Positions 1 to 64,000 of a DNA stretch of 64,000 nt are shown here, in pieces. The translations under genes were made by a program, and so were the position numbers. The stretch comes from Candidatus Uhrbacteria bacterium (lineage in GTDB: Bacteria > Patescibacteriota > Patescibacteriia > UBA9934), in contig CAIKHN010000003.1 of NCBI GenBank assembly GCA_903827265.1, positions 24,392-88,391 of the forward strand, given 5' to 3'. The notes under the pieces are model-generated. The model searched no databases, was not told the origin of the DNA, and was given only the letters and a program-made list of their open reading frames with translations. Within the stretch, counting starts at the first letter, position 1, and every line of letters begins with the position of its first letter.

Positions 1-2
1 TT

Positions 3-194
3 CTCGAAAAGTATTTGCCAGCGCAAATGACCGATGGCGAGCTCGAGGAGAGAGTACGTGCAAAGCTTGCTGAGCTCGGTATTACCGACATGGCATCGGT
101 TGGCAAAGCAATGGGCGCGCTTATGGCGGATTTGAAGGAATTTGCTGACGGCTCTCGTATTAAGGCGACAGTCGATAAGATTCTCAAGAAGTAA
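3..194 (+). CDS. GatB/YqeY domain protein, C-terminal fragment (5' partial)
   Basis: Frame-3 translation ...LEKYLPAQMTDGELEERVRAKLAELGITDMASVGKAMGALMADLKEFADGSRIKATVDKILKK* matches the conserved C-terminus of YqeY/GatB-like proteins. The start lies outside the window. Confidence 0.6.
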   Translation, partial: LEKYLPAQMTDGELEERVRAKLAELGITDMASVGKAMGALMADLKEFADGSRIKATVDKILKK

Positions 195-377
195 TTGTCG
201 CGAGCTGGTGACTCGGGTACATGTTTCTTTGCTCACTCATCAACGGGTCCTGTCACCTCGGACCCCGTTACGGTGTCAGCTCGCACGTCACGTCTTCGAC
301 AATCATCATTGATATCTGTGCTCGTTGCGCTCCGTACGGGGGCCTCCCTCGGTGCCACCCGTTGATTCGTTCGCATC

Positions 378-1469
378 ATGTCCACTCCTCAAAAAACCAT
401 CCTTGCTGATCTCATTCATTTCCGCGCCAGTGCGCGGGAGGCTTCGGATAGGATGGAAGAGCTTGAGGAGCTTGTTCGAACATACGGTGGGGCAGTGGTG
501 GTGAAAAATATTCAGCGGAAGGAGAAGCCAGATGGCAGAACATTTATTGGCAAAGGAAAGGTTGAAGAAATTCTCGCAGATGCACAGGCGCTTGGCGCAA
601 CGCTTCTTGTGGTGAGCCATGTCCTCAAGCCAAGCCAGATTTTTCATTTGGAGGAGGAATTGAAGCCGGCAAAGATGCGTGTGTGGGATCGAACAGATCT
701 TATTTTGAATATTTTCGACAAGCACGCAAAAACCACGGAGGCGAAGCTTGAGATCGAACTTGCGCGTATTCGTCACATGGGGCCACGAATTTATGACATG
801 GGCGAGCAGCTTGGCCGTCAGCGCGGTGGAACCGGTACTCGTGGCGGAAGTGGAGAAGGAAACACGGAGGCGATGAAGCGGCACTTGAAGGAGCAGGAGC
901 GCGCAATCATGAAGAAATTGGAGACGTATCAGGGCGTTCGTGATCGGCAACGTGAGCGACGAGATAAAATGCGCCAACGGACGGTTGCTTTGGTCGGTTA
1001 CACGAATGCGGGGAAGACCTCATTGTTGAATGCGCTCACCAAGCGAAAGGAATACGCAGCGAACGCGTTATTTGCGACGCTTGATACTCGTGTTGGAACA
1101 ATGTATTTGCCGGCGCTCGAAGGCACGGCATTGCTTTCAGATACGATCGGATTTATTCAGGGCCTTCCGCCCGAACTGTTAGCGTCGTTTCGTTCAACGC
1201 TCTCTGAGGCGATCAGCGCCGATCTTTTGCTTCACGTCATCGATGCCGCCGACGACAAGCGCGAGGAGAAGATCGCAGTCGTCGATGATATTTTGAAAAA
1301 ACTTGGCGTAACAGACACTCCTGTTATTCGTGTGTTCAACAAGATTGACGCGTGGCATCAAGGTTCTTTTCCTATGGAGGAAGGAATGATCGCGGTGTCC
1401 GCAAAAACTGGTGAAGGACTTGAACACTTGCGTGACGCTATTGCACACATCTTTTCCCCAACGAAATAA
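378..1469 (+). CDS. hflX: GTPase HflX
   Basis: 363 aa. It has the HflX N-terminal domain, a glycine-rich segment and a G-domain with G1 GYTNAGKTSLLNALT and DTxGF (DTIGFIQ) motifs. Confidence 0.85.
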   Translation: MSTPQKTILADLIHFRASAREASDRMEELEELVRTYGGAVVVKNIQRKEKPDGRTFIGKGKVEEILADAQALGATLLVVSHVLKPSQIFHLEEELKPAKMRVWDRTDLILNIFDKHAKTTEAKLEIELARIRHMGPRIYDMGEQLGRQRGGTGTRGGSGEGNTEAMKRHLKEQERAIMKKLETYQGVRDRQRERRDKMRQRTVALVGYTNAGKTSLLNALTKRKEYAANALFATLDTRVGTMYLPALEGTALLSDTIGFIQGLPPELLASFRSTLSEAISADLLLHVIDAADDKREEKIAVVDDILKKLGVTDTPVIRVFNKIDAWHQGSFPMEEGMIAVSAKTGEGLEHLRDAIAHIFSPTK

Positions 1470-1474
1470 TCTTC

Positions 1475-3304
1475 GTGTTCGTTCCGGTGCGGTATACTAG
1501 TGCCATGGATTCATCATTGGTTCGCAAGATGCTTCGTCGCGGTTCCATGCTTGCTGCGGCGGTGCTCATGATTGGGGTGCCGTTCTTCGTTTTTGCTGCA
1601 GACGCAAACCTTTCGTCGGTTGCTTCTACATCAGGACTTGGAACCGACAGTCTCATGACGATTATCGGACGAATCATCAACGTCGTCCTTAGCGTTTTGG
1701 GCGTGATCTTTTTAATTCTCATGGTGTACGCCGGTGCAATCTGGATGACGGCTGGTGGCGACGGTAAGAAGGTCGACAAAGCAAAAGGGATTTTGATCAA
1801 CGCGGTCGTTGGTTTGATCATCACCATGTCGGCGTACGCAATTTCCGTATTCGTTATCAATCTCCTTTCCGATGCAACAGGCGGATCTGGCAACGGAAGC
1901 TCATCCGGAAGTGTTTCGGTCGAGGCCCTTTCAAACTCATTGGGCTCCGGCGTGATCCGCGATCACTATCCTGCTCGTGGAGCAACAGATGTTTCGCGCA
2001 ACACGCGAATCTTTGTGACGTTCCGTGATTCGATGGATCCGTCATCGTTCATTACCGGATATGACACAAATGGCACGCCATCAGATGTTTCTGACGATAC
2101 GTCTGCAACAGCAATTGAGAACAGCAATGTAAAAATCTATGCTCGTGCAAGCGGCGACACTGCGGCGCTTACTGATGTTTCCGTTTCGTTTACGGACGAC
2201 TTAAAAACATTCGTGTTTGACCCAACAGAATATCTCGGCTCTGCAACAGAAGACGTCACGTACGCCGTGTATCTGAGTGATTCCATTAAAAATACTGACG
2301 GCGATACTCCAATCGATTCTGGCGGGTATCTCTGGTACTTCACCACAGGAACAACTGTCGATATCACTCCGCCAACCGTTGAATACGTCATGCCGGCAGA
2401 CGGCACGACGAAAGATCGAAATATCGTTGTACAAGCGGTGTTTAGTGAGGCGATCGATCCAACGTCAGCAACCGGAACGCGTTTAAATGATAGTGGATTC
2501 TCAAATATTCAAATCGTTGGCACGTCATCGACTGCGCCAGTTGCCGGAGAATACGTTATAAGCAACTCGTACAAAACCGTCACATTCACCTCTACCGATG
2601 CGTGCGGAACAAATTCGTGCGGCGAAACCATTTACTGCTTGCCTGGTGGGGAATCGGTAACAGGAACCATCTCTTCCGCGACGCCAACAAGTAGCACCGA
2701 TGCCGCGGCCTCGGTGTTCCCATACGACGGCATCGTCGACACATCCGGTAACGCGCTCGATGGAAATGCAGACGGTTCGGTTGGTACTGATGACGACTAT
2801 TCGTGGGGCTTCACCACAACGAATGACATTAACCTCGATGCGCCGGCTATTGAGAGCATTATTCCAAATATTGAAGAAGAAGACGTTGCGCTCGATCAGC
2901 CGATTCAAATGACATTCGACGGAATCATCGATGCGTCAACAGCAAACTCGTCGAACATTATTGCGACAAATAAGGAAATGACGAGCGGGAAAAGTCATGA
3001 AATGTGGTACTCGTTCAAGGTAACATCGCTGACGTCTGACGGCGAGGAAGTTCTTGTCGCGTCGCAAACGCCAGCAAAATCGCTTGTCACAATTTCCCAC
3101 GGAACGTTCCTTGCATCCGACGCAACGGTGCCGCTGTCATACATGTACGGCATTTCTGCAAACGACGGCGTGCAAAATGAGTATCAAAACTGTTTTGTTC
3201 CAGGCGAAGGACCGGATGCTTCTGGGAATACTTGTGGAACAACAACAGCGGTTCCGTACTGTTGTAATGGTACTGCGCAGGCAGCTGCCTGCACGCTCTT
3301 CTAA
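1475..3304 (+). CDS. Surface protein with N-terminal VirB2/TrbC-like pilin membrane-anchor domain and Ig-like domains
   Basis: 609 aa. Signal peptide ending FAADA, then TM, then WMTAGGDGKKVDKAKGILINAVVGLII, then a second TM; this block is paralogous to the N-terminus of the 3314 gene. The rest is Ser/Thr/Asp-rich beta-type domain sequence. An alternative start is M at 1505. Confidence 0.7.
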   Translation: MFVPVRYTSAMDSSLVRKMLRRGSMLAAAVLMIGVPFFVFAADANLSSVASTSGLGTDSLMTIIGRIINVVLSVLGVIFLILMVYAGAIWMTAGGDGKKVDKAKGILINAVVGLIITMSAYAISVFVINLLSDATGGSGNGSSSGSVSVEALSNSLGSGVIRDHYPARGATDVSRNTRIFVTFRDSMDPSSFITGYDTNGTPSDVSDDTSATAIENSNVKIYARASGDTAALTDVSVSFTDDLKTFVFDPTEYLGSATEDVTYAVYLSDSIKNTDGDTPIDSGGYLWYFTTGTTVDITPPTVEYVMPADGTTKDRNIVVQAVFSEAIDPTSATGTRLNDSGFSNIQIVGTSSTAPVAGEYVISNSYKTVTFTSTDACGTNSCGETIYCLPGGESVTGTISSATPTSSTDAAASVFPYDGIVDTSGNALDGNADGSVGTDDDYSWGFTTTNDINLDAPAIESIIPNIEEEDVALDQPIQMTFDGIIDASTANSSNIIATNKEMTSGKSHEMWYSFKVTSLTSDGEEVLVASQTPAKSLVTISHGTFLASDATVPLSYMYGISANDGVQNEYQNCFVPGEGPDASGNTCGTTTAVPYCCNGTAQAAACTLF

Positions 3305-3313
3305 ACATCTTCT

Positions 3314-6300
3314 GTGAAACGTCGCATTGCAAAACTCTTTGCTACCGGATGCCTCAGCCTTCTTTTGGGCCTTGGGGCATTTGGCGTTCATCCTTCTGCT
3401 GTATTTGCTGCAGATGCAACGACGGACGCGCTTGCAACGGTTGGAGATCAGACGGGGCTGAGCACCACGGATCCAAAAATCATCGTCGGGAACATGATCC
3501 GAACCGGACTTGGCGTTCTCGGCATCATTCTTGTGTGCGTTATTGTGTACGGCGGTTTTGTGTGGATGACTGCTGCTGGCAGGCCAGATCAAGTTGACAA
3601 GGCAAAGAAGATCCTTGTAAACGCGGTCATTGGTTTGATCATCATTCTCTTGTCTTGGAGTATCGCGTCATTTATTGTTTCGTCATTAACGAATGCAACC
3701 GGTACGGGCGGTGGTAACGGTGGCGGCGGTTCGGGTGGAACTGGTGGATACGGCTTAGGCGGCGGAAGCGCGTCGGCATTCACGGTCACTGGCTTCTCTC
3801 CAGATGGCGCGGTGTCAATCCGCAACATTGTGCCGCGAATTACATTCAGTAAGTCTGTCGATAGTGCGACGGTCAATGGAAATGTTTCAATTGCGGACGC
3901 TTCTGGGACTGCGGTCGCTGGAGCATTCGTCGCGACCGGAAATACGGTGAAATTTACGCCGACGGCAACGTGTCCAGAGCCAAATGCAGATCGATTTTGT
4001 TTTGACGAAAGCGCAACATTTACCATCACCGTATCTGCAGGGCTCCTGAGTTCCGGCGGTACGCAGATCTCGTGCAGTACAACGGCGCCATGTACGGCAA
4101 CGTTTACATCAGGTTCTGTTGTCGATACGAAAAATCCTTCTGCAACAATTTCGTATCCTGATGGTACGGTTCCAACGGCATCAACAACAGATTTTCAAGT
4201 TATTGCAACCGACGACGCTGGCGTTTCTACCGGAGACTTCTTTGTTGATGACGAATGGCAGGACACGGTTCCTGGCACTGGTACGGTTGATGAAACGATT
4301 TCAACCATTATCGATACATCAAGTTTTGTTGATGGTACGCGGTACACATTTAAGGCAACGGTAACCGACCTTGCGGGCAACGAGGACTCTGACAGCGTTT
4401 CTGTCCGTGCGAAGCCAGAATGGTGCTACAACGGTGTCGCGGATACAGATCTTGGGGAGACCGGCATTGATTGTGGTGGCGATTCTTCGCTTACAACGTA
4501 TTGTGGCGCTTGTGATGGATCGAGTTGTACCGAAAGCAGTGAATGTTCGAGCGGATCATGTGTGAGCGGCGTTTGCGTGTCGAATCCGGCGATTACGGGA
4601 ATTTCTCCAGAGGATGGCGCTGTTGGAACGTATGTCACGATTTCCGGAACAGACTTTGGTTCAAGCACCGGAACGGTCTTCTTCACTGATGCTGCGGGTA
4701 CTGGAACGGTTGCCGCGAAAGTATTAACGAGTTGCGCTGATGGCTGGAGTGATACGCAAGTGGTTGTTGCGGTTCCATCAGGTGCTGGCGACGGACCAAT
4801 CACGCTCATGAATGGCAACGATGTTTCCGATAGCACGAATGACGACGCTGGCGAGCTGGTTCCGAATTTCGATGTGAACGATACGGTGCACCCAAGCTTG
4901 TGTTCGCTTTCAACATCTTCTGGAACATCAACATCGGCACTGACACTTTCTGGTGCAAATTTTGGCGATTCGCAAGGAACATCAGCGGTTTCCTTCTCTG
5001 CAACGGCTGCAGGATCATATACTTCATGGTCTGGAAGTGCGGTGAAGGTTACAGTTCCTTCTGCAGCGGCTGGCGATTACGATGTTGGCGTAACGGTTGG
5101 CGGCGAAACATCGAATACTCTCGCGTTCTCGCTCACAAAAGCAACGACTGATGCTTCAACGATTACTGATGTGAGTCCGTCAGAGGGCGGCATCGGCCAG
5201 TACGTCACTATCGCGGGAACGAATTTCGGGTCATCCGTTGGAACTGTGACGTTTACAAGCGCTTCCGGCGACACTGCAACAGGAAGCATCGATTTTCCAG
5301 CAGCGTGTAGTAGCGATTATTGGGACGCAGACCAAGTGATCATTATCGTCCCAGAGAAATTCGATAACGGTACTGCGCTGAGTACTGGTTTATACACCAT
5401 ATCGATTACCAATCAAAAAGGCGTGACGTCGTCGTCTGCGGATTTCACGGTAACCGATGCATCGCCTACACCTGGAATTTGTCGCATGACGTCGTCGGCC
5501 GATGTTGGAGATACCGTCACGATTTCTGGTGATCATTTTGCGCTTGCAACGGACACTGTTACGTTTTACAACGGCGTGAAAACATTAACCGCAACATCGT
5601 GGAACAATAGTGCGATTACTGTTGTTGTTCCAGAAGGATCGGTGACCGGTCCAGTAACGGTGACGGTTGCTGGCGTTGAGAGCAACTCTGCAAATTTGAG
5701 CGTTGGTACAACATCGACGTCATCAACATCGACGGTTGCTGCGGCGTATGCGTGGGATTTCTCCACCGGAACTATCGCGCGAGTGCCATCGGTGGTGAGC
5801 GAATGTTCTGCGGATACTGTTTCCGCAGTTCCAAACAGCCGCTATTCTGAACAGGCTGAGATCTGTGTGAATGCTGTCGTGTATGCAGAATTTACGACGC
5901 TCATGAACGAGGCAACGGTGGAAGATGCAATAACAGTTGAGAAGTGTACGGCTTCAGTGAGTAGCACGAGCGACGATCCTTGCGCGACTTCGGAAACGGT
6001 TTCTGGAACAGCGACCGCGGCTTCTGGTTCGTCGTCGACACACGTAACATGGATTCCCGATACTGATTTTTCTTCTGACACCACGTATCGCGTGACGATT
6101 TCTACGGGAGCGCTTTCGGCAGATAGCATTGCGATGGCAGCAGATGCGACATGGAAATTTACGACTTCGACCACAACGGACGCGTGTGTTGTTGATCGCG
6201 TAACGGTGACGCCTTCTGAAGATTCGCTTGCAGTTGATGGCGAAACAGCAGGATTCTCTGCAAACGCAGGAACAGGATGTGTTGTTGTTGATAGCTCCGA

Positions 6301-9300
6301 CTACGCGTGGGATTGGTCGGTTGATTCGTACTCTTATGTCGATTTTTCTTCGACCGCGGATTCGAAGTGCGTTGGCGATCCAACGGCGTGCGCAACACTT
6401 GAGGCGCTTGCCGAAGGAAAAACAACGGTTACCGCAACGGCAATAAACGCCGAAGGATCAGGAAGCGTTTCAGACGGCGCAACGCTTACCGTTAATTTTA
6501 CCGATCCATACATTGCAAGTTACGCCCCAAATTGTACTGAAGCCTGTACGAATGCTTCGGTGTACGCAACGTTTAATACGGCAATGACGGAATCAGACAT
6601 TACGGCGGGGGATCACGTCGTACTGTACGAATGCACCAACGAATTGTGTACAAACCTTACGCGCGTCGATGCAAATCCATCATGTACATTCGATTCGTCA
6701 GACACCGCGCGTTGCACCGGATTCGCATTTAATGCATCAACACTTTCTGCGGGAAAGTACTATCGTGTGGTGGTGTCCGGAGATGTCGCGAGTTCAAGCG
6801 GCGTTGCGCTGATTCGAACAAATTACGGCTCTGATTATTCATGGACCTTCCGTGTTCGTGAAGACGGAACTGCGTGTGCAGTGGAGCGAATCGATCTTTC
6901 TCCAACAAATCCAATCGTTTCTGCAGTTGGCGACGCAACGGCATTTACTGCTGAGGCTTTTGGTGCAGCTGATTCGTGTTCGACGTCTGGTCAGAAGCTT
7001 GCGGGCGCTGATTACAACTGGGGCTGGACCGATCCGATTCCTGATTCTGATCAAAATACTGAAACGACGGGCTACACTGCCGCATGGAGCACGATTTCTG
7101 GATCGCTGTTTGACGGCGGCGGTAGCGCTATCGTTGAGGGGTGTTCGGCATTGTGTACACCAATCGGTAGCTCGCCGTTCCAGGCAATTTGCGGCGATGG
7201 CGTTTTGGATCAAGATGCAGATGGAAGTGGTGAAGAATGCGATGACAGCAATACCACCGATCACGATGGTTGTTCATCGACGTGTTTATTTGAGGGCTCT
7301 GCCGCCTGCGCGATAGCTGGAGTTGGCACGAATTGCTGCGGCAACGGATCGATTGACGTTGCGTACGCAAGCGATGTCGCAGAAAGCTGTGACGACGGCA
7401 ATGTGGTAAACGGCGACGGCTGTTCTTCGACATGTTTAGCGGAAGGCTCTGCATCCGTCGGTGCAACGTGTGGAAATGACGATATTGCATTTGATGCAAC
7501 GACCCACGCTGGAGAGCTTTGTGATGATGGAAATAACGCAAGTGGCGATGGCTGTTCCCGTCAATGTTTGCCTGAAGGATCACGAAGCTTGGCATCGCTT
7601 GGTGGCGCATTGTGTGGCGACGGAACCATTACTTCGCCATACGAAACATGCGACGACGGCAATACCAAAAATGACGATGGCTGTTCTTCGACGTGTGTTC
7701 GCGAAGGATTGGCAGCATGTACTTCGGTGGTAAAAAACAATTGTTGTGGAAACGCGACGGTTGATCAAAATACAATTACTGGAGCGGGTGAGGATTGCGA
7801 TCCTTCCGCTGGCACGGAAGGCTGTACAAGTACGTGTACTTTTGAAGGATCATCTGTTGATTACGCGATGCCGTCAGTTTGTGGCGACGGCGTTGTAGGA
7901 CTTGGTGAATACAGTGCTTGCGAATCATCGAGTGCAACCGGTGACGGCAACGTTGATCCTATTCAGGTTGCATACATGTCGTCTGATGCGGTGAAGGAAG
8001 TAAATCCAACCACGAAAGAAGCGATTGCGACAGTGACGGTTTCCGAATCAACGTCTGGACTGTATGCAACGTCAGACTTTGCCTTAACGTGTGCTGCCTC
8101 GAGTGATCAAGACTGTTCTGACCCTGAAACAACCGGTGTCGGAACCTCGAATTGCTGTGTGGAGCGTCCAACATTAGAATCATCATCGCCGACTGGAGCG
8201 TCAGTTTGCCGAAATGCTGCAATCAATGGCGTGTTCTCTGAAGAAATGAACAAAGGTTCGTTTGCCTTCTCGGAAACATCTGGTTCAACCACCACGACAA
8301 CGCCGTACATGTACGTCAAATTGAATTTGGCGTCAGGACAGAGCTGTCCAAGCGGGTACACCACTCTCGCGGTTGCAAAGACGTCGCTGTTTGGCAGAGT
8401 TGTCGGTACAATCCGAACATTCTTCTTTGGTGAGAATGCCGAGGCCGCTGCAGCTGCTGGCGCTGCCGATTCTGGTGACTGCATTTTGCCAACAGACTCA
8501 TACACGCAAACGGACATGGGAGACGGAACGTTCAAAGTTTCACTCAACTACAGCACTGCGCTTGAGGCTGATTCGTCGTACACGCTGGTGATTGTTGGCG
8601 ACGACGATACGTCAGACGCCGCAACCGAGGGGGTAACGTCGAAACTTGGTGCAGGAATGAATGGCACGCAGTTCGCCACATTCACGACGGGAACCGATAT
8701 TTGTACGCTCGATGTCGTTTCTGTCGACGACACGAACGCTGACAGTCCAAACACATTCACCACAACGAACGAATCGCACACCTTTACTGCAACCCCGATG
8801 TCGTACAGCGGAAGCACCCGTCAGGAAATCACCAGCATTCCTGACGTGTATAGCTGGACATGGTCAGGTTGGAAGAGTAGTGATACCGCACTCTTCACCG
8901 CAACACAGGGCGACGCAACGGCGCTCGATACTGCCGCAGTTGTTGCAGTTGGCGATAACGGAGACGCAACCATCGTCGCAACAGCAACGGTGACCGATTC
9001 AACCGGAACAACGGCGAAAACATCAACAGTCGACGGTGCGGCAGACGTCACGGCACTCTTGTGTGAGGATCCATGGCCGGTGTTGTCGTCGTTCCCATGG
9101 ACTGACGACGGTTTTGGTGACAGTGGCGCAGCAGTTGGAACGAGTGGCTACATGAACTTCGCGGTTGCGTATTGTAAGGATTACGGCACGGATAATGATT
9201 TAACCGATAACTTGCCAGACGTGAAGGTTGTGTTGGCGCCGTCATCTCCGTCGTCAAAAGTCTTGAAGGAATATTTGTTTGAAATCGATCCTTCGTCGTC

Positions 9301-12300
9301 GACAGCATCAATTGGCGATGCGGGCGATGTCGTTGGTGTACGTATTTTGAGCAATGCCGATTACTTGAGCCCAATGGCGTGGTATGAGGCGCAAGGATTC
9401 ACTGGTAGCCCAACCGAAACAACGGTCGATGGATTCCAGGCTGTTACTGACGACCGATCGACGTACGTTGCGATGGCGAACTCCACAACGACGGGATTGT
9501 ATTCGAACATTTTCGTTGTTTCGTATAACGAAGGAGCATCGGATGTCACGAAGGAGGTATACAACCAAATCCTGAAAAACTTGAGTTTCTTAACAAACGT
9601 TACCGATACTCCAGTGTGTAGCGTCACGGCAAGCACGTCATGTTCGAAAGACGCTGACTGTCCGGCGGGCGAAGCATGTTTGGACGACAAAGCGAAAATC
9701 ATGCGCGACACTGCGCGTCTTGGGGATATAAAAGACATCGGCATCGCGGTTGATGCATACAGCGCCGACAACAAGACGTGTAGCAGTACGACGTCGCAAA
9801 GCTGTGATGCTGACAGCGATTGTCCGGGAGATGAAACATGTGAGGTAACGGTTCCTGCATTGTCGTCGGGGACATCGGTGCGGTCATTAGCATCAAGCGC
9901 GTGGAGTTCGTGGCAGGAAACGCTCGGTGGTGCGGTGGATGGCTCTGCACTTCCAACGGATCCGCTGAATACGTACGCGACATGTTCAGGCTATGACGCT
10001 GCAACATGTGTGAACCAAACAAGCGGTTCGTATTCCTGTCCAACCGGATCATTCGTGTATCACTATCGATCGGTTGGCGCTCGCGATTACGAAGTTGCAA
10101 CAGAATTGGAGTACACCGCGTTGTCATGGGTGAATGACGTTGATGCTGACGGCACTGACAACGTGACGTTCTACACGTCTTCCTATTGCGATGGCGATGT
10201 GTACGGTTCATCGAGCACCTGTGGCGATGGGATCATCGGAACGAGCAACAACGGAACATCGGATGACACAACGGATGATTACACCGAAACGTGTGAAATC
10301 GGCCAGGTTCATGCCGAGGCTTGTACAACAACCGACGGCGCAACAGGAACGGCGAATGCAACATGTAATAGCACGTGTACGGGTTACGACGCTGTCCCAT
10401 CTGACGCAGCATGTACGGCAACGTCGTGTGGCGATGGCATTGTGAATGGAGTTGAGGAATGTGACGATGGCGCAAAGAATGGGGAGTACGGCTATTGTGG
10501 TGATTCATGTACGTTCGCAAGCGGATCATATTGTGGCGATGGTGTTATTTCCGGTGGTGAGGCGTGTGATTGTGGCGATTCATCAACAACAGCAACAGCA
10601 AGTTCACGTCCATATGCCGGAAGCGCAGGATCATGTGCCGGATACAACGGAGCATACGATGCCGATCAGCATGCGACGTGTGCCTGGGACTGTACTGGCC
10701 CTGCGAGTTACTGTGGCGATACGACGGTGGATTCTGGCGAGTCATGCGACGGAAATGCCGACGCGTATACCGGAAAGATCTGTGCTGACGGTGTGACGAA
10801 ATGTACGACGGATACGGATTGTGGCGGCGCAACATGTGGAGGATTGCTCAACGGTGAATGTCCGTCGCAAGGCTACTTATGTAACGGCGGAACAAACGAT
10901 GGTTACGTATGTTACTCGCCATCATGGTCAATCGCTGCAAATTACGTTGGCGATTATTTCTGTGAAACACTCGGCGGGGGAACGTGTGAACGAAACGAGC
11001 GATCGTACCAGACGTATCACACACGAACCTGTGACGACGGATCATCAACGTCGATGTGTGGCTGGAACGCATGGGAATACTGCAATGCAAACGGTCAATC
11101 GTGTGGAAATGGCGTGGTTGATGGCGACGAAGAATGTGATGACGGAAATGACGTTGCAACAGATTCGTGTACAACCGCATGTACGGTAAACGTTTGTGGA
11201 GATGGATATTTGTACACGGGTTCAGAAGAATGTGATCAGGGCACGTCAAACGGCGCAGCATGTGACTCCGCCTATGAATCAACGTGCACGGCATGTTCAA
11301 CAACATGTCACTACACGGTGTCTTCCGGTGAATTCTGCGGTGACGGCGTGATTAATGGAACGGAATATTGCGATGGATCCGACGTTCCGTATGTTTGGTA
11401 CAACTATTACTCAAGCACAAATGGTCAACCGGTAAGCCTTGGATCATGTACCGCGGCACAGGCTGGCGATGGATACGTTGACGACATGGGCGGTCCGTAC
11501 ACCTACGTCGATTCTTCCGGAGCGACACAGTCGCTTACACAAATTGTCTGTGCTCAGGTTGGATTGTGTAACGGTGGAACGAATAATGGGGGAGACTGCG
11601 CTTCAGATAGTCAGTGTACGAATGGCGGAGACTGCGTAATGCCGGTGTGTAATGCATCGTGTAGCGCGTCGTGCCCAACGGCTGAAAGCAGTGTGGCGTT
11701 ACTCCTCACCACAAACCAGCCGGGTGCAATTGGTGCAGCGGATGTTGATGTGTACTCTTACAGCAGTTCAAGCTCCTCGAGTCTTCCGAATGCAGCAACG
11801 ATTATGGTTCCAGCGTGTACGGTTGCGGGAAACCTCGTTGCCGACGTGGACTTTAGTAACGTCACGCCTCCTGATGTGTACGTTGCATTCGTTACAGATC
11901 GATCAGGTTCGATGGGAACAAAGGATATGACTGGCGGAGAACAACGTTTGGCGGTTGCTCGCGACAGCATTACATCTGCAATAAAAACGTTGTTTGATGA
12001 ATTGGGCGAAACAGTACAGATCGGTTTGGCGAGCTTCGACTCGACGCTCTACACCTCGACAGCATTCACTACGAACGAACGAACGCTAACGGATGACGTT
12101 GCGGCATATACTGAAATTGGTGGTGGAACGAACACGTATCTTGGATTGAATGAAGCAAAATCCTTATTCGATGCAAAGGCTACTGGTTCGAATGTTGCGA
12201 AGATTGCGATTCTCTTAAGTGATGGTCAGCCATCGGATAGCTCGACGAGCTCGGTTGATGGTGTATCTGGCGCAACCGCATCAGCTGAAGCGCTCATCGC

Positions 12301-12727
12301 CGCAGGATACGAGGTGTATACGATCGCCTTAACGAGTGATTCGACGTTAATCGATAACATGAATGCATGGTCGTCCAACACCGTGTGTGATGCATCGACG
12401 GGGTCATGCACAACTGGTGGGGCATATAACACAAATAATCTTATCGATTACTCGTACGATGGAACATCGACGGCGGCAGTTTCTGGCGCATACGATTCGA
12501 TTGTCGATTCCATCGTGAACGCAACTGCTGCGCTCATCTCGTCGTCTGGCGGCGTCGTAACAGTCGATTCTGGTTCAGTAAGCGATTCGCATAACATCAC
12601 GCTTCCGTGGCCAAGTAACTTCAGCTGTAATGGCGTTAGCGAGCAAGAGGTGCCAATTCAGATTACATTCCGCGGCGAAGGAGAGATTAACGTCAGTAAT
12701 GTGCATATTGATTACTGCGCGCCGTAA
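3314..12727 (+). CDS. Giant (3137 aa) cell-surface protein: VirB2/TrbC-like pilin anchor, Gly-rich linker, Ig/IPT-like domains, about 12 cysteine-rich DUF4215/Myxococcus-type repeats, C-terminal vWA domain
   Basis: The N-terminus WMTAAGRPDQVDKAKKILVNAVIGLIIILL is paralogous to the 1475 gene. Repeats of the form CGDGxxDxxEECDDGNxxxGDGCSSTC recur. The C-terminus has a MIDAS-like DRSGSMG plus ...LLSDGQPSD, typical of von Willebrand A. It is a single uninterrupted ORF. Confidence 0.8.
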   Translation: MKRRIAKLFATGCLSLLLGLGAFGVHPSAVFAADATTDALATVGDQTGLSTTDPKIIVGNMIRTGLGVLGIILVCVIVYGGFVWMTAAGRPDQVDKAKKILVNAVIGLIIILLSWSIASFIVSSLTNATGTGGGNGGGGSGGTGGYGLGGGSASAFTVTGFSPDGAVSIRNIVPRITFSKSVDSATVNGNVSIADASGTAVAGAFVATGNTVKFTPTATCPEPNADRFCFDESATFTITVSAGLLSSGGTQISCSTTAPCTATFTSGSVVDTKNPSATISYPDGTVPTASTTDFQVIATDDAGVSTGDFFVDDEWQDTVPGTGTVDETISTIIDTSSFVDGTRYTFKATVTDLAGNEDSDSVSVRAKPEWCYNGVADTDLGETGIDCGGDSSLTTYCGACDGSSCTESSECSSGSCVSGVCVSNPAITGISPEDGAVGTYVTISGTDFGSSTGTVFFTDAAGTGTVAAKVLTSCADGWSDTQVVVAVPSGAGDGPITLMNGNDVSDSTNDDAGELVPNFDVNDTVHPSLCSLSTSSGTSTSALTLSGANFGDSQGTSAVSFSATAAGSYTSWSGSAVKVTVPSAAAGDYDVGVTVGGETSNTLAFSLTKATTDASTITDVSPSEGGIGQYVTIAGTNFGSSVGTVTFTSASGDTATGSIDFPAACSSDYWDADQVIIIVPEKFDNGTALSTGLYTISITNQKGVTSSSADFTVTDASPTPGICRMTSSADVGDTVTISGDHFALATDTVTFYNGVKTLTATSWNNSAITVVVPEGSVTGPVTVTVAGVESNSANLSVGTTSTSSTSTVAAAYAWDFSTGTIARVPSVVSECSADTVSAVPNSRYSEQAEICVNAVVYAEFTTLMNEATVEDAITVEKCTASVSSTSDDPCATSETVSGTATAASGSSSTHVTWIPDTDFSSDTTYRVTISTGALSADSIAMAADATWKFTTSTTTDACVVDRVTVTPSEDSLAVDGETAGFSANAGTGCVVVDSSDYAWDWSVDSYSYVDFSSTADSKCVGDPTACATLEALAEGKTTVTATAINAEGSGSVSDGATLTVNFTDPYIASYAPNCTEACTNASVYATFNTAMTESDITAGDHVVLYECTNELCTNLTRVDANPSCTFDSSDTARCTGFAFNASTLSAGKYYRVVVSGDVASSSGVALIRTNYGSDYSWTFRVREDGTACAVERIDLSPTNPIVSAVGDATAFTAEAFGAADSCSTSGQKLAGADYNWGWTDPIPDSDQNTETTGYTAAWSTISGSLFDGGGSAIVEGCSALCTPIGSSPFQAICGDGVLDQDADGSGEECDDSNTTDHDGCSSTCLFEGSAACAIAGVGTNCCGNGSIDVAYASDVAESCDDGNVVNGDGCSSTCLAEGSASVGATCGNDDIAFDATTHAGELCDDGNNASGDGCSRQCLPEGSRSLASLGGALCGDGTITSPYETCDDGNTKNDDGCSSTCVREGLAACTSVVKNNCCGNATVDQNTITGAGEDCDPSAGTEGCTSTCTFEGSSVDYAMPSVCGDGVVGLGEYSACESSSATGDGNVDPIQVAYMSSDAVKEVNPTTKEAIATVTVSESTSGLYATSDFALTCAASSDQDCSDPETTGVGTSNCCVERPTLESSSPTGASVCRNAAINGVFSEEMNKGSFAFSETSGSTTTTTPYMYVKLNLASGQSCPSGYTTLAVAKTSLFGRVVGTIRTFFFGENAEAAAAAGAADSGDCILPTDSYTQTDMGDGTFKVSLNYSTALEADSSYTLVIVGDDDTSDAATEGVTSKLGAGMNGTQFATFTTGTDICTLDVVSVDDTNADSPNTFTTTNESHTFTATPMSYSGSTRQEITSIPDVYSWTWSGWKSSDTALFTATQGDATALDTAAVVAVGDNGDATIVATATVTDSTGTTAKTSTVDGAADVTALLCEDPWPVLSSFPWTDDGFGDSGAAVGTSGYMNFAVAYCKDYGTDNDLTDNLPDVKVVLAPSSPSSKVLKEYLFEIDPSSSTASIGDAGDVVGVRILSNADYLSPMAWYEAQGFTGSPTETTVDGFQAVTDDRSTYVAMANSTTTGLYSNIFVVSYNEGASDVTKEVYNQILKNLSFLTNVTDTPVCSVTASTSCSKDADCPAGEACLDDKAKIMRDTARLGDIKDIGIAVDAYSADNKTCSSTTSQSCDADSDCPGDETCEVTVPALSSGTSVRSLASSAWSSWQETLGGAVDGSALPTDPLNTYATCSGYDAATCVNQTSGSYSCPTGSFVYHYRSVGARDYEVATELEYTALSWVNDVDADGTDNVTFYTSSYCDGDVYGSSSTCGDGIIGTSNNGTSDDTTDDYTETCEIGQVHAEACTTTDGATGTANATCNSTCTGYDAVPSDAACTATSCGDGIVNGVEECDDGAKNGEYGYCGDSCTFASGSYCGDGVISGGEACDCGDSSTTATASSRPYAGSAGSCAGYNGAYDADQHATCAWDCTGPASYCGDTTVDSGESCDGNADAYTGKICADGVTKCTTDTDCGGATCGGLLNGECPSQGYLCNGGTNDGYVCYSPSWSIAANYVGDYFCETLGGGTCERNERSYQTYHTRTCDDGSSTSMCGWNAWEYCNANGQSCGNGVVDGDEECDDGNDVATDSCTTACTVNVCGDGYLYTGSEECDQGTSNGAACDSAYESTCTACSTTCHYTVSSGEFCGDGVINGTEYCDGSDVPYVWYNYYSSTNGQPVSLGSCTAAQAGDGYVDDMGGPYTYVDSSGATQSLTQIVCAQVGLCNGGTNNGGDCASDSQCTNGGDCVMPVCNASCSASCPTAESSVALLLTTNQPGAIGAADVDVYSYSSSSSSSLPNAATIMVPACTVAGNLVADVDFSNVTPPDVYVAFVTDRSGSMGTKDMTGGEQRLAVARDSITSAIKTLFDELGETVQIGLASFDSTLYTSTAFTTNERTLTDDVAAYTEIGGGTNTYLGLNEAKSLFDAKATGSNVAKIAILLSDGQPSDSSTSSVDGVSGATASAEALIAAGYEVYTIALTSDSTLIDNMNAWSSNTVCDASTGSCTTGGAYNTNNLIDYSYDGTSTAAVSGAYDSIVDSIVNATAALISSSGGVVTVDSGSVSDSHNITLPWPSNFSCNGVSEQEVPIQITFRGEGEINVSNVHIDYCAP

Positions 12728-12729
12728 CT

Positions 12730-13554
12730 ATGCCAATCGATCCAAACAACCAGAACTACTTCTCCCTCGATGAACAGGCACCTGTTGCTGTTTCGTGGTG
12801 GAAAGAGCGACGATATCAAAAACAGATGCTTGTTGTTGCTGGAATTGTGGTCGGCGTCGGCTTGGTGGGGTATTACGGCTATCAAATGTACAGCTTAACG
12901 CATGTCGATAGCGCAAAAGTAGAGCAGGCGAACACGATGCTTACGAATGCTGCGGCGTCGTGCGCAACGGAATCAGATCCAAAGGCTTGCGAAGATCGTG
13001 CACGAGCTGATGCGGCTCGAACAACGGCGCAACCATCGGTATGTAAAGGGCTTTCCGACACGGCGCTTGCAGATTGCGTTTCATTGATTGCGCATGACAC
13101 CGCCGACGCCAATGCGTGCGATTCGCTTTCTGGTGCTGACGAAACCGCGTGTCGCGATGGCGCAACACTTGCTGCAGCAAATGCGGCGAAGAATTACGGA
13201 TTATGTGCAGCTATTGTTGATACCGATACGAAAGCTGCGTGTCAGAGTCAGTTGCTGAACGCCGTTATCGATGCGGGGCAATGCAGTACGTATAGCATTC
13301 CGCAGGACGTTTGCGACTACCCAAAAACACTCGCCGCAATTATCGCCGCAGGGAATCCTCAAGGGTGCTTGCAGCTCTCGGCCGATCGTCAGGACGGATG
13401 TAGCGACATGTTTTCATCCCTTGATCAGGATCACGATGGCCTCTCGCTTCTTGCGGAGTACAAACTTGGAACATCAGACGTGAAAGCAGATACTGACGGA
13501 GACGGGTATACTGATGGACAGGAGGTTTCCTCGGGACATGATCCGTTAAAATGA
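12730..13554 (+). CDS. Membrane protein with Cys-periodic extracytoplasmic domain and C-terminal TSP3-like Ca-binding repeat
   Basis: 274 aa with a single TM (VVAGIVVGVGLVGYYGY). Cys occurs every 19-20 residues (xxAC pattern). The C-terminus is DQDHDGLS...ADTDGDGYTDGQE, a DxDxDG thrombospondin-type-3-like motif. Confidence 0.6.
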   Translation: MPIDPNNQNYFSLDEQAPVAVSWWKERRYQKQMLVVAGIVVGVGLVGYYGYQMYSLTHVDSAKVEQANTMLTNAAASCATESDPKACEDRARADAARTTAQPSVCKGLSDTALADCVSLIAHDTADANACDSLSGADETACRDGATLAAANAAKNYGLCAAIVDTDTKAACQSQLLNAVIDAGQCSTYSIPQDVCDYPKTLAAIIAAGNPQGCLQLSADRQDGCSDMFSSLDQDHDGLSLLAEYKLGTSDVKADTDGDGYTDGQEVSSGHDPLK

Positions 13555-13561
13555 TATGAGA

Positions 13562-13688
13562 ACGTGGCTAATTTATTTTAGGCCAGTTTCGCCGAAGGAG
13601 GAGAAAAGCTTCCGAGGCGTACTTCATTGGTACGGTGAGGAAGTTTTCGACGAGTGAGGTGAAAATGGACAAAATAAATTAGCCACGT
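13562..13688. repeat. 18-bp perfect inverted repeat (acgtggctaatttatttt / aaaataaattagccacgt) flanking 91 bp, ending at the start codon of the 13689 gene
   Basis: Arms at 13562-13579 and 13671-13688. The ATG follows the right arm immediately. Confidence 0.7.
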
Positions 13689-14366
13689 ATGTTTGATGAA
13701 GAACCGAAAGACATGTTCGAGGGAGTCGATCCTGCCGCTGCGGCCCCAGCCCCAGCACCTGTCGCTGCGCCAGCCGAAGCACAAGCTCCGCAAGCACCAG
13801 CACCAATCGCACCTCCACCAACACGTTTGCCGCCATCATATGGCGCTGCGCCAACTCCTGTGCCGATGCCAATGGAGAGCCGTGGTGGTGGGATGAAGAT
13901 CGTGCTTATCGTTGTTGGAATTTTGGTGATTTTCGGTGTTTCGGGATTTTTTGCGTATCGTATTATGGTTCAGCCGGCATCGGATAGCGGTGTTGTAGAT
14001 GCTGTTCCAAGTACCGGCGTCACAAACACAAAACCAACAACGACGACGCCAGCAACAACTCCTGATTCGACCGCAACAGAAACGCCGTCAACACAAGCTC
14101 CAGTACAAACCACAAATCCTGCGTCGCTTCTTGATAGTGATGGCGACGGCCTCACCAACGCTCGTGAACTTGAGGTTGGAACGTCGGTGACGAAGGCTGA
14201 TACGGACGGTGACGGACTTGGCGACCGTGAAGAAGTTGAGGTGTACGGAACAGATCCACGCAAGCCGGATACTGATGGTGATGGATATTTGGACGGACAG
14301 GAAGTGTCGGGTGGTTATAATCCAAACGGTTCCGGAAAACTCTTTACCGTGCCACAAGGAAGCTAA
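13689..14366 (+). CDS. Pro/Ala-rich single-pass membrane protein with three TSP3-like Ca-binding repeats
   Basis: 225 aa. TM KIVLIVVGILVIFGVSGFFAY, a Thr-rich linker, then DSDGDGLTN...ADTDGDGLGD...PDTDGDGYLDGQE. Confidence 0.6.
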   Translation: MFDEEPKDMFEGVDPAAAAPAPAPVAAPAEAQAPQAPAPIAPPPTRLPPSYGAAPTPVPMPMESRGGGMKIVLIVVGILVIFGVSGFFAYRIMVQPASDSGVVDAVPSTGVTNTKPTTTTPATTPDSTATETPSTQAPVQTTNPASLLDSDGDGLTNARELEVGTSVTKADTDGDGLGDREEVEVYGTDPRKPDTDGDGYLDGQEVSGGYNPNGSGKLFTVPQGS

Positions 14367-14369
14367 ACT

Positions 14370-15344
14370 ATGGGTTTTTTTGGAGGAAAGAAATCAATGC
14401 CGGATGTGTCCTCCGAAGCTGGTATTCCAGTGAAGGAGGAAGACTTGGGCGTGGTAATCCACGTCATGCCGAAGGATTTCTTGGGAAAAGAAGCAAAACT
14501 TCGCGTTGAGCCAGTGCCTGTGTCGGCACCAGTATCGGCGCCGGCCGTACAGTCAGCTGCCGTTCCTCCAAAACCCGTTCCTGCCCCTCTTCCTCCAAAG
14601 CGTCACGTTTCTCCCGCGCTTTTGGTATTGTTCGCGCTCGTTGTTCTTCTTGGTGGTGGTGCCGTTGCGTACGTTATGCTCACGCAGTCGAAGCCGCAGA
14701 CTGTTGTAACGCCGGTGGTTACTACATCCACGTTGCCAACAACAACGCCAGTGAAAACCCCAGTTGTTGAAACCCCGACAGCGCCGGTGCAGTCAAAGGA
14801 CAGCGATAGTGATGGCTTAACCGATATTGAAGAGCGAATGTACGGAACAGATTATCGAAATCCTGATTCAGATGGCGATACGTTCCTTGATGGAAACGAG
14901 GTGTTTCATCGGTACGATCCAAATGGTCTCTCGCCATCGACGTTGCTCGATACAGGAGCGGTGAAGATGTTCACTGATGCGACGCTGCCATTCACTGTGT
15001 ATTACCCAACGAGCTGGAAATCGTCGGTAGATACCGCAAAAGGCACTGTCACATTCAAAACGCCGGCACTTGCAGCTGTTGCAGTGACCTGGGGAGCAAA
15101 AGAAAAGGATTTAACCGTAGAGGATTGGGTACTGAAAAACGTAAAAGATATTGATATTACGACATTAAAATCGTCGTATACGAAAGAAGGGTACTACACG
15201 TTGCGGAGTAAAGATGACCTTGTTGCGTATCTTGATTTAGGCACAATGGCGTATATCATGACGTACAGCTTGAATGGATCAACGGAAATTTCGTACATTC
15301 AGACGTTCGCCATGATGGTAAATAGCTTTCACGTTTCTCCATGA
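14370..15344 (+). CDS. Single-pass membrane protein with TSP3-like repeats and C-terminal globular domain
   Basis: 324 aa. Pro-rich, TM ALLVLFALVVLLGGGAVAYVML, Thr-rich linker, then DSDSDGLTDIEE...PDSDGDTFLDGNE. It is the third member of the same family. Confidence 0.6.
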   Translation: MGFFGGKKSMPDVSSEAGIPVKEEDLGVVIHVMPKDFLGKEAKLRVEPVPVSAPVSAPAVQSAAVPPKPVPAPLPPKRHVSPALLVLFALVVLLGGGAVAYVMLTQSKPQTVVTPVVTTSTLPTTTPVKTPVVETPTAPVQSKDSDSDGLTDIEERMYGTDYRNPDSDGDTFLDGNEVFHRYDPNGLSPSTLLDTGAVKMFTDATLPFTVYYPTSWKSSVDTAKGTVTFKTPALAAVAVTWGAKEKDLTVEDWVLKNVKDIDITTLKSSYTKEGYYTLRSKDDLVAYLDLGTMAYIMTYSLNGSTEISYIQTFAMMVNSFHVSP

Positions 15345-15763
15345 TTACCCTTGATATTGTTGACGACATTGTTCCGGAGTCATCCCGTTTGCCCGAAGGA
15401 ACGTACCATCGGATTGTTGAGGTTTTTGCAGATCGATTGCCAAATATTCAAGGAACAATTGGCGTTTCGTACGTGGATGACGCCGAAATTCGAAGGTTGA
15501 ATCGCGTCTATCGTCAGAAAGATGCTGTCACCGATGTTCTTTCGTTTGCATCAGATTTCGCCGATCACACTGGCGCGCTCGGTGACGTCGTCATTTCATT
15601 CGATCAAGCAGTCCGGCAAGCAGAAGAAGGCGATATTGAGCTTGAGCTGGTCGACCTCATTATTCACGGCATTCTTCATGTACTTGGTCATGATCACGAG
15701 AAGCCCGAGGATGCGGCAGTCATGTTCCCGTTACAAGATTCCCTTGTTGGCGCAACACTATGA
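15341..15763 (+). CDS. ybeY: rRNA maturation endoribonuclease YbeY
   Basis: 140 aa. It has the HGILHVLGHDHE zinc-binding H3 motif. Its start overlaps the upstream stop (ATGA). Confidence 0.85.
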   Translation: MITLDIVDDIVPESSRLPEGTYHRIVEVFADRLPNIQGTIGVSYVDDAEIRRLNRVYRQKDAVTDVLSFASDFADHTGALGDVVISFDQAVRQAEEGDIELELVDLIIHGILHVLGHDHEKPEDAAVMFPLQDSLVGATL

Positions 15764-16149
15764 TTTCCTTTTCGCGGTTTTGGAAAAGCTTTACGCACGC
15801 TGTTTCCGGGATTGTTCGTATCGCCGAGGAAGAACAGAGCTTTCGCTTGCAAATGCTCGCCGCCGCAGTCGTATTCGGATTGATGATTGTTATGCCGACG
15901 TTACAGATTTGGGAGCGAGTAACATTGACACTGATGGTTGGCGCGGTGTTGGTTTTAGAAATTATCAACAGTATTTTTGAGCGTTTAGCCGACGCAGTAG
16001 AGCCTCGAGTGAGCCCGATGGTGAAAGAAATCAAGGACATGATGGCCGGCGCTGTGCTTTTGACTGCAATCGCATCAGTGCTTGTTGGTTACCTTATTTT
16101 CTGGCCACACATGGAGCCGACCCTCTCCGCGCTCTGGAAAGCTTGGTAG
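15760..16149 (+). CDS. dgkA: Diacylglycerol kinase family protein
   Basis: 129 aa, three TM segments, EIINSIFERLADAVE motif typical of prokaryotic DgkA. Its start overlaps the ybeY stop. Confidence 0.75.
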   Translation: MISFSRFWKSFTHAVSGIVRIAEEEQSFRLQMLAAAVVFGLMIVMPTLQIWERVTLTLMVGAVLVLEIINSIFERLADAVEPRVSPMVKEIKDMMAGAVLLTAIASVLVGYLIFWPHMEPTLSALWKAW

Positions 16150-16296
16150 AACTTCCTCCTTCGGCCCATTTTCGACTCAGATCATCGGAAACTCACTCGA
16201 CGTACACATGAAGTACGCCTCGCGAGCTTTCCTTGACCTTCATCGAAACTGGTCGCGAATGAGAAAGTTCTACTATGTTATAATTCTGTTCGAGTT

Positions 16297-17556
16297 ATGG
16301 CGGACGAAATTCTCACTGGCCTTGATATTGGATCGTCGACGATTCGCGTCGCGGTCCTCCAAATGATGCCTGGCGAAGACGGAAAACCCCGTCTTCATGT
16401 GATTGGCGCTGTTTCATCGCCATCGTTTGGCGTGCATCGCGGTGCAATTTCAAGCCTCGAGGATGCGGTTTCGTCAGTTTCAAAGGCGCTCGAGAAAGCA
16501 GAGCGCATGACAGGCGTTGCAATTAACAGTGCTTGGGTTGGTATTGCTGGCCAGAGCATTTTGGTTCAGGAGAGCAGGGGAGTGATTGGTGTATCGCGAA
16601 CCGATGCGGAGATGCGAGAAGAAGACGTCGAGCGCGCTATGGAAGCGGCTCGCAGTGTTGCAACACCAACAAACTACGACATTCTTCATGTTATCCCAAA
16701 GAGCTTTACCGTCGACGGTCAGCGCGGCGTGAAAGATCCGGTGGGAATGAACGGTATTCGACTTGAGGTTGATGCGCTTATCATCGAGGCGCTTGCGTCG
16801 CATATCAAAAACCTCACCAAGAGCGTGTATCGCACCGGTCTTGATATCGATGATTTGGTGTATACGCCACTTGCAACTGCGGAGGCTGTGCTCACACAGC
16901 GGCAGAAAGAACTTGGTGTGTGCGTTTTGAACGTTGGAGCGTCGTCGACCACCCTCGCGGTTTTCGAAGAAGGTGATCTGCTTCATACTGCCGTGCTTCC
17001 ATTCGGCGGCGATCATATTACGAACGACATCGCTATCGGATTGCGAACTTCTATTGAGGTCGCGGAGAAAGTAAAACTTCAATACGGACAAGCGTTGCCA
17101 GATCGAGTCGATCGTAAGGCGCAATTCGCGTTGGCCGACTTCGGAATCGAGGGCGAGGAAATGGTAAAACAGCGATTCATCGCCGAGATTATCGAAGCTC
17201 GTTTGGAAGAGATTTTCGAGGCGGCCGATAACGAACTTCGGAAGATTGATCGCTCTGGCATGCTTCCAGTCGGCGCGGTGCTTACTGGCGGATCGGTAAA
17301 ACTCGAAGGCGTTGTCGAGGTTGCGAAACGTATTCTGCGTTTACCATGTTCTCTTGGAATTCCAACAAGTGTCTCTAGCGTTATCGATGAAGTTCACGAT
17401 CCTGCATTTGCGACCGCGATTGGCTTGGCTGTTTGGGGGAACGCGATTCGTGGCGTAGGAAAAGGGAAATTCTCCCTCGGCTCGCTTTTGAAGTTTAAAT
17501 CCGTGGACAAGGTCGCCGACCAGCTCCGAAAGTGGATGAAGTCATTGGTGCCATAA
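16297..17556 (+). CDS. ftsA: Cell division protein FtsA
   Basis: 419 aa. Actin-like ATPase with the GLDIGSSTIRVAV phosphate-1 motif and typical FtsA length and organisation. Confidence 0.85.
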   Translation: MADEILTGLDIGSSTIRVAVLQMMPGEDGKPRLHVIGAVSSPSFGVHRGAISSLEDAVSSVSKALEKAERMTGVAINSAWVGIAGQSILVQESRGVIGVSRTDAEMREEDVERAMEAARSVATPTNYDILHVIPKSFTVDGQRGVKDPVGMNGIRLEVDALIIEALASHIKNLTKSVYRTGLDIDDLVYTPLATAEAVLTQRQKELGVCVLNVGASSTTLAVFEEGDLLHTAVLPFGGDHITNDIAIGLRTSIEVAEKVKLQYGQALPDRVDRKAQFALADFGIEGEEMVKQRFIAEIIEARLEEIFEAADNELRKIDRSGMLPVGAVLTGGSVKLEGVVEVAKRILRLPCSLGIPTSVSSVIDEVHDPAFATAIGLAVWGNAIRGVGKGKFSLGSLLKFKSVDKVADQLRKWMKSLVP

Positions 17557-17621
17557 ACGTTCGGTAAAAGGTTGATCTTCGCCACGATTTGTGGTGTAAT
17601 TTTTGCGCTCACGGAGTGTTC

Positions 17622-18266
17622 ATGGTCCTCATCTTCGGTCGTTCCTCGTGGATCGGTCTCTTGTTGTCCCTTTTGATCTTTCCGGTCGGCATCTTCTGCG
17701 CCGTGAATCTGGGAACGAAGGATATCCCGTCCTGGCTTCAGAACATCGCGCATCCGGTCGTGGTCGGCGTCATCATGATCTACGGAATCATCACGGGCAC
17801 TTGGGCTGCGGAATACGGAGATATCCGTCGGAAGGAAAAGCTCGAGAGCCGGAACGAGAAAGAAATTCAGTCGTGGCGGGAATGGTGCGAGAACGCCTTT
17901 CCTGAAAATCAGAAGACGGTGGTCGAGGTCGTTGGGCATTTTGTGGAATATAAGGACGCTGATCGTCGAAACTTCCTTTTCTTCGATTGGCTGCGTTATC
18001 GTGCAATGTCGTATTCGGAAAACGGCACGGCAAAGGATAAAAAGTCCCGCCTGGCGTGCATTCACCGAATCATCTGGCTCGCCGAAAGAACCGGACACTG
18101 GCGTTTGATTGCCGATGAGGCAGTCTGGGCGCTGGTGAGTCCTGTGCTCAAGGGCGAGCTCCGCCGTCTGAACAAGACGTGCGCCTCCGACCAGGATTAC
18201 ATGCGACTCATGGAGTGGTTCGCGCACAACGGACCGCCGCCCCAGAAGCAGTCTGCGGCCGTCTAG
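17622..18266 (+). CDS. Hypothetical membrane protein (inserted between ftsA and ftsZ)
   Basis: The ORF track starts it at 17589. I prefer ATG 17622, which is preceded by a GGAG SD and a TTGATC-17-TGTAAT promoter-like site at 17563-17591. It has two N-terminal TMs. Codons are GC3-rich, unlike its neighbours. Confidence 0.5.
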   Translation: MVLIFGRSSWIGLLLSLLIFPVGIFCAVNLGTKDIPSWLQNIAHPVVVGVIMIYGIITGTWAAEYGDIRRKEKLESRNEKEIQSWREWCENAFPENQKTVVEVVGHFVEYKDADRRNFLFFDWLRYRAMSYSENGTAKDKKSRLACIHRIIWLAERTGHWRLIADEAVWALVSPVLKGELRRLNKTCASDQDYMRLMEWFAHNGPPPQKQSAAV

Positions 18267-18286
18267 CCGAGAAAATCCACCGTCAG

Positions 18287-18334
18287 AACGCTGCCCCGCG
18301 GCTCGAAAGAGCTTGCGGGGTGTGTCTTTTTCTG
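18287..18334 (+). terminator. Rho-independent terminator (copy A of a repeated terminator element)
   Basis: Hairpin ccccgcggctc-gaaa-gagcttgcgggg followed by tgtgtctttttctg. Confidence 0.6.
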
Positions 18335-18366
18335 ATGGAATTGCGTCCGCCAACCCAGAGGTACTC

Positions 18367-19080
18367 ATGCGATTCTGTCGCCGTCTCCACTCCTTCATCG
18401 TCCACCCCTCGACTCTCGTCGTTCTCGCGGTCGTCTACGGAGGGATGATCGCGTCGGAAAGCAAGAGCTTTCGTGACCTCACGATCGTCTTCTGTCGGCT
18501 CTTTCGGCCCGATATACTCGACATCGTGTTGCGGGGAGGTCTGTACTTCTTCGCATACGTGTTCCTCACGCAAATTCTGCAGAGCATGACGGACGCCATC
18601 AAGGCGTCTTCTCCAAGGGCGACGGCTCCGGCGTACGCAACGGAGTCTCTCGATGAAGGGTCCTACTGGGATTGGGTGAACGAGCGTCTTGAGCCGTGGC
18701 GTAGCTTCCTCATCCGGTATGGTTCACTCAATCTGTTCCCCGAGGTCTCGAAGCGATTTGGTGAAGAGCTGGATTCGAGCTCGACGCTGCTGACTGCGGC
18801 GAAGCATCAGGATCTCTGGATGATGGAATGGCTCGTCCAGAAGGCGATGACGTTTAGTTCTGACGGATCCGGCGACTTCGAGAACACGAAGGTCTTCGCC
18901 TTCGTGAGTGAGGCGCTGAACATTGCCGACGAGCAGGACGCCTGGCGACAGCTGATGGAAATTCCCAACGCAAAGCCGGTCATCGCTCCAGTGTTCGGTG
19001 CCCTGGTCAAGGATCTTGTCATCGACCGAGGTCCCGGAAGCCAGGCGTACCAGGACTTTGTCGCTTGGCTCGAGTCCTGA
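18367..19080 (+). CDS. Hypothetical protein (inserted between ftsA and ftsZ)
   Basis: The ORF track starts it at 18313, which overlaps the upstream terminator hairpin. ATG 18367 with an AGAGG SD is preferred. No recognisable domain. Codons are GC3-rich. Confidence 0.45.
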   Translation: MRFCRRLHSFIVHPSTLVVLAVVYGGMIASESKSFRDLTIVFCRLFRPDILDIVLRGGLYFFAYVFLTQILQSMTDAIKASSPRATAPAYATESLDEGSYWDWVNERLEPWRSFLIRYGSLNLFPEVSKRFGEELDSSSTLLTAAKHQDLWMMEWLVQKAMTFSSDGSGDFENTKVFAFVSEALNIADEQDAWRQLMEIPNAKPVIAPVFGALVKDLVIDRGPGSQAYQDFVAWLES

Positions 19081-19089
19081 ATTCACGTC

Positions 19090-19138
19090 AACCGCTGCCC
19101 CGCGGGTCCAAAAGGATCCGTGGGGCGTGTCTTTTTCT
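19090..19138 (+). terminator. Rho-independent terminator (copy B, compensatory stem changes relative to copy A)
   Basis: Hairpin ccccgcgggtcc-aaaa-ggatccgtgggg followed by cgtgtctttttctg. The flanks cgctgcccc and gtgtctttttctgat are shared with copy A. Confidence 0.6.
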
Positions 19139-19321
19139 GATACTTCTCCCCATTTCATGCACAGTGCTAATTGACCATAAAACACGCTATACTATACGGT
19201 GATCACATCCGGTGTTCGAGGAGAATTTTGATGAACACTATTTTATTAGCGCTTTTCCATTTGAGGTTAGTTTCGATGATCTGAATCGAAAATAGGCCAA
19301 AGGGGAATGTGCTATGCAGCT

Positions 19322-20647
19322 ATGGCGGAGATTAAGCCCGATATCGAAACCTGTGCCAAAATTAAGGTCATTGGTGTTGGAGGTGGTGGGGGATCGGCGC
19401 TCAACCGCATGATTGCAGCAAATTTGCGTGGCGTTGATTTTATTGCGGTCAATACTGATGCGCAGGCGCTTCATGCGAATTTGGCGGTAACGAAGATTCC
19501 TATCGGAAAAACCGTCACCCGTGGTTTGGGTGCTGGTATGAATCCGGAAATTGGCCGACGAGCAGCCGAAGAAAATGCAAACGATTTGCGCAACGCCATT
19601 TCTGGTGCGGACATGGTTTTCCTCACGTGTGGCCTTGGCGGCGGAACTGGAAGCGGTGCTGCGGCACAAATCGCCATGATCGCTCGCGAGGTTGGCGCGT
19701 TAACGATTGCGGTTGTTACAAAGCCGTTCGGATTTGAAGGTGCTCAGCGAAAGCGTATTGCAGAAGATGCATATCAGGAACTTTCTCAGCACGTCGATAC
19801 GGTTATTACCATTCCAAACGATCGCGTGCTTCAAATTATCGATAAAAAAACGTCGTTGCTTGATGCGTTTAAAATCGTCGACGATGTTTTGCGACAGGGT
19901 GTGCAAGGTATTGCCGAAATTATTACGCTTCCTGGATTGATTAACGTCGACTTTGCCGATGTGAAAGCGATCATGGCGAATGCTGGAAGTGCACTGATGG
20001 GCATTGGGCGATCGTCTGGAGAAAATCGCGCAGTCGATGCCGCGAAGCAGGCTATCGCAAGTCCGCTTTTGGAAATTTCAATCGATGGCGCGAAGGGCAT
20101 TTTGTTTACCGTGACCGGTGGTCCGGATTTGGCAATGTACGAAGTCGCAGAAGCAGCGAAGGTTATTACTGGGTCGGCCGACGACGACGCTCGCGTGATT
20201 TTCGGTGCGAATATCGACGAGTCGATGGGCGATGAAGTTCGCATTACCGTTGTTGCGACTGGATTTGATAATCGCGAAATGCGTCGTGCGCCAAGTTTGG
20301 CGGGCGATGTTGAAATTGCTCCGCGATCGACGTGGCAGCCAACGCCAGTTGCGCGCCGCGATGATTTCCGAGGAACGACGCGAATCGCTGCTCCATACGA
20401 AACACCATTTGAATCTCGAAAAGTTCCATCAACACCGGTGCAGCAAGAGCGCGAGGTGTATCAGGAGCCGCAACCACAGCGCGCTGCTCCAGCGCCAGAT
20501 CCTGCGCCAGCAGAGCCTCGCTTCCGTCAGCAGCCGTTAGCAACCCAGCCGCAGCAACAAGCACCGGCGCCAATTCAGCAGCCTCCGCAAAAAACTGAAG
20601 ATGATGATTTTGGGATTCCTGCATTCATCCGTCGAAAAATGATGTAA
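19322..20647 (+). CDS. ftsZ: Cell division protein FtsZ
   Basis: Tubulin-like GGGTGSG motif (GLGGGTGSGAA), a Pro/Gln-rich linker and the conserved C-terminal peptide DDDFGIPAFIRRK. The ORF track starts at 19307; ATG 19322 (MAEIKPD) is the likely start. Confidence 0.9.
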   Translation: MAEIKPDIETCAKIKVIGVGGGGGSALNRMIAANLRGVDFIAVNTDAQALHANLAVTKIPIGKTVTRGLGAGMNPEIGRRAAEENANDLRNAISGADMVFLTCGLGGGTGSGAAAQIAMIAREVGALTIAVVTKPFGFEGAQRKRIAEDAYQELSQHVDTVITIPNDRVLQIIDKKTSLLDAFKIVDDVLRQGVQGIAEIITLPGLINVDFADVKAIMANAGSALMGIGRSSGENRAVDAAKQAIASPLLEISIDGAKGILFTVTGGPDLAMYEVAEAAKVITGSADDDARVIFGANIDESMGDEVRITVVATGFDNREMRRAPSLAGDVEIAPRSTWQPTPVARRDDFRGTTRIAAPYETPFESRKVPSTPVQQEREVYQEPQPQRAAPAPDPAPAEPRFRQQPLATQPQQQAPAPIQQPPQKTEDDDFGIPAFIRRKMM

Positions 20648-20654
20648 CGGAGGT

Positions 20655-21119
20655 ATGCGTTGCCCAGTGTGCGATTATAAGTCCACAAAAGTTATCGATT
20701 CCCGTCTTTCACAGGACGGCATGGCGGTTCGTCGACGGCGAGAATGTGAAAAGGCGCGATGTGCGTTTCGTTTTAGCACGCAAGAGGAGGTGGAGCTCAT
20801 GGATTGTGCTGTGGTAAAGCGCAATGGTCGACGCGAACCGTATTTGCGAGAGAAGCTCGAATCCGGACTGAAGAAGTCGCTCGAGAAGCGACCGTACACG
20901 CAAAATCAATTTCATTCGCTCGTGCACAATATTGAGCGCGAAATTCAAAAAGTTCGTGGGGGAGAAATTACGTCTGCACAAGTCGGAGAGATCGTGATGC
21001 AACAGCTGAAGGGATTTGATAAGGTGGCATACATTCGTTTTGCGTCCGTGTACCATTCGTTTGAAGGACTTGAAATGTTTGAGAAGGAATTAAAGAATTT
21101 ATCGGGGAAAGAGATTTGA
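20655..21119 (+). CDS. nrdR: Transcriptional repressor NrdR
   Basis: 154 aa. N-terminal zinc ribbon CPVCDY...CEKARC followed by an ATP-cone domain. Confidence 0.85.
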   Translation: MRCPVCDYKSTKVIDSRLSQDGMAVRRRRECEKARCAFRFSTQEEVELMDCAVVKRNGRREPYLREKLESGLKKSLEKRPYTQNQFHSLVHNIEREIQKVRGGEITSAQVGEIVMQQLKGFDKVAYIRFASVYHSFEGLEMFEKELKNLSGKEI

Positions 21120-21138
21120 GTGCTATACTTTCCTTTGT

Positions 21139-22542
21139 ATGGCGCGGAGAACGCGAATTGTTTGTACTATTGGCCCAGCGTCGTCGACGCCATCTGTTTT
21201 GGTGCGCATGATGCGTTCCGGTATGGACGTTGCGCGATTGAACTTTTCTCATGGCACACATGCCGAGCATGAAGTGCTATTACGGAATATCCGATCAAGC
21301 GCAAAGAAGGCCGGCAAACACGTTTCGATTTTACAAGATTTACAAGGGCCGAAAATTCGTGTTGGCGCGCTTCCTGAAGATGGCGTCGAACTTCATAACG
21401 GTCAGTCGGTAAGCTTTTCAACGGCAATTGATACGTACGAGGCTCGCGGTTCGTTTCCGGTAACGTATAAACAGTTACACCGTGACATCAAGCCGGGCCA
21501 CCGAATTCTCCTTGATGACGGTTTCCTCGAGGCAACGGTCACAAGCGTGAAGGGAAAGGTTATTCACGCGAAAGTCAGCCATGGCGGCGTACTTAAATCA
21601 CGAAAAGGAATCAATCTTCCTGATACAAAAGTAAGTGTCGATCCATTTACGGAGAAAGATCACACGGATCTTTTGTTCGGCGTTGCGCATAATGTCGATT
21701 GGTTGGTGCTTTCGTTTATCGCAAAACCAGAAGTCGTGGAGCACGTTCGGAAAGTGGCAACTGTAGCGGCTCGTGCAAATGGTGTTACGTCGCCGTGGAT
21801 CATGGCGAAAATTGAAACCGCACTCGCGGTTGAGCGGTTTGACGAAATTCTCGATGTCGTCGACGGCATTATGCTTGGGCGCGGCGATTTGGGACTTGAA
21901 ATCCCCATGGAGGAAGTGCCAATTGTCCAAAAGGAAATTATCGAAAAATGCCGGAGGGCAGGGAAACCGATTATTATCGCAACGCACATGCTCGATTCGA
22001 TGGCTCGAAACCCACGAGCCACGCGTGCTGAGGTTTCTGATGTCGCAAATGCCGTTCTTGACCACACTGATGCGGTAATGCTTTCTGCGGAGTCTGCTTC
22101 CGGGCGTTATCCTGCAGCAACGGTGCAGGCGATGGCATCGGTAATCGACGAAGCAGAGAAATCGCGATTTGATTTAGTGGAAATGCCAATCGACGACGTC
22201 GACAGCCCTGTTCACGCATTCGCGCACAGCATTGCCGTTATGGCGTCGCGTGGACTGATTGACGCTGTGGTAAGTACATCCGCGCTTCCTGATGTTGCAT
22301 TCGCATTACCGCGGTATCGGCCGCATGTTCCAATTCTCGTTGGGTGCGACGCCACCGATGAAGCGCGTCGAGTGATGCTGTATGCAGGCGTGATGCCGTT
22401 TGTGCTTGAACTTGATGCTGGCACATTTGTTCCTCGGTCACACGCGTACCTTGTTCGACATGGATTTTTGCATGCTCGTAGCCGAGTTGCGTATGTGGTT
22501 GGCGGCGGCGGAACCCTTTCGCTCGTGATTCACGGCGGATAG
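21139..22542 (+). CDS. pyk: Pyruvate kinase
   Basis: 467 aa. RRTRIVCTIGPAS at the N-terminus, then NFSHG and the MLGRGDLGLEIP active-site region. Confidence 0.85.
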   Translation: MARRTRIVCTIGPASSTPSVLVRMMRSGMDVARLNFSHGTHAEHEVLLRNIRSSAKKAGKHVSILQDLQGPKIRVGALPEDGVELHNGQSVSFSTAIDTYEARGSFPVTYKQLHRDIKPGHRILLDDGFLEATVTSVKGKVIHAKVSHGGVLKSRKGINLPDTKVSVDPFTEKDHTDLLFGVAHNVDWLVLSFIAKPEVVEHVRKVATVAARANGVTSPWIMAKIETALAVERFDEILDVVDGIMLGRGDLGLEIPMEEVPIVQKEIIEKCRRAGKPIIIATHMLDSMARNPRATRAEVSDVANAVLDHTDAVMLSAESASGRYPAATVQAMASVIDEAEKSRFDLVEMPIDDVDSPVHAFAHSIAVMASRGLIDAVVSTSALPDVAFALPRYRPHVPILVGCDATDEARRVMLYAGVMPFVLELDAGTFVPRSHAYLVRHGFLHARSRVAYVVGGGGTLSLVIHGG

Positions 22543-22546
22543 CTCT

Positions 22547-23035
22547 ATGAAGCGATTCCTTTCCTTCGTCGGTATTTTTTCCATTCTTGGAGCTGGTTGT
22601 TATTCAGCTCCGATATCGACGAGCTCTCTGCCTGTTCCTCAGGCAGCGTTGCCTGTGGAATCTGTTTTACCAGATGTTTCATCGGCGCCTTCAGGTTTAG
22701 TCGACGTTGCGTTATCTAATACAGATACTGTTCCGGAAAATCCGGCTCCTCCAGCACCACAACAGGAGGCCCTTTTTATTTCGATGACGTCGGGAAATTT
22801 CTTTTTTGATCCTTCAGCAATTACGGCAAGTCCGGGGCAAACAGTGACCATTTCCTTTGTGGATTCTGAAGGTTCGCATACATTCGTGATTGATGAGCTC
22901 GGAATTCAGAAGGATGTTACGACTGGTACTGTCATCACGTTTGCTGCTCCAGAAACGCCAGGAAATTATGCGTACTATTGTGATACTGGCGCACATCGAA
23001 AATTAGGAATGGAAGGAATACTCACGGTAAAATAG
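22547..23035 (+). CDS. Secreted cupredoxin-domain (plastocyanin/azurin-like) copper protein
   Basis: 162 aa with a signal peptide. Type-1 Cu ligands H...YYCDTGAHRKLGM in the C-terminal beta-sandwich. Confidence 0.7.
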   Translation: MKRFLSFVGIFSILGAGCYSAPISTSSLPVPQAALPVESVLPDVSSAPSGLVDVALSNTDTVPENPAPPAPQQEALFISMTSGNFFFDPSAITASPGQTVTISFVDSEGSHTFVIDELGIQKDVTTGTVITFAAPETPGNYAYYCDTGAHRKLGMEGILTVK

Positions 23036-23050
23036 CGCAAAAATAAAACA

Positions 23051-23073
23051 CAGCCCTCGCGGGCTGCGTTTTT
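23051..23073. terminator. Bidirectional rho-independent terminator between convergent genes
   Basis: cagccc-tcgc-gggctg hairpin followed by cgttttt on the plus strand; the minus strand has an A/T tract upstream that mirrors it. Confidence 0.6.
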
Positions 23074-23079
23074 GAGATT

Positions 23080-23301
23080 TTACACCTTACATGATTTGCA
23101 CTTTCCGCAGAAAAGCATCGCAACCGCTGAAAGACCAACGAGCATGTAGACAATATTCTCAAGTGTGCCTCCGGAGATTCCTCCGAGAAGGGAATGAACG
23201 AGGTTCCACTGGAAGAAGCCCCAAAGTCCCCAGTTCAATGCACCGACCCAGACCAATACGCCAGCAACCTTGTGTACCGTACATTCGCCTTTGCCCATCA
23301 T
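23080..23301 (-). CDS. DUF378 family small membrane protein
   Basis: 73 aa. GALNWGLWGFF...VYMLVGLSAVAML matches the DUF378 consensus. Confidence 0.7.
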   Translation of the reverse strand: MMGKGECTVHKVAGVLVWVGALNWGLWGFFQWNLVHSLLGGISGGTLENIVYMLVGLSAVAMLFCGKCKSCKV

Positions 23302-23377
23302 AGGAAAACGATTAGGGATTAATTCCTAAAGAAAGCATACATGGAAAACGCCTATCACCCTGTTTGCCTGTGGAAAA

Positions 23378-24376
23378 CTATTTTCCGTATTGGCCCATGA
23401 TGAACGTGTCGACTGTTGTGGTGAGCGATGCGATAGTTTTTGCGAGCGTTGAAAGGTCTTTTCCTTCAGTCATGACGCAGATGACGTATGGTGATGTGTC
23501 GTACACAATGCCGCAATCATGGTGCTGATATGTTGTTGATCCATCGGTGTTTGTTGCTGAAGACTCGCCGAATTTATGCGCGACGATGTCTGACGGGTCT
23601 ACGCCGGCAACAAGAGCGTCCTTGTATGCGCTTTGAGAGAGCCACTCAAGTGAACGTTCTGAGTTCTGTTCAGAAATGAGTGTGCTGTTGTAGAGAATGC
23701 GAAGGAATCGCGAGTACAGCCGCGGGGAGATGGTGTAATTCGCATTGTCTGCGTATTGCGGAATTTCGAGGTCTTGCAGCGTTTTGTTGAGCACCCCCGG
23801 ATTGATATTCGCGATAAGCGTTCGTGACGCGTTGTTGTCTGAATAGACAATCATGAGCCGAAGCAGCTCCTCGACGGTATACGTCTTTCCAGCAATCGCC
23901 GTTTGTTCCGGAAGAATGTTCTGCTCGTTATCACTTGCGTATTCCTGAACCGCGAGCGTTTGTGAGAGGACTCCTGGATCGCTGTCTGCGCCTTCCATGT
24001 ACACCATGAGCGTCACGATTTTCATGAGACTTGCTGGCCGGAATTGGTCGTCGCCGTTTACTGCGGTCCAGGATCCATTCGCGAGACTTCTAACGTAAAT
24101 ACTTGCGCGAGAAATATCGCCAGACGCTTTTGCTCTATTAATTGCGTCATCGAGATTGTTTTTGAGTCCATCAAATTCTGTGCTCGGGGTTGCACTGTCA
24201 ATATTGCACGCGAGAAGCGGCTTTATGAGAGGGCGGGATGGAACAGTGATACGAAGCGAGTGTCCGGTGTTTTGGCTTGAATCTTGGCTGAGGATCTGGG
24301 CAACAGAAAAACCTGCAAGAAGTCCCGCTGCAAAAATCCCGGCACCATACCACGCAATTTTTCGTGAAGCCCGCAT
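23378..24376 (-). CDS. Serine hydrolase (class A beta-lactamase / PBP-like fold)
   Basis: 332 aa with signal anchor. SxxK motif (ASLMK), a later SDN-like motif (YSDN) and a KFG(E)S KTG-like triad. Confidence 0.6.
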   Translation of the reverse strand: MRASRKIAWYGAGIFAAGLLAGFSVAQILSQDSSQNTGHSLRITVPSRPLIKPLLACNIDSATPSTEFDGLKNNLDDAINRAKASGDISRASIYVRSLANGSWTAVNGDDQFRPASLMKIVTLMVYMEGADSDPGVLSQTLAVQEYASDNEQNILPEQTAIAGKTYTVEELLRLMIVYSDNNASRTLIANINPGVLNKTLQDLEIPQYADNANYTISPRLYSRFLRILYNSTLISEQNSERSLEWLSQSAYKDALVAGVDPSDIVAHKFGESSATNTDGSTTYQHHDCGIVYDTSPYVICVMTEGKDLSTLAKTIASLTTTVDTFIMGQYGK

Positions 24377-24435
24377 ATTTCTCTATTCTTGCATAACAAA
24401 AGTTCAAGAGCAAACCATGAGGCCGTACACCCGGA

Positions 24436-24933
24436 TTACATTGTTTGCTGATGCTCTTCTTGTAATGTTCGCATTGCTCGACTCAATGCGTCGGTATCAA
24501 AATAAAAATTCGTATCGCGATCAGCGCCTGTTGCCGGGTTCGAATCTTCATTGCCCATGTCGGCATCATGAAGTGTATGGAATATGGTCTCGCCACACAG
24601 TTTGGAGTCGGTAGCCCGTACTTGTGTACCACCAAAGCCTGTGCGTGCACGATTGAATAATGCCACCCGATCATCGGCTGCCTCCACCTCTTCCATTCGA
24701 CCTTCGAGTGCTTCGCGTGTCATATGAACGCCGAGTGCAGTCAGTTTTTCGGAAATCTGATCCAGGAGGATTTCTCGAATGTCATCGGATTCCTCATTCT
24801 CGACATACTCGTTCACTGCGAGACGAATTTCTTCGACTGCTTGAGCAATTTCCGGGATAATTTCGTGTGTAACGTGTCCTTCATCATTTGTGACGAGCAC
24901 TGCGTCTGGACGGGTTTCAAAATTTCCGAGCAT
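24436..24933 (-). CDS. Hypothetical acidic protein
   Basis: 165-aa ORF with coherent codon usage. No recognisable motif. Confidence 0.4.
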   Translation of the reverse strand: MLGNFETRPDAVLVTNDEGHVTHEIIPEIAQAVEEIRLAVNEYVENEESDDIREILLDQISEKLTALGVHMTREALEGRMEEVEAADDRVALFNRARTGFGGTQVRATDSKLCGETIFHTLHDADMGNEDSNPATGADRDTNFYFDTDALSRAMRTLQEEHQQTM

Positions 24934-25009
24934 ACATTCTTTAATGATTTAATGATAATCCTTACGAGTGTAATTCACTTGAGCAATTTCATGAAAGGAG
25001 CCGTGTTGA

Positions 25010-25426
25010 TTACGCGTTTTTTATCACTTTATTCTCGGGAAGGCTCGGGGTTCGCGCACTGAGCATTGTTGTTGTTTCGTAGACCTCAAGCACGGCTTCG
25101 TCGACGTTCGACCTCATAAATACAAAATCACCGTCACTCAAAATGCGCTCTTCACCGCCAATGAGATATTTCACTTTTCCGTGAATAATAAAATTTATTT
25201 CCGTGCCTTGAGGATGAAAGTGCGTGCCCTGCGTTTCGCCTGGCTGAAGCACGCTATATTTCACCTCGAGTTCGGAGGTTTTCATAGGGTGTCCTTCCGG
25301 GAGAAAATGTCCGCAAATCCATCCCCGCGTTGTAGAGCAGTTTTGTATATTGTCGATGACGTATTTTGTCATAATAAGTGGGGGAGTTTGAAAGATCTCG
25401 TTCATATTAACATGAAATTTGTGCAC
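25010..25426 (-). CDS. Cupin domain protein
   Basis: GETQGTHFHPQGTEINFIIHGKVKY...GDFVFM, the two cupin motifs G(x)5HxH...G...G. The start is uncertain; a shorter form starts at MKTSELEV (25285). Confidence 0.6.
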   Translation of the reverse strand: MHKFHVNMNEIFQTPPLIMTKYVIDNIQNCSTTRGWICGHFLPEGHPMKTSELEVKYSVLQPGETQGTHFHPQGTEINFIIHGKVKYLIGGEERILSDGDFVFMRSNVDEAVLEVYETTTMLSARTPSLPENKVIKNA

Positions 25427-25522
25427 AGATCATCTCTTGAAAATTTTTGGGGAAAAGAAGAGCGCGTCCCATCGGCAGAAAGCCGAGGGACGGCTTCTCT
25501 GTTTGGGGCGCGCGAGTTGTGA

Positions 25523-26158
25523 TTACGCGGATGTGGTTGGGGGCGTCAGGGTGAAGCGGTAGCCGGAAGAGATGAATGTGAACCCTCCCTCCGCCGTCCT
25601 GGACCCGTCCTTGCACGAACCGCTCATGTAGTCGACGTCGACCCACGAACACGGCTCATTGATTGGGTCCTCTACTTCCTGTGTAGCGAGAGTGGGCTCC
25701 TTGCTTCGCACGCAGTCCGGATCGATGTCCTTGATGCTGTATTTGCGGAAGAAGAGCCGCACACCGTGCTCACGCGGATGCCGGCCGACAACCGCCTCGT
25801 GCCACAGCACCCGCGCCCGCTTCTTCGGTCGCTTGATGGACACCGTCCACCCGACGACATCGCCTTCGCCCTTCATGAAGAGCACGGCGAGCGCGTCCAC
25901 GATGCCGGCCATGCTCTCGCGGTTGCGCGATGCTTCCGCCTGGCTCTTCTCCCACGCCAGGTGTATCTCACGCGGAACGTTGTCCATGGGGAACGTCGTC
26001 TGTCCTCGACCCATCATCTCGTTGAGCCCGTCGCTGATGATCTTCGCCTGCTGTTCTGGGCTCAGTGCATCCCATTGTTCGCGATATTTGCCGAGGATCT
26101 CCTGCGTCCGGGGGTTCACAACGTAACCCCCATTTTCCTTTGCTCTTTCCTTCGCCAT
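25523..26158 (-). CDS. Hypothetical protein in a high-GC (about 60%) segment
   Basis: Start MAKERAKE at 26158 is preceded by a GGAGGTG SD. No recognisable domain. GC is well above the window average. Confidence 0.45.
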   Translation of the reverse strand: MAKERAKENGGYVVNPRTQEILGKYREQWDALSPEQQAKIISDGLNEMMGRGQTTFPMDNVPREIHLAWEKSQAEASRNRESMAGIVDALAVLFMKGEGDVVGWTVSIKRPKKRARVLWHEAVVGRHPREHGVRLFFRKYSIKDIDPDCVRSKEPTLATQEVEDPINEPCSWVDVDYMSGSCKDGSRTAEGGFTFISSGYRFTLTPPTTSA

Positions 26159-26228
26159 TTGCACCTCCGAGTGCAGTATAAAGGTAGTGGGTTCACTCCG
26201 AAAAGTCAACAAAACGCGCGAGGCGAGA

Positions 26229-26495
26229 TTAGCGCTGGCCGCGAGGCCGGGGTCGATGGCCGCGCGGCGGGTGCTCTGTGAGGACGGTGTCGACGAAGGA
26301 GTCTCTGCAGCCTTCGTGCGCTACTCCATTGGCGTGTAGCTCAACCCGATGAGTGGGCCATTCGTCGGTGATTGGCTCGTTGCAGATCGTGCACGTGCTC
26401 GGAGGCGCAGGCGGCGTTGGTGCAGCCATGAATTCTGCAAGAGAGGTGAACGGGCTTGCCGCGATGAGTGAAGTAATACCAGATCGTGGAGACAT
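26229..26495 (-). CDS. Small zinc-ribbon protein (CxxC...HxxC)
   Basis: 88 aa, CTICNEP...HEGC. It lies in the same high-GC segment. Confidence 0.35.
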   Translation of the reverse strand: MSPRSGITSLIAASPFTSLAEFMAAPTPPAPPSTCTICNEPITDEWPTHRVELHANGVAHEGCRDSFVDTVLTEHPPRGHRPRPRGQR

Positions 26496-26580
26496 GGGAC
26501 CTCTTGGGTGATGATGAGATTATCATGATTGATGAAAGAGGGAAACGAACGTTGGCATTTCCCATTCGCCAATAGAAAAA

Positions 26581-26607
26581 CACGACCGGTGTGGTCGTGT
26601 TTTTCTG
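26581..26607. terminator. Bidirectional rho-independent terminator at the island boundary
   Basis: aaaaa-cacgacc-ggtg-tggtcgtg-ttttt. On the minus strand it terminates the 33787->26676 operon. Confidence 0.65.
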
Positions 26608-26615
26608 GCGGGACG
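26601..26615 (+). repeat. Distal att direct repeat (ttttctggcgggacg), a partial copy of the tRNA-Asp 3' end
   Basis: Perfect 15-bp match to 38370-38384, which spans the tRNA-Asp 3' terminus, in direct orientation. Confidence 0.6.
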
Positions 26616-26675
26616 TGGTGGAACGGGTAGGAATGCATTTTATGGCTATTTCAATTTAGAGGGGACAGCTTCTTC

Positions 26676-27212
26676 TTAATCTTCGTATTTTACAGTCCAA
26701 TGGGGTGAGCCAGTATGAAAGGAATTGGCAGAAACCTCAAAATCTCCAATACTTGTTATCTTATTTCCAAAAATGTCCTCGTAAGTTAAATTCAAGTCCA
26801 CGTTTTGTCCCCTAATCCCGTTCCAAACAGCTTCGTTCTCGGGAAGAGTCTCAGAGCGCGTCCAGGCGATGCTTCCATCTGGTTTGACAGAAGATGTGAG
26901 TTTTTTTGAGAAACCCAATTTAGGCACACTAAGGTTTATATTTTGAGCCAAACCTTGGCCTACGTTTTTGAAGCGAACCTCAAAGTAAAAATCTGTGCCT
27001 TGTCGTTCCGAGCCGACGACTATTTCGTCTGGCTCGAGAATCGGCATCAATGATGCCTGAGTTGCTCTTTTTGCTTCGAGGGCGGACTTAGCGGATTGTT
27101 TTGCGGAATACAAAGAGATAAATGCCGCAAGCACAGTTCCGATCGCTGCAATAACATCCCATGTATTGTTATTTTGCAGAGATACAAAGTGATGATGGAG
27201 ATTTTCGTACAT
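26676..27212 (-). CDS. Hypothetical membrane-anchored protein (third gene of the island operon)
   Basis: 178 aa, N-terminal TM WDVIAAIGTVLAAFISLY, low GC. It lies 42 bp downstream of the giant NTPase gene on the same strand. Confidence 0.5.
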   Translation of the reverse strand: MYENLHHHFVSLQNNNTWDVIAAIGTVLAAFISLYSAKQSAKSALEAKRATQASLMPILEPDEIVVGSERQGTDFYFEVRFKNVGQGLAQNINLSVPKLGFSKKLTSSVKPDGSIAWTRSETLPENEAVWNGIRGQNVDLNLTYEDIFGNKITSIGDFEVSANSFHTGSPHWTVKYED

Positions 27213-27253
27213 AGTTTCATTGTTGCAAAAAGGATCTGTATTCTGCCTTGCGT

Positions 27254-30200
27254 TTAGGGCGTACGCGGCGGAAGAAGGATGGGGCTTACATTTAATAAGC
27301 GATATTGTTCAATTTTCTTCACTTCTCCGTAGCCGTGTTCTTGATAGCGATACGTAGATTTTACCAGGTATCCCATCCTAAGTCCGTTTTGAGCTAGACA
27401 CTCTTCCAAAAACGCTTTATCGATTCGTAGCCACTGGCCGTAAGGCAAAGGCATATCGAAATTACTTCTCTCTTTCAGTCCCTCTATCCAGTCGCCATGC
27501 GTAATTTTCTCTCCGTTTTCATCGCTGTAGACATACTGAAAATCCTGAATTTCGCCTATGGAATCCCGTCTGATTCCTGGAGCGGGCAAGAGTTGAAGCT
27601 GGTAATCTCTGAAGTATTGCCAGAGATTTATGGTCAGATCTCGAGTCCGTGCAACTAGAGGGTAGACCATCAAGTCTTCTATTCGAGTCGGATCTAACCC
27701 AATCGGATATAGGCACGCCGCAGGATTGTCCAAAAAACTCAAAGGATAAGGAGTGTGTATTGGAATCAGGGCAAGACTTGATCTATCTAGTATTAATTCC
27801 GAAACCGCCTCCGCGGTTGGCATATTGGAGCCAACAACTTCGTAAGCAAAACCTATAAGAGAAATTGAATGAGAAGGATCGAGCTTTTCCGCAAGCGCAG
27901 GCATAACCGCGCCCTCAAAGGCCAAAAACGGTTTATCCTGGTTATTTGTGAGAATTGATTCAATTGGGATCTGCAGATCAATTTTAGTTAGATCCGTTTC
28001 CGCCATTTGACCTTCAGCTAGTCTCGGCCACCAGTCTGGAATTCTACCCACTAGTTTTTGCCAAATCCCCAGATCTACTGGCAATGTTGCATATGAGTAT
28101 TCAAGATAGAAATCTTCCGCGATCTTTCCATCCAAATAATACTGGTGGACTACTCTGAGAAACGCCGATCTGTATGCCTCGCTGAGAGATGTAGACATAC
28201 CTGGGATTGATGCCCCGCGTTCTCTTCCCTGGAAATACCCGGCGTCAGCGTTTAAGGAAATCCCGTTTTCTTGGATTAGGATCGATGAAGTGTACGCCCA
28301 TTGTTGAAGAAAACGACCACCGGTTTTTTTATCTATTTCTTTGGCCCGTTCGTGATAAATCGGAGCCAGAAAAGACCTGATGTGTCTATTGAAAAAGTTG
28401 TCAGCCAGAAAGGCGGAAGGCACGGCAGAAACCGCCCCAAAGGCGGGTAAAGCTTCATCGTCAAAATCTTCACCCAGAAGGAATGACAGCTCTACGAGCA
28501 ATTCTTGAATTACAACTGAATTTACACTCAAACTCAGAACGATGTCAGAAAACTTTATGTAAGAAAGCTCATCTCCCTTGCTTAGCGAGAAGGCTCTGAT
28601 CAAGGGTAAGAGGTGAATCGCAACAATGCTCTCAAGACAGATTTGCTTCAGGTTAGTTAAAAAATTTTTGTATAATTCCTCGCGCTTTGAAGAGAAGACG
28701 AATAATTGAGCGATTGCTGTTGCTGTTCGTTCGCGAACTAACGGACTTGGCCACGTCAGCCTTTGTATTAAAAGGTCAAATTCATCCGGTTCCTTCTCAG
28801 CATACTTAGCGTCCCCCCAGATGGGTTTGGCCAACTTAGTCTCAGCCATTAGCGATTCCGCGAAAGTGATTCCCGCCTCGGTGATTGCCACGGCATTTAC
28901 TAGATCCCCAAATAACACAAAGAAATCAACGGCACGCGCTATTGGCACAAAATATCTTAGACCACTGTCCCACCTATTACCTACAGCGATACTCCTTTCA
29001 AAAAATTCTAAATAACGCGTCGGATATTTATCTTGCAGAAACACCCAACGTGCCTCAGCTTTATTCTTATCCGTCCAATATAATTGCCAGCCATTGTCAT
29101 TAGCTTGCGCTCGACAAAGCAATTCGAATGCGCGTCCATTCTCGAATTCGTAGGCCAATGGATAGAGCACATCAAGTAGCTCGCCGCCCAGGTGATTTAG
29201 CTCCGTTTCAGGCACTGCCGCCATGAAACTCCTATAGATTTTTTCTTTATCATCATTCTCCAACCAATGAATAAGCCACCCATGTAAATATGTCTCCCGT
29301 TCCCAGGGGCTGCCGAAGGTTCTTTCTCTCAAGTTCTGCACTAATAGATCAGGAGAAACGCTACTAAAGTCCTCGGTGGAAGCCGGTCGAATGTATGGAG
29401 TCGAAGCATCTTTTTCTGGGTAAGTTATTTCTCCAAAGTAATCCGTAATAATACTCAAAGCTTTAGCAGCCCCTTCTTGTTTCTGTGCAAGGATGCCGAG
29501 CGACTTATATGAATCCTCATCAAGAGCTGTTGTTGCTAGTGCGGTAGATACGTCGGAATCATACGGCAATGACTGAACGATGACTTCGAAGATATCTTCT
29601 GCGTGAAATAAGTTCCCCGAGTCTGCATTTACATAGTAATCCTTATATAGAGCCGATCGATCAGATTTTCCAAAGATTTGAGCAAGATTCAGTGAAAGAT
29701 GATTAGTTTCATCTCCATCTGTATATTCAGTTACATTTTCTACAATCGGTGCAATCGATGCCAGCCAATGATGCATTTTTACTGCTTCAACACCTGCTGA
29801 TCCACAAGCCGAAATAGCATCCAGCACTCCATCTAGGTACATGTCCTTGTGATAGCCGTATCCGAGAAGATTTTTTGCAGAATCTAAAAGTAACTCTTTT
29901 GCACGTTCAGTGTCTCTCTGAATCCTGCAAAGTGCAGCAAGATCAGCGAAAGAGGTAGTCCTTTCTGAAAAATATCCGACTGATCCCTTAAGATTTTTAA
30001 CTTGCGTCTCGATAAATTGGATATGCGCATCGTCCACGAAGACAGGCTCACCCTGCTTAATGGAGAGTTCCAACAAATTAGCTGCATTAAAAAACGGAGT
30101 GCTCAGAATCGATGAGACGTCCCCGGGGGTAAATTGATACGAAGATCCAAGAGCCTTTTTTAGGATCAATAAATCTGAAAGATTTAAGGAAGTCGATGCC

Positions 30201-33166
30201 GTAAATGCCACTTGTAGTCCAAGTAAGTCGCGATCTTTCTCCCAGGTCAGTTTTCTGAGGGATTGCAGCGGCGCAAACAAGAGATGGTAGTCGATTTTGG
30301 ATTCACTTTTAATCTTTTGTGCAATCGCAAGACAACTACTTAGAAGAGCTGCAGATGCCTCAGATGCCCACATTTCCGGGGCAGCGTCTATCCAGCTTTT
30401 GACTTCTTCACCTTCATCTAGGAGCCCGTATAACAAGCCTGACAGGAATAGATCATGGAAAAATTTAGTCCACTTTTCTCTATCCAAATTCTGATACTCC
30501 TGAACTTTTATTGGAAGAGTTTCATACGCGGGGAGCGCTGGAAGTTTAACAGAAGGGTCTCCTTTTAACGCCCTGTAAACTTCATAGAGCGGAACAATAT
30601 GTCCAATCAGATTCTCTTTAAACTTTTCCGTTGCGTGAGTAACGTCGTATTTTGCGCATTTATCAAGGACGTCTCCAACCGTCTCGGGTGCAATTTTTTG
30701 TTGAAGAAGAAGTTTAACCTTCTCAACTTGATCGAGAGTTAAAAGCTGTGACGCATAAATAGCTAGTAAGTCTTGAGACCAACCCAAATCAGAAAATTGA
30801 GCTACGTATTTAGTTACCTTCTTCACCTCGTGTGTGCGGTCGTACGGAATCACCGTTACTAGAGCCTCGGTAATTTTTGGAATCTGGCCATTTTCTTTGT
30901 TCCGGTACTCCTGACGACCGTGCCTGCCCTGCAAGATCTCTATTACTTCCGGGATAATTACATCGCCAGACTTGTTGGCCATGTCAGCCGCGACAACAAG
31001 TGAAGTTGCGTCAAGATCCTTGAGCTTAAGTTCCTCGAGCATTCCTGGGTTCAGCCTTATCGCTTCAGCAAAAATACTTTTAGCCCCTTCTTCGGAAGAA
31101 TCCTTCGAGTTTGAGTAGTATTGTCGAAGATGGGAAAGCTGAAGAGCTTTGCCGAAATCCCGTTTTTTAAAAGCAGCCTCAGTTCCAAGTCGCAGGAGTT
31201 CTATGATCTGATAACTATTTCGAGGAAATGTAATTGCCTCAACAAGCCACTGTTTATCTAGCTTTAAAATGAGCTCAGGATTCCCGGTTTCGAATTCAAT
31301 TTTTGCTAGCTCCGCCCAGCGTAAAGAGTCGTAAGGGCACCCTACCAACCAGTCTTTAATTTGTTTCTTGAGAACTGCTTTACGCTCATCAAAATCAGGC
31401 TGTTGAAGAAGAAACACTTCAAAACTGTTGTGATAAATCGAGATTCGACCCTGTATATCAATCTTCGTGAGATGTTGTACATCTCTAAAGGCTTCAGCTA
31501 TATCCGAAGGGCTTGTCTCGAAGGAAGAAATGCAACCGATCAACTGTTCTTTTGTGAACGCAAAATTAACGCTCGCGATAGTGCAGAGAATGGTCTTCGC
31601 CTTATCGGAAAGATGCCACCATAAGGTCGTGTAGTAGCTCGCTATGTTGCCGCCGTATGGCAGGAGATCTTTGATGGTGTATTCGGTTATCAATGTATTA
31701 CCGTATCGCGACTTAATTTCGTTAAGAACGTAGCGAAGGTGAAGCGGATTGCCTTGGGTGAGGCTGAAGATTTTACTAACTACCTCTTTCAAAGCGCTTT
31801 CTTCCGACGGAAGATTAATGTTCACCGAGTTTTTTCTAATGATTCTATTTGCAGCATCATGGCTCAGTCCAGTGATCTTGATCCATTCTGCAACTGGGCA
31901 CTTTTGCAAGATTATTAGTGGTAGGTGTTCAGAGATCTGTTCTTGTGTACCCAAAATAATCCATAGGCCTCTTTGGGGGAAGCAGACGCTTTGCAGGAAC
32001 TTTTTCAGTTCCTCAATGTCGGCGTGTCTAACTACATGATCAAGGCCATCAACAATTAAAATAAAAGCTTTATTTTTTTGATTTGCAAAAGAAGCCGCAG
32101 CATTAATAAATTCTACTGGCGGAATTGATTGAGAATTTTTATGGGCAAGATCTCCCAAGGCATCCGGATATTCCTTGAATTGTGCCTTAATGGCTTCAAT
32201 AACCCTCTCCGCATTTAATCTTTCTTGTGAGTTAGTTTCCTCAGGCGAAAGATGGTAATGATGCCTTACGGACATTACTTCTTTATCCTCAAGAGTTGAG
32301 TATAATTTTGAAAGGTAGACACTTTTGCCCGTCCCTGGATTTCCAGTAAATACCTTGATCCCACCTTCAACTTTTTCTAAATCCTGAAGGATATTTTCAT
32401 GCACTGTCTCGTCAAAGAATTCAAAATCATTAGGGACAAAAAAGTCCTCTTCTAAACTTCTGGGAGCATCAAACTCGCACCAATCACGTAACTGGCCAAG
32501 GCTAATCGGTTGCGTCGGACTTTTTCTACTCTCTTTTTTTATCTGATTAAGGAGATTGACGACACCATTCTCTGTTGCGTTTAGATCCTTGTAGAAACGT
32601 TCAAAAATTTCCCTTTCGAATTCATCCAGGACTTTTTGTCCAAAATTAAAACTAAACTGTTCAAAGAAACTAGCCGCAACATCTTCTTCACCGATAGCTG
32701 CAATAATCTTTGCAAACAGATCGCTATCCGATGCTTTTATTGCACCGAGGTTGATCTTTTTATCGTCGCCTAAGAAACGGACTATATCAGCCTCAGCTCC
32801 GCTATCCGTGACCAGGCCCGCATACTTTATTTTGCCTTTAAGATCCCCCTGCTCGATAGAGTCAGCCCATTTTTTGAGCCAGGATGGTTTTCTTTTTTTC
32901 CCTACGAGCAGATCATCCCAAGACCATAGATTTTGCGGATCTTGTCGGTGTTTGACTTGATAAAAGTGGTAAAAGTCATCCTTGTCACGCAATATTATGT
33001 CGTCTAAATAAAAACCATCTGTACCGGATTCCTCGGGCGCAGCTTCAAATCGGATCGACCTAAAAGAATCGGGGTCGACTAGCCAATCGCGGCACAGTTT
33101 CAACCCCCAAAGATCCTGATAATCAAATCCGCTTCTAATCGAACTTGTAGTATTTCTTCGGGTCAT
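27254..33166 (-). CDS. Giant STAND/NACHT-type P-loop NTPase with N-terminal PD-(D/E)xK-like nuclease domain and about 1400-aa C-terminal helical repeat region (Avs-like antiviral candidate)
   Basis: 1970-aa uninterrupted ORF. The N-terminus is SGFDYQDLWGLKL...IRFEAAP...GFYLDDIIL...HFYQVKH (a D...QxK restriction-endonuclease-fold pattern). Walker A is GNPGTGKS; Walker B is AFILIVDGLDH, followed by GTQ. The rest is a long alpha-helical sensor-like region. GC is about 40% against about 50% in the flanks. Confidence 0.7.
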   Translation of the reverse strand: MTRRNTTSSIRSGFDYQDLWGLKLCRDWLVDPDSFRSIRFEAAPEESGTDGFYLDDIILRDKDDFYHFYQVKHRQDPQNLWSWDDLLVGKKRKPSWLKKWADSIEQGDLKGKIKYAGLVTDSGAEADIVRFLGDDKKINLGAIKASDSDLFAKIIAAIGEEDVAASFFEQFSFNFGQKVLDEFEREIFERFYKDLNATENGVVNLLNQIKKESRKSPTQPISLGQLRDWCEFDAPRSLEEDFFVPNDFEFFDETVHENILQDLEKVEGGIKVFTGNPGTGKSVYLSKLYSTLEDKEVMSVRHHYHLSPEETNSQERLNAERVIEAIKAQFKEYPDALGDLAHKNSQSIPPVEFINAAASFANQKNKAFILIVDGLDHVVRHADIEELKKFLQSVCFPQRGLWIILGTQEQISEHLPLIILQKCPVAEWIKITGLSHDAANRIIRKNSVNINLPSEESALKEVVSKIFSLTQGNPLHLRYVLNEIKSRYGNTLITEYTIKDLLPYGGNIASYYTTLWWHLSDKAKTILCTIASVNFAFTKEQLIGCISSFETSPSDIAEAFRDVQHLTKIDIQGRISIYHNSFEVFLLQQPDFDERKAVLKKQIKDWLVGCPYDSLRWAELAKIEFETGNPELILKLDKQWLVEAITFPRNSYQIIELLRLGTEAAFKKRDFGKALQLSHLRQYYSNSKDSSEEGAKSIFAEAIRLNPGMLEELKLKDLDATSLVVAADMANKSGDVIIPEVIEILQGRHGRQEYRNKENGQIPKITEALVTVIPYDRTHEVKKVTKYVAQFSDLGWSQDLLAIYASQLLTLDQVEKVKLLLQQKIAPETVGDVLDKCAKYDVTHATEKFKENLIGHIVPLYEVYRALKGDPSVKLPALPAYETLPIKVQEYQNLDREKWTKFFHDLFLSGLLYGLLDEGEEVKSWIDAAPEMWASEASAALLSSCLAIAQKIKSESKIDYHLLFAPLQSLRKLTWEKDRDLLGLQVAFTASTSLNLSDLLILKKALGSSYQFTPGDVSSILSTPFFNAANLLELSIKQGEPVFVDDAHIQFIETQVKNLKGSVGYFSERTTSFADLAALCRIQRDTERAKELLLDSAKNLLGYGYHKDMYLDGVLDAISACGSAGVEAVKMHHWLASIAPIVENVTEYTDGDETNHLSLNLAQIFGKSDRSALYKDYYVNADSGNLFHAEDIFEVIVQSLPYDSDVSTALATTALDEDSYKSLGILAQKQEGAAKALSIITDYFGEITYPEKDASTPYIRPASTEDFSSVSPDLLVQNLRERTFGSPWERETYLHGWLIHWLENDDKEKIYRSFMAAVPETELNHLGGELLDVLYPLAYEFENGRAFELLCRAQANDNGWQLYWTDKNKAEARWVFLQDKYPTRYLEFFERSIAVGNRWDSGLRYFVPIARAVDFFVLFGDLVNAVAITEAGITFAESLMAETKLAKPIWGDAKYAEKEPDEFDLLIQRLTWPSPLVRERTATAIAQLFVFSSKREELYKNFLTNLKQICLESIVAIHLLPLIRAFSLSKGDELSYIKFSDIVLSLSVNSVVIQELLVELSFLLGEDFDDEALPAFGAVSAVPSAFLADNFFNRHIRSFLAPIYHERAKEIDKKTGGRFLQQWAYTSSILIQENGISLNADAGYFQGRERGASIPGMSTSLSEAYRSAFLRVVHQYYLDGKIAEDFYLEYSYATLPVDLGIWQKLVGRIPDWWPRLAEGQMAETDLTKIDLQIPIESILTNNQDKPFLAFEGAVMPALAEKLDPSHSISLIGFAYEVVGSNMPTAEAVSELILDRSSLALIPIHTPYPLSFLDNPAACLYPIGLDPTRIEDLMVYPLVARTRDLTINLWQYFRDYQLQLLPAPGIRRDSIGEIQDFQYVYSDENGEKITHGDWIEGLKERSNFDMPLPYGQWLRIDKAFLEECLAQNGLRMGYLVKSTYRYQEHGYGEVKKIEQYRLLNVSPILLPPRTP

Positions 33167-33232
33167 TCATTGCTGTTAATGCAGATGTAGATTATCTCGT
33201 TTTAATGTCTTTGTCTTCTTGATTGTGATTAA

Positions 33233-33787
33233 TTAGAAAGATAGCTCCGTTTGCTTTCCATTCAAGCCTTGCGGGTGATAGACGAATTCCTCGTAGTCAG
33301 TGCTCGAATTCAAGCTATACAAGGCCATAAAATTCGCGTCGTAAGCCCCGTCCAATTTCTTTGAGTACAGGTCTTTCTGTGCCTCGGCAAAGAGCACGGC
33401 AGATTCCTCCGTCTTGAACACTGCTATCTTGGCAAACGTGTTGTTTCCGAATTCGGTGTGCAACTGCTTTCCTAGCGCCGTCATGGACTCATTGTTTAGA
33501 TACTGCTCCTGCACGACGATGGATTTCCAAATATAACCATTCTCCGAGTTGTCCCAGACGACCTCGTAAGGAATTTTTACCTGTGCCACTTCGTGTTTTT
33601 CTTCTGAACTCTCTATCATTCCAACCATGGCTATTGGCAAGAAAAACATAACCATCAAAACAGTGAGAATTGGATGTCTCCAAAACCATGATCCCAATTT
33701 CGCCCGGCAGTAGGGACAGCGTCTCGCCTTTGTATCAACCTCTTTACGGCACGATGAACAGGTCTTCACCTTTGGTGCGTCACTCAT
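33233..33787 (-). CDS. Zinc-ribbon membrane protein (first gene of the island operon)
   Basis: Preferred start is MSDAPKV at 33787; the ORF track extends to 33844. CSSCRKEV...CPYCRAKL zinc ribbon, then TM ILTVLMVMFFLPIAMVGMI, then a 130-aa extracytoplasmic domain. It lies 66 bp upstream of the NTPase on the same strand. Confidence 0.5.
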   Translation of the reverse strand: MSDAPKVKTCSSCRKEVDTKARRCPYCRAKLGSWFWRHPILTVLMVMFFLPIAMVGMIESSEEKHEVAQVKIPYEVVWDNSENGYIWKSIVVQEQYLNNESMTALGKQLHTEFGNNTFAKIAVFKTEESAVLFAEAQKDLYSKKLDGAYDANFMALYSLNSSTDYEEFVYHPQGLNGKQTELSF

Positions 33788-34099
33788 ATTGGCTCGATAA
33801 ATATTTATTAAGATTGAAAGGCGCGCAAAAACAAAAAGCGACACCCGGTGGTGTCTCTACCCAACCCATGCACGGATAGTGCACAGACTGTTTTAACCGG
33901 ATGCCGCTTTATGGGCGCTATCCGGAAATAGGCAAAAAAATGCCCTGTACGGGTTGAGTAGAGACTTCCGAAGTGTATAACAATGATCAAGGTTATTCAA
34001 CATCACGCAACATTTACCAACAGTGGTGTCAAAATTTGCGTGAGTTTACAAAAGAGGAGAAAATTACCGTAATCTAAATAAGAATGCGAATAAGAATCT

Positions 34100-34801
34100 A
34101 TGAGGAATGATGGTGTACGTGACCTGCATCTTGCGGTCGCATGGTCGTGTCGACGATTGGAAAAATTACTTGCGCTTGACCCTAAGTGCAGTGAGGTGAC
34201 TTATTGGTTCGCTCCCGACACGTCGGATGAAAAAGCTCCGCCACTCGGGGATCAAGTATTAGCCTTGAGCTATCTGGAAAACCAACAGGCGCTCGAGATC
34301 GGGCAAGCTGTCTATCGAAATGAGCTCTATAATCGCGTCGGTGCTCCAGAAATGTTCGGCGCGAAATCTGATGGCTATCGCGTGGAAATAGTTTCTAAGA
34401 GCTTCGAGAGAATCTGCAAAGAGTTACGTCCACTCATAGATAAGCTTGGTGTCTACCTTGTTCGCGCTGACCATGATTTTAATGACTTGAAACAGCCGAT
34501 TCTTGTTTTTGAGAATAAAGGCGCGGATTTTTACGTAGAGTTCAGCGGCGAACGAGTATCCATCAAACAACACTCTCGACAATTTGGCCTATTGGCGGCA
34601 TTAAAAGAACAGCGAGGACGTCATCTACCGGAAAAGGAATGTATTGAGGCGGCAAATCATTACGTGACCAAAGGGAAAACATTTATTACGGGCAAAGATA
34701 TTTACTTCACTCTTCGTGACATTAAGAAAAAGTTAAAAGTTGGAAAAAGTTGCGTTTTTCCAATCGAGCTAGAGAATAATCAGTATATTTGGCGCAAGTA
34801 A
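34100..34801 (+). CDS. Hypothetical protein (island cargo)
   Basis: 233 aa, divergently transcribed from the NTPase operon. No recognisable motif. Confidence 0.4.
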   Translation: MRNDGVRDLHLAVAWSCRRLEKLLALDPKCSEVTYWFAPDTSDEKAPPLGDQVLALSYLENQQALEIGQAVYRNELYNRVGAPEMFGAKSDGYRVEIVSKSFERICKELRPLIDKLGVYLVRADHDFNDLKQPILVFENKGADFYVEFSGERVSIKQHSRQFGLLAALKEQRGRHLPEKECIEAANHYVTKGKTFITGKDIYFTLRDIKKKLKVGKSCVFPIELENNQYIWRK

Positions 34802-34859
34802 ATAAAAACTCAACTCTCTCAACAAAACCTTCCACAATCGTAAATAGAGCCAACATGAA

Positions 34860-35132
34860 ATGCTCTCGGTGCAAAACATCGTGAGCATTTTTATGTCTGA
34901 TACATATACGACCACCAACTTCTATCTCGCCGCATTCCTCTGTGCATCAGGGGTTGTTTTTGTGTCGGGAGAGCGGTTGGCGGATACACGCCAGACAGCT
35001 TTTCACTTCGAAGAATCAATGAAACGCAAAGAGCTTTCAAGTGCGTTTCTTGTTGGTGAAGAAGTGGAAGTGAATGTTCATGCGTTTATTGCGCAGCTCA
35101 AACGTTTGAAATCAATCATTCACGACGGATAG
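34860..35132 (+). CDS. Small hypothetical protein (island cargo)
   Basis: 90 aa. An alternative start is MSDTYTT at 34893. Confidence 0.3.
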   Translation: MLSVQNIVSIFMSDTYTTTNFYLAAFLCASGVVFVSGERLADTRQTAFHFEESMKRKELSSAFLVGEEVEVNVHAFIAQLKRLKSIIHDG

Positions 35133-35440
35133 CTCGAATAATACTGGCCGATCAGGGTGCGCGAACCACTGTGCCCCGGCTGGATGCGACTTAAATCAGT
35201 GGATACATGAACCCGCGCCGATCCCCGCGTTATCCCGGGATGCGTCATAGGCAGTAAGGGCATGAACGTCACGAAGCGCTGATATGCCAAGGCGCACGTG
35301 CGTAAACGAAGTTAGCTCTACCGGGCGCTTCGATAGCAGGCATTGCAGGACGTCGGAGAGAAATCCGATCAACGTCCGAAGTATTCGCGTGATACCGCTT
35401 TATTCCCCATTTTGCGTCTCGGCAGTAAGGCAGAAAGAAT

Positions 35441-35830
35441 ATGAAAGACAATCGATTCCAAAAGATCATCTCGGACTACTTAGGACAATTGATCGGTACG
35501 AACGAAGAGGAAGCTTGGAACGTTCGTATGAACGGAAAACGGGCGCAAGTCACCATCCGTGGGCCTACGGGAATCTTGAAGAAAACCATCTCTCATCCCG
35601 GCTCACTTCTAAAGAAAAACTTTCACGATGAGCTAAAAAAGATAGGGAATGTTCAAAAAAAGGCCAATGTCATTTCATACCCGTTAATACAGCGGATTAA
35701 AGCGTTTCGGTTGGTAAAGCTGACCAGAAAACGCGGGAAAAGACAGTCATTAAAGTACGCAATAAAAAAACAGAGTGAGGAGACGGAAAGTAACAGGACA
35801 CGTGCACGTTTTCGAAATCAAAAGATTTAA
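35441..35830 (+). CDS. Small basic hypothetical protein (island cargo)
   Basis: 129 aa, Lys/Arg-rich C-terminus. Confidence 0.3.
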   Translation: MKDNRFQKIISDYLGQLIGTNEEEAWNVRMNGKRAQVTIRGPTGILKKTISHPGSLLKKNFHDELKKIGNVQKKANVISYPLIQRIKAFRLVKLTRKRGKRQSLKYAIKKQSEETESNRTRARFRNQKI

Positions 35831-35849
35831 AATCATAACAAGTAAAAAT

Positions 35850-36245
35850 ATGCATTCAGAACATCGAGAGCCCACAAAAGAAGAGGTGAGTGTAATAGAA
35901 AAGATCGACCTCGATTTGTGCGGAAGGGCTTTGGCAGGCGCTCTTTGGTTTCATGCCTACGATCAAGAGACATTGGTGCTGGATAAGGATGGTCTGGAAT
36001 GGTTGGTGTGGGAGCTTCTTGATGAACTCAGTCTTTCCGGCTTCATGTACCAAACAGTTTCTACCTTTGCAGAAAATAGCAAAATAAAACCTGTGGAATG
36101 TGCTGAGTGCAAAAAAGAAAATGGAGATGAAGAAGACGGAGATGGAATCAACTCACCATGCCCTAGCTGCGAACAGCCTCTGACCGCAGAGGCGGAATTA
36201 CCGCCTCTACCGCCACCGGGTTGTTCTGAGAAATCTGATTTTTAA
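35850..36245 (+). CDS. Small zinc-ribbon protein, paralog 1 (AYDQE-LxLDxxGL family)
   Basis: MHSEHREP start. WFHAYDQETLVLDKDGLEWLV core. C-terminal CAECKK...CPSCEQ. Confidence 0.45.
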   Translation: MHSEHREPTKEEVSVIEKIDLDLCGRALAGALWFHAYDQETLVLDKDGLEWLVWELLDELSLSGFMYQTVSTFAENSKIKPVECAECKKENGDEEDGDGINSPCPSCEQPLTAEAELPPLPPPGCSEKSDF

Positions 36246-36249
36246 ACCT

Positions 36250-36621
36250 ATGCACATCACGGATCCGAAAGGCTCGGAAGAATGCTCGGCCTGTTACGGA
36301 ACGGGGATCATTCCTAAATCGTCCGCAACCTCTGACCACTCGACCGAACCAATTTCGCACATCTCAGATTACATGCAGGAAATGCGCTCGATCTTCCTAA
36401 ACACAAAGAATAGGACGGTTTTTCAGCGAGTAGATTTAGCCGAAGATCTTTGGATCATTGCCTATGACCAAGAAGATTTAATTCTAGATGACGAAGGGCT
36501 CAAGGATCTCTTAAACATTTTCCTGTTCGGCTCTCATTATTACGATTCAATTCGTGACGCAATTAGTAAGTATATCGATAAATACGTTATGAACCGCGAT
36601 GCAGAAGAAGTGAACGAGTAA
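36250..36621 (+). CDS. Small zinc-ribbon protein, paralog 2 (AYDQE-LxLDxxGL family)
   Basis: N-terminal CSACYGTG. WIIAYDQEDLILDDEGLKDLL core homologous to the preceding gene. Confidence 0.45.
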   Translation: MHITDPKGSEECSACYGTGIIPKSSATSDHSTEPISHISDYMQEMRSIFLNTKNRTVFQRVDLAEDLWIIAYDQEDLILDDEGLKDLLNIFLFGSHYYDSIRDAISKYIDKYVMNRDAEEVNE

Positions 36622-36778
36622 ACAAAAGTTGCCTGTGCATCTCCCTAACGAAATCAAGACAGAAATCCGATTGCTGTTCTCCCGCCCCGGAGAGCAGCTT
36701 TCGGATTCTGACGTTGAGGAGATTGCACAGAACCTTTTGTCATTCGCCCTTCATCTATCACCTGCAAAGGGATAGAAT

Positions 36779-38416
36779 ATGACCATGAAGTATTTCATCT
36801 ATTGTCGCCGATCAAGTGACCGGGAAGACAAACAAACGCTCTCCATCGATGCTCAAATTCGTGAGCTAAAGGTGCTCGCAGAAAAAGATCATCTAGAAAT
36901 CGTTGACACCATCGTGGAATCACAATCCGCCTACAAAACAGGGCGGCCATTTTTCAATTCAATGCTTGAGCGCATCGAGCTTGGACAAGCAGACGGGATC
37001 ATCGTATGGCAACCAAATCGTCTTGCCCGTAATTCCTTAGATGGAGGGCGGCTGATCTACATGATGGATCAAGGGTCATTGAAAGAGATCCGCACCATGT
37101 CCAAGCTCTTCACGCGATCCGGTAACGACAAGTTCTTTTTGCAAATCGAATTTGGCATGGCAAAGAAGTCATCCGATGACACTTCGGATTACATGAAGCG
37201 TGATGCTCAATCCAAACTTCTCAAAGGCGAATGGACGGGTATGGCTCCCGTTGGTTATTTGAACGTTGATGCGCAAGGAAAGATTGCGGGCAACTTTTAT
37301 GATCACGACAAGCAGACACAACTATTAAAGCTTGGCAGGCCATTGCGCCGAATTGAAAAAGACCCGGTGCTAGCGCCCCTTATACGTCAGTTTTTTGATT
37401 ACTATCTTGCAGAGTACCGAACCTTGAAAGAGGCGGCGGCTTTCATGAATTCTCTCGGGGTTAAAAGTATCCGCCGTCATGGTCGCTATTCCATCAGCAT
37501 GGTGGAGAGAATTTTAAAGAATCCTTTTTACACCGGGCAGCTTCGGTATGAGGGGGAGCTTTTTGCTGGTGTACATGACCCCATCATTAGCACGAAGGAA
37601 TTTGAATTGATTTCGCAACGGTTTAACGGACACTCTCACCCAAAAGTAGTGAGTTACGATTTTGTGTATCGAGGGCTCGTGCGATGCGCTGAATGCGGTT
37701 GTTCCGTGGTGGGAGTCCACAAGGTAAAGCCTTCCGGTAAGGAGTACGAATACTACACGTGTAGTAAGCGCAAAGGTGAATGCGGCCAGAGACCATCAAA
37801 ACCTGCAGACATCGATATTCAGGTCGAAGAGCGTCTTCGTGCCATTCAAATAGATGAACGCGTGTGGGAGCTGTGCAAGAAGCTCTTACACCTTCATTAC
37901 GCGGAGCAAGTGGATAGCCAAGTCCTCATTCGTGAAAAGTGGCAAAAGGATCTCGGCAATGTCGATAAACGTACAAATGCCTTGTTGGAACTCTATATCT
38001 CGGGTTTGCTCGATAAAGAGGACTACACTAAGAAGAAAAACGAGTTGTTGTCTGAAAAGATGGCTCTGACAGAGAAGCTTAGTGACAGCGGGCAAGCGAC
38101 GACCAATTGGCTGCAGCAGACCGAAGACTTCTTTGGGTTGGCTCATGCCGCGTATGAGATATTTAAGAGCCCTCAGACGACGTTGGCACGCAAGAAACAG
38201 ATTGTGCAGGACATCGGTTGGAACTTAGAGATTTCCGAGGGAAAGCTTAATTGGCAATACAAAAAGCCGTTTGATTTTCTTGTAGAGCGACAACCAGCGA
38301 AAGTTTCGGTTGGAACTCGTAAATATGGCTTAGCTAAAAAGAAAAACACCTCTCTCGAAAGAGAAGTGGTTTTCTGGCGGGACGGACGGGACTCGAACCC
38401 GCAACCTCTGCCGTGA
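36779..38416 (+). CDS. Large serine recombinase (integrase)
   Basis: 545 aa. Resolvase catalytic domain YCRRSSDREDKQTLSIDAQ, then VWQPNRLARN, then a recombinase domain, then zinc ribbon CAECGCSV...YYTCSKRKGECGQ, then coiled coil. The 3' end runs 42 nt into tRNA-Asp. Confidence 0.8.
   Translation: MTMKYFIYCRRSSDREDKQTLSIDAQIRELKVLAEKDHLEIVDTIVESQSAYKTGRPFFNSMLERIELGQADGIIVWQPNRLARNSLDGGRLIYMMDQGSLKEIRTMSKLFTRSGNDKFFLQIEFGMAKKSSDDTSDYMKRDAQSKLLKGEWTGMAPVGYLNVDAQGKIAGNFYDHDKQTQLLKLGRPLRRIEKDPVLAPLIRQFFDYYLAEYRTLKEAAAFMNSLGVKSIRRHGRYSISMVERILKNPFYTGQLRYEGELFAGVHDPIISTKEFELISQRFNGHSHPKVVSYDFVYRGLVRCAECGCSVVGVHKVKPSGKEYEYYTCSKRKGECGQRPSKPADIDIQVEERLRAIQIDERVWELCKKLLHLHYAEQVDSQVLIREKWQKDLGNVDKRTNALLELYISGLLDKEDYTKKKNELLSEKMALTEKLSDSGQATTNWLQQTEDFFGLAHAAYEIFKSPQTTLARKKQIVQDIGWNLEISEGKLNWQYKKPFDFLVERQPAKVSVGTRKYGLAKKKNTSLEREVVFWRDGRDSNPQPLP
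38370..38384 (+). repeat. Proximal att direct repeat overlapping the tRNA-Asp 3' end
   Basis: ttttctggcgggacg is identical to 26601-26615. It covers the 3' terminal 10 nt of the tRNA (including CCA) plus 5 nt of flank. Confidence 0.6.
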
Positions 38417-38451
38417 CAGGGCAGCGCTCTAACCAGTTGAGCTACCGACCC
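38375..38451 (-). tRNA. tRNA-Asp (anticodon GTC)
   Basis: Reverse complement GGGTCGGTAGCTCAACTGGTTAGAGCGCTGCCCTGTCACGGCAGAGGTTGCGGGTTCGAGTCCCGTCCGTCCCGCCA. It has a cloverleaf, a CTGTCAC anticodon loop and an encoded CCA. It is close to E. coli tRNA-Asp. Confidence 0.85.
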
Positions 38452-38607
38452 AAAAGAATGTTTCCATGCTTTTTGAGTCTGTTTGAAGCGCTGATAGGAT
38501 ATCAATAGGGGGATTTTTTGACAAGTATTGGTGTGAGGAAATGTGTAGAAAAGACGTGTGCCCGACTCTCCGGAGAGAATCGGGCACAGTGTAGCCCTTG
38601 CGTGGAG

Positions 38608-39060
38608 CTACTTGGTCGTCGCGGTGTCGGTGCCGGTATCGGTCCCGGTGTCGGCCGGGGGGTCACCGCACTCGCCACCATCCCATGCGATGATGCATCG
38701 GACGGTCAGCCCGGTCGCGAGGACGACCGGCTCCGTGGAGCTGGCGACGAGGTCGCTCTCGACCACCCAGTACGGGGCGCCATCCGCGGCCACCGACATC
38801 GCCCACTTGGACGGCTTCCCGTCCTTGTCCGCCCCGCGGACGATCCCTTCCGCCAGCACAGCTCGCGGGGTGGTTCCGTCGCAGTAGAAGAGCGGCGCCT
38901 TGCCGGAGGCGAGGTCGTCGGTCCACAGCAGGTGGCCGGCGGCGAACGTGGTCATCGTCACCCCTGGGGGCGGGGTGCACGAGGGGCCGGTGGCCTTGGG
39001 GATGTCGCCGTTGCAGGCAACGAGGAGGATGGTGAGAGGCAGCGGCGCGATGATGCGCAT
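38608..39060 (-). CDS. Lipoprotein in a high-GC (about 70%) patch with C-terminal DTGTDTGTDT repeat
   Basis: Start MRIIAPLPLTILLVAC (lipobox), GGAG SD. The overlapping plus-strand ORF is judged to be an antisense artefact of the high GC. Confidence 0.5.
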   Translation of the reverse strand: MRIIAPLPLTILLVACNGDIPKATGPSCTPPPGVTMTTFAAGHLLWTDDLASGKAPLFYCDGTTPRAVLAEGIVRGADKDGKPSKWAMSVAADGAPYWVVESDLVASSTEPVVLATGLTVRCIIAWDGGECGDPPADTGTDTGTDTATTK

Positions 39061-39298
39061 GGGAACTCCGTTCTTCGTGGGACGCGCCGGCATAGGGGAA
39101 TCCCTTTGCAGACGACTCAGAATTATGCCAGAAAATCGTGATTTGGTCAACTATACGTTATAAAAACGATGTATTTTTCTTGCGGTAAAACGGGGGTATA
39201 ACTCCGCTGAGTGTGCTCGATTTTCTGGTACAATAGTTGCGTATCTGCGCAACTCTTTTTGTATGCACGTGTGCTGATATCTGGATTTTGCGTCGCCT

Positions 39299-42200
39299 AT
39301 GCTCAGGGGAATATTCCGAAAGGATTCGAAGGGCTCGGAAGGGGTGGTTCGACGTGATGCAGACAGGCTCGAGCGAACGTATCGGCACCATGATGCAATC
39401 CGAAAGGAGGCTGTAGCATACGTCGTAAGCCAAGACCAGTCGTTTCATCCACTTCGAAGGCTCTTTGCCACAGTGCGCCATGTTTTTGCATTTGCAGCAA
39501 AATTGGTGTTGCCAGATTTTATTGTTGGGCATCCGAATCTTTGGGACAACTTGAAAGTATTAGTGTCTGAGCGGTCATTTCGTCCGTTGCGTAGCGCGGT
39601 GGTTGCGTGGCTGATTTTCTCCATCATCGTCATGTCTTCAGGACTTTATGCGGTTATTCGTCCGCAGCGAGCCGAGGCGTCGGGAACGTTCTCGATGAAA
39701 ACGGGGTACTACATGGGTACTGGTGCCTCGCTTTCCATTTCTGGTGTCGGCTTTCGTCCGGAAGTGCTTATTATTAAGGCCGATACCGCTGCGGGTTCCA
39801 TGATCTGGAAAACGTCCACCATGCCGTCGGCGACGACGTCGTATCTTGGTGTTGCAACGGCCGACAACAACGACAGCGAAATCTCTCTTGATAGCGACGG
39901 GTTTTCCGTGTCGACAGCGCTTGAAGTAAATACGGTGAACGTGCGGTATGTCTATGCCGCGTATTACGGATCAGATTGCTCGTCGAGTGGCGTTATGTGC
40001 GTGGGGTCGTATACCGGTTCTGGTGCAGCGAGCCAGGTTATTTCAACAGGATTCCAGCCAGATTTAGTTATTGCAAAACGTACGAGCGCAGTAGTAGCGA
40101 ACTTCCGTACGTCGTCGATGCCGGCAAGCAACGCGGCGTTTTTTTCAGCAGCCGTGAACGATGCAACCGGTGTGTACTTCCAGACGCTCGATGTGGGCGG
40201 AAGTTTTACGGTTGGTGCAACAAACAACGGTTTAGCCGGCGTGTTTAACTATGTCGCGTTTAAAAACCTCGCGGGAAGCATGTATGTTGGAACGTTTACC
40301 GGCGACGGTCTTGATAACAAAAACATCGCTGGTGTGGGATTCGAGCCTGACTTTGCGCTCGTAAAACAAAACAGTGCTAACGCGGCGGTATTTAATACAA
40401 CGGAAACGTGGGGAGATAACTCCTCGGTTGCAACGGCAACGGCAAACACCGTGAACAACATTCAAAGTCTTGATGCGGATGGTTTTCAGGTCGGTAACTC
40501 CGTGAACGTGAATGCGAACACGGTGGTGAGTTTTTATTTTGCCATGGGTGGAGCTCCAGACCCAGCGCCGGCCGGGACGTTTTTAATGGAGCGTGGTTCA
40601 TATACCGGTACTGGAGTTGCACAGTCTATTACCACAACGTTCCGACCAGATTTGGTCATGATTAAAGCGAACGCAACGCAATACGGTGTGTGGTCGACGA
40701 GCATGGAAAACAACCTCACGCATTATTTTGCGAACTCTGCGGTTGGATTTGCTGACGGTATTAAGTCCATGGCCGCTACAAGCTTTACTGTTGGTGCAAA
40801 CGCAACGGTGAACGGCTTAGGAAATACGTATGAGTACACGGTGTACGGCAACGCAACGACGCCACAACGTGGTGCCGGTGCTGCAGACTTCATGATTGGA
40901 ACGCATACCGGAAATGGTATTACCGCGCGAAGCATTGACCATCTTGGCATAACGCCGAGCATGATTACCATGACACGTACCATTACGACCGCTGCGCTGA
41001 CCATGTGGAAAGCTGCAAGTCCAACAATGGCCGACAATACTGCGGCATATTTTTCTGCGACTGCTGACGTTACCGACGGAACGGCATTCGCGGCGATAGG
41101 AACAACAGCATTTAGCCTTGGGACTGCTGCGACAACCAATGCGGCGGCCGGTTCTTACGTGTGGTTTGCATTTAAAGAAGGCGCACAGTTCGACATTGGA
41201 AGTTATACAGGTAGTGGTATTTCAGGAAAAAACGTGACCGGTCTTGGATTTAACCCTGCGTTTGTTTGGACAAAGGGTGCTACGGCAGTACAGGGTTCAC
41301 ACCGTTCAACGTCAACAACTATTTCTGGAGCAACCGCGCAGTATTATACGAACATCGTGAACGCCGCTGCGGTAATTATTGCCTTCGTGAGTGACGGATT
41401 TACTGTGGGTACTGCCGCAGAAGCCAACTCAAACACCGTATCGTACCGTTATTCGGCATGGAAGAGTACGTCTTCTGCAAACGCTCCGAGTACGCCAACG
41501 AATAGTTCTCCTGCATCGAGCGCAACCGGGCAAGGCTTAACCGTCACGCTTACGGGCTCTGCGTACAGTGACCCGGATTCAAATGCGCAGACTGATGCTA
41601 TGTGGCAGGTGGACGACGACGCCGATTTTGCGACTCCTGTGTGGTCTCGAACAGCGGGAGCGGCAGAAGCAACCACATCGGTTACGTCAGGAAACGGAAC
41701 GTTTGCGAATGAACTTGCAGGAGATACCGCCCTCGACCACAACACAACATACTATTGGCGCGTGAAATATTCCGATGGAATGTGGTCGAGTTGGTCGACG
41801 GGAACGTCGTTTACCACAAACACTATCTCGACGCCAACACATTCGTCGCCAAGCGATGGTGGAACGGTAACAACACTCACGCCAACCTTAACAGCATCAG
41901 CATTTTCTGATGCGCAAGGTGGGCATTCGAGCGCGTATGCACAGTGGCAAATTGATACGGGTAGTACATTTACGTCGCCTTTGTATGACTCGGGAACGGT
42001 AAGCTACGGAAATTCTCTTGCGGTTCCAGCGGCAACGCTTTCCGACAAGACCACGTATTATTGGCGCGTTCGTTACGAAGACTCCACAAACCAGTGGTCG
42101 CCATACTCAACAGCAACGAGGTTTTACGTTGCGCAATCGCTTGTAGCGGTGTACCCGCTGTTTAGTGGCTCTGTTGTCGACCAAGGCGATTCGGTGAATT

Positions 42201-45200
42201 TGGATGTTCAAGTAAAGCTTACCGACGGAACAGCAATTAACGACGCGACCGTCACAGTAAACGTGTATAACCCTTCGGGGACAAAAATTGTGACTGCGCA
42301 GGCCATGAGCTATTTATCTGGTTCAAGCGGAGTTTATCGGTACACCTATACGGTTCCAAGCACGAGCGGAAGTTATTTGTATGAAGTTTCAGCAACGTCT
42401 GGAAGTGTTTCCGGAACGGGAGCAGCGAACTTTGCTGCGAGAACAATTTCGCATGATATTTCGGCAATTTCATCGGCAGTGACATTGAATGAGGCGGCAG
42501 CAGCGGCAGAACGTGCCGCGGCATCTGCAGAGCGCGCGGCGCAGTCAGCGTCACGTGCAGTCGTGTTGAGTTTGCAGACTGATATTACTGGCCTTGTTTC
42601 AGAAATTGGAACTGGCAGAATTTCGGCAATTAAAACTGCGACTGATAGCATCGACTGGGCAGACGTGACGGGGATCGTGACGGATACTGGGGCAATTAAA
42701 CTGAAGACTGATACCATCAACTGGTCACATGTGACGGCCATTAAGACGGCGACCGATACTATCAATTGGGGTGACGTTACAGGAATCGCGACCGCTGTTT
42801 CGAGTTTACAAACAAGCCTCGCATCGCTGATTACAGAAATCGGAACCGGGAACATCGCCGCAATCAAAACAAAGACAGATACTATTTCTTGGGGGAATGT
42901 GACGAGTCTTGTCACAGAGTCCGGAGCGATTAAAACAAAAACCGACAGTATCGATTGGACGCAAGTTGCCGCAATCAAAACGACGACCGATACGATTGAC
43001 TGGGGTGATGTGACAGGAATCGATGTAAAGATTACCGCGTTGCAATCGAGCCTTGCGGATCTTATTACTGAAGTTGGAATTGGGAGTATCGCCGCTATTA
43101 AAACCGCGACCGATACAATTGATTGGGGAGATGTTACAAGTATTCTCACTACCACCGGTGCAGTGAAAACGACGACAGACACGATTGACTGGTCACAGGT
43201 TGCCGCAATCAAGACCTCGACAGATACGATTGATTGGAGCGACGTGACAGGAATCGCTACTGCGGTTTCGGCGCTTCAAACGAGTCTAGCCTCATTGATT
43301 ACGGAAATCGGAACGGGAAATATTGCCGCAATTAAGACTGCGACGGATTCAATCAACTGGAGCAACGTCACGACGATCGTCACGAACACGGGCGCGATTC
43401 AAACAAAGACCGACACGATCGATTGGGGTGACGTTGCGTTAATTAAGTCAGCAACAGACACGATTGATTGGACCGACGTTACGGGGATCGATGTAAAAGT
43501 TTCGGCGGTTCAAACAAGCATTGCGGGCGTGGTTTCGGAGATTGGAACCGGAAATATTGCCGCAATCAAAACAAAGACTGACACCATTGATTGGGCGGAT
43601 GTTTCAGAGGTGGTAACAACAACCGGTACCATTCGAACCTCGACGGATGCTATTAGCTGGGCTGATGTTGCGGCGATTAAAACAAAGACTGACACGATTG
43701 CGTGGGGAGATGTCACGGGCATTAAATTAAAAACGGACACGATCGCGTGGGGAGACATTACAACAATCAAAGCGAACGTTGCGTCGCTCATGACCGAGAT
43801 TGGGACCGGGAATATCTCGGCAATCTTAACGTCAACGTCGGCGATCCCTATTGAAGATTTAACATCACTCGTCACAACAACTGGGCAAATTAAGGCGGCA
43901 ACCGATACGATTGATTGGGCCGACATTGCGGCAATCCAAACCAAGACTGACACGATTGATTGGGATGCGGTTACTGGTATTAAAGTGAAGACAGACACTA
44001 TTGCGTGGGGAGACGTTGCAGCGATCGCTACACAGCTCACCGCGGTGCAGAACAATCTTGATGTCTTGATTGGTGCAATGATTGTGACGCGTTCGACGGT
44101 GAGTGATGCGTCGGCAACGTCGACGTCGTTTGTGACTGCGCTGTCAAACACGACAGACAATTTTTATACGAATGCCGTCTTGACGTTCACGAGCGGAACG
44201 TTAAACGGACAGGTTCGTCGTATTTCGGCATACAACGGAACAACAAAATCCATTACCGTCAGTCCTGCGCTTTCACTTGCACCAGGGAATGGCGACGCAT
44301 TCACGATTGCAAAGCAAAATGTCTACATTGAGCAGCTTGCGGCGGCGAACGAAGCGACGCAAGCATCGTTCCGTTCAGACGTCACATCGCGCTTAACGTC
44401 GATTGAAGGAAAAGTCGATACCTTAACAACAATGCTTTCACGTGTTGAGACGAATTTGGACAGTTTGCAAACCACGGTTGATGCACTTCGTGCGTCGCAA
44501 GACATGGCGTACACCGTCATACTTTCTGATGTTTCAGAAGTTCAGGCTGGAGAGACGTATCGCGCAAAACTCACAATCTCGAATTTTGAATCAGATCCCG
44601 CAGACGCGTCGTCGACTCCAACAATAACTATTTACGATTCCACGCGGACGGTGATTGTTTCTGAGGCAAGCATGACGAAGCTCTCGACCGGTGTGTATGA
44701 ATACACGTCATCTGTTTCGTCAGATGCAACGGGTGGACTATGGGAGTCTGTCGTTTCTGTTGATGCGGGCGGTGCACAGAATTTAACGCGAAACGATTAT
44801 TGGCAAGTGTCCGGTGCGCCATCGCAGGTGCTTATTACGGCAATGACCGATCTCGTCATTCCAGATATTTCGGCGGCGGTGACTATCACGAACGAGGGTG
44901 GCGCAGAATATGAATATCATTACGAGTGGTGCGTGGTGTCGTCGATGGATAATGATTGCGGCGGCGATGACGACGTGTACTACGCGTCCGCGGCAAAGCT
45001 CATTGATGTTGGCGATAGTTTTCATACAACGCTGACGGCAACGGTCGCAACAACGGGCTCGTATTGGTTTAAGGTGATGGTGTATTTCGGCACGCAAGGA
45101 AGTGGAGCATCACGAACGTTCGTCGCGGTTGCTGCTGACGGAGGTGATGGCGGTGAAACAAGCAGTTCGTCTGGTTCAAGCGGCGGAAGTTCATCGCATG

Positions 45201-46729
45201 TCACTCCAGATATCAGTTTGGCAACGAATGAAACTATTTACGCAGAAATCACCGCTACTCGGCAGGAGCTGGCGCTGAATGCTGCAAATCTCACGAGCGT
45301 TTTGTCGACGGTCGGCGTTCTGTCGTCGAGTTTGGAAACGTTGCTTGCGGTGGGAAATGAAAATACGCAAGGTTTGCAGGATGTGCAAAATAAGATTGCG
45401 GATTTACGTGCGGTTGCGGCAACGACGCAGCAACTTATCGCAAGTAATTCTGTGCAGCCAATTGTGCAAACGTACATGAAGTTCAATTCTGTTGAAATTC
45501 ATTTCCTCATTACGAATCCTGCAGACATTGAACAAACCGTGCACTTTAGCGCCTTCTTGCCGGAGGAGGCAAAGCCGGAGGATGTTCTGGATTTGAGTGG
45601 TTTGAGTATTGATTACGATGCAACAGCAAGCGCGTATCGCGTGTATGGCGACGTCACACTCGGACCAAAAGAAACCATCACAAAGAAAGTGGAAATGAAG
45701 GATATTTGGGTGTACGCAGAAGAGGATATTGCGGCGATGCGCAAGCAGATTGCATCGCTTGTTCCGTCACTTACTGGCACGCAATACGCAGCGCAGGCAT
45801 CGCTTCTTCAGAGTGATATTACTGCCGCACTCGATCAGATTACATCGTCACAGAACGCGAGCTATTCATCGCCGCAGGAGCATATTGTGACGTATCGCAG
45901 TAATGCCGATGTGATGGCGCGTGCACAAACGGCGGTGGAGAAATTGAAAGATCTCGTTGTTGAGGCGGGTGCATCACAGGGTGTTGTTGGAAAGATTGGT
46001 GGCATTCAAACATTCACAACGTGGGGGATTATTCTTGCATTGGTGTTTGGATTCGGACTTTTAGCGGCGGTTATTTTCTCGATGTGGCGACATCAGACGG
46101 TGTTGGCGGCAATGTCGCTGGGAATGTCGCAGCAGGAAGCGATGGCGATGATTTCTGGGAGATCCGTCGCGCGAAGCGTTCGGTCTTCTCGACCTGCTCG
46201 CATTTCTCGGAAACGAACGTACGTTACAAGCGTGCCGTGTGAAAATTCATTGTGGGATCGGATAAAAGCCTGGCCGTGTGCAGCGACTCGTTCGCGGATC
46301 GTACTCGGAATAATATTTTTGGTACTTGTGGGCGTTGCAGTGTTTTCTATTTACACCGCGATGAAAGGTCGGTCGGTTTCGTCTTCAAAAGAAGAGCAAA
46401 ACGATATCACCAACATAACCGAGGCACCGATTGTTATGGCTCAAGATATTCCTGCTCCTGTAGATCCAGAGCCAGAGCCAATTATCCCTCCTGTTGAGGT
46501 GCCCGTCGTTGTTACGCCTTCGGTTCCGTATGTTGTTATCTTAGATACCCCAACAGGATGGCTAAACGTTCGTGACCGTGCGGATTTGAGTGGGGGAGTT
46601 GTCGCGAAGGCGTTGCCGGGTGAGAAATACTCGTATCAGAAAACGGAAAATGGATGGGATGCTATCGTTCTGTCGAATGGAACGATCGGTTGGATTTTAG
46701 GAAACTATGCGACGATCGTCTCAGAATAA
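39299..46729 (+). CDS. Giant (2476 aa) multi-domain surface protein: N-terminal cytoplasmic region plus signal-anchor TM, repeated beta-domains, FnIII-like domains, long 11-residue tandem array, two late TMs, C-terminal SH3b domain
   Basis: Uninterrupted ORF. Roughly 120-aa modules recur (GSYTGTG...FRPDLV...). The array is AIKTxTDTIDWxDVTGI with a superperiod of about 80 aa (...LQTSLASLITEIGTGNIA). TMs IILALVFGFGLLAAVIF and IVLGIIFLVLVGVAVFSIY. C-terminal SH3b (GWLNVRDRADLSG...GWDAIVL). Confidence 0.75.
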   Translation: MLRGIFRKDSKGSEGVVRRDADRLERTYRHHDAIRKEAVAYVVSQDQSFHPLRRLFATVRHVFAFAAKLVLPDFIVGHPNLWDNLKVLVSERSFRPLRSAVVAWLIFSIIVMSSGLYAVIRPQRAEASGTFSMKTGYYMGTGASLSISGVGFRPEVLIIKADTAAGSMIWKTSTMPSATTSYLGVATADNNDSEISLDSDGFSVSTALEVNTVNVRYVYAAYYGSDCSSSGVMCVGSYTGSGAASQVISTGFQPDLVIAKRTSAVVANFRTSSMPASNAAFFSAAVNDATGVYFQTLDVGGSFTVGATNNGLAGVFNYVAFKNLAGSMYVGTFTGDGLDNKNIAGVGFEPDFALVKQNSANAAVFNTTETWGDNSSVATATANTVNNIQSLDADGFQVGNSVNVNANTVVSFYFAMGGAPDPAPAGTFLMERGSYTGTGVAQSITTTFRPDLVMIKANATQYGVWSTSMENNLTHYFANSAVGFADGIKSMAATSFTVGANATVNGLGNTYEYTVYGNATTPQRGAGAADFMIGTHTGNGITARSIDHLGITPSMITMTRTITTAALTMWKAASPTMADNTAAYFSATADVTDGTAFAAIGTTAFSLGTAATTNAAAGSYVWFAFKEGAQFDIGSYTGSGISGKNVTGLGFNPAFVWTKGATAVQGSHRSTSTTISGATAQYYTNIVNAAAVIIAFVSDGFTVGTAAEANSNTVSYRYSAWKSTSSANAPSTPTNSSPASSATGQGLTVTLTGSAYSDPDSNAQTDAMWQVDDDADFATPVWSRTAGAAEATTSVTSGNGTFANELAGDTALDHNTTYYWRVKYSDGMWSSWSTGTSFTTNTISTPTHSSPSDGGTVTTLTPTLTASAFSDAQGGHSSAYAQWQIDTGSTFTSPLYDSGTVSYGNSLAVPAATLSDKTTYYWRVRYEDSTNQWSPYSTATRFYVAQSLVAVYPLFSGSVVDQGDSVNLDVQVKLTDGTAINDATVTVNVYNPSGTKIVTAQAMSYLSGSSGVYRYTYTVPSTSGSYLYEVSATSGSVSGTGAANFAARTISHDISAISSAVTLNEAAAAAERAAASAERAAQSASRAVVLSLQTDITGLVSEIGTGRISAIKTATDSIDWADVTGIVTDTGAIKLKTDTINWSHVTAIKTATDTINWGDVTGIATAVSSLQTSLASLITEIGTGNIAAIKTKTDTISWGNVTSLVTESGAIKTKTDSIDWTQVAAIKTTTDTIDWGDVTGIDVKITALQSSLADLITEVGIGSIAAIKTATDTIDWGDVTSILTTTGAVKTTTDTIDWSQVAAIKTSTDTIDWSDVTGIATAVSALQTSLASLITEIGTGNIAAIKTATDSINWSNVTTIVTNTGAIQTKTDTIDWGDVALIKSATDTIDWTDVTGIDVKVSAVQTSIAGVVSEIGTGNIAAIKTKTDTIDWADVSEVVTTTGTIRTSTDAISWADVAAIKTKTDTIAWGDVTGIKLKTDTIAWGDITTIKANVASLMTEIGTGNISAILTSTSAIPIEDLTSLVTTTGQIKAATDTIDWADIAAIQTKTDTIDWDAVTGIKVKTDTIAWGDVAAIATQLTAVQNNLDVLIGAMIVTRSTVSDASATSTSFVTALSNTTDNFYTNAVLTFTSGTLNGQVRRISAYNGTTKSITVSPALSLAPGNGDAFTIAKQNVYIEQLAAANEATQASFRSDVTSRLTSIEGKVDTLTTMLSRVETNLDSLQTTVDALRASQDMAYTVILSDVSEVQAGETYRAKLTISNFESDPADASSTPTITIYDSTRTVIVSEASMTKLSTGVYEYTSSVSSDATGGLWESVVSVDAGGAQNLTRNDYWQVSGAPSQVLITAMTDLVIPDISAAVTITNEGGAEYEYHYEWCVVSSMDNDCGGDDDVYYASAAKLIDVGDSFHTTLTATVATTGSYWFKVMVYFGTQGSGASRTFVAVAADGGDGGETSSSSGSSGGSSSHVTPDISLATNETIYAEITATRQELALNAANLTSVLSTVGVLSSSLETLLAVGNENTQGLQDVQNKIADLRAVAATTQQLIASNSVQPIVQTYMKFNSVEIHFLITNPADIEQTVHFSAFLPEEAKPEDVLDLSGLSIDYDATASAYRVYGDVTLGPKETITKKVEMKDIWVYAEEDIAAMRKQIASLVPSLTGTQYAAQASLLQSDITAALDQITSSQNASYSSPQEHIVTYRSNADVMARAQTAVEKLKDLVVEAGASQGVVGKIGGIQTFTTWGIILALVFGFGLLAAVIFSMWRHQTVLAAMSLGMSQQEAMAMISGRSVARSVRSSRPARISRKRTYVTSVPCENSLWDRIKAWPCAATRSRIVLGIIFLVLVGVAVFSIYTAMKGRSVSSSKEEQNDITNITEAPIVMAQDIPAPVDPEPEPIIPPVEVPVVVTPSVPYVVILDTPTGWLNVRDRADLSGGVVAKALPGEKYSYQKTENGWDAIVLSNGTIGWILGNYATIVSE

Positions 46730-47177
46730 TTCTCGTGCGCGTTTTGCGCTGAACTTTGGGCCGTCGCCGTTGTGGCTTCCTGCGCTCGCGGCGATTGTTG
46801 TTGGTGCAATACTCCCGGTGTTGCTTATTCCTGTGATTCGCGTGACGGGGTTTTCTGAAGGCGTTGAGGAGGTCGCGAAAGGTATTGTGGTTTGGATTCT
46901 TGCGTTGTATTCCGTCCGTACGTGCGATCGTCTTGGATTTGCCTTGGCGTTTGGCACGATGTTCGGACTTTCTGAATCGATGCTGTACGCGAATCAAATC
47001 GCGCAGCTTGGAGACTGGTCGGTACTTTGGCTGCGTATATCGCTAACGATTCCTCTTCATGCGCTCACGGCACTGTGCGTTGCTTGGGGTATTGGACGAG
47101 GAAGAATGTGGGGGGCGCTTCTTGGTGTTGGTGTAGCGATTGTTTTGCATTTGGCATTTAATGCGCAGGGTTTTTAA
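46707..47177 (+). CDS. PrsW-family intramembrane protease
   Basis: EEVAK (EExxK), FGLSE (FxxxE) and two His (HALTAL, HLAFN) in a polytopic membrane protein. It overlaps the giant gene's 3' end by 23 nt. Confidence 0.55.
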   Translation: MRRSSQNNSRARFALNFGPSPLWLPALAAIVVGAILPVLLIPVIRVTGFSEGVEEVAKGIVVWILALYSVRTCDRLGFALAFGTMFGLSESMLYANQIAQLGDWSVLWLRISLTIPLHALTALCVAWGIGRGRMWGALLGVGVAIVLHLAFNAQGF

Positions 47178-47216
47178 ACAAAAAATCACTCCTCGATTGC
47201 TCGAGGAGTGATTTTG

Positions 47217-47561
47217 TTATTTCGCTGCGGAAACAATCTTTGCGAATACTTCTGGGTGCTTTTCTGCAACCTGCGCAAGGATCTTGCGGTCGATCGCGAT
47301 GTTAGACACTTTCAGCATGTTGATGAACCGTGAGTACGAAAGGCCGAGTTCATGAACAGCGGCGTTGATCTTCACAGTCCAAAGTGCTCGGAAGGTGCGC
47401 TTCTTGGCACGGCGGTCGCGGAATGCGTACACACCAGCCTTGAGCATTGCCGGACGAGCAAGACGGATCTTGCTCTTACGACCCCACTTGTAGCCTTTAA
47501 CACGGGCAAGCAGGTTCTTTCGGCGTTTTGTATGTTGGGTACCTCGTTTAACTCGTGGCAT
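47217..47561 (-). CDS. rplT: 50S ribosomal protein L20
   Basis: MPRVKRGTQHTKRRKNLL..., full-length bL20. Confidence 0.9.
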   Translation of the reverse strand: MPRVKRGTQHTKRRKNLLARVKGYKWGRKSKIRLARPAMLKAGVYAFRDRRAKKRTFRALWTVKINAAVHELGLSYSRFINMLKVSNIAIDRKILAQVAEKHPEVFAKIVSAAK

Positions 47562-47562
47562 A

Positions 47563-47763
47563 TTAGGAAAGATTGTATGGCATCATCGCTTTCAAGGCGC
47601 GACGGATGGTGACGCCAAAGGAGACGTCAGTGCGCTTGTTGCGCGTGGTGTTGCCGGATTCGCGGGAATTGAAGTGGCCTTGGCCAGCTTTTCGCTTCAC
47701 AACCTTACCCGTTCGGGTGATCCGGACGCGCTTGGTCATCGCTTTATGTGTCTTCATTGCCAT
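47563..47763 (-). CDS. rpmI: 50S ribosomal protein L35
   Basis: MAMKTHKAMTKRVRITRTGKV..., 66 aa bL35. Confidence 0.85.
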   Translation of the reverse strand: MAMKTHKAMTKRVRITRTGKVVKRKAGQGHFNSRESGNTTRNKRTDVSFGVTIRRALKAMMPYNLS

Positions 47764-47833
47764 ACTTGGGTTTCTAAGATGTGCGAAGGTTAGTGGAAAA
47801 CTGAGGTTTGGTCAAGGACAAGTGGGGAAGATT

Positions 47834-48391
47834 CTACGTTTGACGAGCAAGAATCATGTTCATGCGTCCATCGACTGCTTTTAATGGGCTTTCGACGCGA
47901 ATTGGGTAATGCGTTCCCAATTGCTTCACAAAGTCGTCAAATACGGCTCGGGCAACGTCTCCGTGGGCACGTTCGCGGCCTCGGAGGATCATTTCTACCT
48001 TTACCTTGTCGCCTTGTTCGAAGAACTTTGCTGCCTGCTCGACGCGGATCTGTAAGTCGCCGGAGCCGATGCGCATGGAAAGGCGGATACCCTTGATTTC
48101 CACTTCTTTGCTCTGCGCGCGCTGCTTTCGCATCTCCTTCTCCTTTTGGTATTTGAAATGGCTGTAGTTGGCGAACTTACACACCGGAGGCTCGGCTAAT
48201 GGTGAAACCTCGATAAGGTCCATGCCTTTTTCCCGAGCGAGTTCGATCGCTTTTACGGTGGCTATAACGCCGAGCGCATTGCCTTCGTCGTCAATAACTC
48301 GCACTTCTGGGGCGAGAATATTGTGGTTTGCCTTATATTCCTGAATTTCGAACTTCGGCTTTTGGAAACGGCGGTGGCGGTGAATGCGCAT
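47834..48391 (-). CDS. infC: Translation initiation factor IF-3
   Basis: IF3 N- and C-terminal domains (APEVRVIDDEGN...IRLSMRIGSGDLQIRV). The start is uncertain (IF3 often uses a non-ATG start); ATG 48391 is chosen, while the ORF track extends to 48433. Confidence 0.8.
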   Translation of the reverse strand: MRIHRHRRFQKPKFEIQEYKANHNILAPEVRVIDDEGNALGVIATVKAIELAREKGMDLIEVSPLAEPPVCKFANYSHFKYQKEKEMRKQRAQSKEVEIKGIRLSMRIGSGDLQIRVEQAAKFFEQGDKVKVEMILRGRERAHGDVARAVFDDFVKQLGTHYPIRVESPLKAVDGRMNMILARQT

Positions 48392-48454
48392 GGCAGTAGG
48401 GTTAAAGTTGCTGAAATGATAGACCAAAACCAAAAATTATGCTAGTATTTGCGC

Positions 48455-48853
48455 GGGCCTGACGGGTTTCGATACTCTTCGGATCCTCACAAATCACGCC
48501 GGAAGGGCACCATATTCCGAAATCCCGTGGTGCAACGAGATACTTGCAAACGCATTCTCAAAGGTGAAGGCAGCTATCGCTTCGGCGTTTAGCGTTCCTT
48601 CATTCTCATTGGTTACCGCCTAAGGGCCGCAACCCATCCACTTCGCAATGCCTCATAGCGGAGTTCGGGTGCAATATTATGAGACTATAGGCGTTCTCTT
48701 GTTCGCTCAGAGAACGTAACCCGTTGCAGCGAAATCGTGTCGATGATTCTTGTTCCGTCTTATCATCGCCCCGTACTTGACGGAACTGCGCGTGGAACAA
48801 ATTTGTTTGGTGAGGTGGGGTAGACGAGGGTTCAACTCCCTCCAGGTCCACCA
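48455..48853 (+). ncRNA. ssrA: tmRNA (ssrA)
   Basis: 5' GGGCCUG pairs with 3' CAGGUCC-A-CCA to give a tRNA-Ala-like acceptor stem with G3:U70. T-arm GGGTTCAACTCCC. Length is about 400 nt. smpB is 1.6 kb downstream. Overlapping protein ORFs are rejected. The tag reading frame was not resolved. Confidence 0.65.
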
Positions 48854-48855
48854 GA

Positions 48856-48886
48856 AAAAGACGACTCGCAAGAGTCGTCTTTTTCT
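48856..48886 (+). terminator. Rho-independent terminator after tmRNA
   Basis: aagacgactc-gcaa-gagtcgtctt hairpin followed by ttttct. Confidence 0.65.
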
Positions 48887-48928
48887 GTATATTGAGGTAT
48901 AGTAGGAATATCTTACTTTCATACTTCT

Positions 48929-49174
48929 ATGACAACGATTGTAAAAGCTACGAGCAAGGGCCAAGTGACGCTTCCAGCAAAGTGGCGCAGACTTTGTGAA
49001 ACAAATCGATTCACACTTAAGGAGAGTGGTGATTCACTTTTGATCACGCCGTTACATGTTGATGCTTTGGAAGACGAGAAATGGGATACGGTTTTTGATG
49101 CGAAGCGTGACAATGAGGGGAGAGGGATCCCAATTAACGATTTCATCAAGGTGCTGAAGAAGTCCTTGAGGTAG
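48929..49174 (+). CDS. AbrB/MazE/SpoVT-family antitoxin
   Basis: 81 aa with SpoVT-AbrB swapped-hairpin motif KGQVTLPAKWR. It lies 2 nt upstream of the toxin gene. Confidence 0.65.
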   Translation: MTTIVKATSKGQVTLPAKWRRLCETNRFTLKESGDSLLITPLHVDALEDEKWDTVFDAKRDNEGRGIPINDFIKVLKKSLR

Positions 49175-49176
49175 AT

Positions 49177-49416
49177 ATGGATGAAATCGAAAAACTTCTT
49201 CGAAAAATGAAGAAGGCAGATCGCGAGCGATTGATTTCAGTAATGGTGGCCCTGATTGCGGGAGCGACTGAGGGGCTTCACATTAAGAAGCTTTCCGGTT
49301 CGAATTTGTACCGTGTTCGTGTTGGCGACTTCCGGATTGTGTTTTCTATTGATCGCGCAACAAAGAAGATTCTTATCGAATCCGTTCGTTTGCGAAATGA
49401 GGGAACATGTCGATAA
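49177..49416 (+). CDS. RelE/ParE-family toxin
   Basis: 79 aa. LYRVRVGDFRIVFSIDRATKKILIESVRLRNE matches the RelE/ParE C-terminal core. Confidence 0.6.
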   Translation: MDEIEKLLRKMKKADRERLISVMVALIAGATEGLHIKKLSGSNLYRVRVGDFRIVFSIDRATKKILIESVRLRNEGTCR

Positions 49417-49419
49417 CTT

Positions 49420-50529
49420 TTGAATATGAAACTTCCTCTTCTCACTTTCACATCTACGCTGTATTCGGATATCGACCTCTCGAACGTGACGATCGTCGCC
49501 TGTCAGCATATTCTTGGCACGACGGTCGATCTTTTTGGGACGCTTTTTGCGAAGGGCTTGAAACCTGAAAACTGTTATGTTTTGGGAAAATGCTATTCAA
49601 CACATTGGGGAACGCTGAATGGACTTCGGAAGATGGGAATAAAAGTTTCGGATCTCAGCGCCGCGTTTGACGGGGCTAGGAGTTACGATGAACAGTTTTC
49701 GGAGTATGTGAAACGATTCGCTGATGACGCGAAGGCAGACGGTGCTTTTGACCCGAGTCGGAAAACCATTGTTCTTGATGACGGAGGATTTCTTCTTCGA
49801 TACGTTCAGGACCATATCGAGGAGGGCGTTCGTATTTCTGGAGTTGAACAGACAACCTCCGGTTTTGAGAAGATCAAGAGTGAGGGATTGCGGTTCGGAG
49901 TGATAAATGTTGCTCGATCAAGAGCGAAGCTTGGAATCGAGTCTCCGTTTATCGCGGAAGGCGTGATTCACGAGATGGAAAAGAGAATGAGGATCGATGC
50001 CGGAACTCGAGTTTTTATTGTTGGTCAAGGCGCGATTGGTCGAGCGATTAAGGCCCTTCTTAAGGATCGATGTAGCGTCTCCGGTTGCGACTCCGATGAA
50101 GGACTGTGCGATTTTGGGGGACAATACCATGATCAAATTCCGACATTCGATGTCATCATCGGAACAACGGGGAAGTCCATTCTGCGAATCGCTGATCTCC
50201 CGAGTCTGAAGAAAGGAGCTGTGCTTGTGAGTGCATCGTCTTCCGATCGAGAGTTTTCGGCTGTAGAAATGCGCGTTGCTTCCGGTGCCACCGACGATTG
50301 TCACTCCGATATTGAAGTTGAGGGTATACGTCTGCTCAATGGCGGCTTTCCTGTGAACTTTGCAGGGCAAGAAGATCCAACGCCACCGGAAAAGATTCAG
50401 CTCACTCGTGCGCTGTTGTTTGCCGGGGTCTGCGAAGCTTCGCAATCAATACCGCCGGGATTCCACGACCTCTCCGACACACAAGATCGTGTTGCGGAAG
50501 AATTTCTTAGTTATTCCAAATCTCGTTGA
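49420..50529 (+). CDS. Divergent S-adenosyl-L-homocysteine hydrolase-like NAD-binding protein
   Basis: The N-terminus ACQHILGTTVDLFGTLFAKGLKPENCYVLGKCYSTH aligns to the SAHH pattern GCLHMTIQTAVLIETL...CNIFSTQDH. Rossmann motif IVGQGAIGRAIKAL. At 369 aa it is shorter than canonical AhcY. Confidence 0.4.
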   Translation: MNMKLPLLTFTSTLYSDIDLSNVTIVACQHILGTTVDLFGTLFAKGLKPENCYVLGKCYSTHWGTLNGLRKMGIKVSDLSAAFDGARSYDEQFSEYVKRFADDAKADGAFDPSRKTIVLDDGGFLLRYVQDHIEEGVRISGVEQTTSGFEKIKSEGLRFGVINVARSRAKLGIESPFIAEGVIHEMEKRMRIDAGTRVFIVGQGAIGRAIKALLKDRCSVSGCDSDEGLCDFGGQYHDQIPTFDVIIGTTGKSILRIADLPSLKKGAVLVSASSSDREFSAVEMRVASGATDDCHSDIEVEGIRLLNGGFPVNFAGQEDPTPPEKIQLTRALLFAGVCEASQSIPPGFHDLSDTQDRVAEEFLSYSKSR

Positions 50530-50948
50530 ATTGCGCGGTCCAGATCTCGCATTTTGATCGTTTCTCGTTTCTCGTACTTTCTCTTTCCTCGCGCCAACGC
50601 AATTTCGAGCTTTACTCTATTTCGAGTCACGAACAATGCGATTGGCACAATGGTGAGGCGGTCGGCCTCGCGCTTCGCTCGAAGATAATCGATTTGGCGT
50701 TTGTGGAGGAGGAGCTTTCGAGTGCGAGTTGGGTCGTCGGAATCTTTTGCTGGAGCTTTCGCGTATTGCCCAATGTGCATGTTGGTGACGTAGGCTTCGT
50801 CGTTGCGCACTGTCACGAATGCACCTTTTAAATTGACGCTCCCAGCTTTCGCGGCTTTTGTTTCTGCGCCAGTGAGCACTAATCCTGCCTCGAATTTCTC
50901 GAGGATCTCGTAGTCGTGGAAGGCTTTTTTGTTCTGTGCAAGACTCAT
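50511..50948 (-). CDS. smpB: SsrA-binding protein SmpB
   Basis: 145 aa. NKKAFHDYEILEKFEAGLVLTGAE..., and a basic C-terminal tail. Confidence 0.85.
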   Translation of the reverse strand: MSLAQNKKAFHDYEILEKFEAGLVLTGAETKAAKAGSVNLKGAFVTVRNDEAYVTNMHIGQYAKAPAKDSDDPTRTRKLLLHKRQIDYLRAKREADRLTIVPIALFVTRNRVKLEIALARGKRKYEKRETIKMRDLDRAIQRDLE

Positions 50949-50983
50949 ATCGTTGTGAGATCATGATACACTAATGGTGATTT

Positions 50984-52033
50984 ATGACCACACGCAAAAT
51001 TGACGGAACGCCGGGGGTGAAGTCTATCGCTATTTCGAGCGGAACCATGTTTCGTGTTGTCATTATTGCTGCCGTTGCGGCGTTCCTGTACATGATTCGT
51101 GACGTTGTTGCTATGACGTTGGTTGCGGCGTTCCTTGCTTCGCTTATCGATCCATTTGCGGACATGTTTACACGATGGAGGATTCCACGCGCGCTTGCGG
51201 TGCTCGTGGTGTACGTTCTTGGTTTGGCGTTTTTTGTGCTGGTCACGCTCCTTATTGTTCCTCCGCTTCTGACGGAATTAAGCGAGCTTGCAACAGCGCT
51301 TTCACCGTTCATTGCTGGTGCAAGTGGATGGACGCAAGTAGATACGTTTTTTGCGGGCGTATGGAGCTCGAATATTGGCAGCATTATTTCGACGGTGCGC
51401 GACAGTGGAATTGTTGGTGCGTTTCCAAAAATCGCTGCAGTTGGTTCGTCGGCATTCGATGCCGCGTTGAGCGTTGGTGTTGTTCTCATTTTGGCGTTTT
51501 ACTTTGTTGTTGAGAAAAACGAGATGATTCGCGGCATTGGCATTGTTGCGCCGGCCGAGTATCAGCCGTTTGTGATGCACATTGCGCTGAAGGCTCGAGA
51601 GCAGATGGGAGTCTGGCTTCGTGGACAGCTTGCACTCATGGGATCAATCTTCGTGCTTATTTACGGTGCGCTTACGATTCTTGGCATTCCATACGCACTT
51701 GTTCTTGCGTTGCTCGCGGGCCTTTTAGAAATTATTCCGTTCGTTGGGCCAATGGTGTCGGCAATTCCTGCAATTGTTCTTGCGCTTGCGGTGTCGCCGC
51801 TTCATGCATTACTCACTGCACTTGCGTATTTAGTCATTCAACAGATTGAGGGGAATATTCTTGTGCCAAAAATCATGCAAAAGGTTGCGGGTATTAATCC
51901 TATCGTGAGCGTTCTTGCGGTCTTGATTGGCTGGCGTGTGGGCGGTATCGTGGGCGCGGTACTTTCGATTCCACTTGCAATGGCGGTTATGGTCTTTACA
52001 CACGATGTGTTTCATCCTAAAGAATCTCTATGA
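50984..52033 (+). CDS. AI-2E family transporter (PerM/UPF0118)
   Basis: 349 aa, 8 TMs. Conserved IQQIEGNILVPKIMQK motif. Confidence 0.7.
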   Translation: MTTRKIDGTPGVKSIAISSGTMFRVVIIAAVAAFLYMIRDVVAMTLVAAFLASLIDPFADMFTRWRIPRALAVLVVYVLGLAFFVLVTLLIVPPLLTELSELATALSPFIAGASGWTQVDTFFAGVWSSNIGSIISTVRDSGIVGAFPKIAAVGSSAFDAALSVGVVLILAFYFVVEKNEMIRGIGIVAPAEYQPFVMHIALKAREQMGVWLRGQLALMGSIFVLIYGALTILGIPYALVLALLAGLLEIIPFVGPMVSAIPAIVLALAVSPLHALLTALAYLVIQQIEGNILVPKIMQKVAGINPIVSVLAVLIGWRVGGIVGAVLSIPLAMAVMVFTHDVFHPKESL

Positions 52034-52431
52034 GTGACAACGACGTATCGCAGCGAAATTGGTTTCCGGTGATTGTTGGAGGATTAACGATTGTTCTTGC
52101 AATTGCATTTTATGCAAAGTTCCGTCCTGAAGATTTTTCAGGATTCATGCATCGCGACGTTGATGATCGATCGTCTGCGGAGTTGGTAGTGAATGAAGAT
52201 GGATATATCGCTGCCGTGAAAACGATCTTTACTGCCTACGACGCAAGTAAGAATGCGGGCGAGGCATACGATACGCTCATCCAGCTTCACGCTCCTGCGT
52301 CAATGAAACAGTTTCACATTGATTGCATTATTGCGTTAGGAAAACTTGTTGAAGGCGGCGCCACAAACACTGATGACGCGACGGCTCGATTCAATGCTAT
52401 TCACGCACAATACTCTTGGTTTAGCCTGTGA
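52030..52431 (+). CDS. Hypothetical membrane-anchored protein
   Basis: 133 aa with one N-terminal TM. Start overlaps upstream stop. Confidence 0.4.
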   Translation: MSDNDVSQRNWFPVIVGGLTIVLAIAFYAKFRPEDFSGFMHRDVDDRSSAELVVNEDGYIAAVKTIFTAYDASKNAGEAYDTLIQLHAPASMKQFHIDCIIALGKLVEGGATNTDDATARFNAIHAQYSWFSL

Positions 52432-53192
52432 TCCTTCTTCATCGCATCACACCGTTCGGCATTGCGTTCGTGAGTATCGCGTCGTTTGCGTCGCTGATTG
52501 CTTCGCCGTTCTTTGGTATGAAGTTATTAGTTCCAGCGATTGCGATTCTGGCGTTTTCATTTGCGCGATTGTTGTTATGGGAATTTCGTCGACCAGCATT
52601 TTGGGTGTTTTTAGGGACACCGATGTTGTTGTGGTGTTCGTCGCTGATTTTCTTTTTCTTTCTTGAAGACCCTGTAAGTAAATGGATTATCGCAACGACT
52701 GTGACGTTTGCAGTTGCGTTGTATGCCGAGAATGTCTTTACGTTTTATCATTTGCCGAGCGCATATCAGGCGTACGCTCTTGAGAATCTTTCTTTGGTGC
52801 TGTACGTGCTGAGCGCATTTTTCTTTACGAGTGGAGCGTTCGGTGCGCAGTTATTCTTGCTGTTGCCGGTATGGATTCCGATGCTTGTCGTGTGTGTTGC
52901 GGTGCTTCTTGCGACGGTTGCGGTGTTTTGGGTGAGTAAAATTGGATTTGAAACCGGGCGACCTTATGCGATTGTTGGCTCGATACTTATGGCCGAGTTG
53001 TACGGCGTGCTCTCGACGTGGCCAACAAGTTTTGTGACGAACGCGGCAACATTTGCGGTGTTGCTGTATGCGTTTCTTGTTCTTTCTCGCGCGAACGTTC
53101 TTGAGCGACTTACCAAAAAGTCTGTCATGCGGTCCGTGGCGTTTGTTGCTGTCCTTTTGATTATTATTCTCGGCTCTGCACGCTGGCTCTAA
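52428..53192 (+). CDS. Hypothetical polytopic membrane protein
   Basis: 254 aa, about 8 TMs. Start overlaps upstream stop. Confidence 0.4.
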   Translation: MILLHRITPFGIAFVSIASFASLIASPFFGMKLLVPAIAILAFSFARLLLWEFRRPAFWVFLGTPMLLWCSSLIFFFFLEDPVSKWIIATTVTFAVALYAENVFTFYHLPSAYQAYALENLSLVLYVLSAFFFTSGAFGAQLFLLLPVWIPMLVVCVAVLLATVAVFWVSKIGFETGRPYAIVGSILMAELYGVLSTWPTSFVTNAATFAVLLYAFLVLSRANVLERLTKKSVMRSVAFVAVLLIIILGSARWL

Positions 53193-53201
53193 TATTTTTC
53201 T

Positions 53202-54335
53202 ATGAACACCCCTTCGCACTATTGGTGGAACATGAGCAAGCTGTTACTCCTTGGCCTCACTGCGGGAGCAGGAGCAGGGATTGTTGCTGCGGTATGGACG
53301 TCGCGAGCGTTGGACGATTACGCCGCGTCGCTGCTCGCCGATCGTCAGTTACCGCAAGTTTCAACGGAGCATCCAACGCCAATTCCGGGAACGTATGAAG
53401 AAGCGCTTTCTCGAGTTCGCGAGAACGCAAAAACAGGAATCGCAACACTCATGCAGACGTCGACAGATAGTTTTGCGGCAAAAGCGTGGCTTACAGGCGA
53501 TAACGCTTTTGGATACGGCGCTGTTGTTAGTGACGACGGATGGGTTGCGGTTGATCGAAGCGTGCTTGAAGACGTCAAAAATCCACTGAAGGACGTTGAG
53601 GTGTGGATTGGTGGAAAACGATACACGGTACTTGCGGTTGTGAATGCTTCGCAGACGAGCGTTGCCATGATTCATACGAGCGCGACTGGCGTTGCGCCAC
53701 TTGGGTTTGCTGCGGCGAATGCGGTGCGTTCTGGTGAAATGATGTTTGCGGTTGACGGTGCTGGGGGAGTGTTACCAACAGCGGTTGCGGAGAGTGAGGC
53801 TGAAGTATTTTCCGGTGCACAGAACGCGGAAACATTCGCAACAGACTGGCTTCTTTCGTCGTCGGCGTTTGTGCGTTCCGGTCCGTTGTTGAATTCCGCC
53901 GGAGAACTTTCCGGGTTTGTTCGTGCATCAGATGGTCATGCGGTGCCGCTGCATCATGCGCTTCATGCGATTCGTACCATTGTGAAAACTGGAATTGATG
54001 CGGTGCCGCTGTTTGGCGCATATACCGTCGATCTTGCTCGTGCGTATAATATTGATGCTGATCTACGCCAAGGATTGCGCGCTGGAGCATTGGTGTTTCA
54101 TCCTGATCCATCGATGCATGCAACGGTGCGCGGTGGGCCTGCGTCAGAGGCGGGTTTTGCAAGCAAGGATATTATTCTCGCAGTCGATGGGGAATCGGTT
54201 ACGGACGCAACGTCGCTGTCGGAAATTCTTGCTGAGTATGATCCGGGAGATGTCGCACGCTGCACCGTGCTTCGCGCTGGCCAAACGATGACGATTTCCG
54301 TAACGCTGAGCGATATATCGAAGCTGGTATACTAA
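53202..54335 (+). CDS. PDZ-domain protein with trypsin-like (HtrA/S1C-like) N-terminal domain
   Basis: 377 aa with an N-terminal TM. C-terminal PDZ (GLRAGALVFH...DIILAVDGESVTD...). I could not fully confirm the catalytic triad. Confidence 0.5.
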   Translation: MNTPSHYWWNMSKLLLLGLTAGAGAGIVAAVWTSRALDDYAASLLADRQLPQVSTEHPTPIPGTYEEALSRVRENAKTGIATLMQTSTDSFAAKAWLTGDNAFGYGAVVSDDGWVAVDRSVLEDVKNPLKDVEVWIGGKRYTVLAVVNASQTSVAMIHTSATGVAPLGFAAANAVRSGEMMFAVDGAGGVLPTAVAESEAEVFSGAQNAETFATDWLLSSSAFVRSGPLLNSAGELSGFVRASDGHAVPLHHALHAIRTIVKTGIDAVPLFGAYTVDLARAYNIDADLRQGLRAGALVFHPDPSMHATVRGGPASEAGFASKDIILAVDGESVTDATSLSEILAEYDPGDVARCTVLRAGQTMTISVTLSDISKLVY

Positions 54336-54339
54336 CGCT

Positions 54340-54984
54340 ATGGCATACCGATACGCACAACTTTCGCCGTTATTGAGTGGGTGGGTCACTATAGTGCTTG
54401 CTGGAGTGATCGGCATGGCACTTGCGGTTGGCTTGTCGTTTTTGCGTCCACTCGAATACAGCTCGACGACGCAAATTCTCATTACTCAAGAACTCGGTGC
54501 GGTTGATGCGTATACCGCGAGCCGTTCTGCGGAGCGTATTGCTGACGGCTTGGCGAGCGCAGTGTATTACTCAACATTTTTCCAGAAGGTGATGGAGTCC
54601 GGATACGGAATTGATGCAACATATTTTTCCGATGACGCGATAACCCTTCGAAAGCAATGGCAAAAAACAGTAGAGGCAACGGTGTCGCGAAGCAGCGGAT
54701 CGTTATCTATTACCGCGTACCATACCGATGTCGATCAGGCAAAGAAAATCGCGCAAGCTGTTGCGTATGTGTTGACGAACGAAGGATGGACGTACACGTC
54801 TGGTGGAAATATTACGGTGCAAGTTGTCGATGACCCGTTGAACTCTCGATACCCCGTTCGTCCGAATTTATTGGTGAACGGATGTTCTGGTTTGGCGCTT
54901 GGTCTTCTTGGTGGCGCCGGATACATCATGATCGCCGCAGAACGCACACGTCGCCGACATCAGTTTATGCATGACGAGGATTAA
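54340..54984 (+). CDS. Wzz/chain-length-determinant-like membrane protein
   Basis: 214 aa. TMs at both the N- and C-terminus with a periplasmic alpha/beta region between them. Ends in GCSGLALGLLGGAGY. Confidence 0.35.
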   Translation: MAYRYAQLSPLLSGWVTIVLAGVIGMALAVGLSFLRPLEYSSTTQILITQELGAVDAYTASRSAERIADGLASAVYYSTFFQKVMESGYGIDATYFSDDAITLRKQWQKTVEATVSRSSGSLSITAYHTDVDQAKKIAQAVAYVLTNEGWTYTSGGNITVQVVDDPLNSRYPVRPNLLVNGCSGLALGLLGGAGYIMIAAERTRRRHQFMHDED

Positions 54985-55801
54985 ACCTCTCCCCCTTACG
55001 AAGGGGGAGTCGGATGGGGTCCTTGAACTAATTCTTGGAAGGGGGGGTGCGGGAGGGACGAAAACGTTGGGAGAGTATGGGTGTTTGATTTTAAAAGGGG
55101 TGTTTTGTTAACGCAACTCATTTGCATTAAGGAATCGCTGGTTGGTTTTGGTGACGTGCAAGGAAGCTGATGGCGCTGTACGCAATTACCGATGATGTAT
55201 TTTTGAGTTTGAAGCGATCATTTCTGAATTTCCGATTCAGATCGCGTTGTGACGCGAAGTTTAAAAGGGTCAAAAAACGACAGTAGTGTTTCAAAATGAG
55301 GATACCGACCCGGACGATTCACCTCCCCCCGACCCCCTCCTTCGTAAGGAGGGGGAGATTCTTAGTGAATCAGGGGTCCCTGTTGATAGATTCTTGACGC
55401 TTGCGTCTGCTTTTGGTTCCCTTTGCTCACGAAAACCCCTTGAGGGGACCCTACGGAACGGTTGTGACGCCTCCTCCTCGTTGCAATTTGTCACCATAGG
55501 GTCTCCTGAGGGGGTTTTATTTTGGCCATTTTCGGCTTGCTGCGTCGCAAATTCGCGCGACGTACCGAGAAGTACGCCTTGCGAATTATTTCTCTAATCT
55601 TAATAAACACTTGACTTTTTTGGTGTTTTTTGGTATGATGATCTGTCCTTGAATAAAGGATTCCGAGTGGAAAGGGCCTGTATGTAGTAGCTTTCTGTTC
55701 TTCAGTAGTTTGGTGTTCTGGGTGCTCCCTCCAGCATCCGGTTGACGCCAAACTTCTGAAGCGCAGAATCCTCTGCGCCAGCGCTCACCCTCGGAGTAAC
55801 C

Positions 55802-56719
55802 ATGCTCGCCCTTTTCCTCTCGACCGCTCTCGCCGATGACGCCGCCGTCACCACCCCCGATCCGACCGACCCCACGGCGCAGACCACGGCCCTCTCGGGC
55901 CCGGCCTTGACATGGTACGTCCAGAAGGCGGAGGAGAAGCCGGCGTGTCCGGCCCCGGCGCCCGTTGTTAAGCACCACAAGCGCAAGCACGTGGTGGCCT
56001 CGACTCCCGTGGCCCCGGTGTCCGACCCGGTCCTGCCCGTCGTGAAGCCCGATCCGATCCCTCCGGTTCCCGTGACCCCCGCGGTCACGCCGGCCACCGA
56101 GAACGACGACAGCGACCTCGCCGTCAAGTTCTCGGAGGACTGGGAAGAACTCGATCACTTCGGTGACAACGAGAAGGAGGAGGCCTCCGAGCCCCCGCCG
56201 GCCGAGCGCGAAGAACCCACGTTCTCCCCGAACCGAGCCCAGCTCGGCATCGGGGCGATGGTGGTCATCGCGCCGCCGCTGCCTTCGGCGCAAGCCTGGG
56301 CCGCGGACCAGCTCAATGCCTTCGGGCGGTACGAGTTCGGCGTCAGCAACGGCTTCTCGGTGGGGTTCGAAGCGATGGCTGGCTACGGCATCAGCGCGGA
56401 CGCCACGAGCTTCCGCGCCGCCCCCGTCCTCGCCTGGGACATCGGACCCCGCACCGGCCTCACGGTCGGCGCAGGGCCTTCGGTCCTGTGCGAGCGTGCT
56501 TTCACCGCTGGGCCTCTCTGCTCGGTCACCCGCACGGGTGGCTTCGCCGAGATGGGCATCTCCGTCCAGGCGGCCGGCCCCGTCGGCCTCGAGTTCCTCC
56601 TCGGTGGCGGCTACGACGTCATCGAAAGCGTGAAAGATGGACCCGGCGCGATCGGCAACGGCTACGCGGGGATGCGGCTCTTCTTCGGGAGGGTCGGCAC
56701 CGGCGAAACCGTGGAGTGA
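55802..56719 (+). CDS. Secreted protein with Pro-rich linker and beta-barrel-like C-terminal domain (high-GC segment)
   Basis: Signal peptide MLALFLSTALA. TTGACT-18-TATGAT promoter at 55611-55640 and a GGAG SD. The longer minus-strand ORF is low-complexity antisense. Confidence 0.5.
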   Translation: MLALFLSTALADDAAVTTPDPTDPTAQTTALSGPALTWYVQKAEEKPACPAPAPVVKHHKRKHVVASTPVAPVSDPVLPVVKPDPIPPVPVTPAVTPATENDDSDLAVKFSEDWEELDHFGDNEKEEASEPPPAEREEPTFSPNRAQLGIGAMVVIAPPLPSAQAWAADQLNAFGRYEFGVSNGFSVGFEAMAGYGISADATSFRAAPVLAWDIGPRTGLTVGAGPSVLCERAFTAGPLCSVTRTGGFAEMGISVQAAGPVGLEFLLGGGYDVIESVKDGPGAIGNGYAGMRLFFGRVGTGETVE

Positions 56720-56791
56720 CGCAGTACGGTTCGGCTGGGAGGGAAGAGGGTAAAACCTCGACTCTCCCGGCCGAACGCCCAACCCTACACA

Positions 56792-56820
56792 TTGACATTT
56801 TCCCAAATTTCTGCTATAGT
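56792..56820 (+). promoter_or_regulatory. Consensus sigma70 promoter TTGACA-17-TATAGT (copy 1), followed by a 172-nt conserved leader
   Basis: Exact -35 and -10 hexamers with a 17-nt spacer. It is duplicated at 57681-57709. Confidence 0.6.
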
Positions 56821-56992
56821 ATTTTGTTCACAATTGATGCCTTTTCAAGTCCAGTCCATGCAAGCAGTGAAGCGAAATCTTCACTTCTGTCATGGTCTGG
56901 GTCTTACTCCCGACGCCGCTTAATTCTGAGCGCGTGAGGGGTGTCCCTCGATCAACGTTCTCGTCCGAAACCCCAAGGCCATAGGAGCCATC

Positions 56993-57571
56993 ATGTCCAA
57001 GATCGTCCCGTTCTTCCTCCTCGTCCTCGCCACCGCCTGCACGACCTACACCGACAACCAGGATCAGCCCGGGTTCCAGGACAAGGTCGAGGGCGCGGGG
57101 ATCGTGCCCCCCGACTTCGGCTTCAAGCCCTACGACGACGGCATGTTCCTCTGGTCCAGCCAGAGCGCCCCGGACATCGCGAACCCGAACCAGGTTCTCG
57201 GGACCCGCGGTGCCGATCGCGCCCGCAACTGGGTGTGGGATCGCACGAACGTCAGCATGTTCCCCCTCCTCGAAGGGAGCATGGCGGTGGCCTTCGGTGG
57301 CCAGCTCGCGTTCGACAACACCTACCTCTTCACCTTCGCCGCGGACTACGCGGTGCCGGGTGAGGACGAGGGGTGGGCGATCGACAACGAGAGCACCGAG
57401 GAACAGGAGTACGTCTTCTACCGCTCCGACGAGTGCGGTTACCCGGTGGTGGACATCTGCCTCCACGTCGACAAGGACGGCAAGCCCGGTCCCGACGACT
57501 GCGACGGCATGTACGTCGCCCCCGACCCCTGCCCCAACGGGTACGTCGAGGAGGAAGACACCGGCGAGTGA
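56993..57571 (+). CDS. Lipoprotein (variable-body family, copy 1)
   Basis: MSKIVPFFLLVLATAC lipobox, AGGAG SD, high GC, Cys-rich C-terminus. Confidence 0.6.
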   Translation: MSKIVPFFLLVLATACTTYTDNQDQPGFQDKVEGAGIVPPDFGFKPYDDGMFLWSSQSAPDIANPNQVLGTRGADRARNWVWDRTNVSMFPLLEGSMAVAFGGQLAFDNTYLFTFAADYAVPGEDEGWAIDNESTEEQEYVFYRSDECGYPVVDICLHVDKDGKPGPDDCDGMYVAPDPCPNGYVEEEDTGE

Positions 57572-57680
57572 TCGCCCGGTCGCGTGACCGATTCACGCAC
57601 CTTACGTCCCGGCATTCTTCCAACACACGGTTGGTGAATGTCCGGGGCGTTTGCATTTTGGAAAAACAGCAAGAAACATA

Positions 57681-57709
57681 TTGACATTTCCCCAAATTTC
57701 TGCTATAGT
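57681..57709 (+). promoter_or_regulatory. Consensus sigma70 promoter TTGACA-17-TATAGT (copy 2)
   Basis: Identical hexamers and spacing to copy 1, followed by a 95%-identical leader. Confidence 0.6.
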
Positions 57710-57881
57710 ACTTTGTTCACAACTGATGCCTTTTCAAGTCCAGTCCATACAAGCAGTGAAGCGAAATCTTCACTTCTGTCATGGTCTGGGTTTCACTCCC
57801 GACGTCGCTTAATTCTGAGCGCGTGAGGGGTGTCCCTCGATCAACGTTCTCGTCCGAAACCCCAAGGCCATAGGAGCCATC

Positions 57882-58583
57882 ATGTCCCAGAACCTCGTCC
57901 CGTTCTTCCTCCTCGTCCTCGCCACCGCCTGCTCCATCGACACCGTGCCGCCGACCACCGGTAGCAATGCCGGCGAATCCCAGTACACCTGGGGCACGCC
58001 CGGCACCAGCACCGGCAACAACTCGTCCTCGGACGAGGACACCGGCGAGGCGGCCGACACCGCGGACACCTCCGACACCGGTGACAGCGCCGAGGTGATC
58101 GACACCGCGGACACGGCCGACATCGACACCGGTGTCGAGGCCATCACGGCCACCGTTTACATCTGGCCGAAGGCCAAGTGGAACGAGTCCGTCTCCATGT
58201 CGGGGTGCCCGACCGTGTCCTTCCTCACCCCCGCGAACATCAGCGAGGGCGAAGGGTTCGACGGAACCATCGCCGACACGGATAGCAGCTGCGGCTACGT
58301 CCAGGCCACGATCACCTACATCCCCGGCCAGGTCATCACGACCGAAGCCAAGTGGAATGATGGCGTCCGCGACCGGTTCCTCGCTGAGAAGGGCAACGTG
58401 GTCAACTCGTTGTCCACCGCGGTCCTCATCGGCTACAGCAACGGCTGTCTCGCCGAGTTGGCAATCGACTCCACGGGAACGGACACCGCGGAGGGCAGTG
58501 CCTACTGGCACAGCAACTGGGACAGCTCGGGTGGGGAGCTCTACCTCCACACCCCGACCGACACCAGCGACTGTTCGTTCTAG
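57882..58583 (+). CDS. Lipoprotein (variable-body family, copy 2) with DTADTxDTGD repeats
   Basis: MSQNLVPFFLLVLATAC shares its signal peptide with copy 1. The mature domain is unrelated. Confidence 0.6.
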   Translation: MSQNLVPFFLLVLATACSIDTVPPTTGSNAGESQYTWGTPGTSTGNNSSSDEDTGEAADTADTSDTGDSAEVIDTADTADIDTGVEAITATVYIWPKAKWNESVSMSGCPTVSFLTPANISEGEGFDGTIADTDSSCGYVQATITYIPGQVITTEAKWNDGVRDRFLAEKGNVVNSLSTAVLIGYSNGCLAELAIDSTGTDTAEGSAYWHSNWDSSGGELYLHTPTDTSDCSF

Positions 58584-58928
58584 TCCAAGCCTTCCGCGGC
58601 ACGCGCGGTCGGCTCGCTCACACCTCATCTGGCTTCGGCTGGGTGAGGTGTTCGCATTTGAGAGCACTCGTTCTCTTTTATTTCGAGCAAGTGCATAATT
58701 TTCGACCAGTTTCGGTGCGCGACGAAGGCGGGAGCGTCAAGACGTACGTTGCGGTACGTCGTCGATCACGCCGAGGACGCAAGCCGAAAGTGGGCAAAAT
58801 TATGCGCTTGCTTCTTTACTTTTCCCCAATTTTCCGCTAATATTCCTTGTCCCTCAAGTGGGGGAATGACACACTGTCATTAGGCCACCTGGCCTCACGT
58901 TCCTGAAACCTTCCCGTTCGGAGTTCCC

Positions 58929-61253
58929 ATGAACCGCTCCTTCGTTCTCACGCTTCTCGTTTCCTTCGGCTGTGCGGATCCCGTCGGCAAGTGCACGCAA
59001 CGCAACGACGACGGAAGCATGTCCATCGTGGCGGAGTGCGTCAGCAGCAATCGCTCCCTGATCGTCGACACCGGCGACACGGGCGACTCCGGAACCATCG
59101 ACAGCACCGACTCGGATTCGGGCGGTGACAGCGATTCGGTTCCGGACACCGCCGACACCGGCGATACTGCGGATACGTCCGACACCGCTGTCATCGAAAC
59201 CGGCGACTCGGATACCGACACCGCGGACACGTCTGACACCGGCGACACCGGCGACACCGCGGACATCATCGATGTGGACGGCGACGGCTTCGCGGCCGAC
59301 GTCGACTGCGACGATACGGATGCCGGAATCAACCCCGATGCCGTGGAAATGTGCGACAACGTCGACAACAACTGCGACGGCGTCATCGACAATGATGCCG
59401 CGGATCGGACGACGTACTACGTCGATGCCGACAGCGATGGCTACGGCGATGTCTCCCTCAGCGTGTTGTCGTGCGACCCGGTTCCGGGTTCCGTTCTCGA
59501 CGGGACGGACTGCGACGATAGCGACTCGACCGTTTATCCGTATGCCGTTGAAGATTGCACGGACACCGTCGATCTCAACTGCGATGGCTCCGTCGGCGCG
59601 TCTGATCTGGACGGCGATGGAACGATCGCCTGCGAGGATTGCGACGACGTCGATGCGTCCGCGTATCCCGGTAACACGGAAACGTGCGATGGTGTCGACA
59701 ACGACTGCGACAAAACCGTCGACAACGATGCTTCGGACGCGCTCATCTGGTACGCCGACAGCGACGGTGACAGCTACGGCGATGCATCTGTGACCGACGT
59801 TGCGTGTTCGGCCTCGGCCGGGTACGTGGCGGACAACGCGGATTGCAACGACACTCGCGCCGATGTGAATCCTGGCGAGACGGAGCTGTGCGATGGAAGC
59901 GCCGTGGACGAGGACTGCAACGGTCTCGTGAACGACGCGGATCCGGGCATGGATCCGTCCGGGCTGTTCTACCTCTACGAGGACATGGACGGCGACGGGT
60001 ACGGCGACGTGGCGACCGAAGCGCAGTACTGTGAGTCGCCCGATTCCTCGTGGATCGGCGATAGCTCGGACTGCGACGACGCGGATGCCGGAATCAACCC
60101 CGGTGCCGTCGAGTGGTGCGACGGTGTGGATGACGACTGTGACGGCGCGGTTGACGAAAGCGGATCCGCGGGCGAAAGCACGTGGTACGCCGACGTGGAC
60201 AGCGACGGCTACGGCGATGTGTCGAGCTTCGAGAGCGCGTGCGATCAGCCGATCGGCTTCGTCGCCGACAGTGCGGACTGCGATGACGGGGACGCCTCGG
60301 CGTATCCCGGCGCCGCGGAGATCGTGGCGGACGGCATCGACCAGGACTGTGACGGAAGCGACCTCGCCAATCCGGATGCGGATAGCGATGGGTACGACGA
60401 CGTCATCTACGGCGGTACGGACTGCAACGACTCGGATGCGAGTGTCAGCCCCGGCGTCATCGAGTCCTGCGACAGCATCGACAATGATTGCGACGGGGAC
60501 GTCGACGAAAGCGGATCCGCGGGCGAAAGCACGTGGTACGCCGACGTGGACAGCGACGGCTATGGTGACGTGATGTCTTCGGAAGACGCCTGTGATCAGC
60601 CGATCGGCACCGTGAGCGACAGCTCGGACTGCGACGACACGGATACGACGGTGTACCCCGGCGCCGCGGAAATTGTGGCGGACGGCATCGACCAGGACTG
60701 CGACGGCGCGGACAGCACGCTGCCGGACAGCGATGGCGATGGCGACGCGGACGTCACCGACTGCAACGACGCCGACGCCACGGTGTATACCGGGGCAACG
60801 GAAGTTGAGGGCGACGGGATCGATAATGATTGCGACGGTGTCGAGCTGGTGTACGACGAGGACTTCGGGACCACGACCGGCCCCTGTACGGTGGGGAGCT
60901 TCGTCCGTTCGGACGGTGGTTCCATTCATCAGATGGGATCGTGCGTGATCCTCATCCAGGAAGGTGGAAGCCTCACGGCTCCGAGCGTTTCGGACGACGT
61001 CACCCTCACGGGGCTGACGGTCGGACAGACGTACACCTTCCAGTGGGATGTGGAGAACCAGTTCTCGGCAACGGTGACGATTGTCGCAGACGTGAACCGT
61101 GGAGCCCCTGACACGGTCACGATCCTCCGTGGAGGATCCGATGTCCTCGAAGTGACGTGGGCTGCGACGAGCACGTCCACCACCGCCCGCGTCTGGACCA
61201 CTGGCACGAGTTACTACGACGGAATGCTGGATGGCTTTACGGTCACCCGGTGA
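58929..61253 (+). CDS. Lipoprotein with about 10 MopE-type putative metal-binding repeats (CDGxDNDCDG...DE)
   Basis: 774 aa. LLVSFGC lipobox, DTGDTGD tracts, and repeats such as DCDDTDAGINPDAVEMCDNVDNNCDGVIDND and DADSDGYGD. GC is about 67%. The antisense 691-aa ORF is rejected as low-complexity. Confidence 0.65.
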   Translation: MNRSFVLTLLVSFGCADPVGKCTQRNDDGSMSIVAECVSSNRSLIVDTGDTGDSGTIDSTDSDSGGDSDSVPDTADTGDTADTSDTAVIETGDSDTDTADTSDTGDTGDTADIIDVDGDGFAADVDCDDTDAGINPDAVEMCDNVDNNCDGVIDNDAADRTTYYVDADSDGYGDVSLSVLSCDPVPGSVLDGTDCDDSDSTVYPYAVEDCTDTVDLNCDGSVGASDLDGDGTIACEDCDDVDASAYPGNTETCDGVDNDCDKTVDNDASDALIWYADSDGDSYGDASVTDVACSASAGYVADNADCNDTRADVNPGETELCDGSAVDEDCNGLVNDADPGMDPSGLFYLYEDMDGDGYGDVATEAQYCESPDSSWIGDSSDCDDADAGINPGAVEWCDGVDDDCDGAVDESGSAGESTWYADVDSDGYGDVSSFESACDQPIGFVADSADCDDGDASAYPGAAEIVADGIDQDCDGSDLANPDADSDGYDDVIYGGTDCNDSDASVSPGVIESCDSIDNDCDGDVDESGSAGESTWYADVDSDGYGDVMSSEDACDQPIGTVSDSSDCDDTDTTVYPGAAEIVADGIDQDCDGADSTLPDSDGDGDADVTDCNDADATVYTGATEVEGDGIDNDCDGVELVYDEDFGTTTGPCTVGSFVRSDGGSIHQMGSCVILIQEGGSLTAPSVSDDVTLTGLTVGQTYTFQWDVENQFSATVTIVADVNRGAPDTVTILRGGSDVLEVTWAATSTSTTARVWTTGTSYYDGMLDGFTVTR

Positions 61254-61322
61254 ATGCTCGAGCCCCTGGCCCGCTTCGGCGGTGTCCAGGGGCTCTTCAC
61301 GTTCTCCTGATATACTTCACGC

Positions 61323-62855
61323 ATGATCCCGAATTTCCGTTCGTTATATCAGGCGTCTGAAGAGCAAACGCGTCTTGCATTCTTTGGTTTTACTGCGCTT
61401 CTTGCGCTTGGGTTCCTTGGAACGATTTTCTTTTCTCCAACGCTGGTTGTCGCGACAGTTCTCGGTGTTCTTGCTGTCGCATTCGCGTTTGCTCGTCCAA
61501 CGTGGGCATTGTGTGTGTTTGCCGTGTACCTTCCGTTCGAACCATTTTTGTTAAAGTGGGTTGCGGATGATGTGTATGTATTTGCACGATACGGGTCAGA
61601 GCTTGTGGTGTATCTCTTGCTTGCGGTGGTGTGTTGGCGAATGCTGACGGGAACCATCGTGTTTAAACGCACGCCACTTGATGTTGCATTTTGTGTGGTG
61701 GTGTTTCTTGCGCTTGTGTCTGTTGTGATGAACGCCGTGTCTCCGTGGGTTGCACTGTTGGGGTTGCGCCAGATATTCCGATTTGTTTTGCTTTTCTTTA
61801 TTGTTGTTTACCTCGCACCATCAAAAAATATTGTTCGAAAACTGCTGATCACCATGAGTATTGTTGTTGCGATTCAAGCAGGACTCGGCTATGCACAGCG
61901 TGTGATTGGAGAACCGCTTGATTCATTCTTGTTGCCGTCGGCGCAACGCACGCTTGGCGGACTGCAGCTGACGTCTGGAACAACAGAATTTTGGGATCCT
62001 GGTCAGCGGGTGTTTGGGACGCTAGGAAGGTACGATCAGTTGGGAACATTCATGGCGTTCTTTCTTGTGCTTCTTGTGGCGTTTTTGTATGAGCGATCGC
62101 TCTCGCCGTCAGAAGAATTACCGGCGTGGGCTATTCTCCTTTTCTCGCTTCCTGTTGTTGGTCTTGCATACTCGCGCTCTGCTTGGTTTGGCTTTGCGCT
62201 CGCATTTTTCTTTATTGCACTCATCATCAAGCGCGATAAACGTGTGCTCGCGGCGTCAGTTGCAGGTGGAATATTCCTTGTGGGCTATTTAATTGTTTCT
62301 GGACTTGCGGTGAATCAACTTCAAGATTCCGCGAATCAAACATTTGCGAATCGTTTCTTTGAAGCGTTCTCTGTTGCACGATGGCAAGGTGAATATTTTG
62401 GTCTTGGGCGCGTGTATTGGATGGCGCAAACCGTGTGGACTGTTGTTCCGTCGTCTCCGCTTTTTGGTCATGGACCAGGAACGTATGGCGGGGGAGCGGT
62501 TGCTGCGTTAGGGAATACAAAATTATACGATGAACTTGGCTTGCCGTTTGGTGTGTACGGCACCGAAGGATATATCGACAACAATTGGTTTAGCATGTGG
62601 GGCGAGCTTGGAACGGTTGGGCTTGGGGCGTATCTTGTGATGTTCGTGACACTCTTTTCGGCATGTATGCGAATATACCGTGAGTCGAAAGATCCTGAAG
62701 TTCGCGCACTCGCGCTTGGGGTTGCTGCGGCAATGCTCGCGGTGTCCGTCAATGCACTTCTCGCAACGTATCTTGAAGCGCGAACTCTTGCGCCGTATTT
62801 GTGGATGACAGGTGGTATGGTAGTCGCATTCGGAAAGAAAGAGGGGATTGTTTAG
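61323..62855 (+). CDS. O-antigen ligase/polymerase-like (Wzy/WaaL family) polytopic membrane protein
   Basis: 510 aa, at least 10 TMs with a large periplasmic loop. GC is native (about 50%). Confidence 0.5.
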   Translation: MIPNFRSLYQASEEQTRLAFFGFTALLALGFLGTIFFSPTLVVATVLGVLAVAFAFARPTWALCVFAVYLPFEPFLLKWVADDVYVFARYGSELVVYLLLAVVCWRMLTGTIVFKRTPLDVAFCVVVFLALVSVVMNAVSPWVALLGLRQIFRFVLLFFIVVYLAPSKNIVRKLLITMSIVVAIQAGLGYAQRVIGEPLDSFLLPSAQRTLGGLQLTSGTTEFWDPGQRVFGTLGRYDQLGTFMAFFLVLLVAFLYERSLSPSEELPAWAILLFSLPVVGLAYSRSAWFGFALAFFFIALIIKRDKRVLAASVAGGIFLVGYLIVSGLAVNQLQDSANQTFANRFFEAFSVARWQGEYFGLGRVYWMAQTVWTVVPSSPLFGHGPGTYGGGAVAALGNTKLYDELGLPFGVYGTEGYIDNNWFSMWGELGTVGLGAYLVMFVTLFSACMRIYRESKDPEVRALALGVAAAMLAVSVNALLATYLEARTLAPYLWMTGGMVVAFGKKEGIV

Positions 62856-62877
62856 ATTTTGTCTTCGCCCCTTCGTT

Positions 62878-62915
62878 ATTGCGAGGAAGGTAATCCCGAC
62901 GAAGCAATCTAGGTG
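62878..62915 (+). repeat. 38-bp direct repeat, copy 1, flanking the GIY-YIG gene
   Basis: attgcgaggaaggtaatcccgacgaagcaatctaggtg is identical to 63278-63315. The repeat has an internal palindrome (attgc...gcaat). Confidence 0.7.
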
Positions 62916-62916
62916 T

Positions 62917-63210
62917 ATGGATGATCGACAATTTTTTGTATATATTCTTTCGAATGTTTCAAATTCGGTTTTGTATATCGGAGTGACAAATAATCTTCCA
63001 AGGCGAATCGAGGAACATCGATCGGGTTTTGTAGAGGGTTTTACTAAAAAGTATCATTGCCATAAGTTAGTCTATTACGAGGTCCTCGAAACAGCGTATG
63101 ATGCTATCAGTCGAGAAAAGCAATTAAAGGGAGGATCGAGAAAGAAAAAAGAAGCGCTTATTGTATCGCTGAATCCGACCTGGAAGGACCTTGTGAGTGA
63201 TTTAATCTAG
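62917..63210 (+). CDS. GIY-YIG nuclease family protein
   Basis: 97 aa. FFVYILSNVSNSVLYIGVTNNLPRRIEEHR is the GIY-YIG core. The ORF track starts at 62848, but ATG 62917 follows the repeat. Confidence 0.7.
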   Translation: MDDRQFFVYILSNVSNSVLYIGVTNNLPRRIEEHRSGFVEGFTKKYHCHKLVYYEVLETAYDAISREKQLKGGSRKKKEALIVSLNPTWKDLVSDLI

Positions 63211-63277
63211 ATTGCTTCGTCGAACGATTACGTTCTTCTCGCAAAGACTGAGTTAAAGATTGATCAGATCTTCAGTC

Positions 63278-63315
63278 ATTGCGAGGAAGGTAATCCCGAC
63301 GAAGCAATCTAGGTG
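63278..63315 (+). repeat. 38-bp direct repeat, copy 2
   Basis: Perfect copy of 62878-62915. A degenerate inverted copy lies at 63207-63245 and overlaps the GIY-YIG stop codon. Confidence 0.7.
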
Positions 63316-63342
63316 ATACGAGAACAATAAAGGGAGGCTAAT

Positions 63343-64000
63343 ATGAAAATCATCCACGTCCATAAATATTTTCATTCTCGCGATGGCGCAAGCCGGTATG
63401 AACGAGGACTGATGCGGCTTCAGGAAGAAGCTGGGCATGTTGTTGCTCCGTTTGCAATGCACGACGAGAGAAATGAACCAACGCCGTGGAGCGAATATTT
63501 TGTTTCAAATCTTGAAACGAAACACGTTGCCTTTGGCTTGAACGCGATTCGTCAATTTTTCCGCGCGGCGTGGTCCAGAGAAGCTGAGAAGAAATTTACG
63601 CAACTTCTTGACGTGTTCCGACCAGATATTATTCACGTACATAATATTTACACGCATATTTCGCCATCGATTCTTGCGGTTGCAAAACGGAGAAATATTC
63701 CTGTCGTCATGACTGTTCATGATTACGCGCTGTTGAGCGCGAATTATTCGCTGTGGGATGCATCGAACATGCGTTCTATGGATTTGCGCGATATTGGTGT
63801 TCTCGCAACGGCACGAACGCGATTTATTAAAGGATCGTTTCTTGCGACGTTGCTTCTTGAACTTGTGTTAAAAGCGCATCACGCGAAGCGACTGTATGAT
63901 GGCGCGATTGCCGAGTACACAACGTACTCGCAGTTTGTGAAAGATGTGATGGTTGGCGCGGGATTTGATGCAAAGAGAATCTCTGTGCTCGGCGCGTATG
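63343..64000 (+). CDS. Glycosyltransferase (GT4-like N-terminal domain), 3' partial
   Basis: AAGGGAGG SD then ATG. MKIIHVHKYFHSRDGASRYE...IIHVHNIYTHISPSIL. The ORF continues past the window end. Confidence 0.6.
   Translation, partial: MKIIHVHKYFHSRDGASRYERGLMRLQEEAGHVVAPFAMHDERNEPTPWSEYFVSNLETKHVAFGLNAIRQFFRAAWSREAEKKFTQLLDVFRPDIIHVHNIYTHISPSILAVAKRRNIPVVMTVHDYALLSANYSLWDASNMRSMDLRDIGVLATARTRFIKGSFLATLLLELVLKAHHAKRLYDGAIAEYTTYSQFVKDVMVGAGFDAKRISVLGAY

Follow-up and report, generated by a model that had tools for sequence, protein, structure and literature searches.

The window analysed here, a 64-kb stretch of DNA from Candidatus Uhrbacteria, contains a cassette with the gene order hflX-A-B-(C, D, E)-ybeY-dgkA-ftsA. 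ORF A (1505..3304, + strand) encodes a 599-aa pilin-headed Ig-rod protein. The mechanically called reading frame opens at GTG 1475, and ATG 1505 was taken as the real start because the 599-aa orthologues place it there. ORF B (3314..12727, +) begins with a GTG 9 nt past the stop of ORF A and encodes a putative pilin-headed giant adhesin of 3137 aa. ORF C (12730..13554, +; 274 aa) starts 2 nt past the stop of ORF B; its product crosses the membrane with a single helix (N-in) and has an ectodomain rich in Cys as well as a TSP3 repeat. Two further single-transmembrane proteins follow: ORF D (13689..14366, +; 225 aa) with three TSP3 Ca-binding repeats, and ORF E (14370..15344, +; 324 aa) which has a TSP3-like motif and, C-terminally, a domain without known family. 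The tight gene packing (9 nt, 2 nt) counts toward co-function of A and B.

In the N-termini of A and B, two transmembrane helices follow the signal peptide, which makes three hydrophobic segments in each. The signal peptide of ORF A (1505..1597, +; hydrophobic residues 12-37) is predicted to be cut by SPase I after V-F-A31, a residue without variation among 17 orthologues and with hardly any among 109; for ORF B (3314..3409, +; hydrophobic residues 5-32) the signal peptidase site is predicted after V-F-A32. The VirB2-like pilin hairpin of A (residues ~47-125; 1643..1879, +) matched the T4SS_pilin family PF18895 with 35 bits over residues 47-116 and that of B (residues 54-128; 3473..3697, +) with 43 bits; the scores ranged from 31 to 35 bits for A and from 37 to 43 bits for B at a Pfam threshold of 26.6. 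In AlphaFold2 models the helices span residues 50-82 and 87-125 in A (pLDDT about 79-86 within the full-length model; overall pLDDT 86, pTM 0.73) and residues 54-86 and 91-128 in B (pLDDT above 90). The loop joining both helices is WMTAGGDGKKVDKAK in A, and in both heads the inter-helix loop carries a net charge of +2 between acidic flanks. The hairpin of A is under strong constraint: across 109 A sequences 7 of its positions do not vary (W80, M81 and G103 among them) and about 15 are near-invariant. The hairpin of B belongs to the best-conserved blocks of that protein (0.58 vs a mean of 0.45). In B it is followed by a Gly-rich flexible linker (residues 129-153; 3698..3772, +), of which residues 136-139, the last ones of the 139-residue model, had pLDDT below 50.

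An earlier note had described the two N-termini as paralogous, VirB2/TrbC-like modules with common sequence strings. The strings FAADA, WMTAGG/WMTAAG and VDKAK.IL.NAV.GLII are seen in the translations, and a BLASTP comparison gave 44% identity over 86 residues; since the E value is 1e-22 the likeness is not due to chance, and at the sequence level the heads are paralogues. They are not ordinary Sec signal peptides alone, as a PF18895 module follows each signal peptide. The link to VirB2 itself is modest. Aligned with Agrobacterium VirB2, the heads gave an hhalign probability of 44-51% (E about 2e-4) in register, with the W-M that closes helix 1 included, compared with 0.1% for an ATP-synthase c-subunit hairpin as control. 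Like VirB2 and RP4 TrbC (PF04956), the heads have a long signal peptide, two helices, a short basic loop and N-out/C-out topology; unlike these, they score below the PF04956 threshold, have a loop that is 8 residues longer and carry a giant C-terminal extension. Pfam TrbC matches (7/38) did not rise above the background level of other membrane families, F-pilin had no similarity to the heads, and a Foldseek search with the hairpin returned no significant match and no solved pilin. No evidence for cyclisation, a T4SS partner or a VirB5-type tip protein was obtained for A and B. Both heads aligned with the Mycoplasma ICE "Mbov_0395 family pilin-like conjugal transfer protein" (NF045849) over positions 6-78 and 17-78 of 80, which connects the module with monoderm conjugation systems of the MPF-FATA type. 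At 24.9 and 29.4 bits both matches stay under the 40-bit cut-off, and the Mycoplasma proteins are small. Also in favour of the link to VirB2, CONJScan T_virB2 matches fall on adjacent genes in one Uhrbacteria genome (supplement of PMC12102498).

The closest relatives are the small pilins of Patescibacteria, which belong to the same phylum and PF18895 family and likewise consist of a signal peptide and two helices. The heads share the motif YGGF.WMTA.G.E.V.KAKKI...A.IGL.II with them as well as the invariant or near-invariant positions of 36 stand-alone small pilins, and the best matches are 35-55% identical to the B head. The small pilins are stand-alone proteins of 90-220 aa whose genes form arrays of 2-11, in many cases close to virB4, whereas in A and B the module heads a fixed pair of 599 and 3137 aa in a housekeeping neighbourhood far from T4SS genes. 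In Ca. Southlakia epibionticum, a cultivated relative, an array of six PF18895 pilins within a T4SS locus is essential (PMC10633639; PMC12102498; PMC12857230). The earlier remark that such an anchor has been described from bacteria of the candidate phyla radiation type thus applies to the small pilins only: in the literature searched on Patescibacteria small VirB2-like pilin arrays are described and adhesins are reported as undetected, and the pilin-headed giant A-B architecture is absent.

The ectodomain of ORF A (residues 145-599; 1937..3301, +) consists of tandem Big_5 Ig-like domains (three stretches above the Pfam gathering threshold) and a conserved Cys-rich C-terminal cap, which ends in C-x-L-F and retains invariant Cys residues and motifs in the orthologues. 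It was modelled as all-beta with pLDDT above 90, and Foldseek matched it to bacterial Ig domains in tandem (LdtMt2, E 3e-9; SbsC, E 2e-7). Orthologues of A form more than 120 clusters (566-633 aa, 51-95% identity), all except two of which have both PF18895 and PF13205 recorded. With a mean column identity of 52% (109 sequences), the shorter partner is more conserved than ORF B.

In ORF B the proximal stalk (3776..6166, +; Pfam profile matches) comprises a Big_5 domain (155-250), a Cys-rich knot (~370-425), four TIG/IPT stretches (420-810), whose PDB matches were Ig-like domains of CGTases, and a second Big_5 domain (847-951). Further along lie a first cluster of DUF4215/TIGR02232 Cys-rich acidic repeats (residues 1290-1560; 7181..7993, +; PF13948 59 bits, TIGR02232 105 bits in 5 stretches; conservation 0.59-0.66), a conserved middle region (residues 1880-2330; 8951..10303, +) and a second Cys-rich/DUF4215 region (residues 2300-2800; 10211..11713, +) with two hypervariable, insert-prone stretches at 2501-2600 and 2701-2800. 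A 20-sequence profile of the middle region matched nothing in Pfam or the PDB; the region contains 51 invariant columns, and its block 2001-2050 reaches an identity of 0.60. Altogether the ectodomain has 140 Cys residues. The vWA domain (residues 2857-3009; 11882..12340, +; PF00092 54 bits, PF13519 51 bits) has intact MIDAS residues (D2862-R-S-G-S as D-x-S-x-S, T2939, D2970). The domain combination proposed earlier for the giant was thereby borne out, with T4SS_pilin, Big_5, TIG, DUF4215 and vWA all above Pfam gathering thresholds. The terminal domain (residues 3010-3137; 12341..12724, +) matched no family. The 43 full-length orthologues (3056-3361 aa) are colinear with a mean identity of 45%, and the MIDAS residues are retained in 34-43 of them. 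The vWA domain is nevertheless the fastest-diverging part of the protein (identity 0.36 vs a mean of 0.71 against locus L001), and conservation is back up to 0.50 at residues 3101-3137. Typical host-range adhesins are less conserved than B is over its whole length across the clade, which speaks against an adhesin reading.

The A-B pair is a strictly conserved core chromosomal cassette that had previously gone unnoted. A pilin-headed A-type gene was found in 85/85 related loci fetched, from Candidatus Uhrbacteria and relatives, with a B-type gene next to it in every one reaching past A, and a relative of A is present in 124 species representatives. The nearest neighbour of a head was a head of its own type in 159 of 175 cases, and the A and B heads form separate orthologous groups. 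The site between hflX and ybeY-dgkA-ftsA-ftsZ is kept in the core genome across the class. The pair is accompanied by the three TSP3 membrane proteins: ORF C lies next to B in most loci long enough to show it, and ORF D is syntenic also in the distant loci L064, L071, L082 and L085. Genes for VirB4, VirB6 or a coupling protein are absent from the 64-kb window, and the gene tables of four loci list no T4SS gene in the 10 kb on either side of the pair; in the remaining loci the scan covered the pair and its syntenic neighbours.

Several known adhesins offer partial parallels. The vWA-bearing type IV pilin PilB of Streptococcus sanguinis (PMC8179133) is a precedent for a modular pilin: like B, it combines an N-terminal pilin module, a short linker and an adhesive module including vWA/MIDAS, which is thought to occupy the filament tip in this monoderm bacterium (PMC8179133). 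The pilin superfamilies are unrelated, however, and the cargo of A and B is 6 to 30 times larger; a class III signal peptide or prepilin-peptidase motif is absent from both, and no assembly machinery was identified. The sortase-pilus tip protein RrgA (PMC8179133) and PrgB-type T4SS adhesins resemble B in their Ig-like stalk and vWA/MIDAS or adhesive head, and they act at a monoderm surface in cell-cell contact, as A and B may do. A and B differ from these in lacking LPxTG and in their putative N-terminal anchoring by a pilin-like hairpin; PrgB homologues in Patescibacteria are not reported in the literature searched. The Myxococcus adhesins CglD and MtsD (TIGR02232) share the vocabulary of myxo_disulf_rpt (105 bits in B), TSP3 (in C-E) and vWA, but at the level of domains only, far under equivalog cut-offs, and with different organism, anchoring and context.

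Taken together, A and B are probably modular VirB2-like pilins that function together as a pair and display a long adhesive fibre on Candidatus Uhrbacteria (Patescibacteria, class ABY1). Both proteins would be exported by Sec and cleaved at V-F-A. The two-helix module would then enter the membrane with its Lys-rich loop (WMTAGG..VDKAK) in the cytoplasm and both ends outside, which would place everything past the Gly/Ser linker outside the cell. B would thus present a fibre with a length of the order of 100 nm, built from about 3000 residues of Ig-like, TIG and Cys-repeat modules rich in disulfides. At its tip the vWA MIDAS may bind, metal-dependently, a ligand on another cell; the distal vWA face varies among species while stalk and head stay conserved. 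A, a short and very conserved four-domain Ig rod on a like head, would most likely pair with B via the hairpins as base or adaptor. Its pilin-type conservation hints that the head is treated by the cell in the same way as the small pilins in these bacteria. The head might be extracted and become the tip or the base of a filament of VirB2 type from an unlinked T4SS, or be packed among other hairpins within the membrane; as a 3000-residue cargo cannot pack along a VirB2-type filament, any polymerisation would involve at most tip, base or sparse incorporation. Because pilin-like hairpins head both proteins and the pair is kept in more than 100 related species, it is a good candidate for a host-attachment organelle of an ultra-small bacterium. 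The vWA/MIDAS tip, the Uhrbacteria origin and the domain content fit this role as put forward in the earlier note; the absence of a linked T4SS gene counts against the modular-pilin reading. Ultra-small cells in groundwater have pili-like appendages that reach into hosts (PMC7906910).

Alternatively, the hairpin could be a mere N-out/C-out two-helix anchor of cell-bound adhesins or spacers in a monoderm without sortase, filament or T4SS, a reading that is possible, if doubtful. It would agree with the missing linkage to T4SS genes, the lack of LPxTG or any other anchor in A and B, the absence of a pilin diagnosis by Foldseek and the steric difficulty that a 3000-aa cargo would presumably meet in a filament. 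A draft Uhrbacteria genome with two adjacent VirB2 matches has no VirB4 call. The PF18895-type family is moreover huge (86,146 cluster representatives) and includes chains of up to 17 hairpins, which resemble membrane proteins no less than filament subunits. A passive anchor, however, would not need so highly conserved a hairpin with the same invariant Gly, Trp and Lys as free small pilins. Nor is the pilin head a default anchor, since another giant protein in the window, like other surface proteins there, has a plain single transmembrane anchor; and in five loci from five species a small pilin is inserted between A and B.

It is improbable that A and B form, together with the Ca-binding TSP3 proteins C-E, a structural S-layer-like or envelope-spanning lattice, perhaps tied to division, rather than binding a host. 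The class-wide placement between hflX and ybeY-dgkA-ftsA-ftsZ, the high conservation of A and of the B stalk, the strongly acidic ectodomains with co-located Ca-binding repeats and the periodic surface layers of ultra-small cells (PMC7906910) would suit such a scaffold. The Foldseek likeness between ORF A and the S-layer proteins SbsC and EA1 is nonetheless generic tandem Ig similarity (TM-scores 0.09-0.16), a terminal vWA with conserved MIDAS and hypervariable face typifies adhesins and not lattices, and 3137 aa would be atypical for an S-layer monomer. A false joining of a small pilin gene to a downstream giant by assembly or frameshift error, to which shorter or split versions in a few loci (L020, L029, L034, L036) might point, has next to no probability and is refuted by the recurrence of the fusion across independent assemblies: it is unbroken, with its Gly-rich linker, in 43 full-length B and 80 A proteins, and is found also in more distant pilin-headed giants of 1.9-4.7 kaa.

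Genes A and B form a tightly packed couple on the forward strand downstream of hflX (378-1469). The mechanical call of ORF A starts at a GTG at 1475 (609 aa); because the first residue of the 599-aa orthologues is the Met whose codon lies at 1505, the start was moved to that position and A was set at 1505-3304 (forward strand, 599 aa). ORF B (3314-12727, forward strand, 3137 aa) starts 9 nt past the stop of A, and gene C starts 2 nt past the stop of B. Promoter and terminator scans returned chance-level signals only. The translated N-termini of both proteins are alike: the N-region is basic, the hydrophobic signal peptide finishes in V-F-A↓A-D-A, and then come an acidic tail, a first helix ending W-M-T-A-G/A-G, a short Lys-rich loop (VDKAK), a second helix with IL.NAV.GLII... 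and a Gly/Ser linker. The two heads are 44% identical over 86 residues (BLASTP, E 1e-22).

The earlier note had described two giant proteins with paralogous VirB2/TrbC-like pilin N-termini, the larger one carrying a C-terminal vWA/MIDAS domain, and translations, BLASTP, Pfam and the MIDAS residues bore out this observation in every particular. The Pfam search it had proposed found the T4SS_pilin family PF18895 in both heads (31.1-35 bits in A and 36.6-43.4 bits in B, with a gathering score of 26.6), together with Big_5 domains in both proteins and four TIG domains, DUF4215 and VWA in B; Cys-rich acidic repeats of TIGR02232 were added by NCBIfam for B. PF18895 was matched by all 38 members of alignment A2. 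Small stand-alone PF18895 pilins of 90-219 aa are the best matches to the B head (35-55% identity), and both heads carry every conserved position of 36 such proteins, whose consensus reads YGGF.WMTA.GNE..V.KAKKII..A.IGLIIIL. The heads thus belong to PF18895, in proteins whose lengths lie outside the stand-alone size of approximately 100-200 aa described for Patescibacteria pilin arrays.

The relation to VirB2 proper is less firm than this membership and is best called plausible. Profile-profile comparison with Agrobacterium VirB2 by hhalign gave a probability of 51% with one sequence and of 44% with four sequences (E ~2e-4); the VirB2 query was checked against annotated Ti plasmids and found to be 99% identical. 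The alignment is in register, with TDP before helix 1, W-M closing helix 1 and a loop that is 8 residues longer in the present proteins, and the controls, an ATP-synthase c-subunit hairpin and F-pilin TraA, were negative at 0.1%. The heads also span nearly the whole profile NF045849 of a mycoplasma ICE pilin-like conjugal transfer protein, with scores under the cut-off. No match to the VirB2/TrbC family PF04956 was found by Pfam in A or B, and among the 38 relatives weak matches occurred in seven (best 1e-4), level with the noise from unrelated membrane families. Foldseek of the hairpin against the PDB yielded nothing below E 0.001, helical hairpins being poorly discriminating, and the pilin profile run against PDB sequences retrieved no solved pilin and only spurious repeat matches to designed 'Pizza' proteins.

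Hydropathy analysis identified three hydrophobic segments per head, with a loop charge of +2 and an acidic or neutral mature N-tail and post-helix-2 linker. By the positive-inside rule, this charge distribution would place each head as an N-out/C-out hairpin once the signal peptide is removed, which is the topology of VirB2-type pilins, and all downstream domains are therefore predicted to be extracellular. The 140 Cys residues of B and the very acidic composition (D+E 12% vs K+R 3%) fit an extracytoplasmic fibre. AlphaFold2, which the earlier note had suggested for the N-terminus, modelled the B head as a two-helix hairpin (helices 54-86 and 91-128, pLDDT >90). In the model of full-length A (pLDDT 86, pTM 0.73), the hairpin is followed by a linker that is disordered (124-136) and by an ectodomain that is entirely beta and has pLDDT >90. 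Since Foldseek returned only generic tandem bacterial Ig-like matches for this ectodomain (LdtMt2, S-layer SbsC, titin and cadherins), it amounts to a generic Ig rod. Sortase anchoring and type IV prepilin processing were considered and rejected. Sortase anchoring, which would require a C-terminal LPxTG motif with a hydrophobic segment and a basic tail behind it, is contradicted by the lack of LPx[TSA]G anywhere in A or B, which end in ...ACTLF and ...IDYCAP, respectively; type IV prepilin processing is contradicted by the lack of G↓[FM]TLxE within residues 1-60 of both proteins, which contain an SPase I-type V-F-A site instead of the prepilin-peptidase motif.

Residues 2857-3009 of B match PF00092 with 49.5-54.2 bits (threshold 23.8) and PF13519 with 47-51 bits, and the MIDAS pattern D-x-S-x-S...T...D is present as D2862, S2864, S2866, T2939 and D2970. 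Among 43 full-length orthologues of B, all colinear and on average 45% identical, D2862 is kept in 43, S2864 in 39, S2866 in 34 (Thr in a further seven) and T2939 and D2970 in 35 each. Metal-dependent ligand binding is the predicted function of this domain. The best-kept blocks of B include the hairpin (0.58), the Cys knot with the first TIG domain (~0.6) and the DUF4215 clusters (0.6-0.66). The block 2001-2050, to which no family is assigned, reaches 0.60 in the same 43 orthologues, and a profile of residues 1880-2330 found no match in PDB and Pfam, so that the region is assigned no enzymatic role. In comparison with the orthologue from the related locus L001, identity is 0.7-0.8 in most 100-residue segments along B, with low values at 2501-2600 (0.49), 2701-2800 (0.42) and 2901-3000, the vWA core (0.36). 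A conserved stalk and metal site combined with a fast-changing ligand face is the pattern that would be expected of an adhesin with a varying target. A was more conserved than B in every genome pair compared, for example 0.85 vs 0.71 and 0.52 vs 0.43.

At least 365 relatives of ORF A were found; in the best 120 clusters, the proteins are 566-633 aa long and 51-95% identical, and all but two have PF18895 and PF13205 on record. A few are named 'pilin' or 'Ig-like domain-containing protein', with Patescibacteria, Parcubacteria or Uhrbacteria given as their source. A scan with one genome per species found a relative of A in 124 species, and 80 of these were retrieved. Most of the titles name Candidatus Uhrbacteria or Patescibacteria, and Komeilibacteria were reached at 34% identity. 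Many species-representative records (loci L006, L012, L014, L016-L021 and others) are titled 'uncultured Gammaproteobacteria bacterium' although their hflX-A-B cassette is of the Uhrbacteria type, with 50-95% identity; such a title is apparently a placeholder or a wrong taxonomy.

A pilin HMM built in this study was run on every ORF of 85 fetched loci. An A-type gene was present in 85 of 85, and the giant was the next pilin-headed gene wherever the sequence runs past A. The giants usually have 3056-3361 aa; ten loci, the most distant ones among them, have shorter versions of 777-2678 aa. A third, small pilin (114-189 aa) lies between A and B in five distant loci (L061 11775-12278, L065 2871-3425, L067 11608-12123, L076 4991-5560 and L078 11775-12119), and within the window the HMM detected no pilin ORFs other than A and B. 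The order hflX-A-B-C-D-E-ybeY-dgkA-ftsA is retained in the most distant loci too, and the genes around the pair are of housekeeping type and do not form a mobile element. The recurrence of pilin-headed genes across the scanned loci led to the rejection of a gene-fusion artefact. In 159 of 175 cases the nearest neighbour of a head in another locus was of the same type, the exceptions being mostly mislabelled partial genes; A heads and B heads are separate orthologous groups, which makes the duplication an old one whose two copies have been retained.

An exhaustive profile search identified 86,146 cluster representatives bearing the PF18895 module. Among the top 150, approximately 20 reach 1.9-4.7 kaa and bear the module within residues 1-140. 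By BLASTP these giants are distant colinear homologues of B (24-34% identical, ~40-85% of B covered), and pilin-headed giants are therefore a large family. The module is consequently not just a small pilin but also heads giants. The same search revealed 'poly-pilin' chains of 2-17 tandem PF18895 hairpins, namely the representatives P0160 (552 aa) and P0209 (1775 aa) together with approximately 100 further proteins matched in several stretches. Since internal signal peptides are missing from P0160, it has the appearance of a true 12-TM protein and not of a merged gene call.

Patescibacteria carry an MPF-FATA-like T4SS (PMC12102498; PMC10633639), with small-pilin arrays of 2-11 members (PMC12102498; PMC10633639), and both the T4SS and the pilin array proved essential in the one species tested, Ca. 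Southlakia (PMC10633639). No T4SS components (virB4, trsD, virB3, virB6) were found among the genes examined in the 64-kb window, and no T4SS genes are called within 10 kb on either side of the A-B pair in four loci with gene tables. VirB2-like pilins were reported in 1948 assemblies and lie near virB4 in only 1135 of these, so that proximity to virB4 is not a strict feature of pilins (PMC12102498). In both cases examined here, small pilins related to the B head occur in arrays of 6-8 remote from virB4. The supplement of PMC12102498 contains one Uhrbacteria genome in which genes 552 and 553 are neighbouring 'VirB2' hits and no VirB4 is listed, and a second with VirB3-VirB4-TrsD at genes 2-4 and VirB2 at gene 584. 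This pattern is consistent with the A-B pair having been registered as an 'array' of two genes that lies apart from the machinery, genes 552 and 553 being only candidates for A and B. The survey detected no adhesins (PMC12102498), and giant pilin fusions go unmentioned in these papers on the T4SS and pilins of Patescibacteria (PMC12102498; PMC10633639).

On the most parsimonious interpretation, A and B are modular VirB2-like pilins whose heads carry surface fibres, B as a long adhesin with a MIDAS site at its tip and A as its short conserved partner; we favour this model with some confidence, and as a whole it is one that we infer. The main rival holds that the heads are pure membrane anchors that only hold the proteins in the membrane. 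Other surface proteins encoded in the window have ordinary single-TM anchors, namely the 2476-aa giant at 39299 and the products of C, D and E; this and the strong pilin-type conservation suggest that the heads do more than anchor. The anchor rival is considered less probable than the modular-pilin model. An S-layer-like structural role for A and B is considered highly improbable; SbsC is among the Foldseek matches of A, all of which were generic.

Within the modular-pilin model, the heads probably pack against further hairpins, and a pilin-assembly pathway may act on them, the candidate behaviour being VirB4-dependent polymerisation with phospholipid into an extracellular filament. Actual incorporation into a pilus, at the tip or base of the filament, is proposed only tentatively. 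An extension that we judge rather unlikely is that A and B together form the adhesin and tip complex so far missing from the T4SS-type pilus of Patescibacteria, in which case B would cap or nucleate the small-pilin filament and bring a fibre of approximately 100 nm, bearing a variable MIDAS head, onto the envelope of the host.

Patescibacteria constitute a large share of bacterial diversity, and to our knowledge every member cultivated to date grows attached to a host cell. The A-B pair is a specific, testable candidate attachment device of this major uncultivated lineage, and the vWA face could serve as a sequence handle for predicting host range. The domains of A and B are all known, and the proteins are in public databases under generic names; in the searchable literature, no description was found of a conjugative-type pilin head on giant adhesins, of the obligate A-B pairing or the wider family size, or of a fixed core-genome place of the pair across the whole class. 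The closest functional precedent is the type IV pilin PilB of S. sanguinis, which combines a pilin module with a vWA domain with MIDAS and by modelling is most probably located at the pilus tip, RrgA of sortase pili being noted as a convergent case (PMC8179133). A and B would put this design on a third, unrelated pilin scaffold and carry the modular-pilin principle over from type IV pili to pilins of the conjugative type; in contrast to A and B, modular type IV pilins (IPR012902 head) have a class III signal peptide. If the tip complex were true, it would be the third independent 'pilin module plus vWA' after type IV and sortase pili and the first on a VirB2-type subunit, the essential T4SS of episymbionts would be an attachment and feeding organelle, and host specificity could be readable from the hypervariable vWA face. 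Ultra-small groundwater cells have been imaged with pili-like appendages reaching into hosts (PMC7906910).

Elsewhere in the window, C, D and E (12730-15344) are three consecutive single-TM proteins with thrombospondin-type-3 Ca-binding repeats, which accompany A-B across the clade. Two ORFs between ftsA and ftsZ (17589-19080; 225 and 255 aa) matched no family. The region 27254-38451 is low in GC (0.42-0.46 vs ~0.51) and looks like an integrated anti-phage defence island; it contains a gene for a Cap4-nuclease with a NACHT/STAND ATPase (27254-33166, minus strand, 1970 aa) and a large serine recombinase (36779-38416) abutting tRNA-Asp (38375-38451). The second giant surface protein (39299-46729, 2476 aa; DUF7483, MG2, SH3_3) has a single N-terminal TM helix after approximately 100 cytoplasmic residues and no pilin head. 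At 56000-61300 the GC content climbs to 0.59-0.63, and a 774-aa secreted protein (58929-61253) contains nine MopE-type putative metal-binding motifs; the antisense ORF 58854-60929, which matched no family, is probably a shadow ORF. The tmRNA gene is located at 48455-48853 and encodes the tag peptide ANAFSKVKAAIASAFSVPSFSLVTA.

Follow-up and report, generated by a model that had tools for sequence, protein, structure and literature searches.

A large serine recombinase island, very probably integrated at the 3′ end of a tRNA-Asp gene, in a Candidatus Uhrbacteria-like chromosome

Known integration and defence systems

Serine integrases are workhorses of large-cargo genome engineering. Phage-type large serine integrases, such as those of A118/LI, Bxb1, phiC31, TP901-1 and SPbeta (SprA), share a resolvase, recombinase and zinc-ribbon order, a catalytic Ser12 with arginines, and related attP and attB sites around a short identity core, with a distal motif lying 5 bp farther out in attP; their targets are protein-coding genes. 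Enzymes of this class also have a coiled-coil motif within the zinc-ribbon domain and exchange strands at a 2-bp central dinucleotide, in one direction only unless a directionality factor is present. By the prevailing view, tRNA genes are the classic ground of tyrosine integrases, and serine integrases avoid them. Islander/TIGER tRNA islands and tycheposons lie 3′ of a tRNA gene, repeat its 3′ end, place the integrase beside it, carry defence or adaptive cargo and reuse the same hotspots, almost exclusively by means of tyrosine integrases. Serine integrases at t(m)RNA genes made up 14/297 in the survey of Mageeney et al. 2020 (PMC7192596), according to which such use "has not been reported previously", and large serine recombinases (LSRs) were found in 27/937 tycheposon-type elements (bioRxiv 10.1101/2020.12.28.424599). 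SCCmec elements use large serine recombinases, the Ccr proteins, which work as a pair and leave a conserved housekeeping gene, rlmH (orfX), with short direct repeats at its 3′ end. Among defence systems, the Avs/bNACHT STAND NTPases are large single proteins with an N-terminal nuclease (Cap4/LmuA type), a NACHT/STAND module and a long C-terminus, encoded on mobile elements and in defence neighbourhoods.

Within the window, which is the whole 64-kb stretch of DNA analysed, positions 26601-38384 very probably constitute a mobile island that was integrated into a Candidatus Uhrbacteria-like (Patescibacteria/CPR) chromosome by its own LSR through the hexamer TGGCGG, with an NLR-like gene as cargo. 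The LSR has the domain order and catalytic residues of the phage-type enzymes, and its predicted sites have their short core and 5-bp motif offset. It differs from them in its very low sequence similarity (solved-structure relatives reach at best an E of about 1e-4, over the catalytic domain only), in its target, a tRNA 3′ end, and in an attP located inside its own 3′ coding end, with an antisense terminator in those codons. The arrangement corresponds in every listed respect to Islander/TIGER islands and tycheposons except that a whole LSR clade takes the place of the tyrosine integrases. The sequence-only reading had likened the island to SCC elements; this analogy is merely generic, because the LSR scores only 57.2, 54.5 and 52.1 bits with the NCBIfam models of CcrA, CcrB and CcrC (cut-offs 700, 900 and 900) and because the target is a tRNA gene instead of rlmH. 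A single recombinase is present in place of the SCC pair, and kinship with SCC/Ccr was rejected.

Boundaries of the island

An exact search revealed that TTTTCTGGCGGGACG is present twice in the window, on the same strand, at 26601-26615 and 38370-38384, and no further copy with up to two mismatches occurs elsewhere in the 64 kb. ARAGORN located an intact minus-strand tRNA-Asp(GTC) at 38375-38451, which shares 100% identity with its counterpart in the related locus L013. The right copy of the repeat thus consists of the last 10 nt of the tRNA and 5 nt of flank, in agreement with what had been noticed from the letters. The chance expectation of 0.004 given there for the second copy was conservative; recomputed from base composition within 40 kb on one strand, it is 5e-5 for the exact 15-mer and 0.05 for the 10-nt tRNA part alone. 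GC content is lower inside the island, as had been claimed, and the values are 0.443 (26616-38369) and 0.521 in the rest of the window, that is, 44% versus 52%, a smaller contrast than the earlier one of about 40% versus about 50%. The direct repeat includes the tRNA-Asp 3′ end and bounds DNA that is missing from relatives, the arrangement by which tRNA islands are recognised. On the host side, immediately left of the distal copy, a minus-strand hairpin (ACACGACC..GGTCGTGT with a T-run; 26580..26600) has homologues in the related loci L009 and L008. This hairpin appears to be the native terminator and downstream flank of tRNA-Asp, and hence the attB left arm, with the tRNA as the right arm and the island now between the two.

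The serine recombinase

The tRNA-proximal gene (36779..38416, plus strand) encodes an LSR of 545 aa with Resolvase (PF00239, 62.9 bits), Recombinase (PF07508, 53.2 bits) and Zn_ribbon_recom (PF13408, 33.1 bits) domains. R10, S12, R81 and R84 (YCRRSSDRED in the window) and the four zinc-ribbon cysteines C303, C306, C328 and C335 are invariant across a 24-member alignment, and a region of about 110 residues follows the cysteine cluster. As the first reading had stated, the gene reads across the repeat into the tRNA: its last 14 codons, from Trp533 onward, are antisense tRNA-Asp, and the stop codon lies within the antisense tRNA. Directly upstream, a 48-aa ORF (36629..36775, plus strand) has counterparts of 55-69% identity at the same position in the related elements L088, L089 and L025; it matches no Pfam family and may be a candidate accessory factor or recombination directionality factor. 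Directionality factors, transfer genes and replication genes were not recognised in the island.

Attachment sites and crossover core

Comparison with three sister islands at tRNA-Asp (L089, L025 and L177) revealed that the only core common to all four is TGGCGG, located at 26606-26611 in the distal repeat copy and at 38375-38380 in the tRNA-proximal copy. This hexamer is the antisense of the tRNA-terminal CCGCCA, which is made up of the final two bases of the acceptor stem, the discriminator base and CCA. The functional core is about 6 bp, as opposed to the 15 bp of the direct repeat, whose remaining 9 bp reflect resemblance between attP and attB. In L177, the tRNA has A69 where the distal copy has T, so that the crossover would lie 3′ of A69, within C/CCGCCA. 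The comparison of the four islands delimits the crossover no further than TGGCGG, within which the central dinucleotide would lie.

The putative attP right arm, X35 (26616..26659, plus strand), has homologues at the distal ends of L089, L025 and L177 (94% identical in L177), those of L089 and L025 following a distal TGGCGG(G), and is continuous with the LSR 3′ end in L088. In the excised form, X35 is predicted to be fused in frame with the LSR, providing an alternative tail, VVERVGMHFMAISI*, with its stop codon at 26657-26659. Counted from TGG, GGAA[C/T] is found at +24..28 of the right arm in attP (window, L088, L089 and L025; GGAAT in the window), versus CGAAC at +19..23 in attB, whereas GGA is unshifted at +14..16 in both. 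GAAC also occurs at +25 in the distant attP-form members L140, L142 and L158. In the LSR site model (Rutherford et al. 2013, PMC3783163), attP and attB have inner half-site positions in common, and the distal motif for the zinc-ribbon domain sits 5 bp nearer the centre in attB than in attP; the offset of the right arm matches this model. The left half-sites of four attP and four attB, compared by eye, show neither clear symmetry nor a 5-bp shift, and as the offsets of a CCTC motif are inconsistent there (8 bp in L089), no claim is made for the left arm. The predicted attP of about 60 bp contains GAGAAGTGGTTTTCTGGCGGGACGTGGTGGAACGGGTAGGAATGC and the predicted attB of about 50 bp contains GGTCGTGTTTTTCTGGCGGGACGGACGGGACTCGAACCC. 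Such attP/attB pairs can be read from the sequence, with one attP observed in a circular element, and are ready for recombination assays.

Occurrence in related genomes and mobility

Nine syntenic relatives, anchored by pyruvate kinase, lack the island, which answers the earlier suggestion to look for empty sites. In L009, tRNA-Asp is directly joined to the homologue of the hairpin left of 26601, and the hairpin occupies the same place in L008; the homology at the L009 empty site spans only about 30 bp, in a locus that is itself rearranged. In L177/L178, the same island is present at tRNA-Asp (6.4 kb at 78% nucleotide identity); the pyruvate kinase of that host is only 39% identical to that of the window. 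The homology breaks off at the tRNA and, at the opposite end, at 26597-26646, and the sole other nucleotide matches between these loci and the window are L20/IF3, at 65-68%, indicating that the island has been transferred between hosts. L089 and L025 carry different cargo at tRNA-Asp, with LSRs 62% and 61% identical to that of the window. L088, a contig of 8201 bp, repeats the same 30 nt at both ends, an overlap from which its circularity is deduced, and its LSR (63% identical) runs uninterrupted through TGGCGG into the X35 homologue, which represents an observed attP. The junction of 38369 to 26616 proposed for an excised circle is therefore found as continuous DNA in this relative, though not for this strain. 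Relatives without the island, the foreign-host copy and this junction together support the original proposal of an integrated, tRNA-Asp-linked island.

Whether the island still moves is less certain. It is quite conceivable, if somewhat short of probable, that an island integrated by its LSR is now fixed and immobile, a domesticated defence locus instead of an active mobile element. All 17-18 contigs with flank proteins identical to those of the window, from several samples, carry the island, which may thus be fixed and inactive; exact-protein look-ups of the LSR and both flanking genes returned island-bearing contigs only, with neither an empty site nor an excised form of this strain, and the 88-aa flank ORF had no exact-protein record. 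Immobilisation does happen in this group, as the LSR of L177 is cut down to residues 364-545 with the NLR gene retained, and L009 and L011 keep nothing more than 45-60 bp scars of an LSR 3′ end adjoining tRNA-Asp. The LSR of the window, in contrast, is full length with every family-invariant catalytic and zinc-binding residue, the repeat is perfect in both copies, and each attP arm fits the family consensus. The L177 case illustrates that a defence gene can outlast the truncation of its integrase.

Proposed integration and the terminator within the integrase gene

In the preferred reading, a circular form bearing attP within the last 25 or so codons of the LSR gene would have recombined with attB, composed of the tRNA-Asp 3′ end and its terminator, the island's own LSR catalysing a crossover inside TGGCGG. 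Because attP lies in these codons, integration would leave the tRNA body untouched, replace the terminator and exchange the LSR tail. The 14-residue tail of the excised form would be swapped for 10 residues of antisense tRNA (GRDSNPQPLP), and an element-encoded antisense hairpin with a T-run would be placed behind the tRNA, displacing the native terminator.

A terminator scan located this element-supplied terminator at 38331..38369 on the minus strand (hairpin 38347-38368 plus T-run). It is the antisense of the LSR codons KKKNTSLEREVV and doubles as the attP left arm. When 6 elements or scars are compared, 7 of the 16 pairs of the consensus hairpin show compensatory double changes, suggesting that the antisense terminator is maintained within the LSR coding end by compensatory changes. 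Across the family, a strict search for a hairpin with a T-run succeeded at 10/46 integrated loci versus a 6% background; an embedded terminator as a whole-family feature was therefore rejected, and the claim is limited to the tRNA-Asp subfamily, which has covariation in its favour. Integrase tail, attP and tRNA terminator would thus be packed into one segment of about 90 bp, an example of compact dual coding.

Cargo genes

The main cargo gene (27254..33166, minus strand) encodes an NLR-like protein of 1970 aa, composed of an N-terminal Cap4-type dsDNA nuclease (Cap4_nuclease, 34.2 bits; cut-off 26.2), a NACHT/STAND NTPase (NACHT, 29.4 bits; cut-off 26.7) with a Walker A motif GNPGTGKS and ILIVDGLD, and a C-terminal region of about 1400 aa with no annotated domain. 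This architecture resembles that of Avs/bNACHT proteins. The similarity to Avs itself is confined to the NTPase: PADLOC gave partial matches to Avs1b (60 bits) and LmuA, the NCBIfam Avs1b model scored 42.3 bits over the NTPase region (cut-off 1500), and no NCBIfam model of an Avs family reached its threshold. A search for solved-structure relatives, the C-terminal 1400 aa included, found none. Full-length homologues are carried by a Tn7-like element in Thermoanaerobacter wiegelii and adjoin the genes of a BglII R-M system in a genome of Paceibacterota. The defence-type cargo suspected from the sequence is borne out by these domains and contexts, and domains and neighbourhood suggest that the protein is most likely a single-gene anti-phage sensor-effector. 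We know of no member of this family that has been tested.

A small gene upstream of the NLR gene (33233..33628, minus strand; 131 aa as called) has weak zinc-ribbon matches and accompanies the NLR gene in L177, where it is 78% identical. On the other side, a 178-aa gene (26676..27212, minus strand), a gene call of unknown function whose product has no Pfam, PADLOC or NCBIfam match, is missing from the L177 island copy. The plus-strand module that ends with the LSR begins with a 233-aa gene of unknown function (34100..34801), whose product weakly resembles that of an ORF in the L025 island, followed by a 90-aa DUF5659 gene (34860..35132; Pfam, 45.4 bits), which likewise lies upstream of P0003, an LSR 71% identical to that of the window. 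Three further short genes, with calls of 129, 131 and 82 aa (35441..36621, plus strand), are of unknown function and have no family matches in Pfam, PHROGs or NCBIfam.

With this gene content, the island is improbable as a prophage or as a phage satellite (PICI/tycheposon-like) dependent on a helper phage for transfer. The best PHROG of the LSR is a phage integrase family, seven distant relatives are on IMG/VR viral contigs, and LSRs occur occasionally in tRNA-gene tycheposons (bioRxiv 10.1101/2020.12.28.424599). L088 also encodes a ParB-like protein and a 128-aa protein with a weak small-terminase/HTH match (3e-10), but generic HTH families overlap with this match, and a homologue could not be detected in the window. 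Pfam and PHROGs revealed no gene for a capsid, portal, large terminase or tail protein or for lysis in the island, and an element of 11.8 kb that devotes 5.9 kb to one defence gene has no space for a virion module; a prophage identity was accordingly rejected.

A tRNA-directed clade of serine recombinases

More than 1200 homologues of the LSR were found. At 46 of about 85 distant family loci, the element ends in an antisense tRNA. At least half of the examined homologues run antisense into a tRNA gene, and nine kinds of tRNA are represented: Asp, Asn, Ser, Gln, His, Gly, Val, Lys and Leu. A whole serine-integrase clade on tRNA 3′ ends runs against prior expectation, and our literature search for tRNA targeting by serine recombinases in CPR bacteria yielded no paper. 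Taken together, the observations may be read as follows. The LSR would represent a large, mostly CPR/Patescibacteria and apparently undescribed clade specific for tRNA 3′ ends, with attP embedded in the integrase's last codons, so that the antisense of CCA becomes a conserved Trp codon. The right arm would imitate the tRNA T-arm with the canonical 5-bp offset, the codons of the tRNA-Asp subfamily would provide a replacement terminator on the other strand, and integration and excision would toggle the C-terminal tail. We give this joint reading an even chance of holding as a whole; if true, tail toggling could feed into directionality control. To our knowledge, CPR bacteria have almost no genetic tools, and the clade offers candidate integration systems for them.

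The tRNA-Asp site is occupied across genomes by an NLR-like gene, a KAP NTPase, a type III R-M system or a tyrosine-integrase element, which bears on the acquisition and retention of defence genes by small CPR genomes. The locus is messy, with a tyrosine integrase abutting tRNA-Asp in L011, extra tRNA-Asp 3′ fragments in L008 and L009, and an inverted tRNA in the window, yet it is scarcely credible that the repeat is a by-product of tRNA 3′-fragment duplication and that the low-GC block came otherwise (e.g., by a lost tyrosine integrase) with the LSR as a passenger, since four independent elements connect the 3′ end of the LSR with the X35 arm through one and the same core, the distant family loci likewise end in antisense tRNA, and Pfam detected no tyrosine recombinase (Phage_integrase) domain in the island. 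A GC-rich tRNA-like element beside tRNA-Asp in L008/L009 has no Rfam match. Compared with L009-L013, tRNA-Asp in the window is inverted relative to pyruvate kinase; as this orientation varies across Uhrbacteria loci, an LSR-mediated inversion is not needed to account for it.

Boundaries and Gene Content of the Island

The island is bounded by a perfect 15-bp direct repeat, TTTTCTGGCGGGACG, at 26601-26615 and 38370-38384. No further copy with up to two mismatches occurs elsewhere in the window, and the base composition gives an expectation of 5e-5 for a further exact copy in 40 kb. ARAGORN places tRNA-Asp(GTC) at 38375-38451 on the minus strand, so that the right copy comprises the last 10 nt of the tRNA and 5 nt of its flank. 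The repeat at both positions and its overlap with the tRNA 3′ end, as described in the sequence-only reading, were borne out by the window search and the tRNA position. Its description of a large serine recombinase (LSR) gene reading into the tRNA was confirmed as well, with the domains present and the TGA stop inside the antisense tRNA. Its sole factual statement that did not hold was the composition: GC is indeed lower between the repeats, but at 0.443 against 0.521 in the rest of the window (44% versus 52%) rather than about 40% and 50%.

From left to right along the window, a host terminator hairpin (26580-26600) precedes the distal repeat, which is followed by a 44-bp arm designated X35 (26616-26659), the right arm of the element's attachment site (attP). 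A minus-strand block contains a 178-aa gene, the gene for a 1970-aa Cap4-nuclease/NACHT protein (the NLR gene) and a 131-aa zinc-ribbon-like gene. The plus-strand block contains small genes (233 aa, DUF5659, 129, 131, 82 and 48 aa) and ends with the LSR. The LSR ORF (545 aa; 36779-38416, plus strand) carries Resolvase, Recombinase and Zn_ribbon_recom domains and stops at a TGA within the antisense tRNA. A hairpin with a T-run (38347-38368, minus strand) lies inside its last codons, and the proximal repeat and the tRNA come next. Gene and domain annotation revealed neither a tyrosine recombinase nor phage structural genes in the island, and the conserved ORF of 48 aa that precedes the LSR is a candidate directionality factor. 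In ERZ18648057, the island is split over scaffold_132 and scaffold_49 (L003/L002), both of which break off inside it at ~35130-35850, in the stretch from the DUF5659 gene to the 131-aa gene; this split may reflect strain variation of that segment.

The 1970-aa protein contains a Cap4-type nuclease domain and a NACHT NTPase domain, each over the Pfam threshold, and shows partial matches to Avs1b and LmuA; it has no solved relative, and its last ~1400 residues contain no annotated domain. Full-length homologues (1950-1980 aa) are found in several phyla, including one directly downstream of TnsA-TnsB-TniB-TniQ in Thermoanaerobacter wiegelii and one adjoining a BglII R-M pair in a Paceibacterota genome. 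We infer that a defence role of this protein is likely.

Absence from Close Relatives and Presence in a Second Host

When species-representative genomes were scanned with pyruvate kinase as the anchor, the window grouped with Candidatus Uhrbacteria (Patescibacteria), and its nearest relatives showed pyruvate-kinase identities of 72-90%. The flanks of the island align in 9/9 close relatives, from FtsZ/NrdR/pyruvate kinase to a beta-lactamase-like gene and, where the relative's contig extends far enough for comparison, on the L20/IF3 side. In these nine relatives, 26660-38330 gives no alignment, except for one 112-nt match (72%) in L011. The empty-site junction that had been proposed as a check is present in the relative L009, in which tRNA-Asp is directly followed by ACACGACCC..GGGTCGTGTTTT, a homologue of the window hairpin left of 26601, the homology spanning only ~30 bp. 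Exact-protein look-ups retrieved 17-18 contigs of the window's own strain, all of which carry the island and none of which presents an empty site. In the closest relative (L008:7351-8225), the left junction is the same as that of the window (host hairpin, CTTTCTGGCGGGACG, X35), and ~840 bp containing one small ORF and no recombinase separate it from a tRNA-Asp 3′ fragment; the contig end is an inverted copy of the tRNA 3′ end. We read this locus as a mini-island or as a derivative that has undergone heavy deletion.

The NLR protein has its closest homologue (79%) on the Logan contigs L177/L178, which derive from another host. On L177, tRNA-Asp and the window's hairpin are followed by a fusion of LSR residues 364-545 (81% identity) with the 131-aa gene and the NLR gene, then by a 51-nt stretch 94% identical to window 26597-26646, and finally by CCGCCA and an unrelated host terminator. 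The nucleotide identity with the window island is 78% across 6.4 kb; the pyruvate kinases of the two hosts are 39% identical, and the other nucleotide matches are just L20/IF3 (65-68%). This confinement of homology between the two repeat copies fixes the boundaries and shows that the island has been transferred between diverged hosts. Missing from the L177 copy are 33629-37865, with the small genes and the LSR's catalytic half, and 26647-27266; this copy is an immobilised derivative that retained the defence gene.

Sister Islands and a Circular Relative

More than 1200 LSR homologues were identified. Two sister islands integrated at tRNA-Asp, L089 and L025, encode LSRs 62% and 61% identical to that of the window. 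L089 carries a KAP NTPase, Ymh and an MFS transporter, and L025 carries other genes. Their distal copies each consist of a host hairpin, TGGCGG(G) and an X35 homologue, and a further island (L179, 71% identity) likewise resides at tRNA-Asp. The first 30 nt of the 8201-bp contig L088 are identical to its last 30 nt, as is characteristic of circular molecules assembled with k=31. The LSR of L088 (63% identical) runs uninterrupted through GTTTTC-TGGCGG into GGCGTAGTGGACGCGGTTGGAACTTATTTTGC, and joining window 38331-38384 to 26616-26662 gives an L088-like pattern (alignment A2, 74% column identity). It follows from this continuity and the alignment that the DNA of the island's left end, now 11.7 kb away, adjoins the LSR 3′ end in a free relative; the L088 junction is what attP should look like.

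L088 also has genes for a 128-aa protein that weakly matches a small-terminase/HTH PHROG (3e-10) and for a ParB-like protein (L088:1203-1589 and 6365-7135), together with a radical-SAM enzyme, a MazG-like protein and a Mutator-type transposase, a gene content hinting that some members are plasmid-like or satellite-like. The 11.6-kb contig L158 has one copy of the same attP-form LSR at each end, the two inverted relative to each other (324-1808 and 9759-11243); this is a genuine inverted duplication or a hairpin artefact of assembly. Many metagenomic contigs with family LSRs (L090, L097, L098, L107-L110, L113, L115, L117, L125, L144, L163 and others) end within ~100 bp of the LSR 3′ end; assembly breaks at att sites would be expected to produce this where free forms coexist with integrated ones, or where several copies of the tRNA are present.

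Crossover Core and Attachment-Site Arms

The identity between the repeat copies, 15 bp in the window, is TGGCGGG in L089, TGGCGG in L025 and CCCGCCA (tRNA strand) in L177, and position 69 of the L177 tRNA is A, against the element's T in the distal copy; the crossover is thus placed inside TGGCGG. The 15 bp of the window comprise CGTC, where attP resembles the tRNA, the 6-bp core, and GAAAA, with which both terminators begin alike. The tRNA-Asp of the window (38375-38451) and of L009-L013 has a U4-U69 acceptor-stem mismatch (3′ strand CCGTCCC); the L177 tRNA (8889-8965) has a pairing A69 (CCGACCC), and the element's attP arm carries T there.

In the right arm, GGA occurs at +14..16 from TGG in attP and in attB (the host tRNA-Asp 3′ end and terminator) alike. 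The next motif is CGAAC at +19..23 in attB, corresponding to the antisense T-loop, and GGAA[C/T] at +24..28 in attP, and distant attP-form members have GAAC at +25. These offsets follow the pattern described for LI integrase, in which the recombinase-domain contacts are fixed and the zinc-ribbon-domain motif lies 5 bp nearer the centre in attB (PMC3783163). The right-arm motifs would correspond to protein contacts. No clear pattern was seen in the left arms.

The Recombinase Tail and a Predicted Embedded Terminator

The integrated LSR ends in ...VFWRD-GRDSNPQPLP and a stop, with W read from the antisense of CCA and DSNP from that of the T-loop; the excised form would end in ...VFWRD-VVERVGMHFMAISI and a stop. 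Homologous attP-form tails are VVEEVGTYFMAVT (L089) and IVEAVGIYFAS... (L025), both reconstructed, and VVDAVGTYFAMV (L088) and IVEQVGTYYRIFV (the protein homologue P0017), both observed. This tail conservation can be explained by a DNA-level constraint on the attP arm.

On the tRNA strand, the window, L088, L089 and L025 all have a hairpin and then TTTTCTTTTT after CCA, as do the scars of L011 and L009. Seven of the 16 hairpin pairs show compensatory double changes (RNAalifold), and the opposite strand encodes KKKN-TSLEREV, KKKS-ASSVEEA, KKKT-TSLEGEV and QKKV-ASAIAEA. The element would therefore bring along a substitute for the native tRNA terminator that it displaces. When searched for strictly, such a terminator was present in only 10 of 46 integrated family loci, against a 6% background, which marks it as a subfamily trait.

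Family-Wide tRNA Targeting by a Serine Recombinase

By sequence definition the enzyme is a large serine recombinase, remote from all characterised members; it was also considered as a Ccr recombinase and fails the Ccr models. At least 61 of its 120 best-matching protein homologues (35-77% identity) have antisense-tRNA tails of the W-x3-4-[DG][SL]N[PQR] type and ~23 have attP-type tails (e.g., W..VVDDVRT[FY]). In a DNA survey of ~85 metagenomic and viral loci with LSRs 30-35% identical, the LSR stop lies inside or abuts a convergent tRNA gene at 46 loci (Asp, Asn, Ser, Gln, His, Gly, Val, Lys and Leu). Trp533 is invariant in the alignment of family members. The named sources of the homologues are Patescibacteria, Peregrinibacteria, Peribacter and Magasanikbacteria.

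Genomic islands at tRNA genes classically owe their integration to tyrosine integrases, whereas the window's island uses a serine enzyme. Serine integrases at t(m)RNA genes accounted for 14/297 cases in Mageeney et al. 2020, described there as not reported before and in need of proof (PMC7192596), and an LSR was present in 27/937 tycheposon-type elements (Hackl et al., bioRxiv 10.1101/2020.12.28.424599). Our literature search found no paper on serine recombinases targeting tRNA in CPR bacteria.

tRNA-Asp as a Recurrent Hotspot

In L010 and L012, tRNA-Asp is occupied by a second LSR lineage (28% identical), accompanied in L012 (13177-18746) by a type III R-M pair (ResIII helicase and N6_N4 methylase). 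In L011, a 418-aa tyrosine integrase (14189-15573) lies behind a 25-codon LSR 3′-end scar at tRNA-Asp. These varied occupants make tRNA-Asp a recurrent hotspot.

The DNA just outside the island (24416-26600 and 38452-39298) reaches GC contents of 0.60 and 0.59, against 0.51 for the genome, contains ambiguous overlapping ORFs on both strands, and differs from L008, which lacks 24416-25452 and 25517-26213. It may represent older foreign layers at the same hotspot. tRNA-Asp points toward pyruvate kinase in the window (21139-38451) and L008 and away from it in L009-L013, and its orientation also varies among more distant Uhrbacteria loci. A ~150-nt GC-rich element adjoins tRNA-Asp in L009 (15344-15494) and L008 (8199-8355, minus strand); it matches no Rfam family, and the window lacks it. 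The final 20 nt of tRNA-Asp are duplicated exactly at the 3′ end of this element, where they pair with its 5′ end (GGGCGGA / GGGACGGA) in the manner of an acceptor stem, and its fold is very stable (z = -6.7 and -5.8). Possible identities are a tRNA-like RNA, an island remnant or a pseudo-attB.

A repeated intergenic element of ~70-100 nt is found at 13583-13653, 16182-16252, 19147-19217 and 55518-55594, two of these copies lying 2.5 kb from each other as 71-nt inverted repeats, and also just upstream of tRNA-Asp in L009 and L011. To the right of the tRNA, 39299-46729 carries a gene for a 2476-aa protein with six tandem 234-nt repeats (42572-43999), which is missing from the syntenic position in L009. 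The tmRNA gene (48455-48853), inverted relative to its flanks in L009, encodes an unusually long tag peptide (ANAFSKVKAAIASAFSVPSFSLVTA).

Follow-up and report, generated by a model that had tools for sequence, protein, structure and literature searches.

The combination of a Cap4 nuclease, a STAND NTPase and a large sensor has already been described for Avs3 and Avs7 (PMC13581612). The structure 8DGC represents SeAvs3 from Salmonella enterica in complex with the large terminase of phage PhiV-1, and in both EcAvs2 and SeAvs3 a beta-rich C-terminal sensor touches the terminase ATPase (bioRxiv 10.64898/2026.04.30.721860). SeAvs7 responds to the major capsid protein together with EF-Tu (PMC13581612). 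Avs1 reportedly resembles Avs3 in structure, and Avs1, Avs2 and Avs3 are all reported to sense terminase.

Domain architecture of the 1970-aa protein

The window (the whole 64,000-nucleotide stretch of DNA that was analysed, from a Candidatus Uhrbacteria bacterium) contains the three minus-strand ORFs that a preliminary description of this locus had named; the gaps between them measure 66 and 41 bp. The central and largest ORF (27254..33166 including the stop codon, minus strand) is full-length and without disruption, and encodes a 1970-aa protein of a length-conserved family (~1,950-1,985 aa). The motifs previously named for this protein were all found, and its reading as an Avs-type protein with nuclease, STAND NTPase and sensor parts is well supported by profile matches above the Pfam cutoffs for the first two parts and by the structural comparison described below.

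The N-terminal effector, a Cap4-type PD-(D/E)xK dsDNA nuclease domain, occupies residues 11-194 (32585..33136, minus strand); it matches Cap4_nuclease (PF14130) with 34.2 bits against a cutoff of 26.2, as well as the LmuA and Effector endonuclease models of PADLOC, and displays the motif pattern FEAAP...DD(55-56)...YQVK(70-72), with D56, Q70 and K72 as putative catalytic residues. The STAND/NACHT NTPase module follows at residues 261-600 (31367..32386, minus strand), of which residues 272-446 match NACHT (PF05729) at 29.4 bits, a small margin over the gathering cutoff of 26.7. This module contains a Walker A motif, GNPGTGKS (K281), a Walker B motif, IVDGLDH (D373/D376), and GTQ, and also carries GNPLHLRY and the IYHNSF histidine in the winged-helix region. 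In a family alignment of 42 sequences, D56, Q70 and K72 were invariant, as were G275/P277/G278/G280/K281 and D373/G374/L375/D376. Hence, the profile searches that had been proposed as a check on the N-terminus and the NTPase returned a Cap4 PD-(D/E)xK nuclease and a NACHT/STAND module rather than a non-nuclease fold or a housekeeping family.

Approximately 1370 aa lie C-terminal of the NTPase, and AlphaFold2 models them as an alpha-solenoid of ~1,150 aa followed by a beta domain. The solenoid, an alpha-helical, TPR-like predicted sensor, spans residues 601-1744 (27935..31366, minus strand) and includes the invariant motifs GYGYHKD (1102-1108) and TDGDET (1149-1154), while the C-terminal domain (residues ~1745-1970; 27257..27934, minus strand) is rich in beta strands according to DSSP of the model. 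The mean pairwise identity of the sensor is 33-38%, compared with 41-47% for the enzymatic domains, indicating that the sensor is nearly as conserved. The protein therefore combines the three parts that define the tripartite Avs organisation, namely an N-terminal effector, a central STAND NTPase and a sensor of at least 400 aa.

Structural similarity to SeAvs3

Two AlphaFold2 models of the protein, covering residues 1-800 (pLDDT 88.4) and residues 771-1970 (pLDDT 88.6, pTM 0.80), were compared with the PDB by Foldseek, and 8dgc was the top match for each half. For the model of residues 1-800, 8dgc_A was found with an E-value of 3.2e-16, followed by 6mfv (4e-8) and EcAvs4 (6.7e-8). For the model of residues 771-1970, 8dgc was matched with an E-value of 1.5e-11 and a TMq of 0.46 over 1374 columns, while the runner-up reached an E-value of 3e-3 and a TMq of 0.12. 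Because both halves pick SeAvs3 as their best match, we regard the 1970-aa protein as an Avs-type sensor and, on the evidence of these models, as a distant structural relative of Avs3.

The two proteins have their parts in the same order: a Cap4-type nuclease comes first, then a STAND NTPase, a long alpha-helical sensor and, where Avs2 and Avs3 carry their 'C-terminal sensor', a beta-rich C-terminal domain. They are also comparable in size (1970 aa against chains of ~2000-2030 aa), and both are single-gene systems. They differ in that identity in the structural alignments is 11-13% only and the relationship is invisible to sequence and profile searches, and the trigger and oligomer of SeAvs3 can be applied to the present protein by analogy only; in addition, the host range of the family reaches Patescibacteria-like genomes and archaea. 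Among PDB sequences, 8dgc was not found at E<=1 by phmmer with the protein or by hmmsearch with the family profile, and such searches returned noise only (major vault protein, CheA and adenylate kinase). None of the PADLOC or NCBIfam models matched is named Avs3, and these libraries may hold no Avs3 model.

Comparison with Avs1, Avs7 and other Cap4 proteins

By sequence, the NTPase is closest to that of Avs1b (PADLOC, E 1.5e-17). In a full-length hhalign comparison with the Avs1b family (probability 98.9), only columns 278-696, from the NBD to the WHD, were aligned, and the NCBIfam Avs1b equivalog NF041810 matched the NTPase region only, with 42.3 bits against a cutoff of 1500. Profile-profile comparison of the sensor with the Avs1b sensor revealed no homology (hhalign probability 0.9%), and the C-terminal beta domain gave no significant hhalign match to the C-termini of Avs2 and Avs1b. 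A collinear stretch, 'WPSPLVRERAA' here and 'HPxWLRREKAA' in Avs1b, was the sole hint in the comparison of the two sensors.

The likeness to Avs1 thus comprises the nearest NTPase sequence and a comparable length (~1910-1935 aa for Avs1b), together with the occurrence of split-sensor variants in Avs1, since relatives of the 1970-aa protein are split at about residue 1460. In contrast, the effector of Avs1b is a trypsin-like protease rather than a Cap4 nuclease, and the flanking genes here are not those of Avs1a (MBL hydrolase) or Avs1c and match no PADLOC or NCBIfam Avs model. A genuine avs1a-avs1b-avs1c operon was found in locus L085 for comparison. The two small genes were also considered as functional analogues of Avs1a and Avs1c, a proposal that was rejected, as they have neither similarity nor conservation in common with these.

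Avs7 likewise joins a Cap4 nuclease to a STAND NTPase and has a TPR-like sensor; SeAvs7 is activated by tetramerisation (PMC13581612). However, Avs7 has a sensor in common with Dsr1 and is a different family, and none of the PDB matches was an Avs7 structure or sequence. In its first 200 residues the protein is a member of the DUF4297/Cap4 PD-(D/E)xK family that includes the CBASS effector Cap4 and LmuA of Lamassu, but the effector domain alone is common to them, and the SAVED domain, cyclic-nucleotide sensing and the SMC partner are all absent here. PADLOC and NCBIfam gave domain-level matches only (the Avs1b NTPase and the LmuA nuclease), and no Avs model covered the sensor. A 2021-aa Cap4-STAND protein from a Salmonella plasmid, which is not SeAvs3, was rejected as a sensor homologue, as hhalign covered the N-terminal 680 residues only.

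Distribution and genomic context of the family

A survey of 185,579 species of bacteria and archaea, each represented by one genome, yielded 298 loci that encode a relative of the 1970-aa protein. These loci are distributed over many phyla and archaea, including Patescibacteria-like genomes, Bacteroidota, Chloroflexota and proteobacterial plasmids. As this distribution is patchy across phyla, the family appears to have spread by horizontal transfer, and neither a conserved syntenic housekeeping context nor phylum-wide vertical inheritance was seen. Relatives also occurred in 36 plasmid records; on conjugative Klebsiella plasmids they are split into proteins of 1473 and 480 aa, which offer a tractable experimental entry to a search for the trigger, and on a Moraxella plasmid a truncated relative adjoins a bona fide Avs2. 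No match was obtained by tblastn against phage genomes.

The candidate antiviral role had been made dependent on homologues occurring in mobile or defence contexts, and such contexts, comprising plasmids, recombinase islands and adjacent known defence genes, were indeed found. The neighbours in 41 loci include SoFic, HamA, AriA, type II methyltransferases and PADLOC candidate systems (a list of occurrences rather than an enrichment figure), and a serine recombinase of the same cluster as that of the island adjoins the NTPase in 13 loci. The criteria of Lee et al. (2026), a defence-associated context or a defence effector domain, cover the protein through its Cap4 effector and these neighbours. 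The names of the relatives at NCBI are generic ('ATP-binding protein' and 'dsDNA nuclease domain-containing protein'), and nothing on Avs/AVAST in CPR/Patescibacteria was found in the literature.

Proposed mechanism and nature of the trigger

Taken as a whole, these data make it probable that the 1970-aa gene, part of the cargo of an 11.8-kb tRNA-Asp island, encodes a stand-alone Avs-type sensor that belongs structurally to the Avs3/Avs1 class and acts through a mechanism like that of SeAvs3. By this analogy, the protein would be an autoinhibited monomer in the uninfected cell. The C-terminal alpha-solenoid and the beta-rich domain would recognise a conserved protein of the phage, probably the large terminase subunit, upon which the NACHT/STAND NTPase would oligomerise (Avs3 forms a tetramer). 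The N-terminal Cap4 PD-(D/E)xK domains, with D56/Q70/K72, would then meet in the oligomer to form an active nuclease that cleaves dsDNA indiscriminately, and the infected cell would die before phage release. What triggers the 1970-aa protein, how it oligomerises, that infection is aborted and, indeed, that the protein confers defence at all are thus inferred from SeAvs3.

An alternative hypothesis, which we consider possible but rather unlikely, is that the protein is an Avs-type sensor of a separate family, and that its trigger is another conserved protein of phages or archaeal viruses, or a host perturbation, instead of the large terminase subunit. Sequence comparisons detected no homology between the sensor and either Avs1b or the Avs3 chain of the PDB, and the invariant polar motifs GYGYHKD and TDGDET could mark a family-specific ligand site. 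Furthermore, at least 90 structurally distinct STAND families with many triggers, among them three unrelated capsid-protein sensors, have been described, and other Cap4-STAND families sense other proteins, as Avs7 does (PMC13581612). However, SeAvs3 is far ahead as the match to both halves of the protein, and the 8dgc match would just pass the E-value (E<=1e-10) and TM (TM>=0.40) limits of the published Foldseek thresholds for sensor clusters, which also specify 80% coverage. In addition, an alpha-solenoid with a C-terminal beta domain is the layout that contacts the terminase ATPase in Avs2 and Avs3.

It is likewise conceivable, if doubtful, that the ~1,960-aa Cap4-STAND family is neither a divergent Avs3 nor a divergent Avs1 but an Avs family of its own. 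Its unusually conserved sensor, with the invariant GYGYHKD and TDGDET motifs, may then read its trigger, or a feature of terminase such as a bound nucleotide, in a way that has not been described. If so, protein-pattern recognition would be extended to the viruses of ultra-small bacteria and archaea.

The flanking membrane-protein genes

According to the preliminary description, the three ORFs form a single defence system, and its novelty was seen in the membrane partners. The upstream gene (33233..33787, minus strand, ATG start) encodes a 184-aa protein in which a zinc ribbon (CSSC-x11-CPYC) precedes one hydrophobic segment, taken as a TM segment, and a soluble domain; the N-terminal CxxC...CxxC ribbon and TM segment attributed to it are thus present. 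Although the ORF can be extended mechanically as far as a GTG at 33844, the gene more plausibly begins with the ATG at 33787; the public gene calls used still shorter starts. A hairpin at 33855-33840 was rejected as a terminator, its fold being no better than that of shuffled sequences (z -1.1). The downstream gene (26676..27212, minus strand) encodes a 178-aa protein with an N-terminal TM anchor, its one hydrophobic segment, and a domain of ~140 aa.

The idea that the zinc-ribbon and downstream membrane proteins cooperate with the nuclease-STAND protein, and might for instance serve it as effectors or regulators at the membrane, draws on the common strand and short gaps of the three genes, on the lack of any minus-strand terminator-like site between them, on the retention of the upstream gene beside the NTPase in 79%-identical relatives and on the existence of multi-gene Avs operons such as avs1a-avs1b-avs1c. 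Nevertheless, no partner gene recurs. In the proposed test of co-occurrence, homologues of either small gene were found in none of the 80 loci from GTDB genomes with NTPase relatives, and the serine recombinase was the only recurring neighbour family across 83 clustered loci. Small same-strand ORFs with TM segments flank the NTPase relatives in just 3 of 46 loci on each side, and in PADLOC, which had been suggested as a further check, the small proteins match no model.

The related locus L081, where the NTPase is 79% identical, retains this gene and the 41-nt island end but lacks the downstream gene. In both L081 and L090 the upstream gene has lost the part encoding its zinc ribbon and TM segment, and yet the NTPase ORF is intact. 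Among 5.8 billion proteins the upstream protein has no more than 4 relatives, the genes of which precede the 79%-identical NTPase, a Cas4-like nuclease and SNF2 helicase (L089) or an unrelated ORF of 899+ aa (L087). Of the 24 relatives that the downstream protein has among 1.84 billion representatives, several are repeats inside proteins of 2000-3400 aa; in 82 related loci it has no homologue. Thus, the upstream gene is an island backbone gene located beside an exchangeable cargo slot, and the downstream gene is an optional, unrelated passenger; the two are at most co-transcribed local neighbours of the NTPase. A three-gene defence system is therefore very unlikely, and the novelty claimed for it is unsupported; the architecture of the large protein had been described before. 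Since the small genes are neighbours and not partners, the 1970-aa protein represents a known kind of defence.

Least probable of all is that the protein is a signalling or housekeeping STAND NTPase without a role in defence, or an inactive relic, for although the generic annotations of its relatives would allow this, the Cap4 effector with invariant catalytic residues, the intact Walker motifs, the undisrupted ORF, the patchy cross-phylum distribution indicative of horizontal transfer and the island, plasmid and defence-neighbour settings all argue against it.

In place of the claimed three-gene system, our analyses provide a well-supported assignment of a large, generically annotated family as an antiviral sensor that is structurally of the Avs3 class. 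Mobile islands and plasmids carry this family in a wide range of phyla, including Patescibacteria-like genomes and archaea, the viruses of which are poorly known. PADLOC 2023 and NCBIfam miss the family, and the defence inventories of such genomes are therefore undercounts.

Integration of the island into tRNA-Asp

The three genes lie as cargo within a tRNA-Asp island of the serine-recombinase type. The island (26616..38369, 11.8 kb) has a G + C content of 0.42-0.46, compared with ~0.50 in its flanks, and shows the recombinase domains, flanking 15-bp direct repeats and tRNA target of an integrative element. The left att repeat (26601..26615, TTTTCTGGCGGGACG) is a remnant of the tRNA-Asp 3' end, while the right repeat (38370..38384) overlaps the intact tRNA-Asp(GTC) at its 3' end; this tRNA (38375..38451, minus strand; ARAGORN; Rfam tRNA, 67.6 bits) is the integration target. 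The large serine recombinase (36779..38416, plus strand, 545 aa), the 3' end of which overlaps the tRNA, contains the Pfam domains Resolvase, Recombinase and Zn_ribbon_recom and is XisF/Ccr-like according to NCBIfam. In L081, the same tRNA-Asp lies beside a recombinase remnant, and the island end of the left att repeat is conserved.

A bidirectional terminator had been placed at the island edge. The hairpin at 26574..26606 is indeed strong whichever strand is folded (-21 and -21.8 kcal/mol, z -7.0 and -4.4), and as a bidirectional intrinsic terminator it serves the minus-strand genes; its position, however, is just outside the att repeat, and it is the native terminator of tRNA-Asp. L081 has a corresponding hairpin after its tRNA remnant. 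The tRNA-Asp islands of this lineage also present a small exchangeable cargo slot adjoining a conserved zinc-ribbon gene.

A large Avs3-like protein in the integrated island

Three consecutive minus-strand ORFs, spaced by 66 and 41 bp, are present in the window as the preliminary description had claimed: an upstream ORF at 33233-33787 (184 aa from its ATG, the mechanical ORF reaching a GTG at 33844), a large ORF of 1970 aa at 27254-33166 and a downstream ORF of 178 aa at 26676-27212. Every motif that had been read by eye was also found in the sequence. The upstream protein carries a CxxC-x11-CxxC ribbon and a single hydrophobic segment, and the downstream protein a single N-terminal hydrophobic segment. 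In the large protein, Pfam recognised a Cap4_nuclease domain at residues 11-194 (34.2 bits, cutoff 26.2) and a NACHT domain at residues 272-446 (29.4 bits, cutoff 26.7). In a family alignment of 42 sequences, D56, Q70 and K72, the Walker A residues G275, P277, G278, G280 and K281, and the Walker B stretch D373-G-L-D376 were all invariant.

The C-terminal 1370 residues were not identified by sequence methods. AlphaFold2 gave a confident model of residues 771-1970 (pLDDT 88.6, pTM 0.80), in which an alpha-helical solenoid is followed by a beta-rich domain from approximately residue 1745; the predicted layout is that described for Avs2 and Avs3, where a beta-rich C-terminal sensor touches the ATPase of the terminase (bioRxiv 10.64898/2026.04.30.721860). 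In a Foldseek search against the PDB, this model matched Avs3 of Salmonella enterica (SeAvs3) in complex with the PhiV-1 terminase (8DGC; E 1.5e-11, TMq 0.46, 1374 columns), while all remaining matches were generic solenoids (E >= 3e-3, TMq ~0.12). With the query starting at residue 771, these E and TM values would just pass the thresholds of Lee et al. for one structural sensor cluster (E <= 1e-10, TM >= 0.40). A model of residues 1-800 (pLDDT 88.4) independently matched 8DGC (E 3.2e-16); the next STAND structures, 6mfv (4e-8) and EcAvs4 (6.7e-8), trailed by eight orders of magnitude. The sensors of SeAvs3 and the window protein are nevertheless only ~12% identical.

Taken together, our analyses showed that the window protein combines intact Cap4 nuclease and STAND NTPase motifs with an Avs3-like sensor and has no conserved partner. 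The Avs-like reading of this protein was correct and can be made more precise, with the protein falling in the Avs3/Avs1 structural class. The kind of defence protein is already known, and what is new is this family member.

SeAvs3 is a Cap4 nuclease-STAND-sensor protein that binds the large terminase, tetramerises and degrades dsDNA (PMC13581612; bioRxiv 10.64898/2026.04.30.721860). By analogy, the window protein may be kept as an autoinhibited monomer until its solenoid and beta domain bind a conserved phage protein; the NTPase would then drive oligomerisation, and the assembled nuclease domains would degrade dsDNA, aborting the infection. The large terminase is the likeliest trigger, with roughly an even chance of being the right one: the sensor identity to SeAvs3 is low, and other Cap4-STAND families sense other proteins.

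Relation to Avs1 and to other Cap4-STAND families

Among named models, Avs1b comes closest in sequence, but over the NTPase only (PADLOC E 1.5e-17, residues 261-591); on the NCBIfam Avs1b model the window protein reached 42 bits, where the cutoff is 1500. For comparison, an Avs1b alignment was built and a genuine avs1a-avs1b-avs1c operon was retrieved. Profile-profile comparison of the window family with Avs1b aligned columns 278-696 with a probability of 98.9, whereas the sensor regions alone gave <1%. Thus, the NTPases are homologous, but the sensors lack profile-level similarity. Avs1 has been predicted to be structurally similar to Avs3, Avs1-3 all sense the terminase, and Avs1 variants with a split sensor exist (bioRxiv 10.64898/2026.04.30.721860). 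We would place the window protein in a sequence-distinct family inside the Avs1/Avs3 structural class.

A split relative is encoded by Klebsiella pneumoniae plasmid pE16KP0218-1 (ORFs 4980-9401 and 9401-10843; 1473 and 480 aa). The alignment of the 480-aa ORF to the window protein starts at the first residues of the ORF and covers residues 1461-1714 of the protein, and the concatenated pair matched the family sensor profile with a probability of 99.9 over 1090 columns. A split into two adjacent ORFs at approximately residue 1460-1490 was also observed in four loci with distant relatives (L014, L018, L024 and L011). The Klebsiella pair represents an experimentally tractable homologue of the window protein. 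Its second ORF is annotated as a 'multidrug DMT transporter permease' yet aligns to the last third of the sensor, and judging from this alignment the annotation looks wrong.

In hhalign, a 2021-aa 'ATP-binding protein' on the Salmonella enterica IncHI2 plasmid pX1-88 (6176-12241) could be aligned with the window family across the nuclease and NTPase (probability 99.4) but not across the sensor. Its identification as SeAvs3 was rejected by sequence, and it belongs to another unnamed Cap4-STAND family.

Distribution and defence context of the family

A search of 5.8 billion proteins recovered 152 relatives, nearly all of 1950-1985 aa and aligning over their full length with 30-79% identity, and scanning one genome of each species turned up 298 loci that encode a relative. 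The hosts include Patescibacteria (Paceibacterota, Shapirobacteria, Falkowbacteria and Kaiserbacteria among them), other bacteria such as Bacteroidota, Chloroflexota, Elusimicrobia, Nitrospira, Clostridia and Proteobacteria, and archaea including Methanosarcina and Thermoplasmatales. Thirty-six plasmids carry distant relatives (25-27% identity), and these include conjugative plasmids of Klebsiella, Serratia, Pseudomonas and Cupriavidus; the phage genomes searched contained none. The family is thus widespread, reaching Patescibacteria-like and archaeal genomes, and has been overlooked by common annotation models. Mean pairwise identity within the family is 33-38% for the sensor, 41% for the nuclease and 47% for the NTPase, so that the sensor is conserved almost as well as the enzymatic domains; it contains the invariant polar motifs GYGYHKD and TDGDET.

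Neighbouring genes were sampled as 145 ORFs of 120-700 aa from 41 loci, taking at most the two nearest per side within 5 kb. These included strong matches to SoFic, HamA (Hachiman) and AriA (PARIS), together with type II methyltransferases and several PADLOC candidate systems. On a Moraxella plasmid, a truncated family member adjoins a protein scoring 1896 bits on the PADLOC Avs2 model.

The small flanking genes are not conserved partners

The preliminary description had proposed that the three genes form a novel system with membrane partners, a claim that the data do not support and that we reject. Neither small protein was matched by tblastn in 80 loci from GTDB genomes with NTPase relatives; when two loci with a 79%-identical NTPase (L081 and L082) were added, matches appeared only there and only to residues 69-203 of the upstream protein. 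Clustering of neighbouring ORFs across 83 loci left the serine recombinase (13 loci) as the sole recurrent family, and small same-strand membrane ORFs lay within 150 bp in only 3 of 46 loci on each side.

The upstream protein has four relatives among 5.8 billion proteins. In three loci (L090, L091 and L081) its relative precedes the 79%-identical NTPase, and a deletion has joined it to what is left of a recombinase, with the zinc ribbon and TM segment lost and the NTPase ORF intact. Elsewhere, in the L089 region 162-5553, a full-length relative (62% identity) stands ahead of a Cas4-like PD-(D/E)xK/RNase_H_2 protein and an SNF2 helicase that resembles DrmD/BrxH/ZorD; in the L087 region 495-3862, a relative stands ahead of an unrelated ORF of 899+ aa. 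As the cargo behind these relatives differs, the upstream gene behaves like part of the island backbone, next to a slot with exchangeable cargo, which suggests that the tRNA-Asp islands of this lineage have such a slot for defence cargo. In L081 (region 6889-7871) the deletion runs from within the serine recombinase, of which residues 364-545 are left, into the upstream gene; this island was probably immobilised with its NTPase ORF intact.

The downstream protein is a singleton 90% cluster with 24 weak relatives among 1.84 billion representatives. Several of these relatives are repeated domains in proteins of 2000-3400 aa (soluble domain, E 1e-5 to 1e-8), and this recurrence inside giant proteins suggests a surface-type domain; the protein is more likely to be a membrane-anchored surface domain than part of a defence system. 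In L081 the downstream gene is absent from the island end: the NTPase stop leads straight into the 41-nt island end and tRNA remnant found behind this gene in the window.

Island boundaries and other features of the window

Between approximately 26.6 and 38.4 kb the G + C content falls from ~0.50 to 0.42-0.46. A large serine recombinase (545 aa; Resolvase, Recombinase and Zn_ribbon_recom domains) terminates within tRNA-Asp(GTC) (38375-38451, minus strand), and a 15-bp direct repeat, TTTTCTGGCGGGACG, which includes the tRNA 3' end, is found at 38370-38384 and 26601-26615. This arrangement shows that the three genes are cargo at the distal end of an integrated island of 11.8 kb. The original tRNA-Asp terminator is a strong bidirectional hairpin (26574-26606; -21 kcal/mol; z -7.0 and -4.4) immediately outside the left repeat; the related genome L081 shows the same order of tRNA remnant and hairpin. 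Genes for FtsA, FtsZ and pyruvate kinase lie in the surrounding chromosome. Just outside the island lies a class A beta-lactamase/PBP-like protein (23378-24376, minus strand; NCBIfam bla_class_A E 9e-18, far under the cutoff).

Within the island, two adjacent plus-strand ORFs (35775-36245 and 36250-36621) without Pfam or PHROG match have a 'YDQE.L.LD..GL..L' stretch in common and may be paralogues; close by, ORF 34860-35132 encodes a DUF5659 protein.

A tmRNA gene (48455-48853, plus strand; Rfam 93.7 bits) has a long predicted tag peptide, ANAFSKVKAAIASAFSVPSFSLVTA. At approximately 55000-61000 the G + C content rises to 0.59-0.64, compared with ~0.50 elsewhere; ORF 58929-61253 (plus strand) contains nine Cu-binding_MopE repeats (E 4e-81), the remaining long ORFs tested there had no Pfam match, and the region may be a second foreign segment. 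Two giant plus-strand ORFs appear surface-protein-like from their domains, in keeping with the earlier remark on a pilin-anchored, giant-protein genome: 3314-12727 (3137 aa) has an N-terminal T4SS_pilin-like segment, TIG/Ig-like domains and a C-terminal VWA domain, and 39299-46729 (2476 aa) has DUF7483, Ig-like and MG2 domains.
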